Positions 1 through 64,000 of a DNA stretch of 64,000 nucleotides are shown here, in pieces (the stretch's first letter is position 1; the number at the start of each line of letters is the position of its first letter). This DNA comes from Thecamonas trahens ATCC 50062 (Eukaryota > Protista > Apusomonadida). The DNA is taken from NCBI RefSeq assembly GCF_000142905.1, contig NW_013657625.1, positions 35,690-99,689 on the forward strand, given 5' to 3'. The notes under the pieces are model-generated. The model made no database searches and was not told the DNA's origin. It worked only from the letters and a program-made list of their open reading frames with translations. Both the position numbers and the translations under genes were made by a program.

Positions 1-1003
1 AAGTGAGAAGCGGCGAGCCTCTGCTCCCGGCTGTTCTGGAGCCGGAGCCGGCTACCTTGGGATCGGTCCCGATAGCCTTTGGGCCGGTCTCGGCTGTCAT
101 GGGGCCGGATCGCGGGCGGAGGAGGCGCGATCGGGTGCTGCCCAGGAGCGAGGAGCGGGCTGCGGCGGATTCGACGGGTTTCTGCGCTGCAGACGCCAGA
201 TTATACACCGAGAGATCCGGAGGCCGCCGCACAAGCGCACAGTGCTGGCGCGGAATGTCAAAGTCGTACCAGAGGTCCACCGCTGGCAGCGCGTCACCGG
301 GCGATGGGGCAGTCGGTAGGCGGTGCGTGAGCTGAACCGGGTCGGGCGATGCCATGCTTGCTGGCGAGGCAGCGCCCTTGGCAGCGCCTTTTTTCTTGCC
401 CCGCTTGCCCTTTCGGCGGCCCTTCTTGCCGGTCTTGCCCGAGAACGCCACAGCCTCTGCCACTGCTGTCTCGTAGGCGGCAAAGACAGCGAGCTTGTCG
501 GCAGCCGGCGCGTCGACGGTCGCGTTGTTGCGGGCGCCCACCGCCGACGATACCGCAACGCCAGCACCATACAGTGATGCCGCATCGTCGCAAAGCTCGT
601 TCTCTGGTGCCCGCTCGCCGTTGTACAGCGCGATGTTCCGGACCGAGTTGCCGTGCTTCCGCACCAGGAACCGCTTGATCTCCGCCACTGTCGCCGCCAG
701 ATTCACCCGCTTGGTCCACACAATGCCCTGCGGGAAGACCAGCCTCAGTCTCAGCTCGACCCATGTTGAATGTGGCAGCGCAAGCGCCGGTCGCTCATAC
801 GCCGGTGGTGGTGGCGTCACAGGCTCCTCCTCTTCGGCGCCTGCCTGCGGGTCATCACCTCGTTCAAGCCCGGCATCGACCTCGTCGACCTTGTTACCAC
901 CACCACCATCGCCACCAACACCGCCCCCATCACCACTCCATTGTCCATCGCCACCACCGCGTCCATCCCATCGCCCATCAGCCGCCGTATGACTGCTCGC
1001 CAT
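1..1003 (-). CDS. Hypothetical protein with a probable ubiquitin-like domain (3' end runs off the window)
   Basis: Manually translated open frame from ATG at 1003 (MASSHTAADG...) to the window edge with no stop, so it is absent from the ORF track. Segment WVELRLRLVFPQGIVWTKRVNLAATVAEIKRFLVRKHGNSVRNIALYNGE resembles a beta-grasp/Ubl fold. Basic patch GKKGRRKGKRGKKK. Confidence 0.55.
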   Translation of the reverse strand, partial: MASSHTAADGRWDGRGGGDGQWSGDGGGVGGDGGGGNKVDEVDAGLERGDDPQAGAEEEEPVTPPPPAYERPALALPHSTWVELRLRLVFPQGIVWTKRVNLAATVAEIKRFLVRKHGNSVRNIALYNGERAPENELCDDAASLYGAGVAVSSAVGARNNATVDAPAADKLAVFAAYETAVAEAVAFSGKTGKKGRRKGKRGKKKGAAKGAASPASMASPDPVQLTHRLPTAPSPGDALPAVDLWYDFDIPRQHCALVRRPPDLSVYNLASAAQKPVESAAARSSLLGSTRSRLLRPRSGPMTAETGPKAIGTDPKVAGSGSRTAGSRGSPLLT

Positions 1004-1079
1004 GGCGCCAATGCCGCGCCGTTGTCGACGTTGTCTACGTTGTCAACCGTTGGCTCCGCCCACCCGTGGAGAAACCACC

Positions 1080-1176
1080 CAGCAGCAGCAGCAGCAGCAG
1101 CAGCAGTAGCAGCAGAAGCAGAAACACAGACAGAAACCGATACACACACAGACGCCGACACACACACACACACACG
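1080..1176. repeat. (CAG)n followed by CA-rich microsatellite
   Basis: agcagcagcagc... then acacacacagac...cacacac, seen directly. Confidence 0.9.
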
Positions 1177-1382
1177 TAGGATGCACTACTTGGAGAGCAA
1201 GAGAGAGATGTGAATGGTGAGACGGGCCACGGACTGGCCACTCTCCAAAGCGCCGTCAAGTGGTCGCTGACTGTGTCCCCTCACCGCCATCACCACGGAG
1301 CCCATCCCAAGCCAATCGAAGCCCCTGGCACACCCTTATAGCCATCCATACCCTCACCCTTCTCCCTACCCATCCACTATAT

Positions 1383-1420
1383 CCCCATCACCCCCATCAC
1401 CCCCATCACCCCCATCACCC
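1383..1420. repeat. 9-bp tandem repeat (CCCCATCAC)n abutting a gap
   Basis: About four copies directly before the N-run. Confidence 0.85.
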
Positions 1421-1520
1421 NNNNNNNNNNNNNNNNNNNNNNNNNNNNNNNNNNNNNNNNNNNNNNNNNNNNNNNNNNNNNNNNNNNNNNNNNNNNNNNN
1501 NNNNNNNNNNNNNNNNNNNN
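1421..1520. other. Assembly gap (100 N)
   Basis: N-run. Confidence 1.
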
Positions 1521-1664
1521 CCCGTTTTCGATTGTGCGTGCACCGTCCGTGCTGCCTTGCATACCCCGTTCTCCCTCCCCACGCACCCCACGCACCCCAC
1601 CGCTCCCCCCCCCCCCCCCTCCCCCATACCCACCACTCCTGCACACTCCACACTCCCTCCACTC

Positions 1665-4600
1665 ATGGCTGATTCGGCTCCTTCAGCATCGCCCTACCGC
1701 ATTGGGGCGGCGCTGGGTGCCACTCTGGCCACACACCCGCAGTCACCAGAGCCGTTGTCCCTCGCCGCCACTTCGCCTGTCCCGCCGGCTGTGTCGCCCG
1801 TTACGGCCTCGCTCCCCGCCCAGGTACTGGGCTCGGCTATGGCTGCCTCCCGCGGTCAGGGAAGTGTGACTGCGGGTGCGTTTTCTGCTATGGCTTCGGC
1901 TATCGAGCTCGATCGCAAGGAGCAGACCATCGCTGCCCTGAGAGCCCAGGTCGCCAAGTTGGAGGCCTACCAGGATCGGGCCGAGCACCTGCAGCGGCGG
2001 ATGGAGTCGGTCGAGGCTGCAGCCCGCCAACGCGAGACAACCACTCTGGCTCGGAATGCAGAGCTTGTGGCCAAGATCCGCCACTACGAGGAGAACGAGG
2101 CCCGGATTGAAGGCCAGCTCGCCTTCCTGGAGGAGGCCCGTATTCGCGAGACACAGCGGTACCGCGCAGAGCTGGATCGCCTCCAGGCTGGGCTGGACGA
2201 CGCAAGATCGATTGCGGCGGCAGCCAAGGCTCGCGTGCCAGCCGATGAGGCCAAGATCCACGAGCTCAACACCCTGCTGGACCGCGCCAAGGAGCGTGAG
2301 GACGCCCACCTCCGCCACACCTCCAAGCTCCAGGACGAGGTTGCCCAGCTCCGCAAGACGCTTCGCGACCATGACAGTGATCTCGTTGCGCGTGCACGCG
2401 AGCTCCGCGACGAGCGTGATGCCCACGAGCGGACACGCAAGGCGCTGGCAACGGCCGAAGATGGGCTTGCCCGCTCGCAGTCGACCCACCAGCAGCTGGC
2501 CGCCGAACTCGGCGAGGCCAACGGCCGCATCGACTCGCTCACTCAGCAGCGCGATGCAGCCGCGGCTGCTGCAGCTGTCGTTCCCGAGCTCCGGGAAGCT
2601 GCCGCCCGTATTCCGGTTCTTCTTGCCGACGTCGCTGCCGCCACCGCCCGCGCCGACGAAGCTCGCGCCGAGGCTGAGGCTCTCGAGGCACGGCTTGCCG
2701 CCACCAACTCGGAGCTGCATGCTGCCCGCGACACCGCCGCTGCAGCACAGCACGAACTAGACACGTTCCAGAGCCGCTACGTCCGCCCGCTCTCGCCGTC
2801 GTCCGAGCTCTCCAAGCTCAAGGCAGCGCACGAGAACCTGGCGCTACAGGCAGCCGAGACGTCTGAGGCACTAGCTGCTGCGCAACGCAAGGTTGCCGAG
2901 ACCGAAGACGACCTCGCGGCGGCAGCTGATCTTCGAAGCGTCATCGACGCCTCGCTAACCCGGGCACTCGCCATTCTTCAAGACACTGTCGACGCAGGCA
3001 TCCGCGGCGACGAGGTGAGCAGCGAAGCCGGCAAGAGGCTGGAGGATATTGTCCGTGACGACGCGCTGCTTGGCCAAGTTGGTCCCATGGTTTCTGGCCT
3101 GCACAACCGAATCAGTGATGTACTCGCCAATCTGAGCTCGGTCCGAAAGGCCAACCACGGTCTCAAGCTCGAGGTCGATACTCAGACTGCCGAGCATCAG
3201 GCGACACGGCACAAGCTAGCCGAGACCGAAGCGGCCCTGGTCAATGCCCAGACCGAGCTGGCCGAGGCCGGCGAGCTTGCCGAAGCTCGCCATGCCCGCA
3301 CAACCGCGCTTGAATCGCAGCTTGCCGAGCTGGCCTCGGTCTCGGCTGCCGACTCGGGCCGCAATGAGTCGCGGCTGCAAGCGCTGTTTGCGGTTGTCAC
3401 CGCGCTGAGCAACGTGGCGTGCTTGGCGTCGACGCCGCTTGCCTCGGCGCCGGCCCAGCCGGAGTGGAACACCGTCGTTGCATACCTCCAGGCTGCTCCG
3501 GCCCACCTTGGCCCGCATCTGGAGGACTTGCGCGCTCGCCACGCGGCGGCCGAGCAGGCAGCTGCAGATGCGCTGGCACAGGCTCGCACGGAGGCCAGTG
3601 TCGAGATGGACAAGCAAACCGCGTCTCAGGCCGCCATCCACGCTGCCGAAGTCGCGACGCTCAGGGATCAGATCCACGATCTCCGCGAGGAGCTGGCCCG
3701 CCGCGAGGCCGACATTGTGCGTGCCAACGCCTCGCGCGGCGTGGCCGAGCAGGCGGCTGAAGTTGCAGCGAGCGAGGCTGCTGTCGTCTCGTCGTCGCAC
3801 GGAGCGGCTCTGAGGATGGTTGAGCTGTTGGTGCGGGCGTATCGGGCGATGCGGCTGCGGAACAAGGAGCTCATTGCTCAGAAGCGGTTCCTCAGTGCGC
3901 AAGCGAGAAAGCTTGGCGCTGTGACGAGCTCCATTCACACGCTGCGGCTGGCTGTTGTTGGCCAGCTCACCGGTGAGACGCTCGAAGCGCCGAGTGGACG
4001 GCCACGGATCTCGTTCCGAGGAGCGGTCATTGCGGTCATTGCCGGGCATCGGTTGGCGCGGCTGGCGGTGGCATTTGCCGCTCGTGGTGCGAGTGTTGAT
4101 GACAATGGGCGGGCGGTGGTCGAGCTCGCGCCACCAGACCGGTCTCATGATCCCGAACGGGTGCCACTCCGACAGTTTATGGCTGGGTTAGCATCCGGCG
4201 AGAGGGAGGGCGCCGAGGGTGCAGGGCGTGATCTAGTCAAGCTCCTCGGCTACTTTGATGCCACGGGGGTCGACGAGGACCTGCACTTTTCGTCAATGCT
4301 CCTTGCCGCGCTGGCGTCTGGCCAAGTTGGGCACGCATGGTGGCGGGCCCAGATCGGGGCGCGTTCGCAGGGCACCGTCTCGGACGTGGCGGCGGTCTTT
4401 GAGCGCGACGAGGGCCAACCGCTCCGGCTGGACCCGGTGGCTCCGCTCCGTGGGCTGGCCGTAGTCCGTAAGACTGTTCTCGACCTGGTGACTCGACTCC
4501 AAATCGCCGAATCGGACGCCGCCGAGCTTGCAGCCGAGTTTACTCGGCTCGAGTCTGTGGCTGCCGAGGCTTCCGATGCCGCGACGAGGGCGACCAATGC

Positions 4601-5771
4601 TGAAGCTACCGTGGCCGAGGCGCTGGACGTGGCACAGTTGCGGGTGCGGACCCTGGAGAGCCAACTCGAGGGTTGTGTGGCTGCTGGGGAGTTGAGCGAC
4701 GCCCAGGCGCGCCTGGCTGATGCGGAGCGGCGGGTAGTGGCGTTGGAGGACGATGTGGCGCGGGCGGTGAGCGAGCGCGACGCGCGGGTGGCCGAGGCAG
4801 CCGAAGCGGTTGAGCTGGCTTCCAAGGCGCGGGCGCGGGCGCAAGAAGTGACTCGCGAGCACATTCTCGTGCAAGAGCGAGCGGTAGCCTCCAAGGCTGA
4901 GGCGCGGCGGCTGGAGGCGGCACTCGACGAGGAGCGCGACCGGGTCCGGTCACTGACTCAGCAGTTGCACGAGGCGCAGGTCGTCAACACACGGGTCCAG
5001 TCGGAGCTTGTGGCGGCACAGGCGTCGGCCGAGTCTCAAGCGCAGCTTCACCAGCGAGTGGCCGACGAGCTCGACGCTGCCCGCGAACAAGTCCGCAAAC
5101 TGGAAAGCGAGGCGGCGTCAACCAGTGCATCGGCGTCGGTCCACTCTGCACAGATGCTGCGGCTCAACACGCAGCTGGAAGAGACGCGGGCGGCGCTCGA
5201 GGCAGCGCGCTCGCGGGTCGGCGAGCTCGAACGCGAGGTGGCGCGGCAGGCTGCCAAGAGCAACGCGCTCGAGCAGTCGATGGTCGTCTCGCGTGACCAC
5301 ATGGCGGATCTTCACCGCGAGGCCATGGCGCGGCAGGCGCGGCTGGACGCGGCGTCGCGCGAAGCCGAGTCATTCCGCGACTTTCGTGCCCGGCTGGCGG
5401 CGACGGCAGGCCGTGCGAGCGGGCCGGCGCCGGGTGTGGCGACCACTCGCCGCGGCGGGCTGGGCAGCGAACTCTCGCCGGGCGACCTTTCGTTCAACGC
5501 TTCGGGGCTGGACGGGGCGGCGCTGCGGAGCTACGTTGCAGATCTTGATGCACAGCTTGAGAACCGCGCGCTCCGGGGCTCGAACATGCCGTCGCCGGTG
5601 CCTGTGGTGGCGTCGGAGCGGATGCGGTGGCGCGGGCGGGAAGAGGGCAGTGTGCGGGCGGGCGACGAGTCGATGATGTCGACGTCGTCGGCGACTGCGC
5701 AGATGCTGTCCGAGTCGCTGTCGTCTGCGCTGCGCAGCGCGGATCGTAGAGACCGTGGCGCGAAGGCGTAG
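1665..5771 (+). CDS. CCDC171: Long coiled-coil protein, CCDC171-like
   Basis: Within ORF 1260..5771; first plausible ATG after the gap is 1665 (MADSAPS). Extensive heptad A/E/L/R composition. Motifs ELIAQKRFL and ISFRGAVIAVIAGHRL resemble the conserved FRxxVIAVxAxxRL segment of CCDC171. Confidence 0.6.
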   Translation: MADSAPSASPYRIGAALGATLATHPQSPEPLSLAATSPVPPAVSPVTASLPAQVLGSAMAASRGQGSVTAGAFSAMASAIELDRKEQTIAALRAQVAKLEAYQDRAEHLQRRMESVEAAARQRETTTLARNAELVAKIRHYEENEARIEGQLAFLEEARIRETQRYRAELDRLQAGLDDARSIAAAAKARVPADEAKIHELNTLLDRAKEREDAHLRHTSKLQDEVAQLRKTLRDHDSDLVARARELRDERDAHERTRKALATAEDGLARSQSTHQQLAAELGEANGRIDSLTQQRDAAAAAAAVVPELREAAARIPVLLADVAAATARADEARAEAEALEARLAATNSELHAARDTAAAAQHELDTFQSRYVRPLSPSSELSKLKAAHENLALQAAETSEALAAAQRKVAETEDDLAAAADLRSVIDASLTRALAILQDTVDAGIRGDEVSSEAGKRLEDIVRDDALLGQVGPMVSGLHNRISDVLANLSSVRKANHGLKLEVDTQTAEHQATRHKLAETEAALVNAQTELAEAGELAEARHARTTALESQLAELASVSAADSGRNESRLQALFAVVTALSNVACLASTPLASAPAQPEWNTVVAYLQAAPAHLGPHLEDLRARHAAAEQAAADALAQARTEASVEMDKQTASQAAIHAAEVATLRDQIHDLREELARREADIVRANASRGVAEQAAEVAASEAAVVSSSHGAALRMVELLVRAYRAMRLRNKELIAQKRFLSAQARKLGAVTSSIHTLRLAVVGQLTGETLEAPSGRPRISFRGAVIAVIAGHRLARLAVAFAARGASVDDNGRAVVELAPPDRSHDPERVPLRQFMAGLASGEREGAEGAGRDLVKLLGYFDATGVDEDLHFSSMLLAALASGQVGHAWWRAQIGARSQGTVSDVAAVFERDEGQPLRLDPVAPLRGLAVVRKTVLDLVTRLQIAESDAAELAAEFTRLESVAAEASDAATRATNAEATVAEALDVAQLRVRTLESQLEGCVAAGELSDAQARLADAERRVVALEDDVARAVSERDARVAEAAEAVELASKARARAQEVTREHILVQERAVASKAEARRLEAALDEERDRVRSLTQQLHEAQVVNTRVQSELVAAQASAESQAQLHQRVADELDAAREQVRKLESEAASTSASASVHSAQMLRLNTQLEETRAALEAARSRVGELEREVARQAAKSNALEQSMVVSRDHMADLHREAMARQARLDAASREAESFRDFRARLAATAGRASGPAPGVATTRRGGLGSELSPGDLSFNASGLDGAALRSYVADLDAQLENRALRGSNMPSPVPVVASERMRWRGREEGSVRAGDESMMSTSSATAQMLSESLSSALRSADRRDRGAKA

Positions 5772-5804
5772 GAGCGTTCATTCAGCAGACGGAGGGAAAG
5801 TGCC

Positions 5805-8800
5805 TCAGATCGAGAGGTGGTCCGAGCCGTAGATAACGTTAAACCAGTTGTCCATCGAGTCGGTGGCCGACGAGCGGGCGTCGAGGAGACGCTCGAGCGA
5901 GGAGAGGCCCGAGTGCGGTTCGAGCTTGGAGCGCAGGTATGCTGCACGCTGCCACGGGGCGCCGGCCACAGCCAGCTGGTACACACGAGTAAACGCGTCC
6001 AGATGAGCGGCGACGCCGTCTGCGGCTGCAGCGAGGACCTGGCGTGCGGTGGCGTGCTCGCCACACTTGGCCTTGTACTGGAACCAGAGCATGCCATAGT
6101 TGGGTTCCGAGAGCGCGCAAGCGCGGAGGAGGGCTGGTGGCTGGGCCCACGGCGTGGCGAGGACCGACGCGGCGCCCTGCGGCGAGTCGGAAAAGACCGA
6201 GCCTTCCGAGAGGAGCGAGGAGAAGCGCGGCTCGGTGAGCATGGAGAGGAGGAGCGATTCGACGAGCGAGTCGCCGTACTGCGGAGTGAAGAGCATGGCG
6301 TACTGGAGGCACTTGCGGGCGGCGACTAGGTCGAAGAGCGGCGAGACCGGATTGAGATAGAGCCGCGCGCCTTCGCACCACACCTCGCCAGACTTGGGCA
6401 CCTGGCGGACAGCGGCGTGAAAGGTGGCCTTCTGGACGTCAAACGACGAGTAGGCGCGGAGCTGGATGAGGAGCGCCCAGAGGCGGCCGGTCGACGGGAA
6501 GACGGCGAGGGCGCGGAGGAGGGCATGGAGCGCCTCGTCGAGAAGGCCAGCGCGGAGCTCGAGGAGAACCAGCTCGAGATGCACCTTCCACCCGTCTTTG
6601 CCCGGGGTGAGCGCCGAGTGGAGGATGTCACGTGCCTTGGGCAGGTTAAAGTTGAACTCTTCGAGGCGGGCGGCCTCGATGAGGACGACGTGTCGGAGCT
6701 TGGCGGGAACGCATGCGAGGGCCTGTGCGACAAAGGCGCGGGCCGCGGGTGTACGCGAGCGCGAGAGCTCCATGCGGGCGGCATGGACCCAGACCTTCCA
6801 CACCAAGTTGGGCGGGCAGCGGAGGGCGGCGCGAGCAAAGTGCGAGAGCATCTCGTCCTCGACGCCGATGCGCATGAGGACGTGGGCGGCCGAGTGGTGG
6901 ACCTTCCACGCGAGCTCGCGCGAGATGTTGGCGAGCGCGGCCTCGATGGTGGTGAGCATGTTGGCCCGGGCGCCGGCAAGGTGCGGTGCCGGCGCCGGGA
7001 CAATGGGCGAGTCGCGCACAAACTCGTACGGCGGGTCAAGTGGCGAGAGTTTCGAGTGAGCGAGGACAGCCGAGTAGAGGAGCTCGTACACACGGAGCGC
7101 GCCAAACCAGAGCGGGCCGTACCGCGGATTTTCGCGGAGGCCACGCTGGATGACAGCAATGGCATTGGCGAGCTTGCCGGCGCCCAGCTCGGCCACGAGG
7201 GCCTCGTTGTACACCGGGCCGTACCAGGGGACTGCGTCCATGAGGTGGGCAAGGAGCGGGCGGACAGCGTCGAGATTGCCGGCGCGGACCTCAAGTAGGG
7301 CGCCCTCGAGAACCATTTTCCAGCAGTCGGCAATGGGCTGCTTGCGGAGCATGGCCAAAAGGGCACGTGCGTCGTCGAGCGAGCCGTGCTTCTCATGGTG
7401 GCGGAGGGCTGCGACAAAGAGGGCCTCGTCGAGCGGCGAGGCCGAGAGACCGGCATTGAGCAGGTCGAGTGCAGTGTCGTGCTCGCCCAGCGACTGCTCC
7501 ATCTTGGCGGCGGCGAGCCAGCCCTGCGGGTCGCCCGGCGCAGCGGTGTGGACCGAGGCGTACAGCTCGCGGGCGTCGTCGACCATGTTGAGCTTCTGCG
7601 CGGTGCCGGCGAGGTGCAGGTTGATGCGCCAGTGCATGGAAGGTGTGAGCTCGGCCTTGGCGCGGTTGGCGAGGGCGAGAGCGTCAGCAAACGAGCCCTG
7701 CTGGGTCGCCTCGCGGAACGGCTTGAGAAAGTTGGTCTTAAAGTTGGCCTTGGCCCGTGGCGTGAGCGGCGGCGGCGCGTCGACCGGGTTGGAGACCGGG
7801 ATGCGCGGCGGGCGCGGCGCAAGCTCGACCGGGCGCGGCGAGAGGGCAAGGGCGGCGGCCGAGGTGGCGGCGGCGGCAGCAGCGGCGGCGGCGGCGGTGG
7901 CTTCGCCGTTGGCCCCAACGCCGCCCTCGTCGCCGAGCGCAGGCGAGGTCCGTGGCGGGACCTTGGGTGCGAGCCCGTTGGTCTGAAGCAGCTGCTGCCA
8001 GGTAGCGGCGCTCTCCGAGGTGGAGCGGGTGACGCCCTTGGCATGCTCGGTGGCCGAGCCGGGCGCCGAGACTGACGAGGTGTGTGGAGCATGGCGGGCC
8101 GAGAGCGGGAGCATGGGGATGCCCGGGGGGCCGGTGCTTGCGTGGGCACCTGCCGACGAAAAGGCCGCACGCGCCGACATGGCGCGCGTGCCCTCGCTAG
8201 CCGGCGGGTGGTCGGCCCGCAACGTGTTGTTGCTCGACGACGACGGCGGAAGCGCGAGGCCAAAAGAGCTTGCGCTCGAAATGCCCGGCGCAAGGCCTTG
8301 GTCCAGCACCATCTGGTTTCCGGCTGACGAGCCGGCGTAGCGCGGTGAGAGCGACATGGCGCGCATACGGAGGTCGGTAGCCTCGTCGGCACCCGATGCG
8401 TAAGAGCCTAGCGGGGCGCCAAAGGCACCAAATGGGGCCGGTCCGCGGTCGGTGGCAGCGAGGACCGGCGGGACAACAAGCGGGGCGACCGGCATGGCGA
8501 GCCAGGGAATCTGCGGCGCAGCCGAGCCCGAGGGCGTGGGCGGGCCAGAGCCGAGTGGCTCGCGCGGCGAGGCGCCAGGCGTACCCGACGAGCGACGCGG
8601 CGACGACGGTCGCGAGCGCGAGGTGGACGTGCCCAAAAACGGATTGATGTTGGGGGCACGCGCCACCGAGGAGCGCGGCGAGGTCGAGGTTGACGCCGAC
8701 GCCGATCGGCGCGAGTGGTGCTCGACCGAGACCGAGCGAGCCGAGTAGGCATTGAACGTGGCGGCCGGCGACGAGGTCCGCGCCGAGCCCCAAAGCTCAA

Positions 8801-9608
8801 ACGCAGGCTCGGTGTCGGAAGACGAGAAGAGCGGCGAGGGTGGGCGGACAAACGCCGAGAGGTCGCCAGCTCCGGTCGACGCGCCGCGCCGGTGGCCGGC
8901 AATGCCGGCCGAGGCTGAGCCCGAGTCGGAAAAGGAGTCGCTGACAGAGTACGACGATGATAAAGGGAAGAGCGGCGGCTCAGTGTAGACGGCCGGATTC
9001 TCGGGCGCCGAGTAGCCATCGTACGAGTCCGAATCCGAATCCGAGTCTGATGACCTGAGCTCCGCGCGCGTGCCCTGCCCAAAGGTGTGCGGGGCTGCAG
9101 AGTACGCTTGCTCGCCGCCGCGGTCGGCTGCGCTGCCCCCAGCAGCAGCGGCCAGGCCGCCGGCCGACGACGGCAGCGACCGGCGGGCCGGCGCTAGCGT
9201 GCCGTGGCTCGAGCCGTGGATCGAGGCGAGCGGAACCGGCGGAACAACCGGAGGTATGTGCTGAGCGTTGTTGATGGACGACGACGAAAAAGAGGAGAGC
9301 GACGAGAGCTCCGCCGTGCTCTGAGTCGACGTTGTTTGCCCCTGAGGCGTCGGCGGCGAGGTCGTGGTCGAGCCACTGGCACCATAGCTCGCGGTAACGC
9401 CCCAGTCGGTGACGGGCGAATTGGGCTCGCGGGTGTGTCGTTTGGTCTCACTCGCCGCGTGACCGGTCATCTGGTTCCGGGCGGGTGCGCCGTGTTTGGC
9501 AGCGACTGCGAGCCACGGCGGGTCTGAGCGTGTGGCCGGGTGGATGGCCGGCGACGAGCGAGGCGGGTCGCGCGAGAGCGGAGGAAATTCGTCCATAACC
9601 ACAGCCAA
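5805..9608 (-). CDS. HAT/TPR-repeat protein (PRP6-like C-terminal repeats) with a ~600-aa disordered N-terminus
   Basis: 1267-aa ORF. Repeated helical motifs PQGWLAAAKME, WKMVLEGALLE, PRYGPLWFGAL, WKVWVHAARME, TGRLWALLIQL, PKSGEVWCEGARL, PQYGDSLV, EPNYGMLW. N-terminus is S/P/A-rich. Confidence 0.75.
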   Translation of the reverse strand: MAVVMDEFPPLSRDPPRSSPAIHPATRSDPPWLAVAAKHGAPARNQMTGHAASETKRHTREPNSPVTDWGVTASYGASGSTTTSPPTPQGQTTSTQSTAELSSLSSFSSSSINNAQHIPPVVPPVPLASIHGSSHGTLAPARRSLPSSAGGLAAAAGGSAADRGGEQAYSAAPHTFGQGTRAELRSSDSDSDSDSYDGYSAPENPAVYTEPPLFPLSSSYSVSDSFSDSGSASAGIAGHRRGASTGAGDLSAFVRPPSPLFSSSDTEPAFELWGSARTSSPAATFNAYSARSVSVEHHSRRSASASTSTSPRSSVARAPNINPFLGTSTSRSRPSSPRRSSGTPGASPREPLGSGPPTPSGSAAPQIPWLAMPVAPLVVPPVLAATDRGPAPFGAFGAPLGSYASGADEATDLRMRAMSLSPRYAGSSAGNQMVLDQGLAPGISSASSFGLALPPSSSSNNTLRADHPPASEGTRAMSARAAFSSAGAHASTGPPGIPMLPLSARHAPHTSSVSAPGSATEHAKGVTRSTSESAATWQQLLQTNGLAPKVPPRTSPALGDEGGVGANGEATAAAAAAAAAATSAAALALSPRPVELAPRPPRIPVSNPVDAPPPLTPRAKANFKTNFLKPFREATQQGSFADALALANRAKAELTPSMHWRINLHLAGTAQKLNMVDDARELYASVHTAAPGDPQGWLAAAKMEQSLGEHDTALDLLNAGLSASPLDEALFVAALRHHEKHGSLDDARALLAMLRKQPIADCWKMVLEGALLEVRAGNLDAVRPLLAHLMDAVPWYGPVYNEALVAELGAGKLANAIAVIQRGLRENPRYGPLWFGALRVYELLYSAVLAHSKLSPLDPPYEFVRDSPIVPAPAPHLAGARANMLTTIEAALANISRELAWKVHHSAAHVLMRIGVEDEMLSHFARAALRCPPNLVWKVWVHAARMELSRSRTPAARAFVAQALACVPAKLRHVVLIEAARLEEFNFNLPKARDILHSALTPGKDGWKVHLELVLLELRAGLLDEALHALLRALAVFPSTGRLWALLIQLRAYSSFDVQKATFHAAVRQVPKSGEVWCEGARLYLNPVSPLFDLVAARKCLQYAMLFTPQYGDSLVESLLLSMLTEPRFSSLLSEGSVFSDSPQGAASVLATPWAQPPALLRACALSEPNYGMLWFQYKAKCGEHATARQVLAAAADGVAAHLDAFTRVYQLAVAGAPWQRAAYLRSKLEPHSGLSSLERLLDARSSATDSMDNWFNVIYGSDHLSI

Positions 9609-9827
9609 GGCGTGAGAAACCGAGTCTTGGTACCGTAAGCCTCTTGCGGTCTGTGTCTATGTATGCCACAATCGTACGGCTCTGCCGTGTGAACCAGAAG
9701 CGCGGTTGAGCAGGCGGGGAGGGAGGGGGGGGGCGGGGGAGGAGGCCAATACCACCGCCAGATGCTCCGACTGCTGAGGTTCGCTGACGAACCAAAGACG
9801 TGGGCGAGGGGAGGGGCAATGCCCCCA

Positions 9828-10065
9828 NNNNNNNNNNNNNNNNNNNNNNNNNNNNNNNNNNNNNNNNNNNNNNNNNNNNNNNNNNNNNNNNNNNNNNNNN
9901 NNNNNNNNNNNNNNNNNNNNNNNNNNNNNNNNNNNNNNNNNNNNNNNNNNNNNNNNNNNNNNNNNNNNNNNNNNNNNNNNNNNNNNNNNNNNNNNNNNNN
10001 NNNNNNNNNNNNNNNNNNNNNNNNNNNNNNNNNNNNNNNNNNNNNNNNNNNNNNNNNNNNNNNNN
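9828..10065. other. Assembly gap
   Basis: N-run flanked by G-rich tracts. Confidence 1.
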
Positions 10066-10735
10066 CTAATGCGGGGGGGGGGGAGGGAGGAGGCACGAGA
10101 TGGAAGGGGTGGCTGCAGACGACCGTGCGCGGTGTTGGGTGGAGGTAAAGAGTGTGAGAGGGGTGGAGGGCGAGAGCAAGTAACGAGGTGAGTGGTGGCC
10201 GATGAAATGCCGATGGGCATGCTTTGTTCAAAATTGGCTGTAGGAGTGGTTGTGTGTGCGGAGGACACGGGCAGCGAATATAACGCCGGGCAAGCAAAAG
10301 AGGACCTACCGAGTCCACGTGTTGATGAGATGACTGGGTGGGGAAGATGACGGGAGAATGATGATGGTCTTTTATCAACATGGTAAGGGAGGGGGGGGGG
10401 AGGGAGGGAGGAAGCCGATAAAAGGGTAGTGCGGAAGTGTATTTGTTCTGTGATGTGGCTATGTGTCGGCCGGTGGACAAGAGGGGGGAAGGGGGCCCGG
10501 AGAGGGGGGGGGGGGGGGGGGGGGGTGGGGAAAGGTCGCATCACGTGATCAAAGTAAATTTGATGAATGGATTTGGAGAGAGCGGGAGAGGGAGAGGGAG
10601 AGGGGGGAGGGGGGGAGGGGGGGGGGGTGGGGGGTCGGTCAGGCTGTGTGGGCAGAGACGGGTTGTGGTTGGGGGGGGTTGTGGTGGGACGGCGACGGGG
10701 AGGGATTGACATTCCACTCTTGACCAATAGTGGCC

Positions 10736-12011
10736 ATGGACGAGGTGGTAAGTGGAGGTGGGGGTGGGGGTGGAGGTGGGGGTGATGAGGAGGGGGGGGT
10801 TGGCGGGGTGGCAGGGGTGGGGGAGGTGGCGTGGCGAAAGGGTGTGGTGGTGGCTGTCGGTGGGTGGGAGAGGAGGCATCCCCGGTTGCTGTTGCCTTGC
10901 ATGGTGGACAACGTCGAGGCTACGTAGGGGTGGTCCAACGAGGGTTATGGGGGGTACTCACGTCCTGTGCATGGATGGGGGCTCTGGTTGGCTGTAGAGT
11001 GGCATGGATGTAGCTCAGGAAGGCACGCAGGCAAAGGTAGCGGCTGGCGGTGCCGAGGCGGCGGTGGCGGCTGTGCCTCCGGCGGCGGCGGCGGCGACAG
11101 CGACCGCCAGTGCAGCGGATGTGCCGGCAGTGGCGCCAACAGGGGGGGATGTAACGGTGCCAGAGGTGAAGCCGATGCCGGTGCCGGTGCCGGTGGGTGC
11201 CGGTGTGGAAAGCGCCGCACCCGTGGCGGACGACGCTGGGGTGGCCGGGAAGCGGCGGAAGCGCGAGGACGACGACAGCGAGGGCGCGGCGGCAAAGAAG
11301 CGCAAGGGCGTCGACGGAACGGCGGTTGCGGCGGAGCCTGCGGCAGCAGCAGGAGCAGCCGAGAACGCCGAGGTTCCGGTGCCGATGGTCGAGGCCAACG
11401 GTGCCAATGGAGCCGGTGCTGGTGATGCATCTGGTGGCGAGGGTAACGACGACATGTCTGCCGACGAGGTCGAGGCAATGGAGTCACGTTACTCGGACGC
11501 GACGACCAAGCTGCTGACGGAGAAGATTGCGCTGCTGGACAAGGAGATTGCGCTGCTGGAGGACGGCTCTCACGATGGATTTGTGGCCGAGTGCGCCAAG
11601 CACAAGTCGGATCGCGACGAGAAGGTCAAGCTCGCCGAGGCCTGGCGCAATCTGCAGATGGAAAACATCAACAATGTTTACCAGGCCGAAGTTGCCGAGG
11701 CCGAGACACTTTTCTCGTCGTACCAGGCCTCGCTCCGCAAGCGCATGATCGACGTTGTCGCCGAAAAGCGCAAGCGCGTCGAGGAGGAGCGCGCCCTCCA
11801 CCTTGGCCAGTCGATCAAGTCGTCGTCGGCCCGCACGCTCCGTAAGCGCGGCTCGAAGGCCGCCGATGCAGCCGAGACCGCCACACCGCTGCCCGGTGGC
11901 GGCTCAACCTCGCTCGCCCCGGCCCCGCGCATCTCGGGCGGGACCTCGTTTGCGCTGCAGGAGCAGGAGATTCTCGAGGACCTGTATCTTATCCAGAAGA
12001 GCTACGATTGA
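10736..12011 (+). CDS. Sds3/BRMS1-family Sin3-HDAC complex subunit (exons 10736-10747 and 10998-12011)
   Basis: Sds3-like coiled coil LLEDGSHDGFVAECAKHKSDRDEKVKLAEAWRNLQMENINNVYQAE...EKRKRVEEER, plus RTLRKR and a C-terminal LQEQEILEDL. Short exon MDEV joins in frame via GTAAGT...TAG. Confidence 0.8.
10748..10997 (+). other. Predicted spliceosomal intron (250 nt)
   Basis: GTAAGT donor, TACTCAC at 10955-10961, first downstream AG is TAG ending at 10997; phase-0 join is in frame. Confidence 0.65.
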
Positions 12012-12040
12012 ATGCGAGAGTTGCGTGTGTATGCCTCCCC

Positions 12041-13843
12041 TCACCGCGGAAGCTTGGTAAACAGCCGCAGTCGCTGCGCGTTGGCCTTGCGCGAGAGCGA
12101 CGGATCGCCGAGCGGCCGCGGCATTGCGGTGCGGTCGAGCGCAGCCGCGACAGGCGCGGCCAACAGCTCGTCGCTCACCGCACGCGAACTGGTCGGAACG
12201 CCAAGATAGTCGAGAATGGTGGCGGTGGCGCCCGGCATGACCGGCTGGAGCAGCAACGCGGCAGTTTCGACGCTGGCGAGGACGTACGTGACCAGATCGC
12301 TGGCGAGAGCACGATCCTGTTCGTTCGCCGACTTGACCAGGACCCACGGCTCGAGCGCCTGGGTCGCCTTGTTGGCGGCGCGGAGGAGGTCCATGATCTC
12401 GCTGATGCCGCGGGCAAAGCCATGGCTATCAAAGGCGTCTGCAGCGGCGGTCGGCACAGCGTCGAGAGCCCGCAGCAGGGCGGCACACTCGGGCGCAGCG
12501 CCAGCGAAGGTGGCCGCCGGCAGGCCGGGCGGCGCGAGCTCGTGTCCCGGGTTCAGCGCCTTGGACGTGGTCCGCAGCAGAACGTTGGCAAATGTATCCG
12601 CAAGCTCAGCAACTCGCTGCGCCAGCTGGGTGTGCGAGTAGTTGCCGTCGTCGACGAGATTGTTCTCGGTGAGCAGAAAGTAGCGGGCGGCGTCGACCGA
12701 GCCGGCGGCGCCCACCAGATCGGAAGGCGTGACCACGTTGCCGAGCGACTTGGACATCTTGGTCGAGTCGACCGTCCAGTGCGAGTGGACCAAGAGTTGA
12801 TCCGGCAGCGCCTCGTCGAGCGCAAGTAGCATGGCCGGCCAGTACACCCCGTGGAACTTGAGAATGTCCTTGCCGATGACCTGCACCGCCGGCGGCCAGG
12901 CCCGCTGTCTACCGGTGTCGGCCTGTGGCCGCCGTGCAAGCGTCAGATAGTTGGTAAGCGCGTCGAGCCAGACGTAGATGAGCTGCGACGGGTCGCCGGG
13001 CACTTCAATACCCCACTTGACCCGCTGGGCCGGGCGAGAGATGGCCAGGTCTGGCAGCTCGCCCGAGGCCAGCATCCGCTGGAGTGCCGCTGCCTGGTTG
13101 CTCGGCACCACCCAGTCGGGCGTTGCTGCGAGGTGCGCCGCCACCCGCGGGAGCAGCGCCCCGAGCGAGAGCATGTAGTTGGGCTCGCGCACGTACTCGA
13201 GCACGTGGCCCGAGTCTGCCGCCCGCGGCAGCTCCTCGCCGTCAGAAAAGACGCACGACGAGAGCGGAACAAAGGCCTCGTCCGGCACCGAGTACCAGCC
13301 CTCGTACGCACCCGAGTAGATGAGGCCAGCGTCATCCAGCGCCCGCCACACGTTATGGACCTCGGCGATGTGCCGTGCCTCGGTTGTCCGCACAAAGTCG
13401 GCCGCCTCGGCGCCTATCTCGCCTACCATCGACGAGAATTGGGCTGCAACCTCATCGCACAGTGCGAGTGGTGCCTTGCCGGCCACTTCGGCCGCCTGAT
13501 GGACCTTGAGGCCGTGCTCGTCGGTGCCTGAGACCAGAACCGTCGTCTCCTCGCCGGCGCGCACGTTTGCCCATCTCGTCACTGCGTCCGCCACCACCGC
13601 CGTAAACGCGTGCCCCAGGTGCGGCGGCCCGTTGACGTAGAAGATCGGTGTAGTCACCATCTTGGTACCACCACGTGAGCCCGATGTCGCCGCCGCAGCT
13701 GTTGCGCTAGTCAGCCCGCGCGCACACGCCAAAGCCCACCTCTGCCATCCGGCCGCGCCGAACCTGGAAGACCTCTGCACTCCCTTGTACACCGTATACG
13801 TCTGTGTTGCACCCTTGCATGCACGTAGTGTCCTTGCCAGCAT
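12041..13843 (-). CDS. MARS2: Methionyl-tRNA synthetase, mitochondrial type
   Basis: TTPIFYVNGPPHLGH (HIGH), GTDEHGLK, YVWLDALTNY, IGKDILKFH, KMSKSLGN; Arg-rich presequence-like N-terminus. Confidence 0.95.
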   Translation of the reverse strand: MLARTLRACKGATQTYTVYKGVQRSSRFGAAGWQRWALACARGLTSATAAAATSGSRGGTKMVTTPIFYVNGPPHLGHAFTAVVADAVTRWANVRAGEETTVLVSGTDEHGLKVHQAAEVAGKAPLALCDEVAAQFSSMVGEIGAEAADFVRTTEARHIAEVHNVWRALDDAGLIYSGAYEGWYSVPDEAFVPLSSCVFSDGEELPRAADSGHVLEYVREPNYMLSLGALLPRVAAHLAATPDWVVPSNQAAALQRMLASGELPDLAISRPAQRVKWGIEVPGDPSQLIYVWLDALTNYLTLARRPQADTGRQRAWPPAVQVIGKDILKFHGVYWPAMLLALDEALPDQLLVHSHWTVDSTKMSKSLGNVVTPSDLVGAAGSVDAARYFLLTENNLVDDGNYSHTQLAQRVAELADTFANVLLRTTSKALNPGHELAPPGLPAATFAGAAPECAALLRALDAVPTAAADAFDSHGFARGISEIMDLLRAANKATQALEPWVLVKSANEQDRALASDLVTYVLASVETAALLLQPVMPGATATILDYLGVPTSSRAVSDELLAAPVAAALDRTAMPRPLGDPSLSRKANAQRLRLFTKLPR

Positions 13844-13966
13844 GAGAAAAAAGATATGCGGGGGGGGAGGGGGGGGATAGTGGGGGGAGGGGGTGAGGTG
13901 GTGGGGTTACTCGCCACAGAGGGACTGGAGGGGCGGGAAGGCGGAGGGGGAATGGTTATAACTTTG

Positions 13967-14066
13967 NNNNNNNNNNNNNNNNNNNNNNNNNNNNNNNNNN
14001 NNNNNNNNNNNNNNNNNNNNNNNNNNNNNNNNNNNNNNNNNNNNNNNNNNNNNNNNNNNNNNNNNN
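13967..14066. other. Assembly gap (100 N)
   Basis: N-run. Confidence 1.
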
Positions 14067-14226
14067 GGGGAGGGGGGGATCGATGTGTGGCACGATCTGA
14101 GATGGGCGTTGTATCAATGATGAAGGGAGGTTGGGGACGATGATATTGGGTAAGGGATCAAGATGGCTGGACAGGGTGAAGCGGCGAGTTGTGGCAAGAG
14201 AAGGCAGTTCACACACGCACACACAC

Positions 14227-14304
14227 ACATACATACATACATACATACATACATACATGCATGCATACATACATACATACATACATACATACATACATAC
14301 ATAC
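14227..14304. repeat. (ACAT)n tetranucleotide microsatellite
   Basis: About 19 near-perfect ACAT units. Confidence 0.95.
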
Positions 14305-14549
14305 GCTTTCACTCCTTTTACCCATGGCCATCCTCACCATCGCCCATCGCCATCGTCCAACACCATTGCCATCGCCCATCACCATCGCCATGGTCGTGCT
14401 CATGCCGCCAAGGGGGACATGTGGCACTCGCACGTGCCACCACCACCACCACAACCACAACCTCCACAACCACCTCCACCACTCCACCTCCTCCTCCACC
14501 TCCTCCTCCTCCTCCACCTCCCCCCCCCCCCCCCCCCCCCCGTCCGTTC

Positions 14550-15761
14550 ATGCGTGCTTCAGCAGGACCGCGCATCTGCTATGCGGTGATGTTCTTTGTC
14601 CTCGCCCTGGTGGCGTGGGCTTCCTCTCATTGGGCCCACAAGATGGCCTCATGGGTGCCCTCGGTCAACGAGGCGCCCAAGGCGCTGCAGGGCCCTGCTG
14701 CTGTCTACCGCATCCTCGCTGCCCTCGGTATCTTCCACGCCATTCATGCTCTGGCCATGATTGGCCTTCGTTCGCCCGATGATCCGCGCGCTTCCTTTCA
14801 CTCGGGCATGTGGCTGGTCAAGATCCCAGGCCTCGCCGCCCTCATCGTCGCCATGTTCTTTGTCCCCAACTCGGTTCTGGACGCTCTGTCATGGATCGGC
14901 GTCATCTTTGCCGCTGTCTTTGTCCTCCTCCAGCTCGTGCTTCTCGTCGGCTTTGCCCATGACTGGGCCGATGCCTGGATCTCTGCCTGGCACGCCTCGG
15001 AGTCTAACGGGTGGTACAAGGCTCTGCTCGGTGCTACCCTGGCTCTCTACGCCCTCGCCATCGCTCTCACCTCGGTCGGGTACGCCCTGTTTGGCAAGTC
15101 TAGTAAGAACTCGGCGCCCGGCTCTTGCTCGCTTCATCTTTTCTTTATTACCTTTAACCTGCTCGCCTGGCTCATCATTTCGGGCGTGTCGGTCGCGCCT
15201 GCGGTGCAGGAGGCCAATCCGCGGTCGGGCCTGCTGCAGTCTGCGCTTGTGGCAGCGTATGCCTCGTTCCTTGTTCTTTCGGCTATCCTGTCGGAAAACG
15301 CGTCGACGCCGTGCGCCTACGTCCCGACCTCGTCGTCGACGAGTGGGACGACGTCGACGAGCCCGATCCACGTCGCCACGCTTGTCGCTGGCGCCGCCTT
15401 TACCATCGTCTCGGTCTCGTACTCGGCGACCCGGCTTTCGGTCCGCGATGACGAGCTCCGGCTCAGCGACGCCGAGGCCAAGCCGATTCTCGGGCCTGAC
15501 GACGACGCCCGCGACGACGGCGACGCATCTTCGGTCGTTTACTCGATCTCGTGGTTCCACGCCTCGTTTGCCCTCGCCGCCGCCTACGTCGCCATGCTCC
15601 TCACTAACTGGGCCGTCCTCTCGGGTTCGGGTTCGGAGCTCAAGGTCAACTCGGGCAGGGCCTCAGTGTGGATCCAGATGGTCTCATCGTGGATCGCTCT
15701 CCTGCTCTACTTGTGGAGCCTCATCGCACCGGTCGTCCTCTCGGGGCGCGACTTCTCGTGA
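14550..15761 (+). CDS. SERINC: Serine incorporator (SERINC/TMS1) membrane protein; true N-terminus uncertain
   Basis: Multi-TM protein with AVYRI, DPRASFHSGMWLVK, QLVLLVGFAHDW, NPRSGLLQSALV, YSISWFHASFALAAAYVAMLLTNW, WIQMVSSW, LYLWSLIAPVVLSGRDF. Confidence 0.92.
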   Translation: MRASAGPRICYAVMFFVLALVAWASSHWAHKMASWVPSVNEAPKALQGPAAVYRILAALGIFHAIHALAMIGLRSPDDPRASFHSGMWLVKIPGLAALIVAMFFVPNSVLDALSWIGVIFAAVFVLLQLVLLVGFAHDWADAWISAWHASESNGWYKALLGATLALYALAIALTSVGYALFGKSSKNSAPGSCSLHLFFITFNLLAWLIISGVSVAPAVQEANPRSGLLQSALVAAYASFLVLSAILSENASTPCAYVPTSSSTSGTTSTSPIHVATLVAGAAFTIVSVSYSATRLSVRDDELRLSDAEAKPILGPDDDARDDGDASSVVYSISWFHASFALAAAYVAMLLTNWAVLSGSGSELKVNSGRASVWIQMVSSWIALLLYLWSLIAPVVLSGRDFS

Positions 15762-15763
15762 TG

Positions 15764-17347
15764 TCAAGACCAGAATGCTGTGAGCGGCGCCGCCGCCGTT
15801 GTTGTCCTGCTTCTCGAGCCCGAGCTTCGCCGGCCCTTTTTGAGCGGCGGTTGCTGGCTCTTCCATGTCATGTCGGGCACAGGATCGATGGTCGCAAAGT
15901 CCATGCTACGACCGAGCATCGAGCCGCGCTTCCGCGCCAGAGCTTGCGGCGGCCCACTGCCGCCCGCTGGCAACCAACCAGTACCGCTCTGCTGCGGCGC
16001 AGCCATCGGTGGTAGTGGTGGTGCAGGTATGGGCGCCGACACGAGGGCCGAGTGCAGAAACTCGGACGAGAGCGCGCCTGGCTTGCGCTGCCGCTCGTGA
16101 TTCGGCTTGACAATCTGCAGTCGCGCTGCTGCCGGCACTGCAGGTCCGGCTGCGCTCGGGCGACGCCCGCCGGTCCTGCCGGCCTCATCATCATCGGCAA
16201 TGACGATAAACTCAGCTTTGTCATGCTCGCGCTTGCGCTTGCGGACCAGCGTGGGGCTGGTGCCCATCTTTTCCTCCAGCGCAGCGATGCGGGCCTGGAG
16301 AGCCGAGTCATGGGACCTGGACTCGCGGGCGGAGCGGAGCTCAGACTCGAGCTCGGCAACGCGCCTGCGCTCCGAGTCGCGCTCGGAGCGGAGACGGGCA
16401 ACGTCATCGCGGAGGCGGAGGGCGGCGGCCTGATACTTGCGCTTGCGCTTCTCCATGTCCTCAAGATCGGCCTGGGCGTGCTTGAGTGAGAGCAGCCGGC
16501 GCTTGTTCTCGTTGATGAGGTCAAGGCGGTCGTCGATGACCATCTCGACCACTTGCAGCGCCGCGTTCTTGACGCCGGAGAAGCCGCGGTCTGTGGCCTC
16601 GTTGAGCACGGTGATCGCCTGGGCACGCAGTGTGTCCCGGTGCGAGTCCGAGATCGGCTCGTCGCCACTGAAGAGCTCGGCCAGTGTCGCCTTGATCTTG
16701 TATCGCTCAGCCTCGTTGAGTGCCGACCGCAGCTCGGTCCGAGCCTGGCTCAGCTGCTGCGCCCGCTGATCGAGAGCCGAGACCGCAGCCTTGTAGGCGC
16801 CGTCAATCTCCACCATCTTGGCCTTGAGCTTCTTGACCTCGCTCTTGACCTTGCGCGCCGCCTGGTGCTCCTTGTCCCGGGCAACCACGGCGTCGTCGCG
16901 CGCGGCCTCGGCTGCCCTGCACCTGCTCGCTGCCTCCTCCAGCCGCTCGCGGAGAAGATGCAACCTTCCCTGGAGCAACCCAATCTCTCCATCGTTTGCC
17001 CCAGCGCCTGATACGCCCGTCGTGTTGCCATCATCGTCGTCCAGCCCGCTCACCAGGCCCGAGAGATACAGCTTGACCAGTCGGGAGCGAGCGACTTGCG
17101 TCCGGCACATCGGGCACTGCGACGAGAACTCTAGCGCCTGCATCCAGCTGTAGACAAGGAGGAGGTGTGGGGTGGTGAGCATAGAGGGGGGGGGGGGGGG
17201 GGGCATGACATGGATCGCTCGTTCTCCTCGTTCTCCGTACCAGTGTGTGTGGAGGACATGGCCACAGGGCGCAGCCGATACGCTCCCTTCGGCCAAGCAG
17301 CCAAAGCAGACGGTGCAGTCAGAGACCACCACTCGGCGTCCGTCCAT
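15764..17347 (-). CDS. TRAIP: TRAIP/NOPO-like RING E3 ubiquitin ligase (2 exons)
   Basis: After removing intron 17148-17240 the N-terminal RING reads CTVC...PCGHVLHTHCWMQALEFSSQCPMCR...LVKLYL. It is followed by a long coiled coil and a C-terminal LTAFWS resembling the terminal PIP-box of TRAIP. Confidence 0.75.
   Translation of the reverse strand: MDGRRVVVSDCTVCFGCLAEGSVSAAPCGHVLHTHWYGERGERAIHVMPPPPPPSMLTTPHLLLVYSWMQALEFSSQCPMCRTQVARSRLVKLYLSGLVSGLDDDDGNTTGVSGAGANDGEIGLLQGRLHLLRERLEEAASRCRAAEAARDDAVVARDKEHQAARKVKSEVKKLKAKMVEIDGAYKAAVSALDQRAQQLSQARTELRSALNEAERYKIKATLAELFSGDEPISDSHRDTLRAQAITVLNEATDRGFSGVKNAALQVVEMVIDDRLDLINENKRRLLSLKHAQADLEDMEKRKRKYQAAALRLRDDVARLRSERDSERRRVAELESELRSARESRSHDSALQARIAALEEKMGTSPTLVRKRKREHDKAEFIVIADDDEAGRTGGRRPSAAGPAVPAAARLQIVKPNHERQRKPGALSSEFLHSALVSAPIPAPPLPPMAAPQQSGTGWLPAGGSGPPQALARKRGSMLGRSMDFATIDPVPDMTWKSQQPPLKKGRRSSGSRSRTTTAAAPLTAFWS
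17148..17240 (-). other. Predicted intron (93 nt, in frame, no stop)
   Basis: GTACGG donor, TGCTCAC at 17181-17175, CTACAG acceptor; splicing restores a RING cysteine. Confidence 0.8.
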
Positions 17348-17667
17348 AGCCGGGAAAAGGGAATGGCAATAGTCTGAGAAAGTGACGCGGGGAGAGTGTG
17401 TGCGAGGGAGAGAGAGATGGGGGGGTTTGAGCGTGAGTGTGGTCCATGGGCGCGGTGGTGGCACGACCCGCCCCGCCACCCCGGGGCCGTCTCGCAGTAG
17501 AATCAATGACACCGGCCGCCCCGCCAACCGGCCCGCCGCCAACCCACCGGTCCAACCCGCCGCCGGCCCAACCCCGTTACTCGCCCAACGACCGACTCTC
17601 TCGGCAGCCGCTTACCACTCACCCAGCCACCTGACGCAAAGCCCAAGGCCAAGCCCAACGCTCTCCC

Positions 17668-18552
17668 ATGGCACAATATGCACAGGCCGAGTACTGGGAG
17701 AAACGATACGGAGAAGACAAGGAGGCGTTTGAGTGGTACGGCGGATACGAGGCTGTAGCACGGGTCTTCCTCGCCCAGGTGGTGCCCTCGACGCGGGTGC
17801 TCGACGTCGGCTGCGGTACTTCACAGGTTCTGGTCGAGCTGGCAAAGGCTGGCTACTCGCATCTGGTTGGCATCGATGCCGCAGAGTCGGCCATCTCGGC
17901 TGCCAAGGCCCTTGCCGGCGATCTGCCTCAGATGTCGTTCCAGACCGCCGATGCGTCGGCCCTTCCCTTTGACGATGGCTTCTTTGGCGCTGTTCTCGAC
18001 AAGGGCACGCTGGATACGACGCTCGCCGGGCCCAATGCCACTGCCCGTGCACGTGCTATGGTCGCCGAGGCCAGGCGTGTGCTCAAAGACGGCGGCATCT
18101 ACATCGTCGTCTCCATGGCACCCGAAACCGTCCGCCTCCCGCTGTTTAACGAGTTCAAGTGGCGCGTCTCGCTCAAGAACGTCCCCAAGGTCGGCGCCAC
18201 CTCACCGCTGGCAAAGTACACCATGTACGTGTTGACCAAAGTATCCGATGCCCCACTGCATTCCGGCAGGAGCACTCCACGCAGCCGCACTCCACGCAGC
18301 CGCCGCTACTCCTCCAACGCCGCCGACCCGTTCAGCTTTGCCGACTCGATTGGCTCGATCTCTGATCGCGCCCCGTCTGTCACCTCGCTCTCCGAGTTTG
18401 CCGACTCTTCGGGCTCTGGTCGGCGCATCTCTGGCGCCTCCTCCTCGCACCATCTTCGCCACGTCAACGTCTGCTCGTCGTCGTCATCGACGTCGTCACC
18501 ATCGTCGTCGTCGTCCGCCTCGGACTCGTCGGCCGAGTCGGACGCGTCGTGA
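17668..18552 (+). CDS. Class I SAM methyltransferase, EEF1AKMT4/METTL13-N-like, with Ser-rich tail
   Basis: YAQAEYWEKRY, FEWY, VLDVGCGTS (motif I), VLDKGTLD, RVLKDGGIYIVVS. Confidence 0.85.
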   Translation: MAQYAQAEYWEKRYGEDKEAFEWYGGYEAVARVFLAQVVPSTRVLDVGCGTSQVLVELAKAGYSHLVGIDAAESAISAAKALAGDLPQMSFQTADASALPFDDGFFGAVLDKGTLDTTLAGPNATARARAMVAEARRVLKDGGIYIVVSMAPETVRLPLFNEFKWRVSLKNVPKVGATSPLAKYTMYVLTKVSDAPLHSGRSTPRSRTPRSRRYSSNAADPFSFADSIGSISDRAPSVTSLSEFADSSGSGRRISGASSSHHLRHVNVCSSSSSTSSPSSSSSASDSSAESDAS

Positions 18553-18681
18553 CTCGATCATTCGGAGTAGACACGCCTTGCTGCACAACGAACAGATTGC
18601 CTGTGTGGAGGCGCACTACAACATCAGAAGCATGGCGCGGCATGATGGTTTTATCGTCGCCCTGCCGCAGCCGAGACGGGT

Positions 18682-21600
18682 CTATGCCTGCGCCCGCGCC
18701 CGCGCTTTTGCATTCGGCATCTTACGCGCCGCCCGCTCGCCCTCGGCCACGTCGCTCGGCTTGTAGTAGTGCGGCGCGACCTGAGTGAGCCAGCCTGGAT
18801 CGATCTCGATGACTTGCCGCATAAACTCGCGCGAGGTAAAGACGAGCTCAAAGTAAACGACCCACCGCGGGAGCTTTTCGTTGAGACACGACTGCGGGTG
18901 AATGGAGACGCCAAGCTGATGCTTGACCGTCTTGTACGAGCCGCCGGTCCGCGACAACCGCGCTGTGTTGAAAAAGAACCCGGCAGTGACCGCCTTGCGG
19001 ATGGCGACCTCGTCGCCAGTCTCCACCTCGTTGAGCGGAATCTCAACCCGGTCGAGCAGGTGAAGCAGCTGGTCGCGGATGTCCCGCGCCCGACACATGG
19101 TCCGGTACTGCACAAACGACTCCTTGCACCAGTTCTTCGAGTAGCCGGCCGCCGCCCACTCGTTGTACACCGCCAGCAGCATAAGATGGTCGCCGCCATC
19201 CTTGTGGAACGCCTTGTGCGCCGCATCCGCATGCAGAATCTTGTCCTTGGGCCGGAAGAACACCGCGTTGCCCGACGAGAGCATCGCCGCAATGGTCACC
19301 AGCTCCGAGACTACTCCGTATTCGGCGCCGGCAATGATAGCCTTGGCCAGCTGCGGGTCGAGCGGAAACTCGGCCATGCGCCGCCCGAGCTTGGTCAGCT
19401 GGCCGCGGTCGTTGAGCGCTCCGAGCGCGTACAGCTGCTCCAGCGCCTTGGTGATCGCCTCCACAGGCGGCGGGTCCATAAAGTCAAAGTGGATGAGGTC
19501 GTCGATGCCGAGCGACTTGAGCATCAGCACTACGTTGCCCAGATTCGTCCGCTGGATCTCCGGAATGTTGTTTGGCTCGAGCTCGTTTTCAAACGCCCAC
19601 GCCGTAAAGAGCCGGAAGCACTTGCCCGGCGCCACACGCCCAGCACGTCCGGCACGCTGCCGCGCGCCAGCCTGCGAGACCGGCGTCACCACCAGACTCT
19701 CCATTCCCGACCGCGGGTTGAAGCTCTTCTGCTTGCAAAACCCGGGATCGACTACGTACCGGATGCCGTCGATTGTCACAGAGGTCTCGGCAATGTTGGT
19801 GGCGAGCACAACCTTACGGGCGCCTTTGGGCGTCGGAGCAAAGATGTTGGCCTGCAGCTCAGCAGGCAGGTTGGCGTAGATCGGCGCAATAATGAGCTCG
19901 CCCATTGTTGAGCCCGCGCTTCGCCCGCGCTCCTCCAACGCCGCCTGCGCCGTCTCGATCTCGGCCTGTCCGGTGAGGAAGACCAGGACGTCGCCCGCCG
20001 GCTGCGACTTGTGGATCTGCAGCACCGTCATGACCGCCGCGTCCAGGTAGTCGGCCTCAGGTGCCTTGGTGTAGTACAGGTCCACCGGGTACCGCCGCCC
20101 CGGAATAGCAAAGATCGGCGCCATGTCAAAGTAGTCAGAAAACTTTTCCGCGTCAAGCGTCGCAGACGCAATGACAATCCGGATGTCGTCACGGTACCGC
20201 GCAATGTCCTTGATGAGGCCAAAAAGAATGTCTGTCCCAAGCGTCCGCTCATGCGCCTCATCAATAATCATCACAGAGTACGCGCCGAGGTCCGGCGACG
20301 ACATAAACTCACGGAGCAACATACCGTCGGTCATGTACTTGATCACCGTCGCGTCGGATGTGCAATCCTCAAACCGGATCGAGTAACCAACCTCACGCCC
20401 AAGCGTGACGCCGGCCTCCTCGGCCACGCGGGCTGCCACAGACATGGCTGCCACCCGTCGCGGCTGCGTACACCCGATCATCTTGCCGCCACGGGTGTAC
20501 CCGTGCTCGTGCAGGTACTGCGGGAGCTGTGTCGTCTTGCCCGATCCAGTCTCGCCCGTCAGCACCACCACCTTGTGCTTGTCCACCGCGTCGAGAAAGG
20601 CGTCCCGGAACTTGTAGACGGGAAGCGAGCGCCGCACTTCTTGCAGCGACGCGTGTGCCTTGGCATGCGTCTCGGCCGCGCTCGGCGGCTCGGGCACCTC
20701 GCCCTCGCCCGCCAGCCGCGCGTCGCCCGCATCAACCACAAACTCGATGTAGTCCTCCTCCTCCACAAGAAGCTCGTACTTCTTCTCGGTTCCGCGCGGC
20801 GCACCTGGGCCTCCGTTGCCGCCCGCGGCTGCAGCCTTGGCAATCTGTAGTTCCTCCCACGCCTGCTGCTCCGAGAACCCGTCCTTGCTCGTCACCTTGC
20901 CCGCAGCCTCGCTCGGCTCGACGTAACGCGCCTTGAGAAGCTCGGCCTTGGACTTGAGATCGACCTTGCCCTCGTCGGTCACGTACGCCTTTGGCATGAC
21001 GTAGCTCAAGGTCGCTGCCTCCAGCGCCTTCTTGCGCTTAGCTAGCTCCAGCAGCTGCTTCTTGATCTCGTACTCGGCAAGCTCGTCCGCCGTCAGCTCA
21101 CCCTTGCTGAACATCATCTCCTCATCGCGAAGGCTGGCCTCCAGCTCGTCAAGCTGCCGATCCTCGCGCATTTCGAGGTACGACCGGCGCGAGATCTTGC
21201 GCAGCTCGTCGAGCAGCTTGCGTCGCTCGTCGGCGTCCATCTTTCGGCGCCGTTCCGCCTCCTCCCTCCGCTGCGCCGCTGCCGCCGCTTCGCCAATCTT
21301 GCGCGTCCGTGCCTCATCGCGCTGGCGAATCCGCTCGGCCAGTGCATCGCGCTCGGCCTCGTCTTGTGCACGCGCCGCTTCTTTGGCCGCCAGCGCCGCC
21401 TCGTGCGCTGCCTCGGCCGCGTCTGCATCGTACTTGTCGCCGCCGGATCCCACCAAGCCGTGCGCCCGCTTGGCCGTCGGTTCGGAAGCCGCCGATGACG
21501 ATCCACTGCTGCTACTGCTGCCGCCGCTGCCGCTGCTGCTGCTGCTGCTGCTGCCGCCGCCGCCGCCGCTCTCCGCCGCGACGCCACTCACAACAGTGCG

Positions 21601-22119
21601 AGTGTGACGCCGCTGGCTGCGTCGCTTGCGCCGCGACGACGACTTGAAGCCACTGCTGCCTGTCGACGGCGACCTGCGGCGCTTGCGCTTTCGCCGCGCC
21701 CGCGGCTCGGCCCTGGCCACTGGCTCATCGTCGTCGTCGTCGGCGAGCAGGAACCCGTAGCTCTTGTTCTTCTCCACCAGCGTCCGCGACACGCTCTCGT
21801 TCGCCCGAACTGCATCGGCCACGGCCGCAGTCGTCACGCGACCAAGTGCATCGACCCCGGCATGCACAGTCCGCGTTCCGCTAGCCACTGCGCCGCCCGT
21901 CTGCGAGCCGCCCTGCATCTGCGCCCACAGCGCGTCGACAAAAGCCGCCGTGGCCGGTCCCGGCGGCAGCTCGCACGCCGAAATCTTGCGCTCCAGCTCC
22001 GGCTTGGACTTGGCCGCCGCTGCCAGCGCCGCCACATACTCTTCCAGATACGCTTCCGAGAAGCCGAGCAACTTGAAGAGCGAGTCCGAAACAAAGGTCT
22101 TCAACGCTGAAGACGCCAT
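18682..22119 (-). CDS. DHX16: Pre-mRNA splicing DEAH-box helicase DHX16/Prp2
   Basis: GETGSGKTTQLPQYL, TQPRRVAAMSVA, DEAHER, SATL, QRAGRAGR, SRRSYLEMRE; PWI-like N-terminus. ATG at 22119 (MASSALK). Confidence 0.93.
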   Translation of the reverse strand: MASSALKTFVSDSLFKLLGFSEAYLEEYVAALAAAAKSKPELERKISACELPPGPATAAFVDALWAQMQGGSQTGGAVASGTRTVHAGVDALGRVTTAAVADAVRANESVSRTLVEKNKSYGFLLADDDDDEPVARAEPRARRKRKRRRSPSTGSSGFKSSSRRKRRSQRRHTRTVVSGVAAESGGGGGSSSSSSSGSGGSSSSSGSSSAASEPTAKRAHGLVGSGGDKYDADAAEAAHEAALAAKEAARAQDEAERDALAERIRQRDEARTRKIGEAAAAAQRREEAERRRKMDADERRKLLDELRKISRRSYLEMREDRQLDELEASLRDEEMMFSKGELTADELAEYEIKKQLLELAKRKKALEAATLSYVMPKAYVTDEGKVDLKSKAELLKARYVEPSEAAGKVTSKDGFSEQQAWEELQIAKAAAAGGNGGPGAPRGTEKKYELLVEEEDYIEFVVDAGDARLAGEGEVPEPPSAAETHAKAHASLQEVRRSLPVYKFRDAFLDAVDKHKVVVLTGETGSGKTTQLPQYLHEHGYTRGGKMIGCTQPRRVAAMSVAARVAEEAGVTLGREVGYSIRFEDCTSDATVIKYMTDGMLLREFMSSPDLGAYSVMIIDEAHERTLGTDILFGLIKDIARYRDDIRIVIASATLDAEKFSDYFDMAPIFAIPGRRYPVDLYYTKAPEADYLDAAVMTVLQIHKSQPAGDVLVFLTGQAEIETAQAALEERGRSAGSTMGELIIAPIYANLPAELQANIFAPTPKGARKVVLATNIAETSVTIDGIRYVVDPGFCKQKSFNPRSGMESLVVTPVSQAGARQRAGRAGRVAPGKCFRLFTAWAFENELEPNNIPEIQRTNLGNVVLMLKSLGIDDLIHFDFMDPPPVEAITKALEQLYALGALNDRGQLTKLGRRMAEFPLDPQLAKAIIAGAEYGVVSELVTIAAMLSSGNAVFFRPKDKILHADAAHKAFHKDGGDHLMLLAVYNEWAAAGYSKNWCKESFVQYRTMCRARDIRDQLLHLLDRVEIPLNEVETGDEVAIRKAVTAGFFFNTARLSRTGGSYKTVKHQLGVSIHPQSCLNEKLPRWVVYFELVFTSREFMRQVIEIDPGWLTQVAPHYYKPSDVAEGERAARKMPNAKARARAQA

Positions 22120-22466
22120 GGTCTCTGTCAGTCTGCCGAGTCGCAACAAGGGCGCGAGAAACGGATGATATTGGCTTCAGGGGTGGAGTGGGCTTAGGGC
22201 GTTGGGGAAGAGGTTTCGACTGGGCGGTGGCAAGGTGGGGTGGTGGGGTGGGGTAGAGGCAAGGTGTAAGGAGGGGGGGATTTGAGCGGTGAGGAGGTGG
22301 CGAGAGTGTGTCGGGCGGTGATCCGATCGAGATCGATCAGCCTGGCGGTCAAAAGCGTTCGCGATCACCCCGCGCACCCCCTCCCTCCCCCCCCCCCCCC
22401 CCGCCCTCACCACCACCACTACGGCAGCACTCTGGTATTCTTTCTGCTCACTGCTCTCTAGCCAGT

Positions 22467-25400
22467 ATGAGGTATTTGCTAGCGGTAGTAGCTGCGTGCC
22501 TGCTGGCCGCTGTGGTGGTCGAGGCCCAGGTCCGCGTGGCCATGCGTCCGCGGTGGGCGCCGACGTCAGTGCTTCAGGAAGCAAGGTAGGTGAGGAGAAG
22601 CCGAGCGGGGGGCCAAGTCGAAGAGCAGGCATGGAGACCCCCCCCTTCCCCCTCCAGCCCCCCCCCCCCCCCACTCGAACTCACCTGGATATGACGCAGT
22701 GAGTTTGCGAGGACGTGGGGCGAGCCGGGCCTGGCCTTTGTCGACGCGGTCGCCAACCATTGCCCCAAGTGCGCGCATGTGGTGACGGATGTGCAGGTGG
22801 TGGAGGCGCTGTCAGCGTCCGAGGCGTACGGACTGGCAGGACGAGCAGATCTGCTGCGGATGGCGCTCAATGTGGGCGCCCATGCGCCTGCTGTTGAGGC
22901 CGCTCGCCAAGTGGCGGCACTGTTGGCTGATGAGGCCTGCTCCTCGGTCTCAGACGGCCTCATCTTGGTGGCCGGCGAGAAGGTCTTCTGCTCCGAGGCT
23001 GCCATTGATACCGGCCTGGCCGATGGAAGTTTGGTTGCTGCCGCTGGAGCGGGCGGGCTGGAGGAGCTGCCGATGATCCGCGACGCGCTTGCAGCCGAGC
23101 TCCTCGCTGTGGCTGCCGGCACTGCACCGAAGGCTATCATGTTTGGTGTCCTCGGCACACGGACGGTCTCGCGAGTCTGGCTCGAGCTTCGGCTAGCACT
23201 GGGTGACGAGCTGGCGTTTGGCCACGGCGTGGCGAGTGGAGGCCAGGAGCCATCCCGGCTCGCGGGTTACGGCGTCGAGCTTGCCATCAAGTCAACCGAG
23301 TACAAGGTGGTTGACGACTCGAGTGACGAGGAGAACGATGAGGGCGAGACAGTTGACGCCGACGCGCCGCTGCCGTCGCTTCCAGGGCTGGATGTGACCA
23401 AGCTCGTGGAGCGCATGCCGGACGAGGAGGCCGCACTGCGGGCCGCGGGCGTAGCGTTCGGCAACGCTGCCGAAATCAAGCCGCTCAAGAAGTGGCAGCT
23501 TCGCGATCTTGGGTTCAAAGCTGCGCAGGCTGTTGTCGACGCCAGTGACCCGCTTGCCGAACTTGCCCGCATTTCGCAGAACCTTCCGTCGCTGGCCTCG
23601 TGGCTGGCGCGGAAGAAGAACTCGGCGGCGGGGCTACACAGGGAAGTTCGCGAGACGGCGGCAGTTGCCGGTGCCGGGTCCACGGCACTGGTGGTCAACG
23701 GGCGGGTGGTCGACGTTTCCAGCACCTCGATCTTCCAGCTCTACACCCTTGTTGGCGAGGAGCTTGTGCTCGCCGACAAGCTGAGGAGCCTTGGTCTCGC
23801 GCCCGAGCACGTGGCCGCGGTGGCATCGGCAGCGTCACCGAACCAGGGGGCTAGCGGCGACTCTGTTCGTGTTGCTGTCACGGAAGTCAAGCACATTGCA
23901 TACCTCAACAACCTTGCACGCGACGAGCAGTACGCCTCGTGGCCAGCTTCGATTGCGGTCATCACTCAGCCGACGTACGGCTTTCACCGGGTCCGCCGCA
24001 ACGTAGTCACCCTGCTCTACGTCATGGACCCAAGCAGCCCAGCCAGCCTAGGTGTAGTCTTCCAGCTCATGCAGTTCCACTCGGGTGACGCACCGCTGCG
24101 GTTTGGGCTTGTCCTTCGGCCAGGTCCGTCGGATCTGAGCTCGCGCCTTGTCCGTGGCCTGCTGCATGTGCGGGGCGAGGGCGGGTCGGCCCTTATGTGG
24201 CAGGTTCTCGGCGGCGTGGCCATGCGCGCGCGTGGCGGCGTGCCGCTCGAGGAGCACTTTGACGCTGCCCTGAGCGCAGTCGCCAACTGGGACGGGCCCA
24301 TCACCCTTGCGGACATCCTCGCATCCGAGGCGGGCGACGAGCTCGCCGACGAGCTTGCCGAGCTTGCGGCCTACCACGCCAGCATCAACATTCCGGCAAA
24401 CACCTTTGTCATCAACTCGCGGGTGGTGCCCAACGAGGGCGCGCTGCAGAGTGTGGTAGCCTCGGCGCTTCGCGACGAGCTGACCCGGCTGGCGGCTCTG
24501 GTTGTGGCCGGCAAGGTCAACGACAAGGTCAACGTCTTCAAGTACGTCAACACCGAGCCGGACGTGCTCTCGTCATACTCGCGGCTGGCAGTGCCGTCTG
24601 CCGATGCGCCACTCCGTGTCGTTGCGCTGGATCCGTCCAAGGTGGGCCTCGCCATCGGTGCGTGGCACGGTGCCGAGGCGGCGCCGGTCTCGATCTTGGT
24701 CGTGGCTCGCGACGACGGCAGTGCGCAGTGTGTTGTCGACAAGCTTGCAGCTTATGCGGTATCCGAGCTTGCCCACTCGGGCAAGTTCCGGTACGCTCGG
24801 CTTGGTGTGGAGGCATGGGCGAGTGCGGCAGGTGACGGTGATGATGCCGAGCTCGTTGTGGTTGTCAACGGGCGGGTCATTGCTATGGCGGCGAGCACGG
24901 CGTGCGACGAGCTTGCGCTCGGCGATCTCGAGCTGATGGTCAAGCTGGAGATGGAGAGCCGGGTCGGGCTCCTGCTGGAGGGCGAGGCGGAGCTTGCGAG
25001 CGCGGGCCTGCGCGGGCGCAACAAGGCCGACGTGCTGATGTACGCCTCGTCGCTGGTGTTTGCGTCGGCGCGCGCTGCGGACGAGGCCCGTCCGGTTGGT
25101 GCTATCCGCTCGCTGGAAAGGGCGGCTGGCGGCGTGGTTGTTGGACCGGAGGCCGGGGCCACCATCCGTGCGATTGCCGTGGTCAACCCGCTCTCGGAGG
25201 CTGCGCAAGAGCTAGCACCGGTCCTCGCCCTCTTGCGCGAGTCTGTGGGCGCGCGTGTAGTGGTGAGGCTCAACCCAGATCCTGCTCTCAGCGAGCTCCC
25301 GCTCAAACGGTTCTACCGGGCAGCGCTTGCGCCGGCGCTTGTGTTTGATGGCCAAGGAGCGCGGCAGCAAGCTCAGGCGGTCTTCTCGGGTCTTCCGACG

Positions 25401-26888
25401 CAGTTCCTCCTCACGCTTGGGGTCTCGACACCGGACGCGTGGCTTGTGCAGCCTGTGGCAGCCAAGCACGATCTCGACAACCTCCAGCTCGGGGCGCTGC
25501 GGCGCGGCGACGAGGTGGCCGCCGAGTTTGAGCTCTCGGAGCTCCTTGTGGAAGGCCGGGCGTACCAGGTGGCGCCTGTGGGTCCACCGACAGGCCTCGA
25601 GCTTGTGCTGGGCACTCCGCGTGAGGCTGTGGTGGAGGATACGCTGGTGATGGCGAATCTGGGCTACTTTCAGCTCAAGGCACAGCCTGGGGTCTGGCAG
25701 CTGCAGCTCAAGCCTGAACGGCCATCGTCCGAGATGTACTCGATGCTCAACACGACCGACTACGGGCTGCTCAAGGAGCGGAGCAAGGCCGAGTTTGACG
25801 AGCTTGTGGACGAAGCGCGGCTGGCCGACGGGACCGGCCGGGTTGTGGCCGTCACCTCGTTTGACGGCGCGTCAGTGACCATGTTGGTGGCCAAGAAGCC
25901 CGGGTACGAGGAGAAGAGCCTGCTTGCTGCTCACGCCGAGGTCGCCGACTCGGGCCTCTCCTCGGTGTGGTCATCACTGACTGGCAGCAGAGGCGGCTCC
26001 AAGTCGGACGTCATCAACGTGTTCTCTGTGGCCTCGGGCCACCTGTACGAGCGGTTCCTGGCGGTGATGATGCGGTCGGTGATGAGCTCGACGCAGAGCA
26101 AGGTCAAGTTCTGGATTCTTCGGCAGTTCCTCTCGCCATCGTTCAAAGAGGCGCTGCCCAAGCTTGCTGCCGATCTTGGCTTTGACTACCAGCTCATTGC
26201 CTACCAGTGGCCGCGGTGGCTCCTGGGCCAGTCCGAGAAGCAGCGGCTCATTTGGGGCTACAAGATCCTGTTCCTCGACGTTCTCTTCCCGCTCGAGGTC
26301 GACCGGCTGGTATTTGTGGACGCCGACCAGACGGTGCGGGCGGACTTGCTTGAGCTCCACACAATGGATCTTGAGGGCAAGCCGTACGGCTTTACGCCTA
26401 TGTGCGAGAGCAACCCGGACACGCAGGGCTTTATGTTCTGGAAGCAGGGCTACTGGTCGTCGCACATGAAGGGCAAGCCGTACGTTATTTCGGCGCTCTT
26501 TGTGGTCGACCTCACCCGCTTCCGCGCCATGTCTGCCGGCGACACGCTGCGGGCGACGTACCAGTCGCTGGCGCGCGACCCCAACTCGCTCTCCAACCTC
26601 GACCAGGACCTGCCCAACTACCTCGCGCCAGGGCAGCTCCCGATGCACTACCTCCCGCAAGAGTGGCTCTACTGTGAGGCGTGGTGCGAGGATGGGACTG
26701 GCAAGCTTCTCGACGCCGCAAAGTCCATCGACCTCTGCAACTCGCCGCTGACCAAGGAGCCCAAGCTCGACATGGCTGGCCGCGTCGTCGCCGAGTGGCA
26801 CGACTTCGACGATGCCAACCGGGCGCTCCTCCGTTCGCCGCCCTCCCCTTCCCCTGGCGATAGCGATGTCCGGCATGACGAACTCTAG
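22467..26888 (+). CDS. UGGT: UDP-glucose:glycoprotein glucosyltransferase (exons 22467-22585 and 22700-26888)
   Basis: Signal peptide MRYLLAVVAACLLAAVVVEA; LAGYGVELAIKSTEYK; GT24 domain INVFSVASGHLYERF, WGYKILFLDVLFP, FVDADQ, NLDQDLPN; C-terminal HDEL. Confidence 0.96.
22586..22699 (+). other. Predicted intron (114 nt)
   Basis: GTAGGT donor, AACTCAC at 22678-22684, CAG acceptor; the join gives LQEASEF in frame with ORF 22779..26888. Confidence 0.85.
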
Positions 26889-27060
26889 TCAAAGTCCAAT
26901 CCAAAAGCCGTACTTGAACCGCATTAGTGTACGCGTGCGTCTGATCTCTGAATGTGTAGCCGTATCGCAGTGATAGTCTCCAGAGGGGGAGAGAGGAGGT
27001 GGGGGGGGGAGGCAGACGCCCTCCACTCACACCTCATCATTCACCACCCCACTCGGAACC

Positions 27061-28166
27061 ATGTCGACTTCTGTTGCCGAGCTGCTCAAGCCGGCCTCCC
27101 GGTTCGACGTCAACTCCCTCCCTGCCATGGAGAAGATTGTCCGCGAGCATGTACGTGAGCTACTTCTACAGCCATTATTTACCACACCACCTACTCTCCT
27201 ATCTACACCCTACACTAGCTCCCTATCCCCTCCCCGTCCCCTACTCCCCTCCCCGTCCCATCCCCCCCCCCCTTACACTGCCTCGGTCTGCTTCGTCGCG
27301 GGATGTTTTCCCTGTCGGCCGGCACTCTCCAGGCCACCCGCTCCCTCTCCCCCTCTCTCAGGAGAGTCAGACTCTTTCAGACACGAACATGGAAGCCACA
27401 TGAGCCTGCCTACGTCCAATGTCCACCCCCACCACCACCGCCACCACCCTCCTTCCCCTTTCTCTCCCCCCTCCACACCCACACAGCACACCCCGCCCCT
27501 TCCACACTCTCCGTCGCTCACACACACACACTCTCTCTCTCTCTCTCTCTCTCTCTTCTCATGGACAACAGGTCGCATCGGGCGAGTACAATGTTGAGCT
27601 CAACCTTGCTGTGCTCAAGCTGTATCAGTTCAACCCGCAAGTACAATGTTGAGCTCAACCTTGCTGTGCTCAAGCTGTATCAGTTCAACCCGCAAGCGAC
27701 CAACGAGGAGATCATCTCGCTGGTGCTGGCCAAGGCCATGATGGCTCTCCCGGCGCCTGACTTTCAGCTTGCTCTGTACCTCATCCCGGAGGCGGCTCTG
27801 ACTGACATGCACCGCTCGCTCGTCGACCTGGCCAACCTGCTCGACACGGCCAAGTTCCGCGCCTTCTGGGACGCCTTTGGCTCGTCGCCGGCCGAGGACC
27901 TGCTCGGCTCGATCGCCGGCTTTGGCGACGCCATCCGTGGCTTTGCGGCATCGGTGGTCTCCTCAACCTTCCAGCTCATCGACCTCTCCGAGCTCGCTGA
28001 CCTCCTCTTCCTCGACCAGGCCGCCGCCGCCGCTTACGCCGAGAAGGCTGGCTGGGCCGTCGACTCGGACAACGCCACCGTCTCCATCCCGCTCAACGAG
28101 TTCAACCAGGCCAAGGCCAAGGAGATCAAGGAGGACATCCGCTTTGAGCAGATCGCCCAGCTCTAA
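27061..28166 (+). CDS. EIF3K: Translation initiation factor 3 subunit K (one intron; frame broken by a 55-bp duplication)
   Basis: Exon 1 MSTSVAELLKPASRFDVNSLPAMEKIVREH; exon 2 VASGEYNVELNLAVLKLYQFNP...LAKAMMALPAPDFQLALYL...FRAFW...IKEDIRFEQI (PCI domain). Confidence 0.9.
27151..27571 (+). other. Predicted intron (421 nt) containing CA and CT microsatellites
   Basis: GTACGT donor, CGCTCAC at 27515-27521, first downstream AG (CAG) ends at 27571. Confidence 0.8.
27586..27695 (+). repeat. Exact 55-bp tandem duplication inside eIF3k exon 2
   Basis: gtacaatgttgagctcaaccttgctgtgctcaagctgtatcagttcaacccgcaa occurs twice (27586-27640, 27641-27695). Confidence 0.95.
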
Positions 28167-28528
28167 TCTGACCTATCCATCGATCAAAACCCCACACACA
28201 ACCAGACCTGCCTTCTGCACACCCACACCATCCACGTCCAAACTGTGGCGAGGAGGGAGAGAGCGAGACGGGGCGGAGGAGGCGGAGGAGGCGGAGAAGG
28301 AGGTGGAAGAAGGGAAAGAAATAGGATCAACATTATTGTCCCCCCCTCACACGCATCCATCGCCCATCTCGCATCCCCATCGCCCATCTCCATCGCCCCC
28401 CCCCCCCCCCCCCCCCCCCCCCTTTGTTCCGCAAACCTCCGGCAAAAAGGGAAACAGATCTTTCCCCCCTCTCCCCATTCCCCCCCAACGGCCAACCGTC
28501 ATTTTCCGGATACAAGCTGGTTTAGAGA

Positions 28529-28862
28529 NNNNNNNNNNNNNNNNNNNNNNNNNNNNNNNNNNNNNNNNNNNNNNNNNNNNNNNNNNNNNNNNNNNNNNNN
28601 NNNNNNNNNNNNNNNNNNNNNNNNNNNNNNNNNNNNNNNNNNNNNNNNNNNNNNNNNNNNNNNNNNNNNNNNNNNNNNNNNNNNNNNNNNNNNNNNNNNN
28701 NNNNNNNNNNNNNNNNNNNNNNNNNNNNNNNNNNNNNNNNNNNNNNNNNNNNNNNNNNNNNNNNNNNNNNNNNNNNNNNNNNNNNNNNNNNNNNNNNNNN
28801 NNNNNNNNNNNNNNNNNNNNNNNNNNNNNNNNNNNNNNNNNNNNNNNNNNNNNNNNNNNNNN
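28529..28862. other. Assembly gap
   Basis: N-run flanked by C-rich tracts. Confidence 1.
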
Positions 28863-29074
28863 TCCCCCCCTTGCCTCCGCCTACACTCCGCCACCAATCG
28901 ATTCAGCTCTTTCTCCTCCTTCCCCCTTCCTCCCCCATCCACCATCCATCCATTTCCAGACACAGGCCACCCCACCCTCACACACCCCACCCTCCACACG
29001 CACACCTCCGGTGCCTTCCCTATCACCTCCCTCATCCTCCCCATCACACGTCTTCCCCACACACAAAGATCACT

Positions 29075-32000
29075 ATGTCTGGAGGTGCCCGTGTCGACTC
29101 GCTCGAGTCGCTGGTGTATGCCATGCGTGCCACGCTCTCGCCCGAAGTGAGTGACAGCGAGCGCAAGGCGGCGACGGCTGCCATCCGCGAGTACCAGTCG
29201 CAGCCCGAGTGCTTTATGGGCTTTGTCTCGGTCGTTTCCAACGCTGAGGACGAAGCGCTGCGGATGCAGGCTGCTGTGCTTCTCCTTCAATCCATGTCGC
29301 ACTGGACCAATCTGGGCCAGGACGACAAGAACTCGGCCAAGGACGCCCTGCTCAACGCCCTCTTCTCCGATCCCATGCCACTTGTCCGCCGCAACCTCGG
29401 CGTGGCTGTCGCTGTCACCGCCCGCCGCGAGCTGACCACTGGCGGATGGGACGCGTTCCTCCCCATCATGCACCAGGCCGCCGAGTCGGACGAGCCGCGC
29501 GCCCGTGAGGTGGCCTTTAGCGTCTTCAAGCGCCTTGTCCGCTTCTTTGGCCTCAACGAGCCGGCCTTCTTCTCGCAGCTCGCCCCGCTCTGGGTCAACG
29601 CCCTCACCGATGCCGGCAGCAACGAGGTCCGCATCGACGCCTTTGCCTCTCTCGCCGCCATGACAGCGTACTTTGAGGAGGAGGGCGACTTTGCCTCGTT
29701 TGAGCCCATCTTCCCGCAGATGCTGCAGACCGTCGTCACCTTTGTCGAGGCCAACGACGAGAGCAAGGCTGTGGTCGCGCTCGGAGTCCTCGAGGACATG
29801 CTGCAGATCACGCCCACCTTTGTGGCCACGCTCTGGCCGCAGCTTGTCCAGTTCAACGTCCAGCTCATCCAGGCCGGCAAGGAGGACATCACCAAGCGTG
29901 CGCTCTCTTCGCTCGCCAAGTACGTGGAGCTCAAGCCGATGCTTCTGCTCAAGCACGAGCTTGTGTCGGACGTTCTCAACGCGGCCTTTACCTGCATCGC
30001 CGAGGAGGAGACCGACATTGACGAGGGCAACTCGATTCCGTCCAACGCCCAGACGCTCGTCGACACCATCTGCCTCCGCATCGGCCCCTCGCACACCTTC
30101 CCGCTCTGCATGGAGGCCGCCTCGCAGTATCTGGCTGACTCGGTCACCTCGCCTCACACCATCCGTGGCGGGCTCATGATTCTTGCCATGTCCGCCGAGG
30201 GCTGCCAGGCGTACATGCGCGAGGAGCTGGAGACCCTGATGAACGCCATGATGCCGCATCTCTCGTCGAGCGCTCCGCTCGTCCGCGACGCCGCACTCAT
30301 GGTCCTCTACCAGTTTGCCGAGCACATGCGCCCGAACATCCACGACTACCACCGGATTGTCATTGCCGGCTCACTCGACGGACTCTCGGAGGATCTCCTC
30401 TCGTCGCGCATGAACGCTGCGCGTGCGCTCAACTCGTTTGTTGTCTTTCTAGAGAATGAGGTGCTTGCTGAGTACCTGGAGAACATCATGTCCGGCTACG
30501 TCGGGACCATTGTGGGAGAGCCCGAGAGCCTCGAGCTCCCGCTCATGTGCGCCTCGCTGACCGGCATCGGCATGCTCGCTGTCTCTGTCGGGCCTGCCTT
30601 TGCGCCGTATTTTGAGCCGACCATGGATCTGATGATCGAGATCATCGGCCTCACCGACAACGACTCGATCAACCTCCGCGCCCGCGCCATCGAGGCCATC
30701 GGCGGTGTGGCCCAAGCGTGCGGCCTCGAGGCCTTTGCGCCGTACCTGGACGCCGTCATGACCAACGCCTTCGAAGGCCTCAAGTTGGAGTTCTGCCGCC
30801 TCCGCGAGCACACGTACTCGTTCTTTGGCCGTGTCGCCACCCTCATGGGCCAGGAGTTTGGCAAGTACGTCGACGACGTTCTTCCCATCCTCTACGCCAT
30901 CTGCAAGGCGCCCGACATGGCCGTCTTTACCGGCGACGTCTTTGTCGACACCGGCGACGACGACTACGACGACGACTTTGAGGTGCCACAGGACGCGCAG
31001 GACGAGAAGGGCTCTGCCGCGTACTGCATCGGGGTCATTGCCACCGCCATGGGCCCGGCCTTTCTGCCGTTTGTGCAAGACTCGTTCTCGGCCCTCGAGA
31101 CGCTGCTGCAGTACGACAACGAGGACGTGCGGGCGTCGGTCGTGACCGCCATGTCCGAGGTTGCCCGCGTCGTCCCGGCTACGCTCGAGTGGAGGTACAG
31201 CGTCGGCCTGCCCATCACCGACAACGTGCCAGAGCCGATCGCCCAGGTCGCCGCCTTTATCGTCCCCAAGTTCCTCCTCCGCATGTTCCACGAGGAGGCC
31301 GTCGAGGTTGTCTCGCGCGCCATGACCTCGTTCGCCTCGCTCACCCGCGCCTTTGGCCCCATCATGTTTGCCAACGAGGACAACTACGAGCTCTTCTCGT
31401 CGATTGCCCGCCTCACTCTTGAGCGCGAGCTCATCTGCCAGCAGCCGCTCGACGAGGACGACTTTGGTGACGACGTCGAGGCCCGCGCCGTCGCCGCCCT
31501 CGTCGCCGAGGACAAGCAGGTCGCCGGTGATGCCCTCTCCGGCCACGGAGCCAACGTCGACGACCTTCTCGACGCCGAGTCACCCATCGACATGGGCACC
31601 ATGGAGACCGACCACCTCGCCGAGGCCCTCGAAGCCGCCTCGGAGGTTCTTGGCGCCGCCTTTGAGCCTTGCTTCAAGGGCCTGCTAGAGGGCCTCGAGT
31701 CGCGCGCCCGCCCGCAGCGCCCGGTCTACGAGCGCTGCACCGCTCTTGGCGTGCTCTCGGCCTCAGCCGCCGCCCTCGGCCCGCGCATCGCCCCGTACCT
31801 CGAGAGCCCTATGCTCCCGCTCTTCCTCGCGGGCTGCAAGGACGAGTCCGAGGATGTCCGCCGCAACGCCGTCTTTGGCCTCGGCCTCATTCTCGAGGTC
31901 ATGGGTTCTCACAATGTGGCCCCCGGCCTCGCCGCCGTTCTCCCGCACGCCCTCGAAGCCATCAACAACGTCTTTGACGCCGGCTACGTCGAGGACGCCG

Positions 32001-32405
32001 CCGCGCCCGACAACGCCGTTGCCGCCCTTGGCCGCCTCATCTCCGCCATGCCTCAGCCGTCTGACCTCCCGCTCTCCGCCCTCATCCCGGCCATGGTCGC
32101 CCACATGCCGCTCACCGCCGACGCCTCGGAGAACCCGGCCGTCTACTCAGCGCTATTTGCTCTCTTCTCAGCCTCGGACGAGGCTGTCTTCGGTGAGCTC
32201 CCCAACCTTATCCGCGTCTTCTCACACGACCTCGCCGCAGTCGGCCCTTCCCGACCACATTGCCTTCCAGCTCGGCCTCCTCCTCAACTCGCTCATCAAC
32301 CACGACCAGATCGGCTCCGAGGTCAGCGCCATGCTCGCCTCGCTCGACGACGACGAGCGCGCAAACCTCATGGGTGTGGTCCAGCAAGCTGTTGCCGCCC
32401 AATGA
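29075..32405 (+). CDS. IPO4: Importin-4/Kap123-like karyopherin beta (apparent frameshift near 32237)
   Basis: IBN_N-like start (ATLSPEVSDSERKAAT, LRMQAAVLL), HEAT repeats, AMSAEGC, LRARAIEAIG, RLREHTYSFF, DEKGSAAYCIG, VRRNAVFGLG, DNAVAALGRL. The helical C-terminus continues in another frame (QSALPDHIAFQLG...AVAAQ*). Confidence 0.85.
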
Positions 32406-32452
32406 GGTCAATCAAACAAACAACACACACACACACACACACACACGCACGC

Positions 32453-32897
32453 ACACGCACAACACGCGCAGCTTTACCTTGCCCGTGACGAGGCCTTGCT
32501 GACGTAGCGATGCAGCCACACACAGACACACACGTCAGCCACTTTTGCGCCAGGGCTACTTGCTCGGGCAACTTGCATGGGCACACCTTTGGTGTCACGC
32601 TATCCTATCCAGAGCCGCTTCCAGAGCCGCTTCCAGAGCACGAGCCCGAACGCGAGCTGGACACGCACAACACGCACAACACGCGCAGCTTTACCTTGCC
32701 CGTGACGAGGCCTTGCTGACGTAGCGATGCAGCCACACACAGACACACACGTCAGCCACTTTTGCGCCAGGGCTACTTGCTCGGGCAACTTGCATGGGCA
32801 CACCTTTGGTGTCACGCTATCCAGAGCCGCTTCCAGAGCCGCTTCCAGAGCCGCTTCCAGAGCCGCTTCCAGAGCACGAGCCCGAACGCGAGCTGGA
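32453..32897. repeat. ~217-bp direct duplication covering the kinase 3' end and downstream sequence, including (CCAGAGCCGCTT)n
   Basis: Near-identical blocks at ~32453-32661 and ~32670-32897; ORFs 32510 and 32727 begin with identical peptides. Confidence 0.9.
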
Positions 32898-34955
32898 GGC
32901 GTCAACGTCCGAGGCCGAAACCGACGCCGATGAAAGACCGTCGGAGGCTTCGAACGAGCGATCAGTCCGACCGGCCGACGAGCCTGAGGTGCGGATGATC
33001 TTCTCGACGGTCGAGACCTCGGCCAACACGTCGAGCTTAGAGCGGTTGAGAACAAGCTTGCGGACCGGCGAGGCCGGGGCAGCCTCGGCCATCGACGGAC
33101 CGTCGCCGCCATCGTCGAGCACCTCGATATCCGACGTGGTGTTGGCGAGCTTGGAGCGGCGGCGCCAGCGCGAGGCGTAAAAGACCACCTTGGACATGGT
33201 GGCCATGCCGAGGGTAATGGCCTTGTCCACTTCCTTCTGCGAGACAGAGATCGAGCCGAGGTTCTGGTCGAGCATCGGGTGTTCGCCGCCCTGGCAGAGC
33301 CAGGGGTCAACCTTGAGCTGCGCAATGGTGACCCGCTTTTGCGGATCCTTCTCGAGCAGTCGGAAAAGGAGCGCCCGCAGGTCCTGGTCAATCTCGACAT
33401 CGCTCGGGACTTTGACCTCGTTCTCGCGGATGAGCTTGAAGAGCGCCCGCTGAATGGCAAACGGGTTGCCGCGGGCCGGCGGAATGAACGGGAGCTTGCC
33501 AAAGAGGAACTCGTAGAGGCACACGCCGAGGGCCCACACATCGACAGCCTTGCCCTCAACCTCCTGCCCGCGAGTACAGAGCTCGGGCGCAAAGTACGCA
33601 GGCGTGCCGAGGGTTGACGAGAGAGAGTCGTCGGTGCCCTCAAAGACGTGTGAGACGCCAAAGTCGGTGATCTTGATCACGCCCTGGGCGTCGATGAGCA
33701 GGTTGTCCGGCTTGAGGTCGCGGTGGACCACACCCTGGTGGTGCAGGTACTCGAGCCCGTACACAATGTCGCGCATGTACACATAGGTGGCCTCGATCTC
33801 GAGGCCCTCGCCGTTGTGGCAGCCTGACATAACGGTGCCAAACGGCAGGTACTCCATCACAAAGTACATCTTGTTGGCAACCGAGCCATCGGTCATGACC
33901 TCACGGAGCTTGACCACATTGGGATGTGAGAGCTTTTTCATGATCGCCAGCTCGTGCCGCGGATCGGCCGCGTTCGACATGTCTTGCGACTGCACCGCAC
34001 CGGGGCGCGGACGCGCGAGTGTCTTCTTCATCTTGGCTGCGCGCAGAACTTTCATGGCAAACTGATGGTGGAACGGGTCCGAGGTGTCGATGACCCGAAA
34101 GACCTCGCCGTACGCGCCCTTGCCGAGCAGCTCCATCACCTGGTACTGGTTGATCAGCACGTCGCCGTCCTCGTCGCCGGTCAGCGTCACCTCAAACGTC
34201 TCCTTGACAGAGTGCTTGGTCGCCCTATTGGGTGTACCGGCCGTAGACGGCCGCGTGGTCGACGACGAGATGGCCCGCGGCCGCTTCGACTGCCGCTGCT
34301 TGATCGACGATATCTGGTCTTTGCGGAACGACCGGACCTCAGCCACCTCGGAGAGAATCCGCTTCATGTCCGGCCCGCAACTCACATCCGAGTCCGACTC
34401 GGACCCGCCGGCCTCCGACACCATCGACTCGTCCGACGACGACGCATTGCCGCCCTCATCACCCCCACCTTTTGTCACCTCCTCGGTCTGCACGCCGATG
34501 TCGATGCCCGGAGCCCGCGCCGCCGCACTTTCTTCCATCCTTGCTTCAGCATCAGCAGGAATCCCTAACGCTGCCGCCAGCGCCGCACGGAGAAAGACAA
34601 GCGGCTCGTCCGGCTGCAGGGTGATGAGCTGGGTGGTGAGCGACTGGAGGAGAGGACGGATACGATGGCGCTCCATGTACACTTGCGCGGCGGCATGGAG
34701 CTCGGCTCCGGCAGCCCTACGCAACAGTGACGACGTCGGTGAGTGATTACCACTTGGAGAAGAAGAATAACCACCCTGACGACGTCCGGGTGTGGCCTCT
34801 GGCCCGCTGCGTCCGTTCCCGCCCCGGCTTGGGCTCCCCACTCCCGCCAAACGTCCTGCGTCACCAGCCACGCCCGCTCCCAACGGGGAAGCAGCCCGCC
34901 CAGCATAGCCCAGCTGGGCAAGATATGACGACGGCGACCCATTCCCGGCTCGCAT
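32817..34955 (-). CDS. CAMKK-family (CaMKK/SnAK/Ssp1-like) Ser/Thr kinase with an N-terminal RIIa/Dpy-30-like docking domain
   Basis: VKET...INQY, LGKGAYGEV, AMK, R/P-rich insert, ELAIMKKLSHPNVVKL, HRDLKPDN, DFG, GTPAYFAPE, DVWALG; N-terminal AQVYMERHRIRPLLQSLTTQLITLQPDEPLVFL; (GS)n tail. Confidence 0.85.
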   Translation of the reverse strand: MRAGNGSPSSYLAQLGYAGRAASPLGAGVAGDAGRLAGVGSPSRGGNGRSGPEATPGRRQGGYSSSPSGNHSPTSSLLRRAAGAELHAAAQVYMERHRIRPLLQSLTTQLITLQPDEPLVFLRAALAAALGIPADAEARMEESAAARAPGIDIGVQTEEVTKGGGDEGGNASSSDESMVSEAGGSESDSDVSCGPDMKRILSEVAEVRSFRKDQISSIKQRQSKRPRAISSSTTRPSTAGTPNRATKHSVKETFEVTLTGDEDGDVLINQYQVMELLGKGAYGEVFRVIDTSDPFHHQFAMKVLRAAKMKKTLARPRPGAVQSQDMSNAADPRHELAIMKKLSHPNVVKLREVMTDGSVANKMYFVMEYLPFGTVMSGCHNGEGLEIEATYVYMRDIVYGLEYLHHQGVVHRDLKPDNLLIDAQGVIKITDFGVSHVFEGTDDSLSSTLGTPAYFAPELCTRGQEVEGKAVDVWALGVCLYEFLFGKLPFIPPARGNPFAIQRALFKLIRENEVKVPSDVEIDQDLRALLFRLLEKDPQKRVTIAQLKVDPWLCQGGEHPMLDQNLGSISVSQKEVDKAITLGMATMSKVVFYASRWRRRSKLANTTSDIEVLDDGGDGPSMAEAAPASPVRKLVLNRSKLDVLAEVSTVEKIIRTSGSSAGRTDRSFEASDGLSSASVSASDVDASSSRSGSCSGSGSGSGSGSGSGSGSG

Positions 34956-35461
34956 CGCCCTCTCTACTGTTCTACTCTTCTCCCCTCGCGCTCCGAGAGT
35001 AGTCGAGAGGATGATGTGCGGCGGTTATATGAGGGGCGCAGGGGAGGGAGGGAGGGAGGGAGGAGGGAGAGAAGCGAACGACCTGCTTCTTGACCAGCTG
35101 ATGTCCCCCAAACTCACCCGCAATGTCACCAAAGTTTCTTGACGAGTTTATCGATGATGGCGGGTGATAATTGTGTGCTGAGGTGAATATTGTTACAAGC
35201 ACACCACTCAATTCTAAACCCCTCCCCCCAACCAACCCCGCCCTCCCCCGCCCGTCCGCATCAACCGCCGCATCAATCATTGCATCAACCGCCACATCAA
35301 CCAACACACTCGCACACTCGCACACTCGTCATACTACTTGCTGATCTCTGCCTGCTGATCCGCCAGAGCCCGATCCCCATCGATTGCCTGCTTGCCTGGC
35401 TCGCTGCTAACATCAGACTCGAATCCGACTCGGTCATCGTCTATCGCCCCAGCTCGGTCAC

Positions 35462-37672
35462 ATGCTGCGATGGGGACGATCTGCGCTGGCTGCCGCGGGT
35501 CTCCGTCCACGGCCATCGCTGGCTCTTGGCTCGTCTGACGCCGATCCGACTGTTAACTTACATGCTGACCCTGAGGCGGCCATCGGATACCTTGCCGCCG
35601 AAGCGGCCTGGACTGAGGCGGCGGTCATGAACCCACTGGCGTCCGAGGTCGACGCCCTCGCGGCGGGCATGCTCCGCAAGCTCCCTCCAGACTCGGCCGT
35701 CCCGCCGGAGCGTGTCGGCGAGTATCTGGTGGCGGTAACCCTGCCTCCCGGGGCCGAGTATCCGGTCGTCTCGCGGACTCCCGCTGCTGCCCCCGAATCT
35801 GCGCCGCAGCTCGTCCTCGACCTCAACACCCTCTTCGACACCTTTGCCACCTCCACCCTCCAGTTTGGCGACGTCAAGCTCTCGCCGGACGGTGCCCGTG
35901 TCGCCCACGCACTCGACGTCGGCGGCGCCGGCTCCATGCATGTCTACGTCAAGGACCTCGCCACTGGGGCGTACCTTGACGCCGCCGGCTGGAGCCAGCC
36001 ACCCGGCGCTCCGCCGGCGCCCGTCACTCCCGACCCGATCTCGGCACTCGAGTGGGATGCAGACTCGAGAGGTCTGATCGTTGTCTCGGACGCTGGTGAT
36101 GCCGTCGGCATGGTGGGCGTCGGCCGCGACCGCGCTCCGTCGTCCACACACTGGTTCCTCTCTGCGCCTGCAGATAGCCAGCTCTTGAGCGAGCCAGCCC
36201 ACTTTGATCTCGGCACCACCTCGCGCCGATCATACCTCGCCGCTGGCCTCTTTGGTGCCTCGTCGTCATGCCTTTGGATCGCGCGGTCTTCCCCCGGGAA
36301 GCCTACCCCGCCGGAGGCCTTTAAGCTTGTCCGCGAGCCTGTGCCGTCCACCAAGTACTTTGCCGCCGAGTGGGGGGCCGACACCGAGCCCGATGCTCGC
36401 CTAGCTCTGATAGTTTCTTCGCCTGCTTGGCCCAACTACGCCATCGTCGACGCTGCCACCGATGAGCTCCTCCTTCCCCACGATCCAAGCTTCGCCATCG
36501 AGGACGCTGACGTCGTCGGAAATGTCGCTGTCGTTCTCGGGCGAGAGCTGGACTCGGGCCTTCCCGGCCTTCGGCTGCTGCGGCTTCCGCCTGATGCGCC
36601 ACTCGGCTCTGTGCCGCTGGCGCCAAGCCTTCCAAGCGAGCTCTCGTCGTTTGTGCCGGGCGCCAACTGGCAGCCGCCACGTGGGACGCCGTCGGCCCCG
36701 CCGTCGTACCGCCTCGTCGGCGACTCGCCCATCCATCACGAGTCGCCAGTCGACGTCAAACTCAGCGGCGCAGGCTTTGGTCGCATCGCTGCCTCGGCCG
36801 TTGCGCCTGCTGTCGCTGCCACCGTTGAGCGGTTGGCTGTCCCATCATCGCGTGATGCCGGGGTCTCTATCCCGGTCACGGTTGTCAAGCCAGCTGACGC
36901 TCCAAACGGCCCCATGCCGTTCCTCACCTTTGTGTACGGTGCGTACGGCATGTCGCTGCCCGAGACCTACGATGAGCGCTGGCTGCCGATGATTGAGCGC
37001 GGTGTTGGCCTGGCCTACATTCACGTCCGCGGCGGCAGCGAGCTCGGCCCGGAGTGGCACGCCCGAGGTGCCCGCGAGTACAAGGCCAACTCGATCTCTG
37101 ATTACGTCGACTGCCTCGAACACCTGCAGTCCACTGGCCTCGCTGATCCGAGCCGCACCGGTGCGCTTGCGCTCTCTGCAGGCGCCATTGTCGTCGCAAA
37201 CGTTATCCTCAACGCACCGCACCTGCTCTCGGCCGCCGTCTTGGACGTCCCCTTTGTCGATGTCCTCGGCGCACTCGATGCCCATCGCGGCGTTGCCGCA
37301 GCACGCGGCCTCGAGGCCGCCGACCTGGCCGAGTACGGCGATCCCCGGAGCGATGCAATGCTGCGCAAGACTATAGAGGCTTACTGCCCGCACGCGCAGC
37401 TCCTCGCGCTTTGGCGACATGCGCGCGACGCCGGCAAGGCCGACGCCGGCGGTGCCAATCGCCCCCGCCTCCTCGTTCGCGCTGCCGTCAACGACGACCG
37501 CGTCCTCCCGGCTTCGGTTGCCGCCTTTACCGCCCTCTACCGCAGCACGTTTCCCGATGCCGAGCTCGCTGTCGAGGTCGAGGACGACGTCGGCCACTTT
37601 GGCGACGCCGGTAAGATGGGCGTCGCGAGCGTCGCCGCCCGCCAACTGGCTTTTCTAGGCCTCCACAGATAA
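35462..37672 (+). CDS. S9A peptidase (oligopeptidase B/PREPL-like), possibly mitochondrial
   Basis: YLAAEAAWT, VLDLN, LSPDG, VYGAYG, HVRGGSELGPEWH, KANSISDY, ALSAGA (nucleophile), VPFVDVL, EYGDP, DDRV, GHFG; Arg-rich N-terminus. Confidence 0.88.
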   Translation: MLRWGRSALAAAGLRPRPSLALGSSDADPTVNLHADPEAAIGYLAAEAAWTEAAVMNPLASEVDALAAGMLRKLPPDSAVPPERVGEYLVAVTLPPGAEYPVVSRTPAAAPESAPQLVLDLNTLFDTFATSTLQFGDVKLSPDGARVAHALDVGGAGSMHVYVKDLATGAYLDAAGWSQPPGAPPAPVTPDPISALEWDADSRGLIVVSDAGDAVGMVGVGRDRAPSSTHWFLSAPADSQLLSEPAHFDLGTTSRRSYLAAGLFGASSSCLWIARSSPGKPTPPEAFKLVREPVPSTKYFAAEWGADTEPDARLALIVSSPAWPNYAIVDAATDELLLPHDPSFAIEDADVVGNVAVVLGRELDSGLPGLRLLRLPPDAPLGSVPLAPSLPSELSSFVPGANWQPPRGTPSAPPSYRLVGDSPIHHESPVDVKLSGAGFGRIAASAVAPAVAATVERLAVPSSRDAGVSIPVTVVKPADAPNGPMPFLTFVYGAYGMSLPETYDERWLPMIERGVGLAYIHVRGGSELGPEWHARGAREYKANSISDYVDCLEHLQSTGLADPSRTGALALSAGAIVVANVILNAPHLLSAAVLDVPFVDVLGALDAHRGVAAARGLEAADLAEYGDPRSDAMLRKTIEAYCPHAQLLALWRHARDAGKADAGGANRPRLLVRAAVNDDRVLPASVAAFTALYRSTFPDAELAVEVEDDVGHFGDAGKMGVASVAARQLAFLGLHR

Positions 37673-38518
37673 AAGCCCACGAGCTCTGCTCCAAGTAAGC
37701 CAACCACAACCACAAGGCTGTCGTGGTGAAATCAGCAGATTACCATTTGGCGGCAGCCAAGGTTGAGGCCGGTGGCGACTGCACCAGCGGCTGAGGTTGG
37801 CAAGGCCGCAGCTGAGACTGAGACTTGGGCACACTTGACTTTCTCAACGCATCAATATGTATGTTACACAAGGCAAAGATGTGCCACGTCAATGCTCTTG
37901 CTCCACGCTCATATGGGCAGAGCATGGGTGGTTGTGGTAGTCGTGAGGAGGACAGTGGGAGAGGGGGCTTGGACGGTGGTGGGATGGTGGGTAATCCCGC
38001 GACGGAATTGTGTCTGTGTGGGGGAAAAATGGAGTAGGACCTGGGTGTGGGTGGAGGGAGGAAGGTGACGATATCGATGACGACACTTCTTTTGAGGAAG
38101 AATCGGCCCCCTATCCAGGGGCTGAAGTGTTTCTATCTCAACGTCTACATTCTCCGAGGTATCGTCCCTCTCTCCATCTGACGCGCTCTTGGCTCTTTGT
38201 CAGAATCCGCGGGTGCAGCGACGAAAAATATTTTCTGTGGTTCATATTTTCTCCCCCCTTTGTGTGTATGTATCTCACACTCTCTCTCTTACTTACCTGC
38301 TGGCATAGGATCAAGTTGAACGTCGCTGGATACTTGGTGTCACCGTAGCTTGCTAAGCAAATGCAGAGTCCGCTACTGCCAACTGCGGATTCTAGATGCG
38401 CCTGCGCAAGGCGATGACGATGTCGGCATCGCTCCGCGGGCGCACACAAGCTACACAACCTGTAGTGCAACTCTGTAAAAACTGTTTCACTGCTCACAAC
38501 TGACTGGAGAGGCTGAAG

Positions 38519-39364
38519 TTAAGCAGCGAAGGTCATAGCCAGTGCTGCGGTGGCAAGAGCGACCACAGCGGTGGGGAAGAAGACCGAAGACTGATGGGCG
38601 GCGGCCGACGTCGCCGTCTTCGCCGATGTGGTGCACTGGATCAGCTTCGAGATGGAGACGGTGGAGCCGTCGGGCGCGGTGGCAGTCGTCAGATCGCACT
38701 TGTTGTTGGTAAGCGGCTGAGCGGCGGAGCAGCCCGTGGCGCAACCTGGGTTGCACCCAGTGGCCACCTGCAGGTTGCCGGAGGCGTCGCAAGTCACGGT
38801 GAGGGTGCGGTCGCTCGGCGCAATGGAGGTGCTGGTCGAGTAGAAGCATGCAAGATCCTGGATGCTCGCCATGTTGGTACCGCACGACGGTGCGTTGTAC
38901 GTGGCGCCGACGGCCTTGCCCTCGAGCGCAGTGGGGACAGCAGCAACGCACTCGGCGGCGATGTTGTACTTGGTCGTCGTCACCGTCAGCGACGACGGCA
39001 CAATGTCGCTGGTCTCGAGGCACGTCGTCGCGCTAATCGCCACAACAGGTCCGTCAACGCATCCAGTCGTGCATGCCTTGTCGTCGCAGTATGTGGCCTG
39101 GAAGGTGGAGCCACCGGCGGTGCAGGCGACCTTGAACCACTTGTTGAAGTCCGAGTCGAAAGTGCAAAGCCCGGTCTTGGTGTAGACCGTGTTCGGCTGG
39201 GCCACCGTCGCGTTGCAGCTCGACGAACGAGTGTCAAACGAATGAAGCGCAAGCCACTCGGCCGAGCAAGTGGTGGCAAGGAAAGCCACCATGCCAAAGG
39301 TGAGAACAAGGGTGAGGTTGTACGTCTGACCGCTGTGTGAGTTGCGCACCTCTGGCGGAGACAT
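38519..39364 (-). CDS. Secreted, probably GPI-anchored Cys-rich surface protein with two 8-Cys domains
   Basis: Within ORF 38519..39742. ATG at 39364 precedes hydrophobic LTLVLTFGMVAFLATTCSA; 16 Cys in the mature region; C-terminal TATSAAAH spacer plus hydrophobic tail VFFPTAVVALATAALAMTFAA. Confidence 0.75.
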   Translation of the reverse strand: MSPPEVRNSHSGQTYNLTLVLTFGMVAFLATTCSAEWLALHSFDTRSSSCNATVAQPNTVYTKTGLCTFDSDFNKWFKVACTAGGSTFQATYCDDKACTTGCVDGPVVAISATTCLETSDIVPSSLTVTTTKYNIAAECVAAVPTALEGKAVGATYNAPSCGTNMASIQDLACFYSTSTSIAPSDRTLTVTCDASGNLQVATGCNPGCATGCSAAQPLTNNKCDLTTATAPDGSTVSISKLIQCTTSAKTATSAAAHQSSVFFPTAVVALATAALAMTFAA

Positions 39365-40327
39365 TAGACAAAAATTTGCTCCGAGACCTGTCCGGGGCAC
39401 ACAACGAGGACTCGCAGCCCCGTACGCTACCGACAGAGCAGCTTGCGGAGATAGGACAATATAAGGGCAAAGATGATATCTTGTATAGACAAGAGACTGG
39501 TTGTGGGTAGAATGGTTGGACAAGGAAAGGAATGCTCTTTGGAGCTGTGGAAAGGGACCACGGGGTTGGGGCGGTCGCGGTGAAACTTTTTCACATATTC
39601 GCGACCGCTGCCGCCTTCTACCACGCCCAATACGAGGCGCAAAGAGCTTTTCCGGCAGCCCGCAAGTCATCTTCCACATAGAGTAGTCTGTAGTACTAGC
39701 TAGATGGGAGGGGGACGATAAAGAACAGACGTAGCGTACCATGTTGATACTGGTTCAAGACGGGTGTGGCGAGTTGAAAAGTCGCGCGACGCTTTTCGTC
39801 CTCAAGACGACATGGTCTCCCGCGATTTGCGACTTGATCCGACGAGCTGCACGAGTACGGGGCACACGCTACGTATTCCCTACCTTCTATGGAAAAGGAA
39901 GGGGAAATTGATACCAGCCAGCCAGCCAGAGCACGCGAGGTGGAGCAGTTCAACTGCCTTGCCGACCTTCAGCCAGACAAACAGCAGCCCCTTCCCTCGC
40001 CCGTGACCGCCGCGTGCACCATGGACAACATGTAGCCTCCTCTTGCCAGAGCCCACACATGTGGCCATACGCAGGCCTTACGGCTACATCCTGACTGCAG
40101 CGCCGATTCACAGAGTGTGAACAAGGGTCAGATCATCCGCAGCTTCATCAATGGCAGGTTGAGAAAAGGGAAAGCAGGTTAGGCTGGTGGCAATAAGTTG
40201 GCCGGCGGGTGGCGGCGGGTGGCGGGCGGGCGACCGACAGTGGGCGAAGGCACCCCACGCCGACAGGTCACACGACTAGCCGCTGAACCAAGGGCAGGGC
40301 TACTTGCAGCGAGTGAGGATCGGGGAT

Positions 40328-42571
40328 ATGAAAGTTCGTGTCAAGAGGTATCGACGTGTTCGACGGGAGGGCTCTGACGTGTCGCTAACCAGCACCAGCA
40401 CCCATGGCGAGACCGGCGGAAGCGGTGGTGACGGTGGCAGGGGCGGAGGCACAGCCGCCGGTGAGAGCAGGGGCGGGAACGGACGCAGTCTCTCGCCGTC
40501 ATCACCTGTTGTTGCCTCGGCCTCGTTTTCCGGCTTTACCCGTACATCGTCTCATCATGGTCTTCATGGCCGCCACGGCAGTGAGACTGAGACCGAGAGC
40601 GAGACCGGGACCGGGACCGGGACCGGGACCGGAACCGGGTACGAGACCCGCGGCCGACACGCGCCACGTCGCAGAGTCCTGCAGCCGCGGACTAATGGTC
40701 GCAAACACGCCCACGCAAGACGGTCGCGTCAGTCTCCGGTAGTGGCGGCAGTGGCGGCAGCGTCGGCGGCCGCGCCGAGAAAAGCAAGCCGGCGGGCCGG
40801 ATCGATCGATGGAGGAAGAGCCGGCCTGAGCAGAAGCAGGCCGACCGGCGGGCAGCGGCGCGGAAGCGAGAGCATGGTCTTGAACCGCTCGCTTTCTGTG
40901 GCGCAGCCGCTAGGCATCCGTCGGTCGCTGGAGAGCCGCGGGCGTAGCGGGTCGTCGTACTCGGGCAACTCGATGCTGTCGGTGAGCATCTCGCCGTCGA
41001 TGTCGTCGTCGTCGTCGCCGCAGGAAGACTCTCTGTCCTCAGAAGACGTTTCGTCGGGCTCGGGCGGCGAAGAGACGTCGGGCCGGCTTTCGCCGCGGAT
41101 CGAGATCTCACGGTCGTGGTCGCGCCGACGCGGACGCTCGGTCTCGGTCTCGTTCTCGTCAGACGACCCCAACTCGCCGAACCGGAGCCGAACGTACCGG
41201 CGGCGGCGCGACACACCGCCGACCCGCAACCAACAGCTGCTTGTCGAGTCTGAGGATGACGTTGAGCATAGCAGCAATGGCGACGAGTCGTTTCTCTCGT
41301 CGTCGATGGAGGAGGTCGGTATGCACCAAGAATCGACGCCGGCCCTGGTGGCGCTCGCTGACCACGTGGCGCCGCCACACGGCGGCCCAGCCGCTGCCCG
41401 TATGGCTGCAGGTAGCAAGCTGCGGTCGGCATCGATGAGCAAGCTGTCGCCGAGCCGCCGAGGCAAGCCACATGGTTACTCGCCGCCACACGCGGTGCCG
41501 AAACACAGCGCGCCGGTGGCGCAGAGCGACACTGTGGTGCCCTCGCCGTCCCGACACGCGCCACCTCGGCACGGCGGAACTGTGCCCTCGAATCCCGCAA
41601 CGCTGTCGACTGCGCAAACGCTTGCTGCCGCCCGGACTGCGCATGCATCTCCTGCTGTCGACAACACACCGCGCCCCTCGCACTCGGCCCACGTCCCGCA
41701 CGCTGCACACAAGCCGCCTGTCGCACACGACAACACACCGCGCCCCTCGCACTCGGCCCACGTCCCGCACGCTGCACACAAGCCGCCTGTCGCACACGCC
41801 CCGCATACCGCACACGCTACACACGCTCCGCATGCTGTACACGCTCCGCACGCTGCACACAAGCCGCCTGTCGCGCACGCTGTACACGCTCCGCACGCTG
41901 CACACGCCCCACACGCTCCGCACGCTGCACACAAGCCGCACGTCGCTCACGCCCCGCATACTGCACACGCCCCGCATGCTGTTCACGCCCCGCACAGTGC
42001 ACAGCAACCCCGTCCGGTTGCATCGCACGCCCCGCATGCCGCACACACCCCACATGCTGCACACGCCCCGCACACACCGTACGCTGGACGCCAACCAGCT
42101 CCTGCAACATCACATGCTCCGCACGCCGCCGCACATCCAGCTCGCCTCACTTTACCCACGCACCCCATCGCTCTATCACAACCTCGCCACGCAACGCCTC
42201 CTGCTGACCCGTTGACTCTGACAAAAACGCTCGGATCGCGCCTCGCCGACCTCGCAGCGGCCTACAATCGCGGCGCTGTCATCACCCTCTCCACCTACTT
42301 TAATTCTGCGGGCAAGATCATTCCGTCGGGCACCAAGGGCGCGGTCTATGCCGGCCGCCATGCCATCCAGGCCTACTGGAAGTCGCTGCTGGCTTCCGGC
42401 CTCAAACACCTCGTCGCCACCATCGACTCGGCCACTATCACCGGCGACGGCAACGCCTATGCCACCGGCTCCATCGCCCACTCGGCCGGCGGCGGCAACA
42501 TCGTTGTCGTCGTCTCGCGCCCATCGCCGTCAGCGCCCTTCAAGATCGACGTACTCGCCATCACAGCGTAG
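40328..42571 (+). CDS. Disordered R/S-rich protein with His-Ala-Pro repeats and a C-terminal SnoaL/NTF2-like domain
   Basis: ORF 40304..42571, ATG at 40328. C-terminus LAAAYNRG...LSTYF...YAGRHAIQAYWKSLL...GDGNAYATG...FKI matches the DUF4440/SnoaL pattern. Confidence 0.7.
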   Translation: MKVRVKRYRRVRREGSDVSLTSTSTHGETGGSGGDGGRGGGTAAGESRGGNGRSLSPSSPVVASASFSGFTRTSSHHGLHGRHGSETETESETGTGTGTGTGTGYETRGRHAPRRRVLQPRTNGRKHAHARRSRQSPVVAAVAAASAAAPRKASRRAGSIDGGRAGLSRSRPTGGQRRGSESMVLNRSLSVAQPLGIRRSLESRGRSGSSYSGNSMLSVSISPSMSSSSSPQEDSLSSEDVSSGSGGEETSGRLSPRIEISRSWSRRRGRSVSVSFSSDDPNSPNRSRTYRRRRDTPPTRNQQLLVESEDDVEHSSNGDESFLSSSMEEVGMHQESTPALVALADHVAPPHGGPAAARMAAGSKLRSASMSKLSPSRRGKPHGYSPPHAVPKHSAPVAQSDTVVPSPSRHAPPRHGGTVPSNPATLSTAQTLAAARTAHASPAVDNTPRPSHSAHVPHAAHKPPVAHDNTPRPSHSAHVPHAAHKPPVAHAPHTAHATHAPHAVHAPHAAHKPPVAHAVHAPHAAHAPHAPHAAHKPHVAHAPHTAHAPHAVHAPHSAQQPRPVASHAPHAAHTPHAAHAPHTPYAGRQPAPATSHAPHAAAHPARLTLPTHPIALSQPRHATPPADPLTLTKTLGSRLADLAAAYNRGAVITLSTYFNSAGKIIPSGTKGAVYAGRHAIQAYWKSLLASGLKHLVATIDSATITGDGNAYATGSIAHSAGGGNIVVVVSRPSPSAPFKIDVLAITA
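41640..42140 (+). repeat. Coding His-rich repeat (HAP/HAA/HTA triplets), with a 69-bp duplicated unit
   Basis: DNTPRPSHSAHVPHAAHKPPVAH twice, then HAPHTAHATHAPHAVHAPHAAHKPP... Confidence 0.9.
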
Positions 42572-42603
42572 CTTTGCAGCGGTAGAGTGACAAGCAAACA
42601 CAT

Positions 42604-45600
42604 TTATGCTTCGTATCCCGGCTTCGGCGGCGGTGGTGGCGGCAGCGCGCCGCCAGCAGGCTTGGCATAGTTGAGCGGGAAAATGCCCTGCACATTGCTG
42701 CCCTTCACCTGGCCGCGACACCACCCGTCATCAAACTCCTCGATCACCTCCAGCATGTCGCCGGCCTGGAACGAGAGTTCGTCCGCCTCGCGACCGGCAA
42801 ACGCGTAAACTGCCTGGTAGGTCTCGATGCTCGACGGAGCTGCAGGCGCGGCCGGGGACGTGGGAGCCACAGCCACAAAAGGCGCTGTCGGTGGGAGGCC
42901 GATAGGATCCTCGAGCGGCGCAAGGTCAATCGTCACGTCGCCGTCACCCTCGTACACCCCAAACATCATGCCGGCCTTGGACGCCGCGCGCCGCTTGCGA
43001 ACAACCACAGCAGCGACCGTGAGGAGGCAACATGCAGTGAGCACCGTCCCGACAGCAATAAGCAGCCACGGCTTGCTTTGCGCGTTCTCGAGCGAGATCG
43101 GCGACGACGGTGCCGTCCGACCGGTCTTGATATCGCCGGCGTATAGCTCATACTCGGACGACGCCACGCCTTGCGCCCGGAAGACCGACACAAACAGCAG
43201 CCCCGACCGTGTCGAGTTGACCACAAACGACTGCTCTGCATTCTCCGGTGTCTCGGACCGGTACTCGTGGAGGACAAGTCCGTTCGGCCGGTCTGGAATT
43301 TCCGAGAACGAGCCGTAAAGGTAGACACCCGACGCCGCACGCGTGCCGGCACCGCCGCGGGCGCGCACCGAGACAACAATGTCAATCCCGCCTGGTACCA
43401 CCAGCGAGTACGCCCACCCGTCGCGGCTTGCATCGACTACGTGCTCAAGCGCAAAGCCAAGGTTAAGCGGGTCAGGGCCGATCGAGCATGACGGGTCCGT
43501 GTCCCATCCAAACTTGCACTCGCAGACCGAGTGGCAGCAGATCCCGTTGAGCCCGCATCCGCCAGGGCAGCTGTTCTCGCCCACGCACACCGAGTCGACG
43601 CCGTTGCACGCGTCGTTGATCGTGCAGTCCTGCTGGTCGTCGCAACTTGTTCCGGCCGGCGCCGGTACGTTCTGGCACACCTCGTCGCAGGTGTCGATCG
43701 TGCAGTCAAGCCCGTCGTCGCACTGGGCGTCGGTGAGACAGCAGAATGGCGCTGTCTTGCACATGCCCAACCCGTCACACTGCCCGTTGCACGTCGGCGT
43801 CGAGCACGTCTGGCTCGTCGACTCGTACTGGCACGTCGACGAGCAGCAGTCGCCGTCGGCCGTGTTCCCGTCGTCACACTGCTCCATTGGCGGCTCCAGG
43901 ATGCCATCGCCACAGGTGAACGTGCAGCCCGAAGGATCAGCCCCGAGACACGAGTCTGCCCCAGTGCCATCGCATGTGTCCGACGCCCCGTCGCAGCTCT
44001 GCCCGTTGTCGCACGGGGTTCCGTTCGGAAGATAGGCATCCGGGGGGCAGTCGTCCGAGCTCGAGCTGCACACCTCTGGCTGATCGCATAGGTGCCCGGC
44101 TGCAGACCGGCAAACTTCGCCGGCACGCCGCACGTTGGGCGGGCACGCCGCAGAGCTCCCGCTGCACACCTCCTCGACATCGCACACCCCAGCCAGAGGG
44201 CGGCACACTGTCGCCGAGCTCTTGAACGAATCGGCCGGACACGCCGCAGAGCTTCCGGTGCAGGTCTCCGCGTTGTCGCACGGCCCAGCCGCTGCCCGGC
44301 ACGCAGTCGCGCTGCTGAGGAACCCATCTGCTGGGCAGTCGGGCCCGCTCCCACTGCATCGCTCCTCGGCGTCGCACGGCCCGGTCACCGCCCGGCACAC
44401 CGTCGCTGCTGATTTGAACGAGTCAGCCGGGCATGCCGCCGACGAGCCGGTGCATGTCTCGGCGTCATCGCACACGCCCGCTGCCGCTCGACACACCGTC
44501 GATGCCGACTTGAAAGAGTCAGCTGGGCATGCCGCTGACGAGCCGGTGCATGTCTCGGCGTCGTCGCACAAGCCCACCGCAGCGCGGCAGACCGTGCTGG
44601 TCGGTGCAAAGCCGTCGCTCGGGCAGGTTGCTGACGAACCCGAGCACGTCTCGGCCACATCGCACACGCCCGTCGACGGCCGGCACACCGTGGCCGACGA
44701 TGAAAAGGCGTTGGCAGGGCAAGACGCTGACGAGCCCGAGCACGTCTCGGCCACGTCACACGGCCCAGCCGATGCCCGGCACACCGTGCTCGTCGATGCA
44801 AAGCCATCGGCTGGGCAGCTTGGCCCGCCACCCGAGCACGTCTCGGCCACGTCGCACACGTCGACTGCGGCACGGCACTCGGTCGTAGGCGACGCAAACG
44901 TGTCTACAGGACACGACGCAATCAGCCCGGTACACGTTTCAGCAACATCACACGGCCCAGCTGCCGGTCGGCACACCGTGCTCGACGAGCGCAAGGAATC
45001 AGCAGGGCAGGACGCCTCTGATCCAGTGCACGTTTCGGCCACGTCACACGGCCCAGCCGATGCCCGGCACACCGTGCTCGTCGATGCAAAGCCATCGGCT
45101 GGGCAGTTTGGCCCGCCACCAGAGCACGTCTCGGCCACGTCACACACGCCAGCCGACGCCCGGCAGACCGTAGCCGACGACGCAAAGTTATCGGATGGGC
45201 AGCTCGCCGATGAGCCCGTGCAGCTCTCCGCCACATCACACACGCCAGCCGACGCCCGGCAGACCGTAGCCGACGACGCAAAGTTATCGGCTGGGCAGCT
45301 TGCCGATGAGCCCGTGCAGCTCTCCGCCACATCACACACATCGACAGACGGACGGCAGACTGTGGCTGATGCCGCAAACCCATTGCTCGGGCAGCTTGCC
45401 GACGAGCCGGTGCACGTCTCGGCCACATCGCACACCCAGCCGATGGCCGACACACTGTCGATGCACTCTTGAACGAGTCACTAGGGCACGCCGCCGAGCT
45501 CCCGCTGCATGTCTCCTCGTCGTCGCACACACCAGCCGACGACCGGCATACAGTGCTTGTCGATGCAAAGCCATCGATGGGGCAGTTCGCAGAAGAGCCG

Positions 45601-48600
45601 GTGCAGCTCTCCGCCACATCGCACACACCTGCCGACGGTCGGCAGATAGTCGCCGAGCTCACAAAGCCATCGGTCGGGCAGCTCGTCGACGAGCCGGTGC
45701 AGGTCTCGGCCACATCACACACACCCGCCGATGGTCGGCAGACGGTCGACGCCGACGCAACGGTATCGCCAGGGCATGATGACGCACCACCGCAGGTCTC
45801 CGCTACATCACAAGGGCCGGCAGCTGGACGACACACCGTAGCACTCGGCTCGATTTGGCAGCTTGATGAGCAGCAGTCGCCGTCGATCAGGTTGCCATCA
45901 TCACATTGCTCTGCGCCCTCGACAACCCCGTTACCGCACGCGCACACCGACGGTCCGGAGCACACACCCGATCCGTCGCATGTATCCGGGCTTGAGCACG
46001 TGTCCGAGTCGTCACAAGACGTTCCACCTGCCGCAAACCCGTTAGCTGGGCAGGACGCTGACGAGCCGGTGCAGGTCTCGGCCACATCGCACACGCCCGC
46101 AGACGCGCGGCAAACCGTGGCCGACGATGCAAACCCATTGGCCGGGCAGGACGCTGACGAACCCGTGCAGCTCTCCGCAACATCGCACACGCCGGCTGAT
46201 GGCCGACAGATGGTTGACGGGCTGACAAAGGTGTCCGTCGGGCAACTTGCCGATGACCCGGTGCACGTTTCGGCCACATCGCACACGCCCGCTGAAGCGC
46301 GACAGGTGAATGACGGCGCCCGAAAGCTGTCGGCGGGGCAGGATCCCGACGAGCCGGTACAAGTTTCGGCAATATCGCACAAGCCAGCCGATGGGCGGCA
46401 GACCGTCGACGTCGACGCAAACCCGTTGGCCGGGCAGGACGCCGACGAGCCGGTGCAGGTCTCGGCCACATCGCACACGCCCGAAGCGACACGGCAGACC
46501 GTAGCCGATGACGCAAAGCTGTTGGCAGGACAGGACGCCGACGAGCCGGTGCAGCTCTCGGCCACGTCGCACACGCCCGATGCGACACGGCAGACCGTAG
46601 CCGACGACGCAAACCCGTTGGCCGGGCAGGACGCCGACGAGCCGGTGCAGCTCTCGGCCACATCGCAGGGACCGGCCGAGCTGCGGCAGACCGTAGACGG
46701 CGCTGCAAAACCATCCGCCGGGCAGCTCGATGACGAGCCAGAGCACGTCTCGGTCATATCGCACACGCCGGCTGACGGCCGGCAAACCGTCGACGAGCTC
46801 AGGAAGCTATTGGATGGACAGGCTGTCGACGAGCCGGTACAAGTTTCGGCAATATCGCACGGGCCGGCCGACGGGCGGCAAACTGCAGATGATGACGCAA
46901 AGCCATCGGCCGGGCAGGACGCCGACGAGCCGGTGCAGGTCTCGGCCACATCGCACACGCCCGAAGCGACACGGCAGACCGTAGCCGATGACGCAAAGCT
47001 GTTGGCAGGGCAGGACGCCGACGAGCCGGTGCAGCTCTCGGCCACATCGCACACGCCCGATGCGACACGGCAGACCGTAGCCGACGACGCAAACCCGTTG
47101 GCCGGGCAGGACGCCGACGAGCCGGTGCAGGTCTCGGCCACATCACACACGCCCGCCGAAGCGCGGCAGACGTACACCGTCGACCGGAAGCCGTTGGCCG
47201 GGCAGCTCGTGGAAGCGCCGTTGCAGGTCTCGGCCACGTCGCATGGGCCGGTCGATGCGCGGCAGGTCGTGCCCGCCGTCGCCACAGCGTTGGCCGGGCA
47301 GCCAGCCGACGAGCCGGTGCAGGTCTCGGCCACATCGCAAACGCCGACCGCCGACCGGCAGGTGTACGACGACGGCCGGAACTGGCAGGTCGAGGTGCAG
47401 CAGGCCTGTGATGGCGGATCGCACTGCTCGCCAGCCTCGACGATCGAGTTGCCACACGACGCAGGCGTGCCCGAGGCCGGACCCGAGTACAAGATCTCGT
47501 ATTCGCCGAGCGAGCCGTAGTCTGTGTATCCGGTTCCAGTTGCGGAGCCCTTGCCGACGCCGTCGACACGGAGGTAATAGGTAGTGCCGGCGACGCCCGA
47601 GTAGGTGACGACGGCTTTGACATCGGCCGATGGGTTGACAGTCGAAACGAGTGACGAGCCGGCGTACAGCCGGGCCTCGATGTCGAGGTTATAGAACTCA
47701 GTCGAGGTTGGCTGGACAGTAAAGGTCATTGAGCCCGACGAGCCGATAGTGATCTTAAAGTAGTCAACGTCGGTACGGGTCGAGATGAAGCCGGTACCGG
47801 CTGGAGTGGAGCCATCATTGAGAGTTGCACCCGAGGTCCGAGAGTCTGAGTGGTCATCGGCGCGGAAGCCGAAGCCGTTTGAGGAGCCACCAACGATGGC
47901 CAGATCGTCCTGCTGCTCGTTGGCGTCGGCGTACTCACCACGAGACCACTGAATGAGGTCCTGGTAGTAGCCGACACCCATGATCGGGCCCCAGCCGGTG
48001 ATGCCCGAGCCGTGACCCTGGTAGTAGCCGACCGACGAGGTGCCATCGTGGGAGAGGCCCATGTTGTGGCCGACCTCGTGCGAGCCGGCCTCGCCGCACG
48101 ACTTGGCATCGCCGCCGGCGAGCCGCTTGGTGAAGACCCACGCCGGCTGGTAGTACTGGCTGGGCTGCGAGAAGACGCCAACGTAGGCAACGCCGCCGCC
48201 GCCCGGATACCACGCGTCAGTGATGGTGAAGACGCAGCGGACACGGCGTGATTCTGACACAGCGTTGTAGACCGACTCGATGGTGGTGACAGTGATCTCG
48301 AACGGGGCGTAGTCCTCGGCCATGAGCTCATACATTTTGGAGATGCGCGTGAGCTCGGTGGTCGAGAACGAGTTGGTGTTGGAATCGATGTCGTACGGAC
48401 CGGTCACGACGTCGCCCCACGCCGAACCCGTGGCGTCGTGGCCGTCAAAGTCGAGGAAGATGACGTACGGCGAGCCCGGCTTTGAGTTGTGGCTGGGCGG
48501 ATTGAGGACCCGAGTCGCAATGGTATCCTGGGCCGGGTCGTAGTCGCTGTCACCGGCCGAAGGAGGAATGGCGTCCTGGCGACAGATGTGCTCGTCGATG

Positions 48601-49193
48601 TGGATGCGCCGAAGTAGAACGTGGCCGTCGCCGGCCTCGGCATTCGTCTCCCATCGGAACGCAGTGTCGTGATCAAAGAGCGAGACCTCGCCCGAGACGT
48701 GCTCGCCAGAGTGGGAGACATGAAGAGTGAACCGCCCGCCAGCGGCAAAGTGCGACGGTGAGCCGGCGAGCCGGTCCTCGGCAGACAGCGGCGTGTCTGG
48801 CGAGTCGACAACCCGACCGATGATCATCAGCTCTGCGCCGTCGTCCGAGTGGCTGACCGAGACCACGCGGCCGTAGATCGGGCCGAGGTCGGGCGCCATG
48901 TCCGCCGAGAGCACTTTGAGCACAGGGATCTCGTGGAGAAGCAGATTGGTGTTCCGCAGATGCGGGTGCAGGTGGGCAGCATGAACAGTGCGCGCCATGC
49001 TGGCAGCAAACCGGCCTTGGACCGGATGCTCATGATGCGGCGACGAGACATCGTGATCCGAGACCAGCAAAGCCGCAGAGAACAGCGAGAGCGGCTCCGT
49101 GCGCGACATGCCTAGCTCGACGGCGCGTGCAGCATGCAGCACTAGCAGCATCGCCATCACAGACAACCCAACACGTACCATACCCCGAAGCAT
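42604..49193 (-). CDS. Giant ADAM-like type-I membrane metalloprotease: signal peptide, prodomain, metzincin, PPC-like domain, 33 disintegrin-like repeats, Cys-rich and EGF-like modules, TM, SH3 (1-nt frameshift near 45436)
   Basis: Joins ORFs 44922..49193 and 42604..45453. HEVGHNMGLSH at 48080-48048 plus Met-turn WGPIMG; DVDYFK...YYLRVDG; CRxxxGxCDxxExCxGxSxxCP repeats; TM WLLIAVGTVLTACCLLTVAAVVV then RKRR; SH3 AVYAFAGREADELSFQAGD...DGWCRG...GIFPLNY. Confidence 0.88.
44014..47360 (-). repeat. Coding tandem array of ~96-bp (32-aa) disintegrin-like units, 14 + 19 copies
   Basis: Consensus CRASAGVCDVAETCTGSSASCPANGFASSATV, counted by hand. One CGNGVVEGAEQCDDGN...CCSSSCQIE block interrupts the array. 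Confidence 0.92.
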
Positions 49194-49545
49194 GGTATTC
49201 TACACAGTTGAGAAGAGCGCGTAAGTAAACAAGTAGTGGCGTGGTCTGCAGTCGTGTTGAGGCGTGGTGAATGCCTTTGCGGCAGGTGGCTCACTTGCCA
49301 ATGATGACCACTACTCTATCCGCACTCATATTGGAGTTGACCGCGAACAACGCAACAAAGCCGAGCGCAGTAGAGTTGATGACAGGCCAAACACACACAA
49401 ACACACACACACACGCAACGAGAGGGAGAACAAGAAAGAGATATTTTCCAAGCAGTTGGGCGGAAGGGAGGGGGGGGGGGGGGGAGGGGAAGGGGACGAG
49501 GGGGACAGGCGGGGAGGTAGGCAAAGGGGACGGGGGGGGGGAGAA

Positions 49546-49645
49546 NNNNNNNNNNNNNNNNNNNNNNNNNNNNNNNNNNNNNNNNNNNNNNNNNNNNNNN
49601 NNNNNNNNNNNNNNNNNNNNNNNNNNNNNNNNNNNNNNNNNNNNN
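49546..49645. other. Assembly gap (100 N)
   Basis: N-run after poly-G tracts. Confidence 1.
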
Positions 49646-50421
49646 TCGTCGACCGAAGAGCTGTATCTCATCGACGAGTCGGAAACCGTTTTTGTGTGGT
49701 TTCTCCACACGCGACGCGCGCTCGCGTCCTTTGCCTTTACCCACGGTCCGTTGACCTCGATCTCGCTCACCGACGCTGGCCACGTCCGGCTCACCTCACC
49801 GAGTCAGCCGAGCTCTGGCACGTCGAGCACTTTGAGCGCCTTGTTGAGCACAGGGGCCACACAGCGCCGATTGGCGCTATGGGCGGGATTGTGCGGACAA
49901 GCTCGGAAGGAGCCGCGGCCAGCGGTGTGGGAGCGAAGAGCGAGTCGGTCGATGCTGCCGACGGGCTCATGCAGCTGCTGGTCACTGCCGGTCAGGACGA
50001 CTTGCTCATATTCTGGGACGTCATCGACATGCACCACCACTCGCAGTTCAAGGAGCGGACGTCCGAGGTGACTGCGCTGGCGTACGATCCCTCTTCAGAC
50101 ATGCTTGTGACTGGCCACGAAAACGGCGACATGGCGCTGTGGAACATCGAGACCGGCGCTACCATCCGGGTGGACGCCCACTCCAACACGGTGACCTGCC
50201 TTGAGGTTGTCAACCACTCGTTCTCCACCTCGAACACGGCGAGCAAGCAGTTCGTCATCTCGGGCTCGTACGACGGAACGGTCGCGGTGTGGGACATTGC
50301 CCGCATTGCACGGACGCAAAAGGCTGGCCGCGCGCCACCTTTGACGCCGGCAGGGGAGGGGGGGGGGGGGAGGAGTGTCTTTTGCGCCTCTGTCCGTGCA
50401 CCATGTCCCTTGCTTCAATAA
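49646..50421 (+). CDS. WD40-repeat protein fragment (5' end lost in the gap; 3' end uncertain)
   Basis: GHTAPI...LVTAGQDDLLIFWD, EVTALAY...LVTGHENGDMALWN, AHSNTVTCL...ISGSYDGTVAVWD. Confidence 0.8.
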
Positions 50422-50565
50422 TGACCAGGAAGGTGCCAAGGCACGGAACAAGGGAGAGAGAGAAGGCAGTGGGCGGGAAGGGGGGGAGGGGGGGGGGAAG
50501 GGGGAGGAGGGGGACCATAGCAGTAAAGGTAGGTACATTGGTGTGATAGGTGGTAGGTGCGTACG

Positions 50566-50900
50566 GTTGGGATGCGGAGAGGAGAATGGTGGAGCAATTG
50601 GACAGGAGTCCGTCCCTCCCGCAAAAAGGCCAATGCCGCTCCGCTCACGGCTCCACCTCCAACTCCACCACTGGAAGTGGGGAAAGGGAGTGAAAATGAC
50701 TTCTTCCCTGTCCCCTCATCCCATCTGACCCAATCTAGTGTCACCACTTTGGAAGACGGGTCGAGATCAGTGCCGATGACAACAAAGCGTGTCATGATCT
50801 GCTTGGTAGACGGCGTCATGGCCGGTGGTATGAGCTTGCTCAAGTCGAGGATCAGCTGGCTTCGAGCAGCCCGATCTCGGCTGCAACCAAGTTGATGGGT
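50566..50900 (-). CDS. Possible exon of a hypothetical protein
   Basis: Part of ORF 50415..51158 reads protein-like (LILDLSKLIPPAMTPSTKQIMTRFVVIGTDLDPSSKVVTLDWVRWDEG) and is followed by a donor-like GTACGC and a pyrimidine tract. Confidence 0.25.
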
Positions 50901-51127
50901 TACTATGCTGCCGGGGGGCGGTCGATGAGGGGAGGGGGTGGCATAGGTTAGGCAGATGGCTCTATTGGCGACTGGCTGCGGCGATGGCTGGTTACGGCAG
51001 CGGGTGGCTGCGGTGGCTGGCTGTGGGCGCGTCACTCGAGCCAAAGTTGCGGGGCGAGGAGGGAGAAGCAGCTTGGCCGGCTCACACCCCACTCGAGGAG
51101 GTAGAGGCAAGAGACAACAAGCAAGCC

Positions 51128-51517
51128 ATGGCATCACCGTCGTCGCGGGTGGCTGCATTGGGCCTGTACCGGACGCTGCTGCGGACCGCGCAGCGGTGGC
51201 CTGCCGAGCCGACGCGGCCGGACCGGTCGCTGGCGGCCATGCTGCCAGACGCCATCCGGAGCCGATTTCGGGCGTCTGCAGCAGCTGAGAGCGATGCCAA
51301 GAAGCTGCTCGCGTACGGCGAGGCGGAACTGGTGGCCCTGCGGCGAATGCTGCACTCCACGGCCAAGAAGCAGAACCCGGCGACGGTGCCGTACTCGATC
51401 GCCTCCGAGGCCGAGCGCAAGAAGGCCCGCCTCCACTCGGACGTCATGCTCTCGTCAGAGGCTCAGAACCAGAGCCAGACTCTTGTCGCCAAGATTAAGC
51501 GTGTGCTTGGCTACTGA
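51128..51517 (+). CDS. UQCC2: LYR-motif mitochondrial protein, UQCC2/Cbp6-like (complex III assembly)
   Basis: LYRTLLRTAQRWPAEPTRPDRSLAAML...RSRFR...ALRRMLHSTAKKQNP parallels the YRxxL...WPxD..K..RDL...F...L.RL.SN.YK.KYP pattern of UQCC2. Confidence 0.6.
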   Translation: MASPSSRVAALGLYRTLLRTAQRWPAEPTRPDRSLAAMLPDAIRSRFRASAAAESDAKKLLAYGEAELVALRRMLHSTAKKQNPATVPYSIASEAERKKARLHSDVMLSSEAQNQSQTLVAKIKRVLGY

Positions 51518-51946
51518 TAGCCGGCCCGTGGCCTCTCCCTCCCCGCCCTCCAACCCCCGTTGGCCCCTTGATCGCTGCTCCGCGGCGCTCTCCAACCTCC
51601 TGTCATCTCTCTCAACATCGCATGCACTTGCTGCAGATCCAGGCAGAGGTGTCTGTAGTCTGGACTCTGAGTCTTGGTCCCATTTCGTAAGCTCCGTGCC
51701 TGCGACAATAGACCCCGCCACCACAAGCCATGATCACGACGATCACCAGGAGACAGTGACAGGTATTACCACGCAGTATCACCGCACGGAAGCAGTCTTC
51801 TACCATGGCCGCCTTATGTAGCAGCAGTTAAAGCGCCATCACTACGCTGAGGGTAGTATTCCGGTGAGATGAGGGCCTCGGGCCGCGGTCCACAGGCACT
51901 TGCGCTTGCCACTCACTCGTCTCGACGAATCTACGAGAGGGTGCAG

Positions 51947-54255
51947 ATGAACCTTGAACTGCTAAGTACGTGAAGCTTGTGCAAGTGACCATGGTATGAG
52001 ACATAATAGAGTGTAGTATACTCACAATTATGCGTTGTGGTGATGGTGCTATGGGCGTACTGTGTATGACGGGCATTGGTGGTGGTGGGAGGGTAGACCC
52101 GTTCGAGAACCCACTGCCCGACGCCATCCAGCACTCGCTGCTCGACGGGTCTGCAGCATGCGTGGGGTACAACAGGCGAGGAACACTGCTTGCTGTGGGC
52201 TGCAATGATGGAAAAGTTCTGGTGTACGACACTTTGACCAAGGGCATTGTCCGCACCCTCTCTGGTCATGTCCAGACAGTCTCCTCAGTGGCATGGTCGC
52301 GCTCGGGCCGCAAGCTCCTCTCGACGGCTACTGATTGGGATCTGATTCTGTGGGATGTGGCTACAGGCGAGATCGATGCCCGCGCTCATCTCTCGAGCAT
52401 GGTCCTGGCCGGCTCTATGCATCCCAAGCTCAATCGTGTTGCGCTTGCCATCCAGCACCTGGTGGGCCCGGTGGTCGTCACCTTTGCCCAAGGCTCGGAG
52501 ATCGACACTAGCCGCAAGTCCAGCGTCCGCGCCCTCCCGCGGCTAGCTGCTCTGGACGGATCGGTGGTGGAAGGGCCGGCAGGTGCCGAGGTTGCCGTCT
52601 TCTCCATTCTTGGCAAGTATGTGTTTGGCGGCACGCCGTCGGGCGTGGTGTACCGGGTGCCGTTTGTGGGCGAGGACGGCGGTGAGATGCCGACGCCGAC
52701 GGCAGCTGACATTGTGGTCCAGACCGGTGCCGGCGTCAAGGACATTGTCTTTGCGCGGTCGGGCAAATTTATGCTGGTCAACTGTGCCGATCGCTCGCTC
52801 CGGCTGTACGGGCTGGCGTCGGACGATGTCGGGGTGCCTGGGTGCGACGCCAGCAGCGTCACGGCGTCCGAGTGCTTGCACCGGTTCGAGGACCTTGTCA
52901 ACCGCATCCAGTGGACGTGTGTAGCGTTCTCAATGGACGGCGAGTACGTACTCGCGTCGTCGGCCGAGTCGTCGCAGCACAACATCCTCGTATGGGATGC
53001 TAAGGACGGGACGCTGGCCAAGAACCTCGAGGGCCCCAACGAGGGCATTCTCGCCTTTACCTGGCACCCGCTCCGGCCCATGGTGGCATCGACATCGACC
53101 AAGGGCTCGGTCTTTGTCTGGGGCACCACCATTACTGAGAATTGGTCAGCATACGCGCCTGACTTTGAGGAGCTGCAGGAGAACACCGAATACATCGAGC
53201 GCGAGGACGAGTTTGACGTGATCGACGAGTCGGCGCGCAAGGCCGCGGCCGAGGCGCAGGCCTCGCGCGAGCACGAAGCCGGCGCCGTCGACGTCGTCAC
53301 CATCCAGCCGCTCCCGTTCGAGACTGACTCGGACATCGAGTACCGCGACGAGGACGGCGAGCCGGAGCTCACCCACGTGCCCGTCGACCCCATCCGAGAC
53401 TCGGCACTCCGCCCTCGCATCGAGCTGCCGACCGACGACGGCCCGCTCGAGTCGATGCTTCTCCCGACCATCGAGGAAGAGAAGCGCGCGGCGCTCGCTG
53501 CCGCCGCCGCCGCAGCAGCAGCAGCAGCCGTGTCCACCGCGTCGGGCTCTGTTAAGCCTGCCGCTGCCGCACCGGGCGCCAAGTCGTCACGTAAGCGCAA
53601 AGCCGAAGCGGGCAGCGAAAAGACTGGCAAGAGCTCGGCGTCCAAGAAGCGCAAGGCCAGCCGATCGTCGGCTTCGGCCCGCTCGGGCCCGCCGCCGCTG
53701 CCGGACCCACTGCCCGAGGGCTGGGCCACCTGGTCTAAGATGCGGCAAAAGGCGTACTGCTCGATCGAGACCGCGCCCAACTCGTACTACTACCGCCACC
53801 TGGCGCCCGGCGAGGAGCCCAAGTCGGGCAAGTGGGACGAGGAGGAGCACAAGCTCTTCCTCGACAAGTACCGCGAGTTTGGCGCGGCAGTCACCTCGTG
53901 GGGCCTCTTCTCCCGCCACTTTCCCGGCCGCGTCGGCTATCAAGTCCGCTCGCACTTTGTTGCCTGCATCCGCGAGGGCATCATCACCGACACCTCGCTC
54001 CCGATTGTTCGCGTCGAGCTCGAAAAGGCTGCCAAGGAGAAGGCCGCACGCGCCGCAAAGAAAGCTGCAGCCGCGGCCGCGGCCGCGGCCGCTGCTGCTG
54101 CTGATGCTGCTGCGCCGATGGAAGCCACCCCTCCCGTAACCGCTACCGCGGGCCCTGGTCCGGACACTGCGCCGATGGAAGCCACCCCTCCCGCAACCGC
54201 TACCGCGGGCCCTGGTCCGGACACTGCGCCTATGACGGTCATCAAGCCCGAGTAG
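51947..54255 (+). CDS. RBBP5: RBBP5/Swd1 COMPASS subunit fused to a C-terminal Myb/SANT-like domain (exons 51947-51965 and 52097-54255)
   Basis: Spliced N-terminus MNLELLNPFENPLPD; NRRGTLLAVGCNDG, FEDLVNRIQW, WHPLRP, ENWSAYAPDFEELQENTEYIEREDEFD, VDV; tail PNSYYYRH..PGE..KSGKWDEEEHKLFL...WGLFSRHFPGRVGYQ. Confidence 0.93.
51966..52096 (+). other. Predicted intron (131 nt)
   Basis: GTACGT donor, TACTCAC at 52019-52025, first YAG (TAG) ends at 52096; restores the conserved MNLELL start. Confidence 0.88.
54110..54234 (+). repeat. 57-bp coding tandem repeat, ~2.2 copies (APMEATPPxTATAGPGPDT)
   Basis: Seen directly at the RBBP5 C-terminus. Confidence 0.9.
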
Positions 54256-54356
54256 GACCCGATCAGACAATGATAAAAGCAACATGCCAGCTACTGAACC
54301 AAGCACCATGGTGAGCCTGTGGTCTGATGGTCTGACATCTGGTCACACTTCTCGCC

Positions 54357-55649
54357 ATGTCCGACTCTTGGTGGTCCGACTCGGACGAGGCGCCGCGGCG
54401 GCGCAAGCGCCAGAGCCGGCGCAACAAGACACGGGCTGCCCGACGGAGCGAGGCAGTTGTGAGCAAGCCAGTGGGAGAGGCGAAGAAGAAGCGGAAGAAG
54501 AAGAAGAAGTCTGTCCAAGACCGCCCTCGCGAGGCCGCTACCCCGGCCTCGGCCTCAGACTCGACCGCCGAGTTCTTCACCGCCCCCGACGAGCTGCCGA
54601 TCCCCGGGCGATCCCTCTGCCTCGACCCTGCTCCGGGGCAGAGCGGGAGCAACAGGTCCAAAGGGAGAAAGACGCGTCGTAGTGGCCGCTCTCGTCAGAG
54701 GGAGGCTTCTCGAAAAGTGCAAGGTGCCAGTGCACTTGCTGCCGATAGTCCAGCTCGAAGGCGGAGGCGGCACCGCGACGGCGGCGAGAGTAGCAAGGCT
54801 AAGGCAGCCATGCATGCCGACTCTGTCGGGACGCAGACGAGCAAGGCTGTGGCGGAGAGTGCCGCAGAGTGGGATCCGCTCAAAGATCTGGATTCTGAGC
54901 AGCGGGAGGCGTTTGCAGCGATGAAGGCGCTGGTGCCGCAGCTGGCTGCCGAGGCTGATCCGCCGGTGGATCTGAGTGATGCCAAGGTCCTCGCCTTTGC
55001 CACCGACGCAACATACTGCAGATATCTCCGAGCGCGTGGGTACTCGGCAGAGAAGGCAGCCAAGATGCTTGTGGGCACGCTGGTGTGGCGGGCCGAGTAC
55101 AAGCCTGAGGAGATCACGCTCGAGGAGGTGTGGGAGGAGCTGGAGAACGAAGGCAAGATGTACCTGTCGGCGCACAAGGATCGCGAGGGGCGGCCTGTGG
55201 TGTACATGAAGCCGGGCCACGACAACACCACCGATCGCATTGTCAAGGTCAAGTACCTGGTGTATGTGCTGGAGAAGGCGCTGGGCTCGATCACCACCCC
55301 GGGTATCGAGACCATGACCTGGGTCATTGACTTTAAGGGCTACAAACAGCTCGCGGGTATGAAGAACATCCGAGTCTCCAAAGACACAGCCTCGGTCCTG
55401 CAAAACCACTACCCAGAGCGGCTGGGCAAGGTCTTTATGTGCAACCAGCCGTGGGTCTTCAACATCTTCTGGGGTGCCGTCCGCCCGTTCATCGACAAGA
55501 ACACCGTGGCCAAGGTCTCGTTCCTCGGTTCCGACTACGCACCCATCGCTGAGGTCATCGAGCCATCCGAGCTTGAGGTTGACTACGGCGGCAAGGTGGT
55601 GTACAACTACGACATCGACGAGTACGCCTCGTTCTTGCAGAGCGCGTAA
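54357..55649 (+). CDS. Sec14/CRAL-TRIO lipid-transfer protein (PDR16/Sfh3-like) with a polybasic, FFAT-like N-terminal extension
   Basis: DATYCRYLRAR, TLVWRAEYKP, DREGRPVVYM, WVIDFKGY, LQNHYPERLG, NQPWVF, PFIDKNTVAKV, LEVDYGG. Confidence 0.92.
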   Translation: MSDSWWSDSDEAPRRRKRQSRRNKTRAARRSEAVVSKPVGEAKKKRKKKKKSVQDRPREAATPASASDSTAEFFTAPDELPIPGRSLCLDPAPGQSGSNRSKGRKTRRSGRSRQREASRKVQGASALAADSPARRRRRHRDGGESSKAKAAMHADSVGTQTSKAVAESAAEWDPLKDLDSEQREAFAAMKALVPQLAAEADPPVDLSDAKVLAFATDATYCRYLRARGYSAEKAAKMLVGTLVWRAEYKPEEITLEEVWEELENEGKMYLSAHKDREGRPVVYMKPGHDNTTDRIVKVKYLVYVLEKALGSITTPGIETMTWVIDFKGYKQLAGMKNIRVSKDTASVLQNHYPERLGKVFMCNQPWVFNIFWGAVRPFIDKNTVAKVSFLGSDYAPIAEVIEPSELEVDYGGKVVYNYDIDEYASFLQSA

Positions 55650-55658
55650 ACGCGCTGG

Positions 55659-56653
55659 CTACTCGTCCGAGTCCGACTCGGAGTACGATGGCTCGGGCTC
55701 GAGCCGCAGAATGAGAGTCTCGCGCTCCGCACTCGTAATCAACGCGGCGGCAGGCGGGTCAGCAGCCTCGAGCGCATCCAGAAGCCCATCAAGCGCGGCG
55801 CACGGATACGGCCCGGTCGCCAGGAAGAGCTCGCCGCGCACATGCGCCCAGGCAACCGCCTTGCCGCCGAAGATATCGTCAGCTTCGGTAAGGCGGACAA
55901 CAAGCCGGAGGGGGCAAGCCATGCCCGCTCGCTCAGCCGAAGGAAGTGAACTCCGCCATCGACGGCCAGCGCGAGTGTCGACCGCAGCTGGGCGTTGCCG
56001 AGCGAGTAGCCCGTGAGATGGAAGATGACGTGGTAGTGCGAGACCGAGGCAGCGACAGGCTCAGGTTGGTCCATCATCCACGCCAGCCAAGCATCCATCC
56101 GAGAAGCAAAGACCGCGTCGGGCTCGTCGTAGGGAGCAGCTAGGTACCGCTCTCGCGAAGCTTCCCAATCGTCACCGTCGTCTGCGTCAGGCCCGGTGTA
56201 CCACCAGACCGGGCCAGGCAGCGACGAGGTATCGAGGCCCGGAAATGCAGCAGCAAGGAGATGAGGCGGCGATCCGATGTCATCCGAGCCCGAGACAGCT
56301 TCGCGGCCGAGATCATTGAGCACCACTCGAGTGTGGGCCCAGTTCGGGTGCGCCGGACGTGTGGCGACGATGGGCGCGTCCGGGAAGACCAGCAGCGCTG
56401 TCTGAATGGCGCGCGAGAGCGGCGAGACGATGATGAGCGGCGGTGGGGCAATAGCAGCCAGATCAGCATTTGCTGCGGCGGTCGCTTGCGCCTGACCGTG
56501 CTCAGTCAGCGGTGCATCGTGGACCATGGGATCATGCGGCTCTGGCGAATGCTGCGCCGCATTGTAGACCGACTGGGCATGGCGGACAAAGTGGACGACC
56601 TTGACTAACTCGGCACTGGCGAGCTCAGCCACTGCCTGCAGTCCTGCATCCAT
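55659..56653 (-). CDS. Histidine phosphatase (phosphoglycerate-mutase-like); probable frameshift near 55950
   Basis: VHFVRHAQSVYN, DAPLTEHGQAQA, IVSPLSRAIQTA, RE, DIGSP, SVSH. The C-terminus looks more natural in the frame of ORF 55659..55922. Confidence 0.8.
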
Positions 56654-57056
56654 AAGAGACGCAGAGACGTAGCGACAGAGAGATGTTTGGTGTTGGAGGA
56701 CGAGAGACTGGAGTTGATCGCTGTCTTGACTGTGGGCCAAGGTGAGACAATGACTGACCGACCAGACAGCGCCACACCACCCACCACCTCATCGATCTGG
56801 ATCCAGAGTAATGCTCAGATCATGGTCCCATTCCCCGACAAGAGTAACTGAGATATCCCGTGAACGCCAGATTGTTCACCTAGGATGATGCCAGAAGAGT
56901 GCCACCAGTGTCAGTAGTATGAGCGGCCAGCTGTGTCACCAGTCGGCGGACGGCGGTCGGCAGCGGCCGGCAGTCGGTGGGCGGCGGCGGTCGGCGGCCG
57001 ACGACCACTCGACGCAGTTTGGCGAAGCAGGAGCGAGGCTGAGCGACGGGTGTTGA

Positions 57057-60000
57057 ATGAAGTCCCTCAAACGGATGTTTGGCGGGGGCAGGGAGAGCAC
57101 AGAAGAGGGAGGGGATGGAGGGAGTGGTGGCAGTGGTAGAGGTGGGGATGAGTCTGGTCGGTCAGGTCGCAGGCCGTCGTCGTCGTCGTCTGCCCATGCT
57201 CCTCCGCCGTCATCGGCTGCTTCGCCTGGAAGCCACACGCCGCGGTCAGGTGGTTCCACTCCTGGTCGCACAGGGCAACGAGCTGGTGCAGCTGCTGGTG
57301 ATGGTGGCAACTTGTTCTCTGGCATGAACGTCAAGGCCTCGCCGTCACAGTCGGCTGGGGATGCTGGTGCTGGCGGTGGTGGTGGCGGTGGCCGACCTCA
57401 CAGAAACCGTCGTGTTGGTCATCCGGCAGAGGCCGGCTCGAGCCCCGCTGGCTCGCCGGCTGCAAGAGCAGCCAACTCATCGTTCTCTTTTCTCAACGAA
57501 TCGGTCGATGAGGTTGGAGCGGGCAGGACTACGCCGCGGACGGATGGTCTGCCGCAGGACGCAAACTCATCATTCTCCTTCATCGGGAAGGAGAGCCATG
57601 CGGCTTCACCGAGGCACGAGATGGACAGGCACGAGTCAGTGACGCCCGAAAGGACCCGTCCCACCCCTGTCGCCGGAGATGAAGCTTCTGCACAGGGCTC
57701 GGCTGTTCGCAAGACTCGCACGTCCGCATCCAAGCGCGGCCGCGAGAGCAGCAAGGCCGATGCACCCTGGCTTCCCGATCACCTGCGTGGCAAGCCCCGC
57801 GCCGAGTACACCCGCGAGGAGAAGAAGCTGGTGACCAAGCTCAAACGCGAGTATGCTCGATCACGCAAGGAGAGACTTGCGTCTCGTGAACCAGAGCCAG
57901 TTCCGGAGACAGAGCCCAAGCCCGAGACCGAGGCCGAGGCCGAACCGGCAGAGCCAAAGCCCGAGCCTGTCCCCGAGCCTGTCCCCGAGCCTATCCCCGA
58001 GCCTGAGCTCGAGTCCAAGGCCGAAGCAGAAGTCGCGCCTGCCTCTCCGTCAGAGCCAGGTCCAGATGTGGCTGCCGAGCCTGACAGCAAGCCCAGTCCT
58101 GATGGCACAAGCCCAGAGCCTGAGCAAGTTGTTGAGTCCGGCGCTGGGCCTGTAGCTTTGGGTAGCGAGCTCCAAGAGCTCAGCTGTCCGCACAGTGACG
58201 AGTCGCCGCTCGACAAGTTTGTGGCGAGCATCGAGGTGCTGTCTCTCGAGATGAAGGAGCTAATGGCGGGCAAGGCAGCAGCCGAGACCGACCGTCTGGC
58301 GGTGTACGAGACGCTGCTCGAGTTGGCACAACGGCTTGCGACGACCGAGGAGGAGCAGGCTCGGGCAATTACCGCCGAAGCGTATGAGGACGCCGATGCC
58401 CTGTCGATCAAAATGGGTGAGATCCAGATCGAGATGGAGCAGGTCCAGGCCCGCGGGCGCGGCTTTGTGGCCACGTCGCAGCAGCTGTTGGCGACGCTGC
58501 AGACGATCGAAGCGCGGGCACTCAGGGTCCAGGCCGAGGCGCGCGACGCCTTGGTCCAGCACACTACCCAGCAGCGTGTGGCCATGGACGAGGTCCTGCG
58601 CGAGTCGCGCGAGGCCATTGCGGATGAGGAGGAGAGGCTAGAGAAGATGCAGATCCAGGTGGCGCGGAGCCGGTCGCATCTCGAGCTCGACCGCGAGCAC
58701 GTCAGTTCAGAGCGCGAGGCGCTCAAAGCCAAGATCAAGGCCAAGACCCAGGCGTCCGAGGAGCGGGTTGTGCAACTCCAGAGTCAGCTAGCTGTGGCCA
58801 ACGACGAGGTTGCCGAACTAGCGGCGCTGCTGGCGGCCAAGCGCGAGGCTGCCGCAGCGCTAGCGCAGTCAGTGACTGAGGCCCAAGACCGGCTGGCCGA
58901 CATTGTCGCCCGATTTGACAAGGAGTCAGTCGAGGTCCAAGCCAAGGAGGATGCGCTGGCAAGCGAAGCCGAGAGCCTGGATGCCGAGGAGCAGGCTGTT
59001 GCCTCGGCGGCGGCCAAGCTTGATGAGCAGCGGCAAGCGCTGTCGGCGCGCGAGGCCGAGTTTGAGGCTGCGCTGGGTGGGACCGAAGCTGCCCTGGTTG
59101 ACCTCGAGCTGGTGACCCGGATGGCGGGGACGGAGGCCCGGGCAGTTGAGGCTGCCGCCGCCATCCTCGCCTCGTACGCCACGTGGGAGAGCGAGGAGGA
59201 GGCCGCGGTGGAGGCGTCGGCTGGAAACCGCGCATTTGTTCAGGCGCGCGTCTCAGAGCTTGCCGCCGGCGTGGCCGCGAGCCAGGCCCGAGTCTCGCGG
59301 CTCCGCGAAGACATTCTGGTCAAGGAGGTGGCGCTGCCAGGGCTAGTGGCTGACAAGGAGCTCGCTGTCTCGTCGCGGCAGTTTAAGGATGCAGCGCGGC
59401 TGGCGGCGGCGATCAAGGACACCGAGGCTGCTGTGGCGTCGCACCAGACCGAGTTGGAGACGCTGCAAGCCACGCTCGACACCGACCAGTCCGAGCTCAA
59501 CGAACTCAAGCGTGAGCTGGCGACAGCCAACATGGCGGTCGACGCCGCACGCGCAGAGTCGGATGCACGCAAGCTGGCACGGCTCCACCAGCTCGCCACC
59601 GAGCTGATTGACGGTCTCGGCGGCACACCATCAGTGGTGCCGCTGGTCCGCTCGGTCGCCATCCACGCCAAGGCGCTCACCACTCAGCGTCCCGAGCTTA
59701 CTGCTGCTGCACCCGACTTTGATGCAGCGGTAACTGCTGCGCTGGCCGCCGCCAACACTGGCACCACCGCCGATGCCGATGCCGATGCCGGCGCAGAGGC
59801 GGAGGCAGAGGCTGCGACTGATGTGGAGGCGGAGGAGAACGAGGCCGAGACAGGCGAGATGGAGGCGGATGTTGTGGCGGACGATGGTGCCGAGGACAGG
59901 TGTGATGGAGGTGACACGGTTGACGCCGACCAATCTGACGCCGCTGAGCTGGAGCCCGACCAACCGGACGCCGAAGAGCCGGATCCGCAGATGGAGGGCT

Positions 60001-60164
60001 GGCGTGCCGAACGTGACGCCGCAACCGAGAAGCTCGTCGAGCTTGAAGCCGAGCTGGAGGAGCTCGTTGCGCTTGAAGCCTTTGAAAAGTGCGATGTCAA
60101 GCAGGGCGAGATCGATGCAGTCTCTGCTGACATTGCGCGACTCGACGAGCTCCTTCAGGAATGA
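57057..60164 (+). CDS. Long coiled-coil protein with three UVR (UvrB/C)-like motifs and a disordered N-terminus
   Basis: ARAITAEAYEDADAL, KELAVSSRQFKDAARLAAAIK, LEELVALEAFEKCDVKQGEI; (EP)n linker; N-terminal LFSGMNV and SSFSFLN. Confidence 0.75.
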   Translation: MKSLKRMFGGGRESTEEGGDGGSGGSGRGGDESGRSGRRPSSSSSAHAPPPSSAASPGSHTPRSGGSTPGRTGQRAGAAAGDGGNLFSGMNVKASPSQSAGDAGAGGGGGGGRPHRNRRVGHPAEAGSSPAGSPAARAANSSFSFLNESVDEVGAGRTTPRTDGLPQDANSSFSFIGKESHAASPRHEMDRHESVTPERTRPTPVAGDEASAQGSAVRKTRTSASKRGRESSKADAPWLPDHLRGKPRAEYTREEKKLVTKLKREYARSRKERLASREPEPVPETEPKPETEAEAEPAEPKPEPVPEPVPEPIPEPELESKAEAEVAPASPSEPGPDVAAEPDSKPSPDGTSPEPEQVVESGAGPVALGSELQELSCPHSDESPLDKFVASIEVLSLEMKELMAGKAAAETDRLAVYETLLELAQRLATTEEEQARAITAEAYEDADALSIKMGEIQIEMEQVQARGRGFVATSQQLLATLQTIEARALRVQAEARDALVQHTTQQRVAMDEVLRESREAIADEEERLEKMQIQVARSRSHLELDREHVSSEREALKAKIKAKTQASEERVVQLQSQLAVANDEVAELAALLAAKREAAAALAQSVTEAQDRLADIVARFDKESVEVQAKEDALASEAESLDAEEQAVASAAAKLDEQRQALSAREAEFEAALGGTEAALVDLELVTRMAGTEARAVEAAAAILASYATWESEEEAAVEASAGNRAFVQARVSELAAGVAASQARVSRLREDILVKEVALPGLVADKELAVSSRQFKDAARLAAAIKDTEAAVASHQTELETLQATLDTDQSELNELKRELATANMAVDAARAESDARKLARLHQLATELIDGLGGTPSVVPLVRSVAIHAKALTTQRPELTAAAPDFDAAVTAALAAANTGTTADADADAGAEAEAEAATDVEAEENEAETGEMEADVVADDGAEDRCDGGDTVDADQSDAAELEPDQPDAEEPDPQMEGWRAERDAATEKLVELEAELEELVALEAFEKCDVKQGEIDAVSADIARLDELLQE

Positions 60165-60265
60165 ACGCTACGGGTCACAGCACGCGCGCATGTCAGCTCG
60201 TCGCAAGTCGCTTCATGTCGCCCAGCCCAGGCCTCCGCTCTTCGGCACCAAAGCCAACGGTGGCA

Positions 60266-61090
60266 ATGCTCTCTCTCACCAGACATAGTCTTCGTAGAGC
60301 ATTCATGTCAGCAGTAGCTACAGCAGGCGGAGAAGGCGGGAGTGAGCAGCCGCGGAAGCCGCGGAAGCCGCGGCGGCGAAAGGCAGAAGATCCGGCACGG
60401 GCGGCAGGGAGTCGGGCCAAGAAAGCCAAGACGGTGACAGCCAAGCCATCGTGGAAGATCCCGACAGGAGGAGTTGCCAAAGGTGATGATGGTGAGCCGC
60501 GATGCTGGTGGGGCGTGTCTGCGCCAGAGTACGTGGCGTACCACGACAATGAATGGGGCAAGTACCGCGGACCGGACGATCGAAGCGACAACGAGCTGTT
60601 TGAGATGTTCGTACTCGAGAGCTTCCAGTCGGGCCTCTCCTGGCTTACCATCCTCCGCAAGCGCGACGGCTTCCGCAAAGCGTTTGATGGCTTTGACTTT
60701 ACGAAAGTGGCCGAGTACGACGCCGAGAAAGAGGCCGAGCTGGTGGCCAACGCTGACATTATCCGCCATCGCGGCAAGATCCGGGCCGCCATCGCCAACG
60801 CCAACGCCCTGAAAGCTGTTGTCGACGAGTTTGGTTCGTTTGATGCGTATCTCCGCAGCATGCTCGGCGCGTGGACGCCCGAGTGCGCGTTGGCGGCGCC
60901 CAAGACGGTGCTTGAAGACGCGATGGAGAGCAAGACGGCCGAGTCGGAGGCGCTGGCCAAGGATCTGAAGAAGCGCGGGTTCAAGTTCATGGGCCCGACG
61001 ACGGCGTACGCGTTTCTGCAAGCGACCGGCTTTGTCAACGACCACGTCCCGGGCTGTGTGTGCCACCCGGCCAGCGGCGGCGGCTCGTAG
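60266..61090 (+). CDS. tag: DNA-3-methyladenine glycosylase I (Tag family); start may instead be 60161
   Basis: RCWW, YVAYHDNEWG, LFEMFVLESFQSGLSWLTILRKRDGFRKAF, IIRHRGKI, DLKKRGFKFMGPTTAYAFLQATGFVNDH..GC (Cys/His Zn ligands present). Confidence 0.95.
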   Translation: MLSLTRHSLRRAFMSAVATAGGEGGSEQPRKPRKPRRRKAEDPARAAGSRAKKAKTVTAKPSWKIPTGGVAKGDDGEPRCWWGVSAPEYVAYHDNEWGKYRGPDDRSDNELFEMFVLESFQSGLSWLTILRKRDGFRKAFDGFDFTKVAEYDAEKEAELVANADIIRHRGKIRAAIANANALKAVVDEFGSFDAYLRSMLGAWTPECALAAPKTVLEDAMESKTAESEALAKDLKKRGFKFMGPTTAYAFLQATGFVNDHVPGCVCHPASGGGS

Positions 61091-61093
61091 CCA

Positions 61094-62296
61094 CTACTTG
61101 GGTGGGTTGAGGAAGATGAACTCGCGGAGGACCATGCCCTCAAACTCACGGGTAGCCGACGCCTCGTCTGCACCAGTCACACTCACCATGAGCGTGGCTG
61201 GGTCGTAGAAGCGATAGCTCCAGGGAGCGGCGATAAATGTCTTGACGATCATGCGAAGGATCCAGGGAATGGCGGAGAGGATGTCAAACTTGTCGATCCA
61301 CGACGAGTGCTCCCACACCATCGAAGCAAAGACGTCCGAGCCAGGTACGGCAAGCGACTGGCCGGCAAGCGCCTTGCCCGAGAGGTTGAGCGCGGTTCCG
61401 TGCGGCACAACATACCCGGTGTCGTCCTTGACCTCGTTCGACGTAGCACACGAGTTGTCTGTTGTCACCGCCACCAATTCCGAGTCGACGATGAGGGCGC
61501 CGAAGGAAATCCACTGCGAGCCATAACTCGGAGGCGTAAGGAAAGAGACGTATGCGAGCGAAGCATGGTCCGAGTCAAACTTTGCGAGCGACCAGGTGTT
61601 GGCGATCTTATGGGCCTTGACGTTCTGCAGGAGGCGCGAGACAAAGCCGCGGCCCGAGAGGACCAGCGTCGAGCCATCGGCCAGGACGAGTTCGCCGGAG
61701 ACCTGAGCGCGAGCCATGGGGAAGACGTTGCGGCAGTAGGGAGCCGAGGTTGCGTCTGGCGAGTCGAGGTCGGCCTCGGGCTCGACGCCAAAGACCACCT
61801 TGCCGTCGGATATCATGAACGACGGCGAGTCTGCGGTAAAGGTAGCCCGCAGATCGCCGATAGCGTTCCCACCGGAAGCCGGAAGCGCGACCTTGTACTC
61901 TGCGCGGGTGGAACCATCATCAGCGGCGGGGACATACTTGAAGACGTGCTTGCCGATGGCCATGGACCGACGGGAGTCGTCAAGACGGATGTCCTTGCGG
62001 GCAAACTTTGCCGACCACTGCAGTGGGCTCTCTGAGCCGCGAGCCTTTGCCAACGCCGGACCAGGACAGATCTTGAGGTTGACGCCCGGCTGATGTGTGT
62101 ACATGCCAACAGAAGAGACGATGGACTGGATGAAGATGACCGATCCGTCGTTGTTGAAGATGATGAACGTGCCCGTCTCCAAGTAGTCGGCATCGTCCAG
62201 CAGGTGGGTAGTCAGTGGCTCTCCGTCAGCAATGTCCTCCAGTTCCGTTACCACCTCCTCTGCTTTCCATCCCCGTACAGGTGCTCCAGCAGCCAT
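61094..62296 (-). CDS. SVF1: Svf1-family (survival factor 1) lipid-binding protein
   Basis: LETGTF...IFIQSIVSSVG, F.ISDGKVVFG, FPMARAQVSG, GRGFVSRLLQNVKAHKIANTW, F.TPPSYG, DDTGYVVP, DILSAIPWILRMIV...PWSYRF, E.IFL. Confidence 0.75.
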   Translation of the reverse strand: MAAGAPVRGWKAEEVVTELEDIADGEPLTTHLLDDADYLETGTFIIFNNDGSVIFIQSIVSSVGMYTHQPGVNLKICPGPALAKARGSESPLQWSAKFARKDIRLDDSRRSMAIGKHVFKYVPAADDGSTRAEYKVALPASGGNAIGDLRATFTADSPSFMISDGKVVFGVEPEADLDSPDATSAPYCRNVFPMARAQVSGELVLADGSTLVLSGRGFVSRLLQNVKAHKIANTWSLAKFDSDHASLAYVSFLTPPSYGSQWISFGALIVDSELVAVTTDNSCATSNEVKDDTGYVVPHGTALNLSGKALAGQSLAVPGSDVFASMVWEHSSWIDKFDILSAIPWILRMIVKTFIAAPWSYRFYDPATLMVSVTGADEASATREFEGMVLREFIFLNPPK

Positions 62297-62839
62297 TGGG
62301 AGTAGTCGGGTGGGGTGGAAGGGGGGGGAAGGCGGTCGGTTGGTTGAGAACAGCTGCAGCGAAGCCAAGTCGTGCGATCAGAGAAAAAGGCCGGGTCAAA
62401 CCCAGGTCATGGGATGGGTGTGAGTGTGAGGTGTAGCGATGGATATCTTACGGATTTATTGTTGTTAGATAATGAGATATGTGTTTGGAGAAGGGTTTGG
62501 GAGGATTGAGTGATGATGACGTGGGTTGCTGATGTGTGTGACGATGTGTGTGTGATGTGTTTGACGAGATGGTAAAGTTGGTCGGACGTTGTTGGGGAAC
62601 GTAGCTGTGATGTGATGGTGCACACGATGGTGCACTCGATTTAAAGGGTAGGAGGATGGATCGATCAAGTTGAGGAGGTGTGTATGTATGTGTATCGTGG
62701 AGATGTGGTGGATGCAGCCGAAGTTGTTGACGGCTGCCGAATTTATTTGTGTGCAGCCCCTGTGCCCCGTGGTGCGGGAGGACAGGAAGGCTGTACACTT
62801 GACCCTCTGCACACCTAGCCCGTGCAAAGGCTTGAAAGG

Positions 62840-64000
62840 ATGTCGTGGTCAAGTAGCTCTACGGCTAGTGAGTCCGGGACAACCCAGTGGGAGTGCTCTG
62901 AGACGGGCACTTCGTCGACAGCAATGGGGACGGAGACATCGACGACCTCGATTGGGAAAAAGAGCGCCCTGGGCTGTTTCGGGACCTACCTGCCGTTGTG
63001 GGTAGTGGCATGCATGGTTGTCGGCGCGACGATCGGGTCGTTGTGGCCAGAGGTGGCGGAGAGGCTTGATGAGGCGACAGTGGAGCAGGTCTCGCTCCCG
63101 GTTGCTGTCCTCATCTGGATCATGGTCGTTCCCATGGCGCTCACGGTTGACTTTGATGCCATCCTTGGCGTCTTCCGATTCCCGCGCGGCCTCCTGGTCA
63201 CAACGGCCGTCAACTGGCTCGTTCAGCCGTTCCTTATGTACGGCCTCGCCACGCTGTTTTTCAGGCCATCTACACGTCGGTTGTGAACGATGTGTTGGCG
63301 AAGGAATATGTGGCAGGCGCTGTCATCCTCGGCGGCTCGCCGTGTACAGCGATGGTCTTTACGTGGTCAGTCCTTGCCCGCGGCGATGGTGCGTACACCC
63401 TCGTCCAGGTCGCGCTCAACGATGCGCTCATCTTTGTGCTTTATGCGCCGACGATGTTCCTTCTTCTCTCGGCATCCGACATCCACGTGCCGTACATCAC
63501 AGTCGTCATAGCGGTCCTTGTCTTTGTGGCCGTCCCCTTTGCCTTTGGCTTTGTCGTTCAGAAGTTCACCCCGTGGGCTGACTCTCTCGCCCGTATCCTC
63601 AAGCCGTTCACCATCGTCGCCCTCCTCGCCACCCTCCTGATCATCTTTGTCTTTCAGGGTGAGCGCTTGACCGATCGCTGGACAGACGTTCTTCTCATCG
63701 CCGTCCCGCTCACCCTGCAGACCTATCTGGTCTTTGCCATCGCAGCTGTCCTCGCCTGGTACGCCCGGCTTCCGTTCAATGTGGCTGCGCCTGCGACCTT
63801 TATCTCCGCTTCCAACTTTTTCGAGCTCGGCGTCGCCGTTGCCATCGCCTCGTACGGCCTTGATTCCGGTGCCGTGCTTGTCAATGTGGTCGGCGTTCTC
63901 GTCGAGGTTCCCATCATGCTTTCGCTTGTCTGGTCCATGAAGAAGGCGCACTCTATATTTGATGCGCGAGCCGGCCCGGCGAGTGACCATGATTCGGACA
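62840..64000 (+). CDS. ACR3: ACR3-family arsenite efflux transporter (frameshift near 63261; runs off the window; start 62840 or 62924)
   Basis: YLPLWV, PVAVLIWIMVVPM..VDF, VNWLVQPFLM, then in the shifted frame YVAGAVILGGSPCTAMVFTWS.LARGD..YTLVQVALND, ASNFFELGVAVAI, VVGVLVEVPIMLSLV. Confidence 0.93.

What the first reader, a model, noticed from the sequence alone, without database searches (positions are those of the whole stretch)
42604..49193. Giant ADAM-like receptor: metzincin + 33 half-disintegrin repeats + TM + cytosolic SH3
Seen: after repairing one missing base near 45436 (cacacccagc versus cacacgccagc in sister repeats) there is a single ~2196-aa protein. Order: signal peptide, prodomain with a lone Cys (EHIC), intact HEVGHNMGLSH plus Met-turn, PPC-like domain, 33 repeats of 32 aa, Myxococcus-type CGxG...EQCDDGN and Dictyostelium-type CDDGxxCTxDxC modules, EGF-like domain, beta-sandwich, TM, SH3. 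Known: animal and fungal ADAMs have one disintegrin domain, and their tails bind SH3 proteins rather than contain an SH3. Inference: a convergently assembled protease on a long stalk, coupled directly to cytoplasmic signalling, possibly for gliding adhesion, prey capture or shedding. This is the strongest candidate for an undescribed system in the window.
Basis: partly seen in the sequence, partly recalled or inferred. Interest (0 to 1): 0.85.

Follow-up and report, generated by a model that had tools for sequence, protein, structure and literature searches.

The report
Membrane protease on a disintegrin-repeat stalk
This is one intact gene of the marine flagellate Thecamonas trahens for a 2,196-residue surface zinc protease, built like an animal ADAM but from two bacterial-type modules plus a eukaryotic SH3 tail; the apparent frameshift is an assembly error.

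Summary
On the minus strand, 42604-49193 encodes one 2,196-residue protein. The one-base frameshift is an error of the reference assembly: contigs from four public runs all carry an extra C behind 45434. These runs are two of the organism, one estuary metagenome and one seawater metatranscriptome.

The genome is Thecamonas trahens ATCC 50062. The domain order is signal peptide, lineage-specific prodomain with one conserved Cys, metzincin (HEVGHNMGLSHD plus Met-turn), PPC beta-sandwich, two disintegrin arms, Cys-rich region, beta-sandwich, TM, SH3 and a PPPPPPKP tail. The arms read Ds-(Da)14 and Ds-(Da)19. Of the 33 units, 31 match the published ADAM Ca2+-site III consensus exactly.

It is ADAM-like in design but not an ADAM.
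- The metzincin-PPC cassette is 45-48% identical to more than 1,100 bacterial proteins.
- The 32-residue Da arrays are common in Myxococcota and Binatia (52-75% identical, up to 61 units).
- No Reprolysin, propeptide or ADAM_CR family matches.
- Only two T. trahens paralogues and one metagenome protein share the combination.

The likeliest reading is an active surface protease on a Ca2+-stiffened stalk, with the SH3 tail coupled to cytoplasmic partners. The scan had already noted the paralogues on other pieces of this genome.

The parts
42604..49193 (-). Whole gene: one reading frame of 2,196 codons plus stop (stop at 42604-42606) once the assembly's missing base is allowed for
   Evidence: ORFs, translations, reads
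45434..45437 (-). Apparent frameshift in the Gly codon of repeat 19; the assembly has CCC on the + strand where the reads have CCCC
   Evidence: sequence. table 4: extra C behind 45434 in X1, X3, X9 and X11. Bridging contigs are records 3, 21, 29 and 14
49122..49193 (-). Signal peptide, residues 1-24 (basic n-region, hydrophobic core, A-R-A before the predicted cut)
   Evidence: Read from the sequence; no predictor was run
48492..49121 (-). Lineage-specific prodomain, residues 25-234, with a single conserved Cys (HIDEHIC, 48579-48599). It matches no Pfam family
47859..48491 (-). Metzincin catalytic domain, residues 235-445. Zinc motif HEVGHNMGLSHD at 48045-48080 and Met-turn PIMGV at 47973-47987
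   Evidence: Reprolysin_3, 23.5 bits. (45-48% identity to bacterial proteins). (catalytic residues invariant). (Z 9.5 to adamalysin 1dth and ADAM8 4dd8)
47460..47858 (-). PPC (pre-peptidase C-terminal, collagen-binding-domain type) beta-sandwich, residues 446-578
   Evidence: AF2 model, pLDDT 82.9. Foldseek E 1.4e-5 to 5sv5. VIA Z 14.8 to 3jqw
47361..47459 (-). Ds-type half-disintegrin no. 1, residues 579-611, carrying the Ca2+-site II consensus (CGNSIVEAGEQCD)
   Evidence: (aligns to the SVMP K-like protein 3k7n, E 3.7e-8), PMC4885070
46017..47360 (-). Da units 1-14 (32 residues each), residues 612-1059
45834..46016 (-). Cys-rich linker plus Ds-type half no. 2 (TIGR02232; Ca2+-site II consensus CGNGVVEGAEQCD), residues 1060-1120
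   Evidence: (E 6.2e-12)
44017..45833 (-). Da units 15-33, residues 1121-1726
43480..44016 (-). Cys-rich region with a third TIGR02232 module and an EGF-like Cys pattern, residues 1727-1905
   Evidence: E 3.4e-7. (co-occurs with the repeats in bacteria). The EGF-like part is a motif-level reading only
43075..43479 (-). Membrane-proximal domain of about 135 residues, probably a beta-sandwich, found only in this family, residues 1906-2040
   Evidence: No Pfam or PDB sequence match. Weak Atlas leads
43000..43068 (-). Transmembrane helix, residues 2043-2065, followed by RKRR on the cytosolic side
   Evidence: Hydropathy
42661..42816 (-). Cytosolic SH3 domain, residues 2127-2178
   Evidence: (SH3_1 E 2.7e-14, SH3_9 E 2.5e-12)
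42619..42648 (-). Proline-rich C-terminal motif ALPPPPPPKP (class II PxxPxK type)
   Evidence: P0002 and P0003 have Pro-rich tails in the same place

Best explanation
This is one intact, expressed gene of Thecamonas trahens for a type I membrane zinc endopeptidase.

Shown:
- The frameshift is an assembly error.
- The ectodomain runs prodomain, bacterial-type reprolysin-like metzincin with all catalytic residues, PPC beta-sandwich, then two disintegrin arms, Ds-(Da)14 and Ds-(Da)19.
- Almost every Da unit keeps the four Cys and the Ca2+-site III ligands of ADAM and P-III SVMP arms.
- After the arms come a Cys-rich region, a family-specific domain, one TM helix and a cytosolic SH3 with a PxxPxK tail.

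Inferred:
- The prodomain keeps the enzyme latent, possibly through its lone Cys.
- The mature protease and its PPC binding domain sit at the tip of a long, disulfide- and Ca2+-stiffened rod. From there they cleave or grip extracellular substrates away from the membrane, such as prey, substratum or other surface proteins.
- The SH3 tail ties the receptor to proline-rich cytoplasmic partners, such as the cytoskeleton or endocytic machinery. It may also bind its own tail.

Origin (inferred): the metzincin-PPC cassette and the Ds-poly-Da arm each have their nearest relatives in different bacteria. They were joined to a eukaryotic TM-SH3 tail within the Thecamonas lineage.
For: Intact gene:
- An extra C behind 45434 in all four runs. 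RNA-library contigs lie on 43401-46884 at 99% identity or more.

Organism and chromosomal context:
- P0001, P0002 and P0004 of T. trahens ATCC 50062 are 100% identical to other loci of this genome.
- The neighbouring genes are eukaryotic: WD40/Myb, Sec14 and an S9 peptidase.
- Base composition matches the neighbours.

Likely active protease:
- H, E, H, H, D and the Met-turn are invariant or nearly so across 44 homologues.
- The fold is nearest adamalysin and ADAM8/17/10, Z 8.6-9.5.

PPC domain: Z 14.8 to ColH.

Arms:
- Pfam Disintegrin, 18 + 14 stretches, E 2e-104 and 2e-73.
- Alignment to SVMP and ADAM22 D domains.
- 31 of 33 units match CD(X)2(E/D)XCXG(X)4C(X)2(D/N) exactly. The site II consensus heads both blocks (consensus from PMC4885070).
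- Purifying selection among units: pN 0.26 against pS 0.61.

Bacterial kinship:
- Cassette.
- Arrays.
- The cassette was not found in 5 array-rich genomes and was found in only 4 of 301 Myxococcota.

Restricted combination. Two metagenome scans found nothing.

TM and SH3.
Against: - No protein-level, localisation or activity data exist.
- The Met-turn region of the model has low confidence, pLDDT under 50.
- No furin-type site separates the prodomain from the catalytic domain, and the Cys switch is only an analogy.
Rod rigidity and length are therefore inferred from ADAM and SVMP structures.
- The RNA evidence comes from metatranscriptome contigs, which can hold DNA.
- The direction of transfer for the 32-residue unit cannot be proved from so short a sequence.
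Confidence: 0.7

Rival explanations
1. It is a true, highly diverged member of the ADAM family. It would have been inherited vertically from the common ancestor of apusomonads and opisthokonts, with its disintegrin domain later amplified.
For: - The zinc motif is HExxHxxGxxHD, with the adamalysin-type Asp.
- The best structural matches of the catalytic domain are adamalysin and ADAM8/10/17.
- Ca2+ sites II and III are as in ADAMs.
- The overall order is protease, D domain, Cys-rich, EGF-like, TM, tail.
- T. trahens is a close relative of opisthokonts and has an integrin beta.
Against: - Pfam Reprolysin (PF01421), the ADAM propeptide family and ADAM_CR do not match.
- The catalytic domain plus PPC is 45-48% identical to more than 1,100 bacterial proteins at E about 1e-80, and has no significant sequence match to any solved ADAM.
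- ADAMs have no PPC domain.
- The Da units are on average 81% identical to their best bacterial unit, against about 44% to an SVMP D domain.
Confidence: 0.08
2. It is chiefly an adhesion receptor. The 33 disintegrin-like loops would bind the cell's own or another cell's integrin, as snake disintegrins and some ADAMs are reported to do. The protease would be secondary.
For: - Each unit is the loop-bearing half of a disintegrin.
- T. trahens encodes an integrin beta (PMC3002383).
Against: - There is no RGD, KGD or ECD motif anywhere.
- The loop sequence is nearly the same in bacteria, which lack integrins.
- In ADAM and P-III structures the loop is packed against the next subdomain and is inaccessible (PMC4885070).
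- Some TM proteins of T. trahens with unrelated cytosolic or head domains carry the same units, which fits a spacer role.
Confidence: 0.12
3. It is a broken gene or two separate genes: a secreted protease with 18 repeats, and a separate repeat-TM-SH3 protein.
For: The reference assembly shows a one-base frameshift with overlapping ORFs.
Against: - All four read sets, including two of the organism itself and an RNA library, carry the base that the assembly lacks.
- The downstream ORF has no ATG or signal peptide near its start.
- The repeats on both sides are under purifying selection.
- The assembly shows frame changes in paralogues as well.
Confidence: 0.02
4. It is bacterial contamination or a very recent, non-functional bacterial insertion in the assembly.
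For: Two large ectodomain modules have their best matches in bacteria.
Against: - The gene lies inside a 273-kb contig between eukaryotic genes.
- It ends in a eukaryotic-type SH3, whose nearest matches are animal SH3 proteins.
- Its composition matches its neighbours.
- There are eight related loci in the genome.
- The bacterial relatives are only 45-75% identical.
Confidence: 0.01

Closest known systems
Animal and fungal ADAMs (M12B; for example ADAM8, ADAM10, ADAM17, ADAM22)
   Same: - Type I membrane metzincin with HExxHxxGxxHD and a Met-turn.
- The catalytic fold is nearest to this group (Z 8.3-9.5).
- The protease is followed by a disintegrin-like arm with Ca2+ sites II and III, then a Cys-rich/EGF-like region, a TM helix and a cytoplasmic tail carrying a PxxP motif.
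   Different: - No Reprolysin, ADAM propeptide or ADAM_CR family match.
- The catalytic domain belongs to a bacterial cassette family and is followed by a PPC domain.
- 33 Da units replace the single one.
- The membrane-proximal domain is family-specific.
- The tail contains a folded SH3, whereas ADAM tails are described as diverse and unstructured (PMC4885070). That ADAM tails bind the SH3 domains of other proteins is from my own knowledge.
P-III snake venom metalloproteinases, especially the K-like proteinase of Naja atra (PDB 3K7N)
   Same: - Best sequence match of the first Ds-Da module (E 3.7e-8).
- Short Ds/Da junction like K-like, which gives an elongated I-shaped molecule (PMC4885070).
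- Same Ca2+-site consensus.
   Different: - The SVMPs are secreted and have one D domain plus a C domain.
- No TM, no SH3 and no PPC.
- Their catalytic domain is a true reprolysin.
Bacterial secreted metzincin-PPC proteases annotated as 'PKD domain-containing protein' or 'M12 family metallo-peptidase' (Methylococcales, Microcystis, Scalindua and others; for example P0091, P0108, P0111)
   Same: - The catalytic plus PPC cassette is 45-48% identical over about 340 residues (E about 1e-80), with the same invariant residues.
- The cassette sits N-terminal to adhesive or spacer repeats.
   Different: - Their C-terminal parts are PKD, cadherin, Calx-beta, FN3 or FG-GAP domains, not disintegrin units.
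- Their N-terminal regions are shorter and mostly lack Cys.
- No TM-SH3.
Poly-Da ('half-disintegrin') arrays of Myxococcota and Binatia surface or secreted proteins (for example the L039 ORF with 54 units; P0133, a subtilase with 14 units; Sorangium cellulosum So0157-2, L032)
   Same: - Identical 32-residue period, with ungapped alignment over 5 units in 56 loci at 52-71% identity.
- The same Ds head, reading CGNG..EQCDPP..CC..C.F.
- The same interspersed TIGR02232/DUF4215 modules.
- 'Head domain on a poly-Da stalk' designs, including a protease head.
   Different: - The bacterial heads are subtilase, Kelch, other beta-propellers, PASTA or Ig-like domains.
- This metzincin cassette was not found beside the arrays.
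- No eukaryotic TM-SH3.
TraA of Myxococcus xanthus
   Same: A cell-surface receptor built as a recognition head followed by cysteine-rich repeats (PMC6626042). It is an analogue by design.
   Different: - Its repeats are of the TIGR02232 type, not Da units.
- It has no protease and is anchored in the bacterial outer membrane.

Membership tests
ADAM / adamalysin family (MEROPS M12B) | Catalytic domain matching Pfam Reprolysin (PF01421) | tested here: not met
   only Reprolysin_3 at 23.5 bits (cut-off 22.4) and Peptidase_M66 below its cut-off. PF01421 is not listed. PDB sequence search finds no ADAM at a significant E-value.
ADAM / adamalysin family (MEROPS M12B) | Zinc motif HExxHxxGxxHD plus Met-turn | tested here: met
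   HEVGHNMGLSHD at residues 372-383 and PIMGV at 403-407. These residues are invariant or nearly so in 44 homologues.
ADAM / adamalysin family (MEROPS M12B) | ADAM-type propeptide (Pep_M12B_propep) with a cysteine switch | tested here: not met
   Residues 1-221 match no Pfam family at E <= 0.1. A lone conserved Cys exists, but its role is untested.
ADAM / adamalysin family (MEROPS M12B) | One disintegrin-like domain (Ds + Da) followed by an ADAM_CR cysteine-rich domain | tested here: not met
   Disintegrin matches in 32 stretches, giving two Ds heads and 33 Da units. ADAM_CR is absent from the protein and from the genome search.
ADAM / adamalysin family (MEROPS M12B) | Type I membrane topology with a cytoplasmic tail | tested here: met
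   Signal-like N-terminus, one TM helix at 2043-2065, and RKRR on the cytosolic side.
Bacterial metzincin-PPC cassette (Reprolysin_3/Reprolysin_5-like) | Full-length similarity of the catalytic plus PPC region to family members | tested here: met
   1,504 hits at E <= 1e-3. The best bacterial hits reach E 1e-80 to 1e-108 with 39-49% identity over 83-93% of residues 200-600. The five Thecamonas-type sequences form one clade among them.
Bacterial metzincin-PPC cassette (Reprolysin_3/Reprolysin_5-like) | PPC (pre-peptidase C-terminal) fold directly after the catalytic domain | tested here: met
   Model residues 225-352 against ColH 3jqw: Z 14.8, rmsd 2.0 over 110 residues. Against ColG 1nqd: Z 13.7. 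Foldseek probability 1.00.
Disintegrin domain (Pfam PF00200), ADAM/P-III type with structural Ca2+ | Match to PF00200 above the gathering score | tested here: met
   342.6 and 243.8 bits against a cut-off of 35.1. The units match profile positions of about 45-75, and the first module matches 25-75.
Disintegrin domain (Pfam PF00200), ADAM/P-III type with structural Ca2+ | Ca2+-site III consensus CD(X)2(E/D)XCXG(X)4C(X)2(D/N) and site II consensus XCGN(X)3EXGEXCD | tested here: met
   Site III matches exactly in 31 of 33 units, and in 32 if one residue of length is tolerated. Site II is present at residues 580 and 1086 (the second with Ala for the consensus Gly), with a loose match at 1761. The consensus is from PMC4885070. 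Actual Ca2+ binding was not tested.
Bacterial poly-Da arrays | Tandem 32-residue units alignable without gaps, headed by a Ds module | tested here: met
   56 bacterial loci align without gaps over 160 residues at 52-71% identity. The 59-row alignment has all Cys, the CD motif, G and CP invariant. The Ds heads look alike.
SH3 domain (PF00018) | Full-length match above the gathering score in the cytosolic tail | tested here: met
   SH3_1 at 53 bits against a cut-off of 22.9, covering profile positions 1-47 of 48. Ligand binding was not tested; complex prediction could not be reached.

The most novel reading that the evidence does not exclude
Apusomonads built a working equivalent of an ADAM sheddase independently. 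They joined two separately acquired bacterial cassettes, a metzincin-PPC head and a Ds-poly-Da arm, to a eukaryotic TM-SH3 tail.

In addition, the poly-Da arm would be a large, so far undescribed class of Ca2+-stiffened stalk. It appears in thousands of Myxococcota and Binatia surface proteins and in several Thecamonas receptors.
Probability: 0.45. Interest if true: 0.7.

Novelty: new variant of a known kind. Interest (0 to 1): 0.55.

Why it matters
Thecamonas is one of the closest unicellular relatives of animals and fungi and already has integrins. It is therefore used to date the origin of the animal adhesion and signalling toolkit.

Here a membrane metalloprotease-disintegrin turns out to be an ADAM look-alike made from bacterial parts, not an ADAM orthologue. 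That is a warning against counting 'disintegrin' or 'ADAM-like' genes in protists as evidence for an ancient ADAM. It is also a clear example of a domain-level chimera of transferred and native modules.

The work also shows that the Da half of the disintegrin domain, with its buried Ca2+ site, is a very common tandem building block in predatory and social bacteria. No family model exists for it in the libraries searched, and I found no paper describing it.

Practically, the reference assembly has single-base errors that break large repeat-rich genes. The public gene models of this family should be revised.

Tried and rejected
- **Structure of five Da units** (alignment A3, 59 rows). There is therefore no model, no stalk length and no fold search for the repeats.
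- **Complex prediction on two copies of the SH3 tail.** The tool was never reachable. Self-binding of the SH3 and PxxP motif is unsupported.
- **Metagenome scans for further family members**, using the prodomain (A4) and the membrane-proximal domain (A5). No relatives were found.
- **Literature searches.** Thecamonas + disintegrin, ADAM + Apusozoa, disintegrin + myxobacteria, and DUF4215 + cysteine-rich repeat. No paper describes this family or the bacterial arrays. The two Thecamonas hits mention only integrins or domain statistics.
- **NCBIfam.** It has no model for the Da unit or for the cassette.
- **PDB sequence search of residues 1718-2040.** Nothing found.
- **Atlas look-ups.** Only weak leads.
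- **Metzincin next to bacterial arrays.** No metzincin lies within 6 kb of the 78 best loci. None is present in five array-rich genomes. Four of 301 Myxococcota genomes have the cassette, without Da units beside it.
- **Canonical ADAM elsewhere in the genome.** Only a Reprolysin_4-type protease on C54, without disintegrin or ADAM_CR.
- **Tree rows.** The row for the C79 paralogue was translated in a wrong frame (4 stops) and should be ignored.
- **Own gene model.** The window's own annotated gene model did not appear in the protein searches, probably because of the length limits. How the public annotation handles the frameshift is unknown.
- **Handling of the break.** I kept an X at the break in all scripts and searched the two pieces apart.


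Full report
**What is in the sequence**

The feature lies on the minus strand. Two long ORFs overlap: 44922..49193 (1,423 aa) and 42604..45453 (949 aa).

The upstream ORF runs through a signal-like N-terminus, a protease motif and many Cys-rich repeats. It then turns into an Arg/Ala-rich out-of-frame tail after '...CRPSAG'. The downstream ORF picks up 'VCDVAETC...' and runs to a TM segment and an SH3-like end.

At 45440-45431 the minus strand reads gct ggg tgt gcg, where sister units read gct ggt gtg tgc. One base of a Gly codon is missing. With X at the break the product has 2,196 residues. A simple pattern finds 33 units, 30 of them spaced at exactly 32 residues, in blocks of 14 and 19. Tandem Repeats Finder sees the 96-bp period over 44.4-47.4 kb at 66-85% DNA matches.

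**The frameshift is an assembly error**

I laid Logan contigs of four runs on 43200-47700. Two runs were of the organism (samples of 2010 and 2020), one was an estuary metagenome and one a seawater metatranscriptome.

The only insertion or deletion shared by all four is 'put in behind 45434: C'. It is seen in every contig that bridges the site: X1 record 3, X3 record 21, X9 record 29 and X11 record 14 (tables 4 and 8). The true sequence therefore has four C (four G on the coding strand), the Gly codon is complete, and the gene is one open frame.

Contigs from the RNA library lie on 43401-46884 at 99% identity or better. This suggests expression in the sea, with the caveat that such libraries can hold DNA. 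No credible splice joint was seen. The two joints in X11 have short sides inside the repeats.

The same assembly shows frame changes in paralogues. Single-base errors may therefore be common in this repeat-rich family, although the paralogue breaks were not checked against reads.

**Organism and family**

The genome (28.7 Mb, 131 contigs) is Thecamonas trahens ATCC 50062. Three of its annotated proteins are 100% identical to other loci of this genome: AMSG_10016, a protein named 'disintegrin', and a 'peptidase domain-containing protein'.

The family has eight loci:
- This gene: 33 units, TM, SH3.
- AMSG_10016, 32 kb away on the same contig: 8 units, TM, SH3.
- A C15 gene: 18 units, SH3, two frame changes in the assembly.
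- A C45 gene: no units and no SH3.
- Four distant loci with the protease-PPC part only.

The window gene and AMSG_10016 share 93% DNA identity over the 1.8 kb compared, a match that starts 99 nt after the ATG. Their upstream regions and signal peptides are unrelated. Amino-acid identity falls from 97% in the prodomain to 52% in the tail.

**The head**

Residues 200-600 find the T. trahens paralogues, one metagenome protein (P0003, 71% identity) and then more than a thousand bacterial proteins. The best bacterial hits have E of 1e-75 to 1e-108 and 39-49% identity over 83-94% of the region. They carry PKD, cadherin, Calx-beta, FN3 or FG-GAP domains. The named ones are from Methylococcales, Microcystis, Dolichospermum, Scalindua, Phycisphaerae and Thermoguttaceae.

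Pfam gives only a borderline Reprolysin_3 hit. NCBIfam has no model for the domain. No solved protein is a clear sequence relative.

An AF2 model of residues 222-578 has mean pLDDT 82.9, but is poor around the Met-turn. It splits in two parts:
- The C-terminal part is a PPC, collagen-binding-type sandwich: Z 14.8 to ColH 3jqw and Z 13.7 to ColG.
- The N-terminal part is closest to adamalysin II, ADAM8, ADAMTS1/5, ADAM17 and ADAM10: Z 8.6-9.5, rmsd 3.4-4.6, about 150 residues aligned.

The zinc ligands, the catalytic Glu, the Asp after the third His and the Met-turn are invariant or nearly so in 44 homologues. I therefore take the enzyme to be active.

The roughly 210-residue prodomain has no Pfam family. 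It is conserved only in the Thecamonas-type proteins and holds one invariant Cys in HIDEH[IV]C. Most bacterial relatives have shorter N-terminal regions without Cys. A cysteine switch is possible but is only an analogy.

In a tree, the five Thecamonas-type sequences form one clade (SH-aLRT 100). All other interpretable rows are bacterial or metagenomic; two distant T. trahens paralogues fall outside the clade, one of them mistranslated. The root is unknown.

**The arms**

Pfam Disintegrin matches in 18 + 14 stretches. The units cover only profile positions of about 45-75, which is the loop-bearing C-terminal half. The first module, with its N-terminal half, aligns to P-III snake metalloproteinases and ADAM22. 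The best match is the short-junction K-like proteinase 3K7N.

A structural review (PMC4885070) divides the ADAM D domain into Ds and Da. It gives two consensus patterns for buried structural Ca2+ ions:
- Site II in Ds: XCGN(X)3EXGEXCD.
- Site III in Da: CD(X)2(E/D)XCXG(X)4C(X)2(D/N).

The unit consensus here is CR[AP]SAGVCDVAETCTGSSASCPA[DN]GFASSATV. Site III matches exactly in 31 of 33 units. Site II is present at residues 580 and 1086 (the second with Ala for the consensus Gly), each heading one block. The ectodomain therefore reads Ds-(Da)14, a Cys-rich linker, then Ds-(Da)19.

There is no RGD, KGD or ECD motif. Among units, synonymous sites are near saturation (pS 0.61) while non-synonymous sites are not (pN 0.26). 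The units are old and maintained, with a few recent copies; units 4 and 9 are 98% identical at the DNA level.

The review notes two further points. In ADAMs and P-III enzymes the loop is packed against the next subdomain and is inaccessible. The arm is rigid because of its disulfides and Ca2+ ions. I infer that the tandem Da units form a stiff rod of several tens of nanometres. I could not model it, so the length is a guess.

**The arms are a bacterial commonplace**

Four units used as a query against 1.84 billion cluster representatives give 4,938 proteins at E <= 1e-3 and 1,805 at E <= 1e-30. The best hits match the whole query 5-25 times over.

In species-representative genomes, at least 588 loci match. 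The best 80 are Myxococcota (Polyangia, Myxococcaceae, Sorangium cellulosum So0157-2), Binatia and a few other groups, at 58-75% identity over all 128 residues.

Further evidence:
- 56 loci align without a gap over five units.
- Arrays reach 60-61 units in Binatia.
- 42 of 301 sampled Myxococcota genomes have them.
- Bacterial arrays begin with the same Ds head, CGNG..EQCDPP..CC..C.F.
- They are interspersed with the same TIGR02232/DUF4215 and CTDC-type modules.

Their head domains vary: Kelch or other propellers, PASTA, Ig-like domains, and in P0133 a subtilase. One such gene sits in a plainly bacterial context.

A window unit is on average 81% identical to its best bacterial unit and 79% to its best unit in another Thecamonas gene. 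The larger bacterial pool favours the first figure.

T. trahens also uses Da units in other TM proteins: two tandem RasGAP receptors, a BNR-like protein and others. This use in proteins with unrelated partner domains, in both bacteria and T. trahens, fits a spacer or stalk module rather than an integrin ligand.

**The combination is restricted**

I scored the whole first piece (1,252 aa) against 5.8 billion proteins of 689-2,191 aa. Only P0001 and P0002 (T. trahens) and P0003 (a 4.3-kb ENA metagenome contig) cover more than 56% of it and also carry Disintegrin. Every bacterial hit covers 26-35%, which is the cassette alone.

Other negative results point the same way:
- No metzincin lies within 6 kb of the 78 best bacterial arrays.
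- The cassette is missing from five array-rich genomes.
- It is present in only 4 of 301 Myxococcota genomes, at 27-42% identity and without Da units beside it.
- The membrane-proximal domain, TM and SH3 together find only the T. trahens paralogue. Other hits are SH3-only matches to animal proteins such as SH3PXD2B.
- Two metagenome scans with the lineage-specific domains found nothing.

The head and the arm therefore have their nearest relatives in different bacteria, and the tail is eukaryotic. The parsimonious reading is that they were joined in the Thecamonas lineage. The gene is chromosomal, flanked by eukaryotic genes, and has the composition of its neighbours.

**The tail**

One TM helix (2043-2065) is followed by RKRR, which places the C-terminus in the cytosol. 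The 131-residue tail holds a full SH3 (SH3_1, E 2.7e-14) and ends in ALPPPPPPKP.

Two relatives, P0002 and P0003, also have Pro-rich tails after the SH3. Self-binding or cross-linking is an attractive idea, but I could not test it.

**Comparison with the known**

It works like an ADAM: a membrane metzincin with a disintegrin-type arm and a signalling-competent tail. It fails the membership tests for the ADAM family. It has no Reprolysin, ADAM propeptide or ADAM_CR match, and it has a PPC domain that ADAMs lack.

I found no canonical ADAM in the genome. There is only a Reprolysin_4-type protease on C54. An integrin beta is present, as published (PMC3002383).

I found no paper on this family or on bacterial poly-Da arrays. 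Related context:
- A 2026 preprint proposes that other cysteine-rich repeats mark transferred genes in eukaryotes.
- A diatom adhesive-trail protein carries Myxococcus Cys-rich repeats.
- TraA of Myxococcus is a recognition head on cysteine-rich repeats.

**Verdict**

It is a new variant of a known kind: an ADAM-like surface protease assembled from bacterial-type modules and restricted, as far as searched, to the Thecamonas lineage.

The repeat array, which looked like the oddest feature, is ordinary in bacteria. The bacterial arrays themselves, however, appear undescribed.

The scan's first readers had already noted the paralogues and the bacterial look of the head on this genome. I tested those notes here.

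Noticed in passing
L093:2777-7339 (G000:C55, about 13 kb beyond the window's end): The paralogue AMSG_10016 has 8 Da units, a TM helix and an SH3. It shares 93% DNA identity with the window gene over the 1.8 kb compared, starting 99 nt after the ATG, but has an unrelated upstream region and signal peptide. Amino-acid identity falls steadily from N to C: 97, 92, 82, 73, 61 and 52%. This pattern suggests partial gene conversion or a 5' duplication.
   Followed up: partly
L094:2386-7444 (G000:C15): The paralogue annotated 'disintegrin' (P0002) changes frame twice in the assembly. At the first break one base is missing in 'tgg ta-', which is not a homopolymer. The public model jumps 50 nt there and reads a stretch of the catalytic domain out of frame. 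Whether this is an assembly error was not checked with reads.
   Followed up: partly
L101:1176-8769 (G000:C40): Two tandem genes encode TM proteins with 4 Da units each in the ectodomain and a cytosolic RasGAP domain. A BNR-like protein (L102) and further TM proteins (L103, L104) also carry Da units.
   Followed up: partly
P0133; L039:5158-12318; L076: Bacterial poly-Da proteins. P0133 is a subtilase followed by DUF4215 and 14 units, so a protease on a Da stalk also exists in bacteria. A Binatia ORF of 2,386 aa has 54 Disintegrin stretches and CTDC repeats. Arrays reach 61 units. Neither Pfam nor NCBIfam has a model for the unit itself.
   Followed up: partly
window 44860-47217: One metatranscriptome contig (X11) joins 44860 to 47217, skipping 2,356 bases, and another goes back 1,151 bases. 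Both have short sides inside the repeats. These are most likely assembly mis-joins between similar units, though copy-number variants of the array cannot be excluded.
   Followed up: no
window 52030-54255 (+): An ORF of 741 aa has WD40 repeats at its N-terminus and a Myb-like DNA-binding domain near residue 600.
   Followed up: no
window 35462-37672 (+) and 54357-55649 (+): Ordinary eukaryotic neighbours: a prolyl oligopeptidase (S9) and a Sec14/CRAL-TRIO protein. The ORFs at 40304-42571 (+), 38519-39742 (-) and 57057-60164 (+) match no Pfam family.
   Followed up: no
L105:1979-5170 (G000:C54): A 1,063-aa ORF has a Reprolysin_4/5/3-type metalloprotease domain but no disintegrin or ADAM_CR. It is the only genome hit to Pfam Reprolysin, and a marginal one.
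   Followed up: partly
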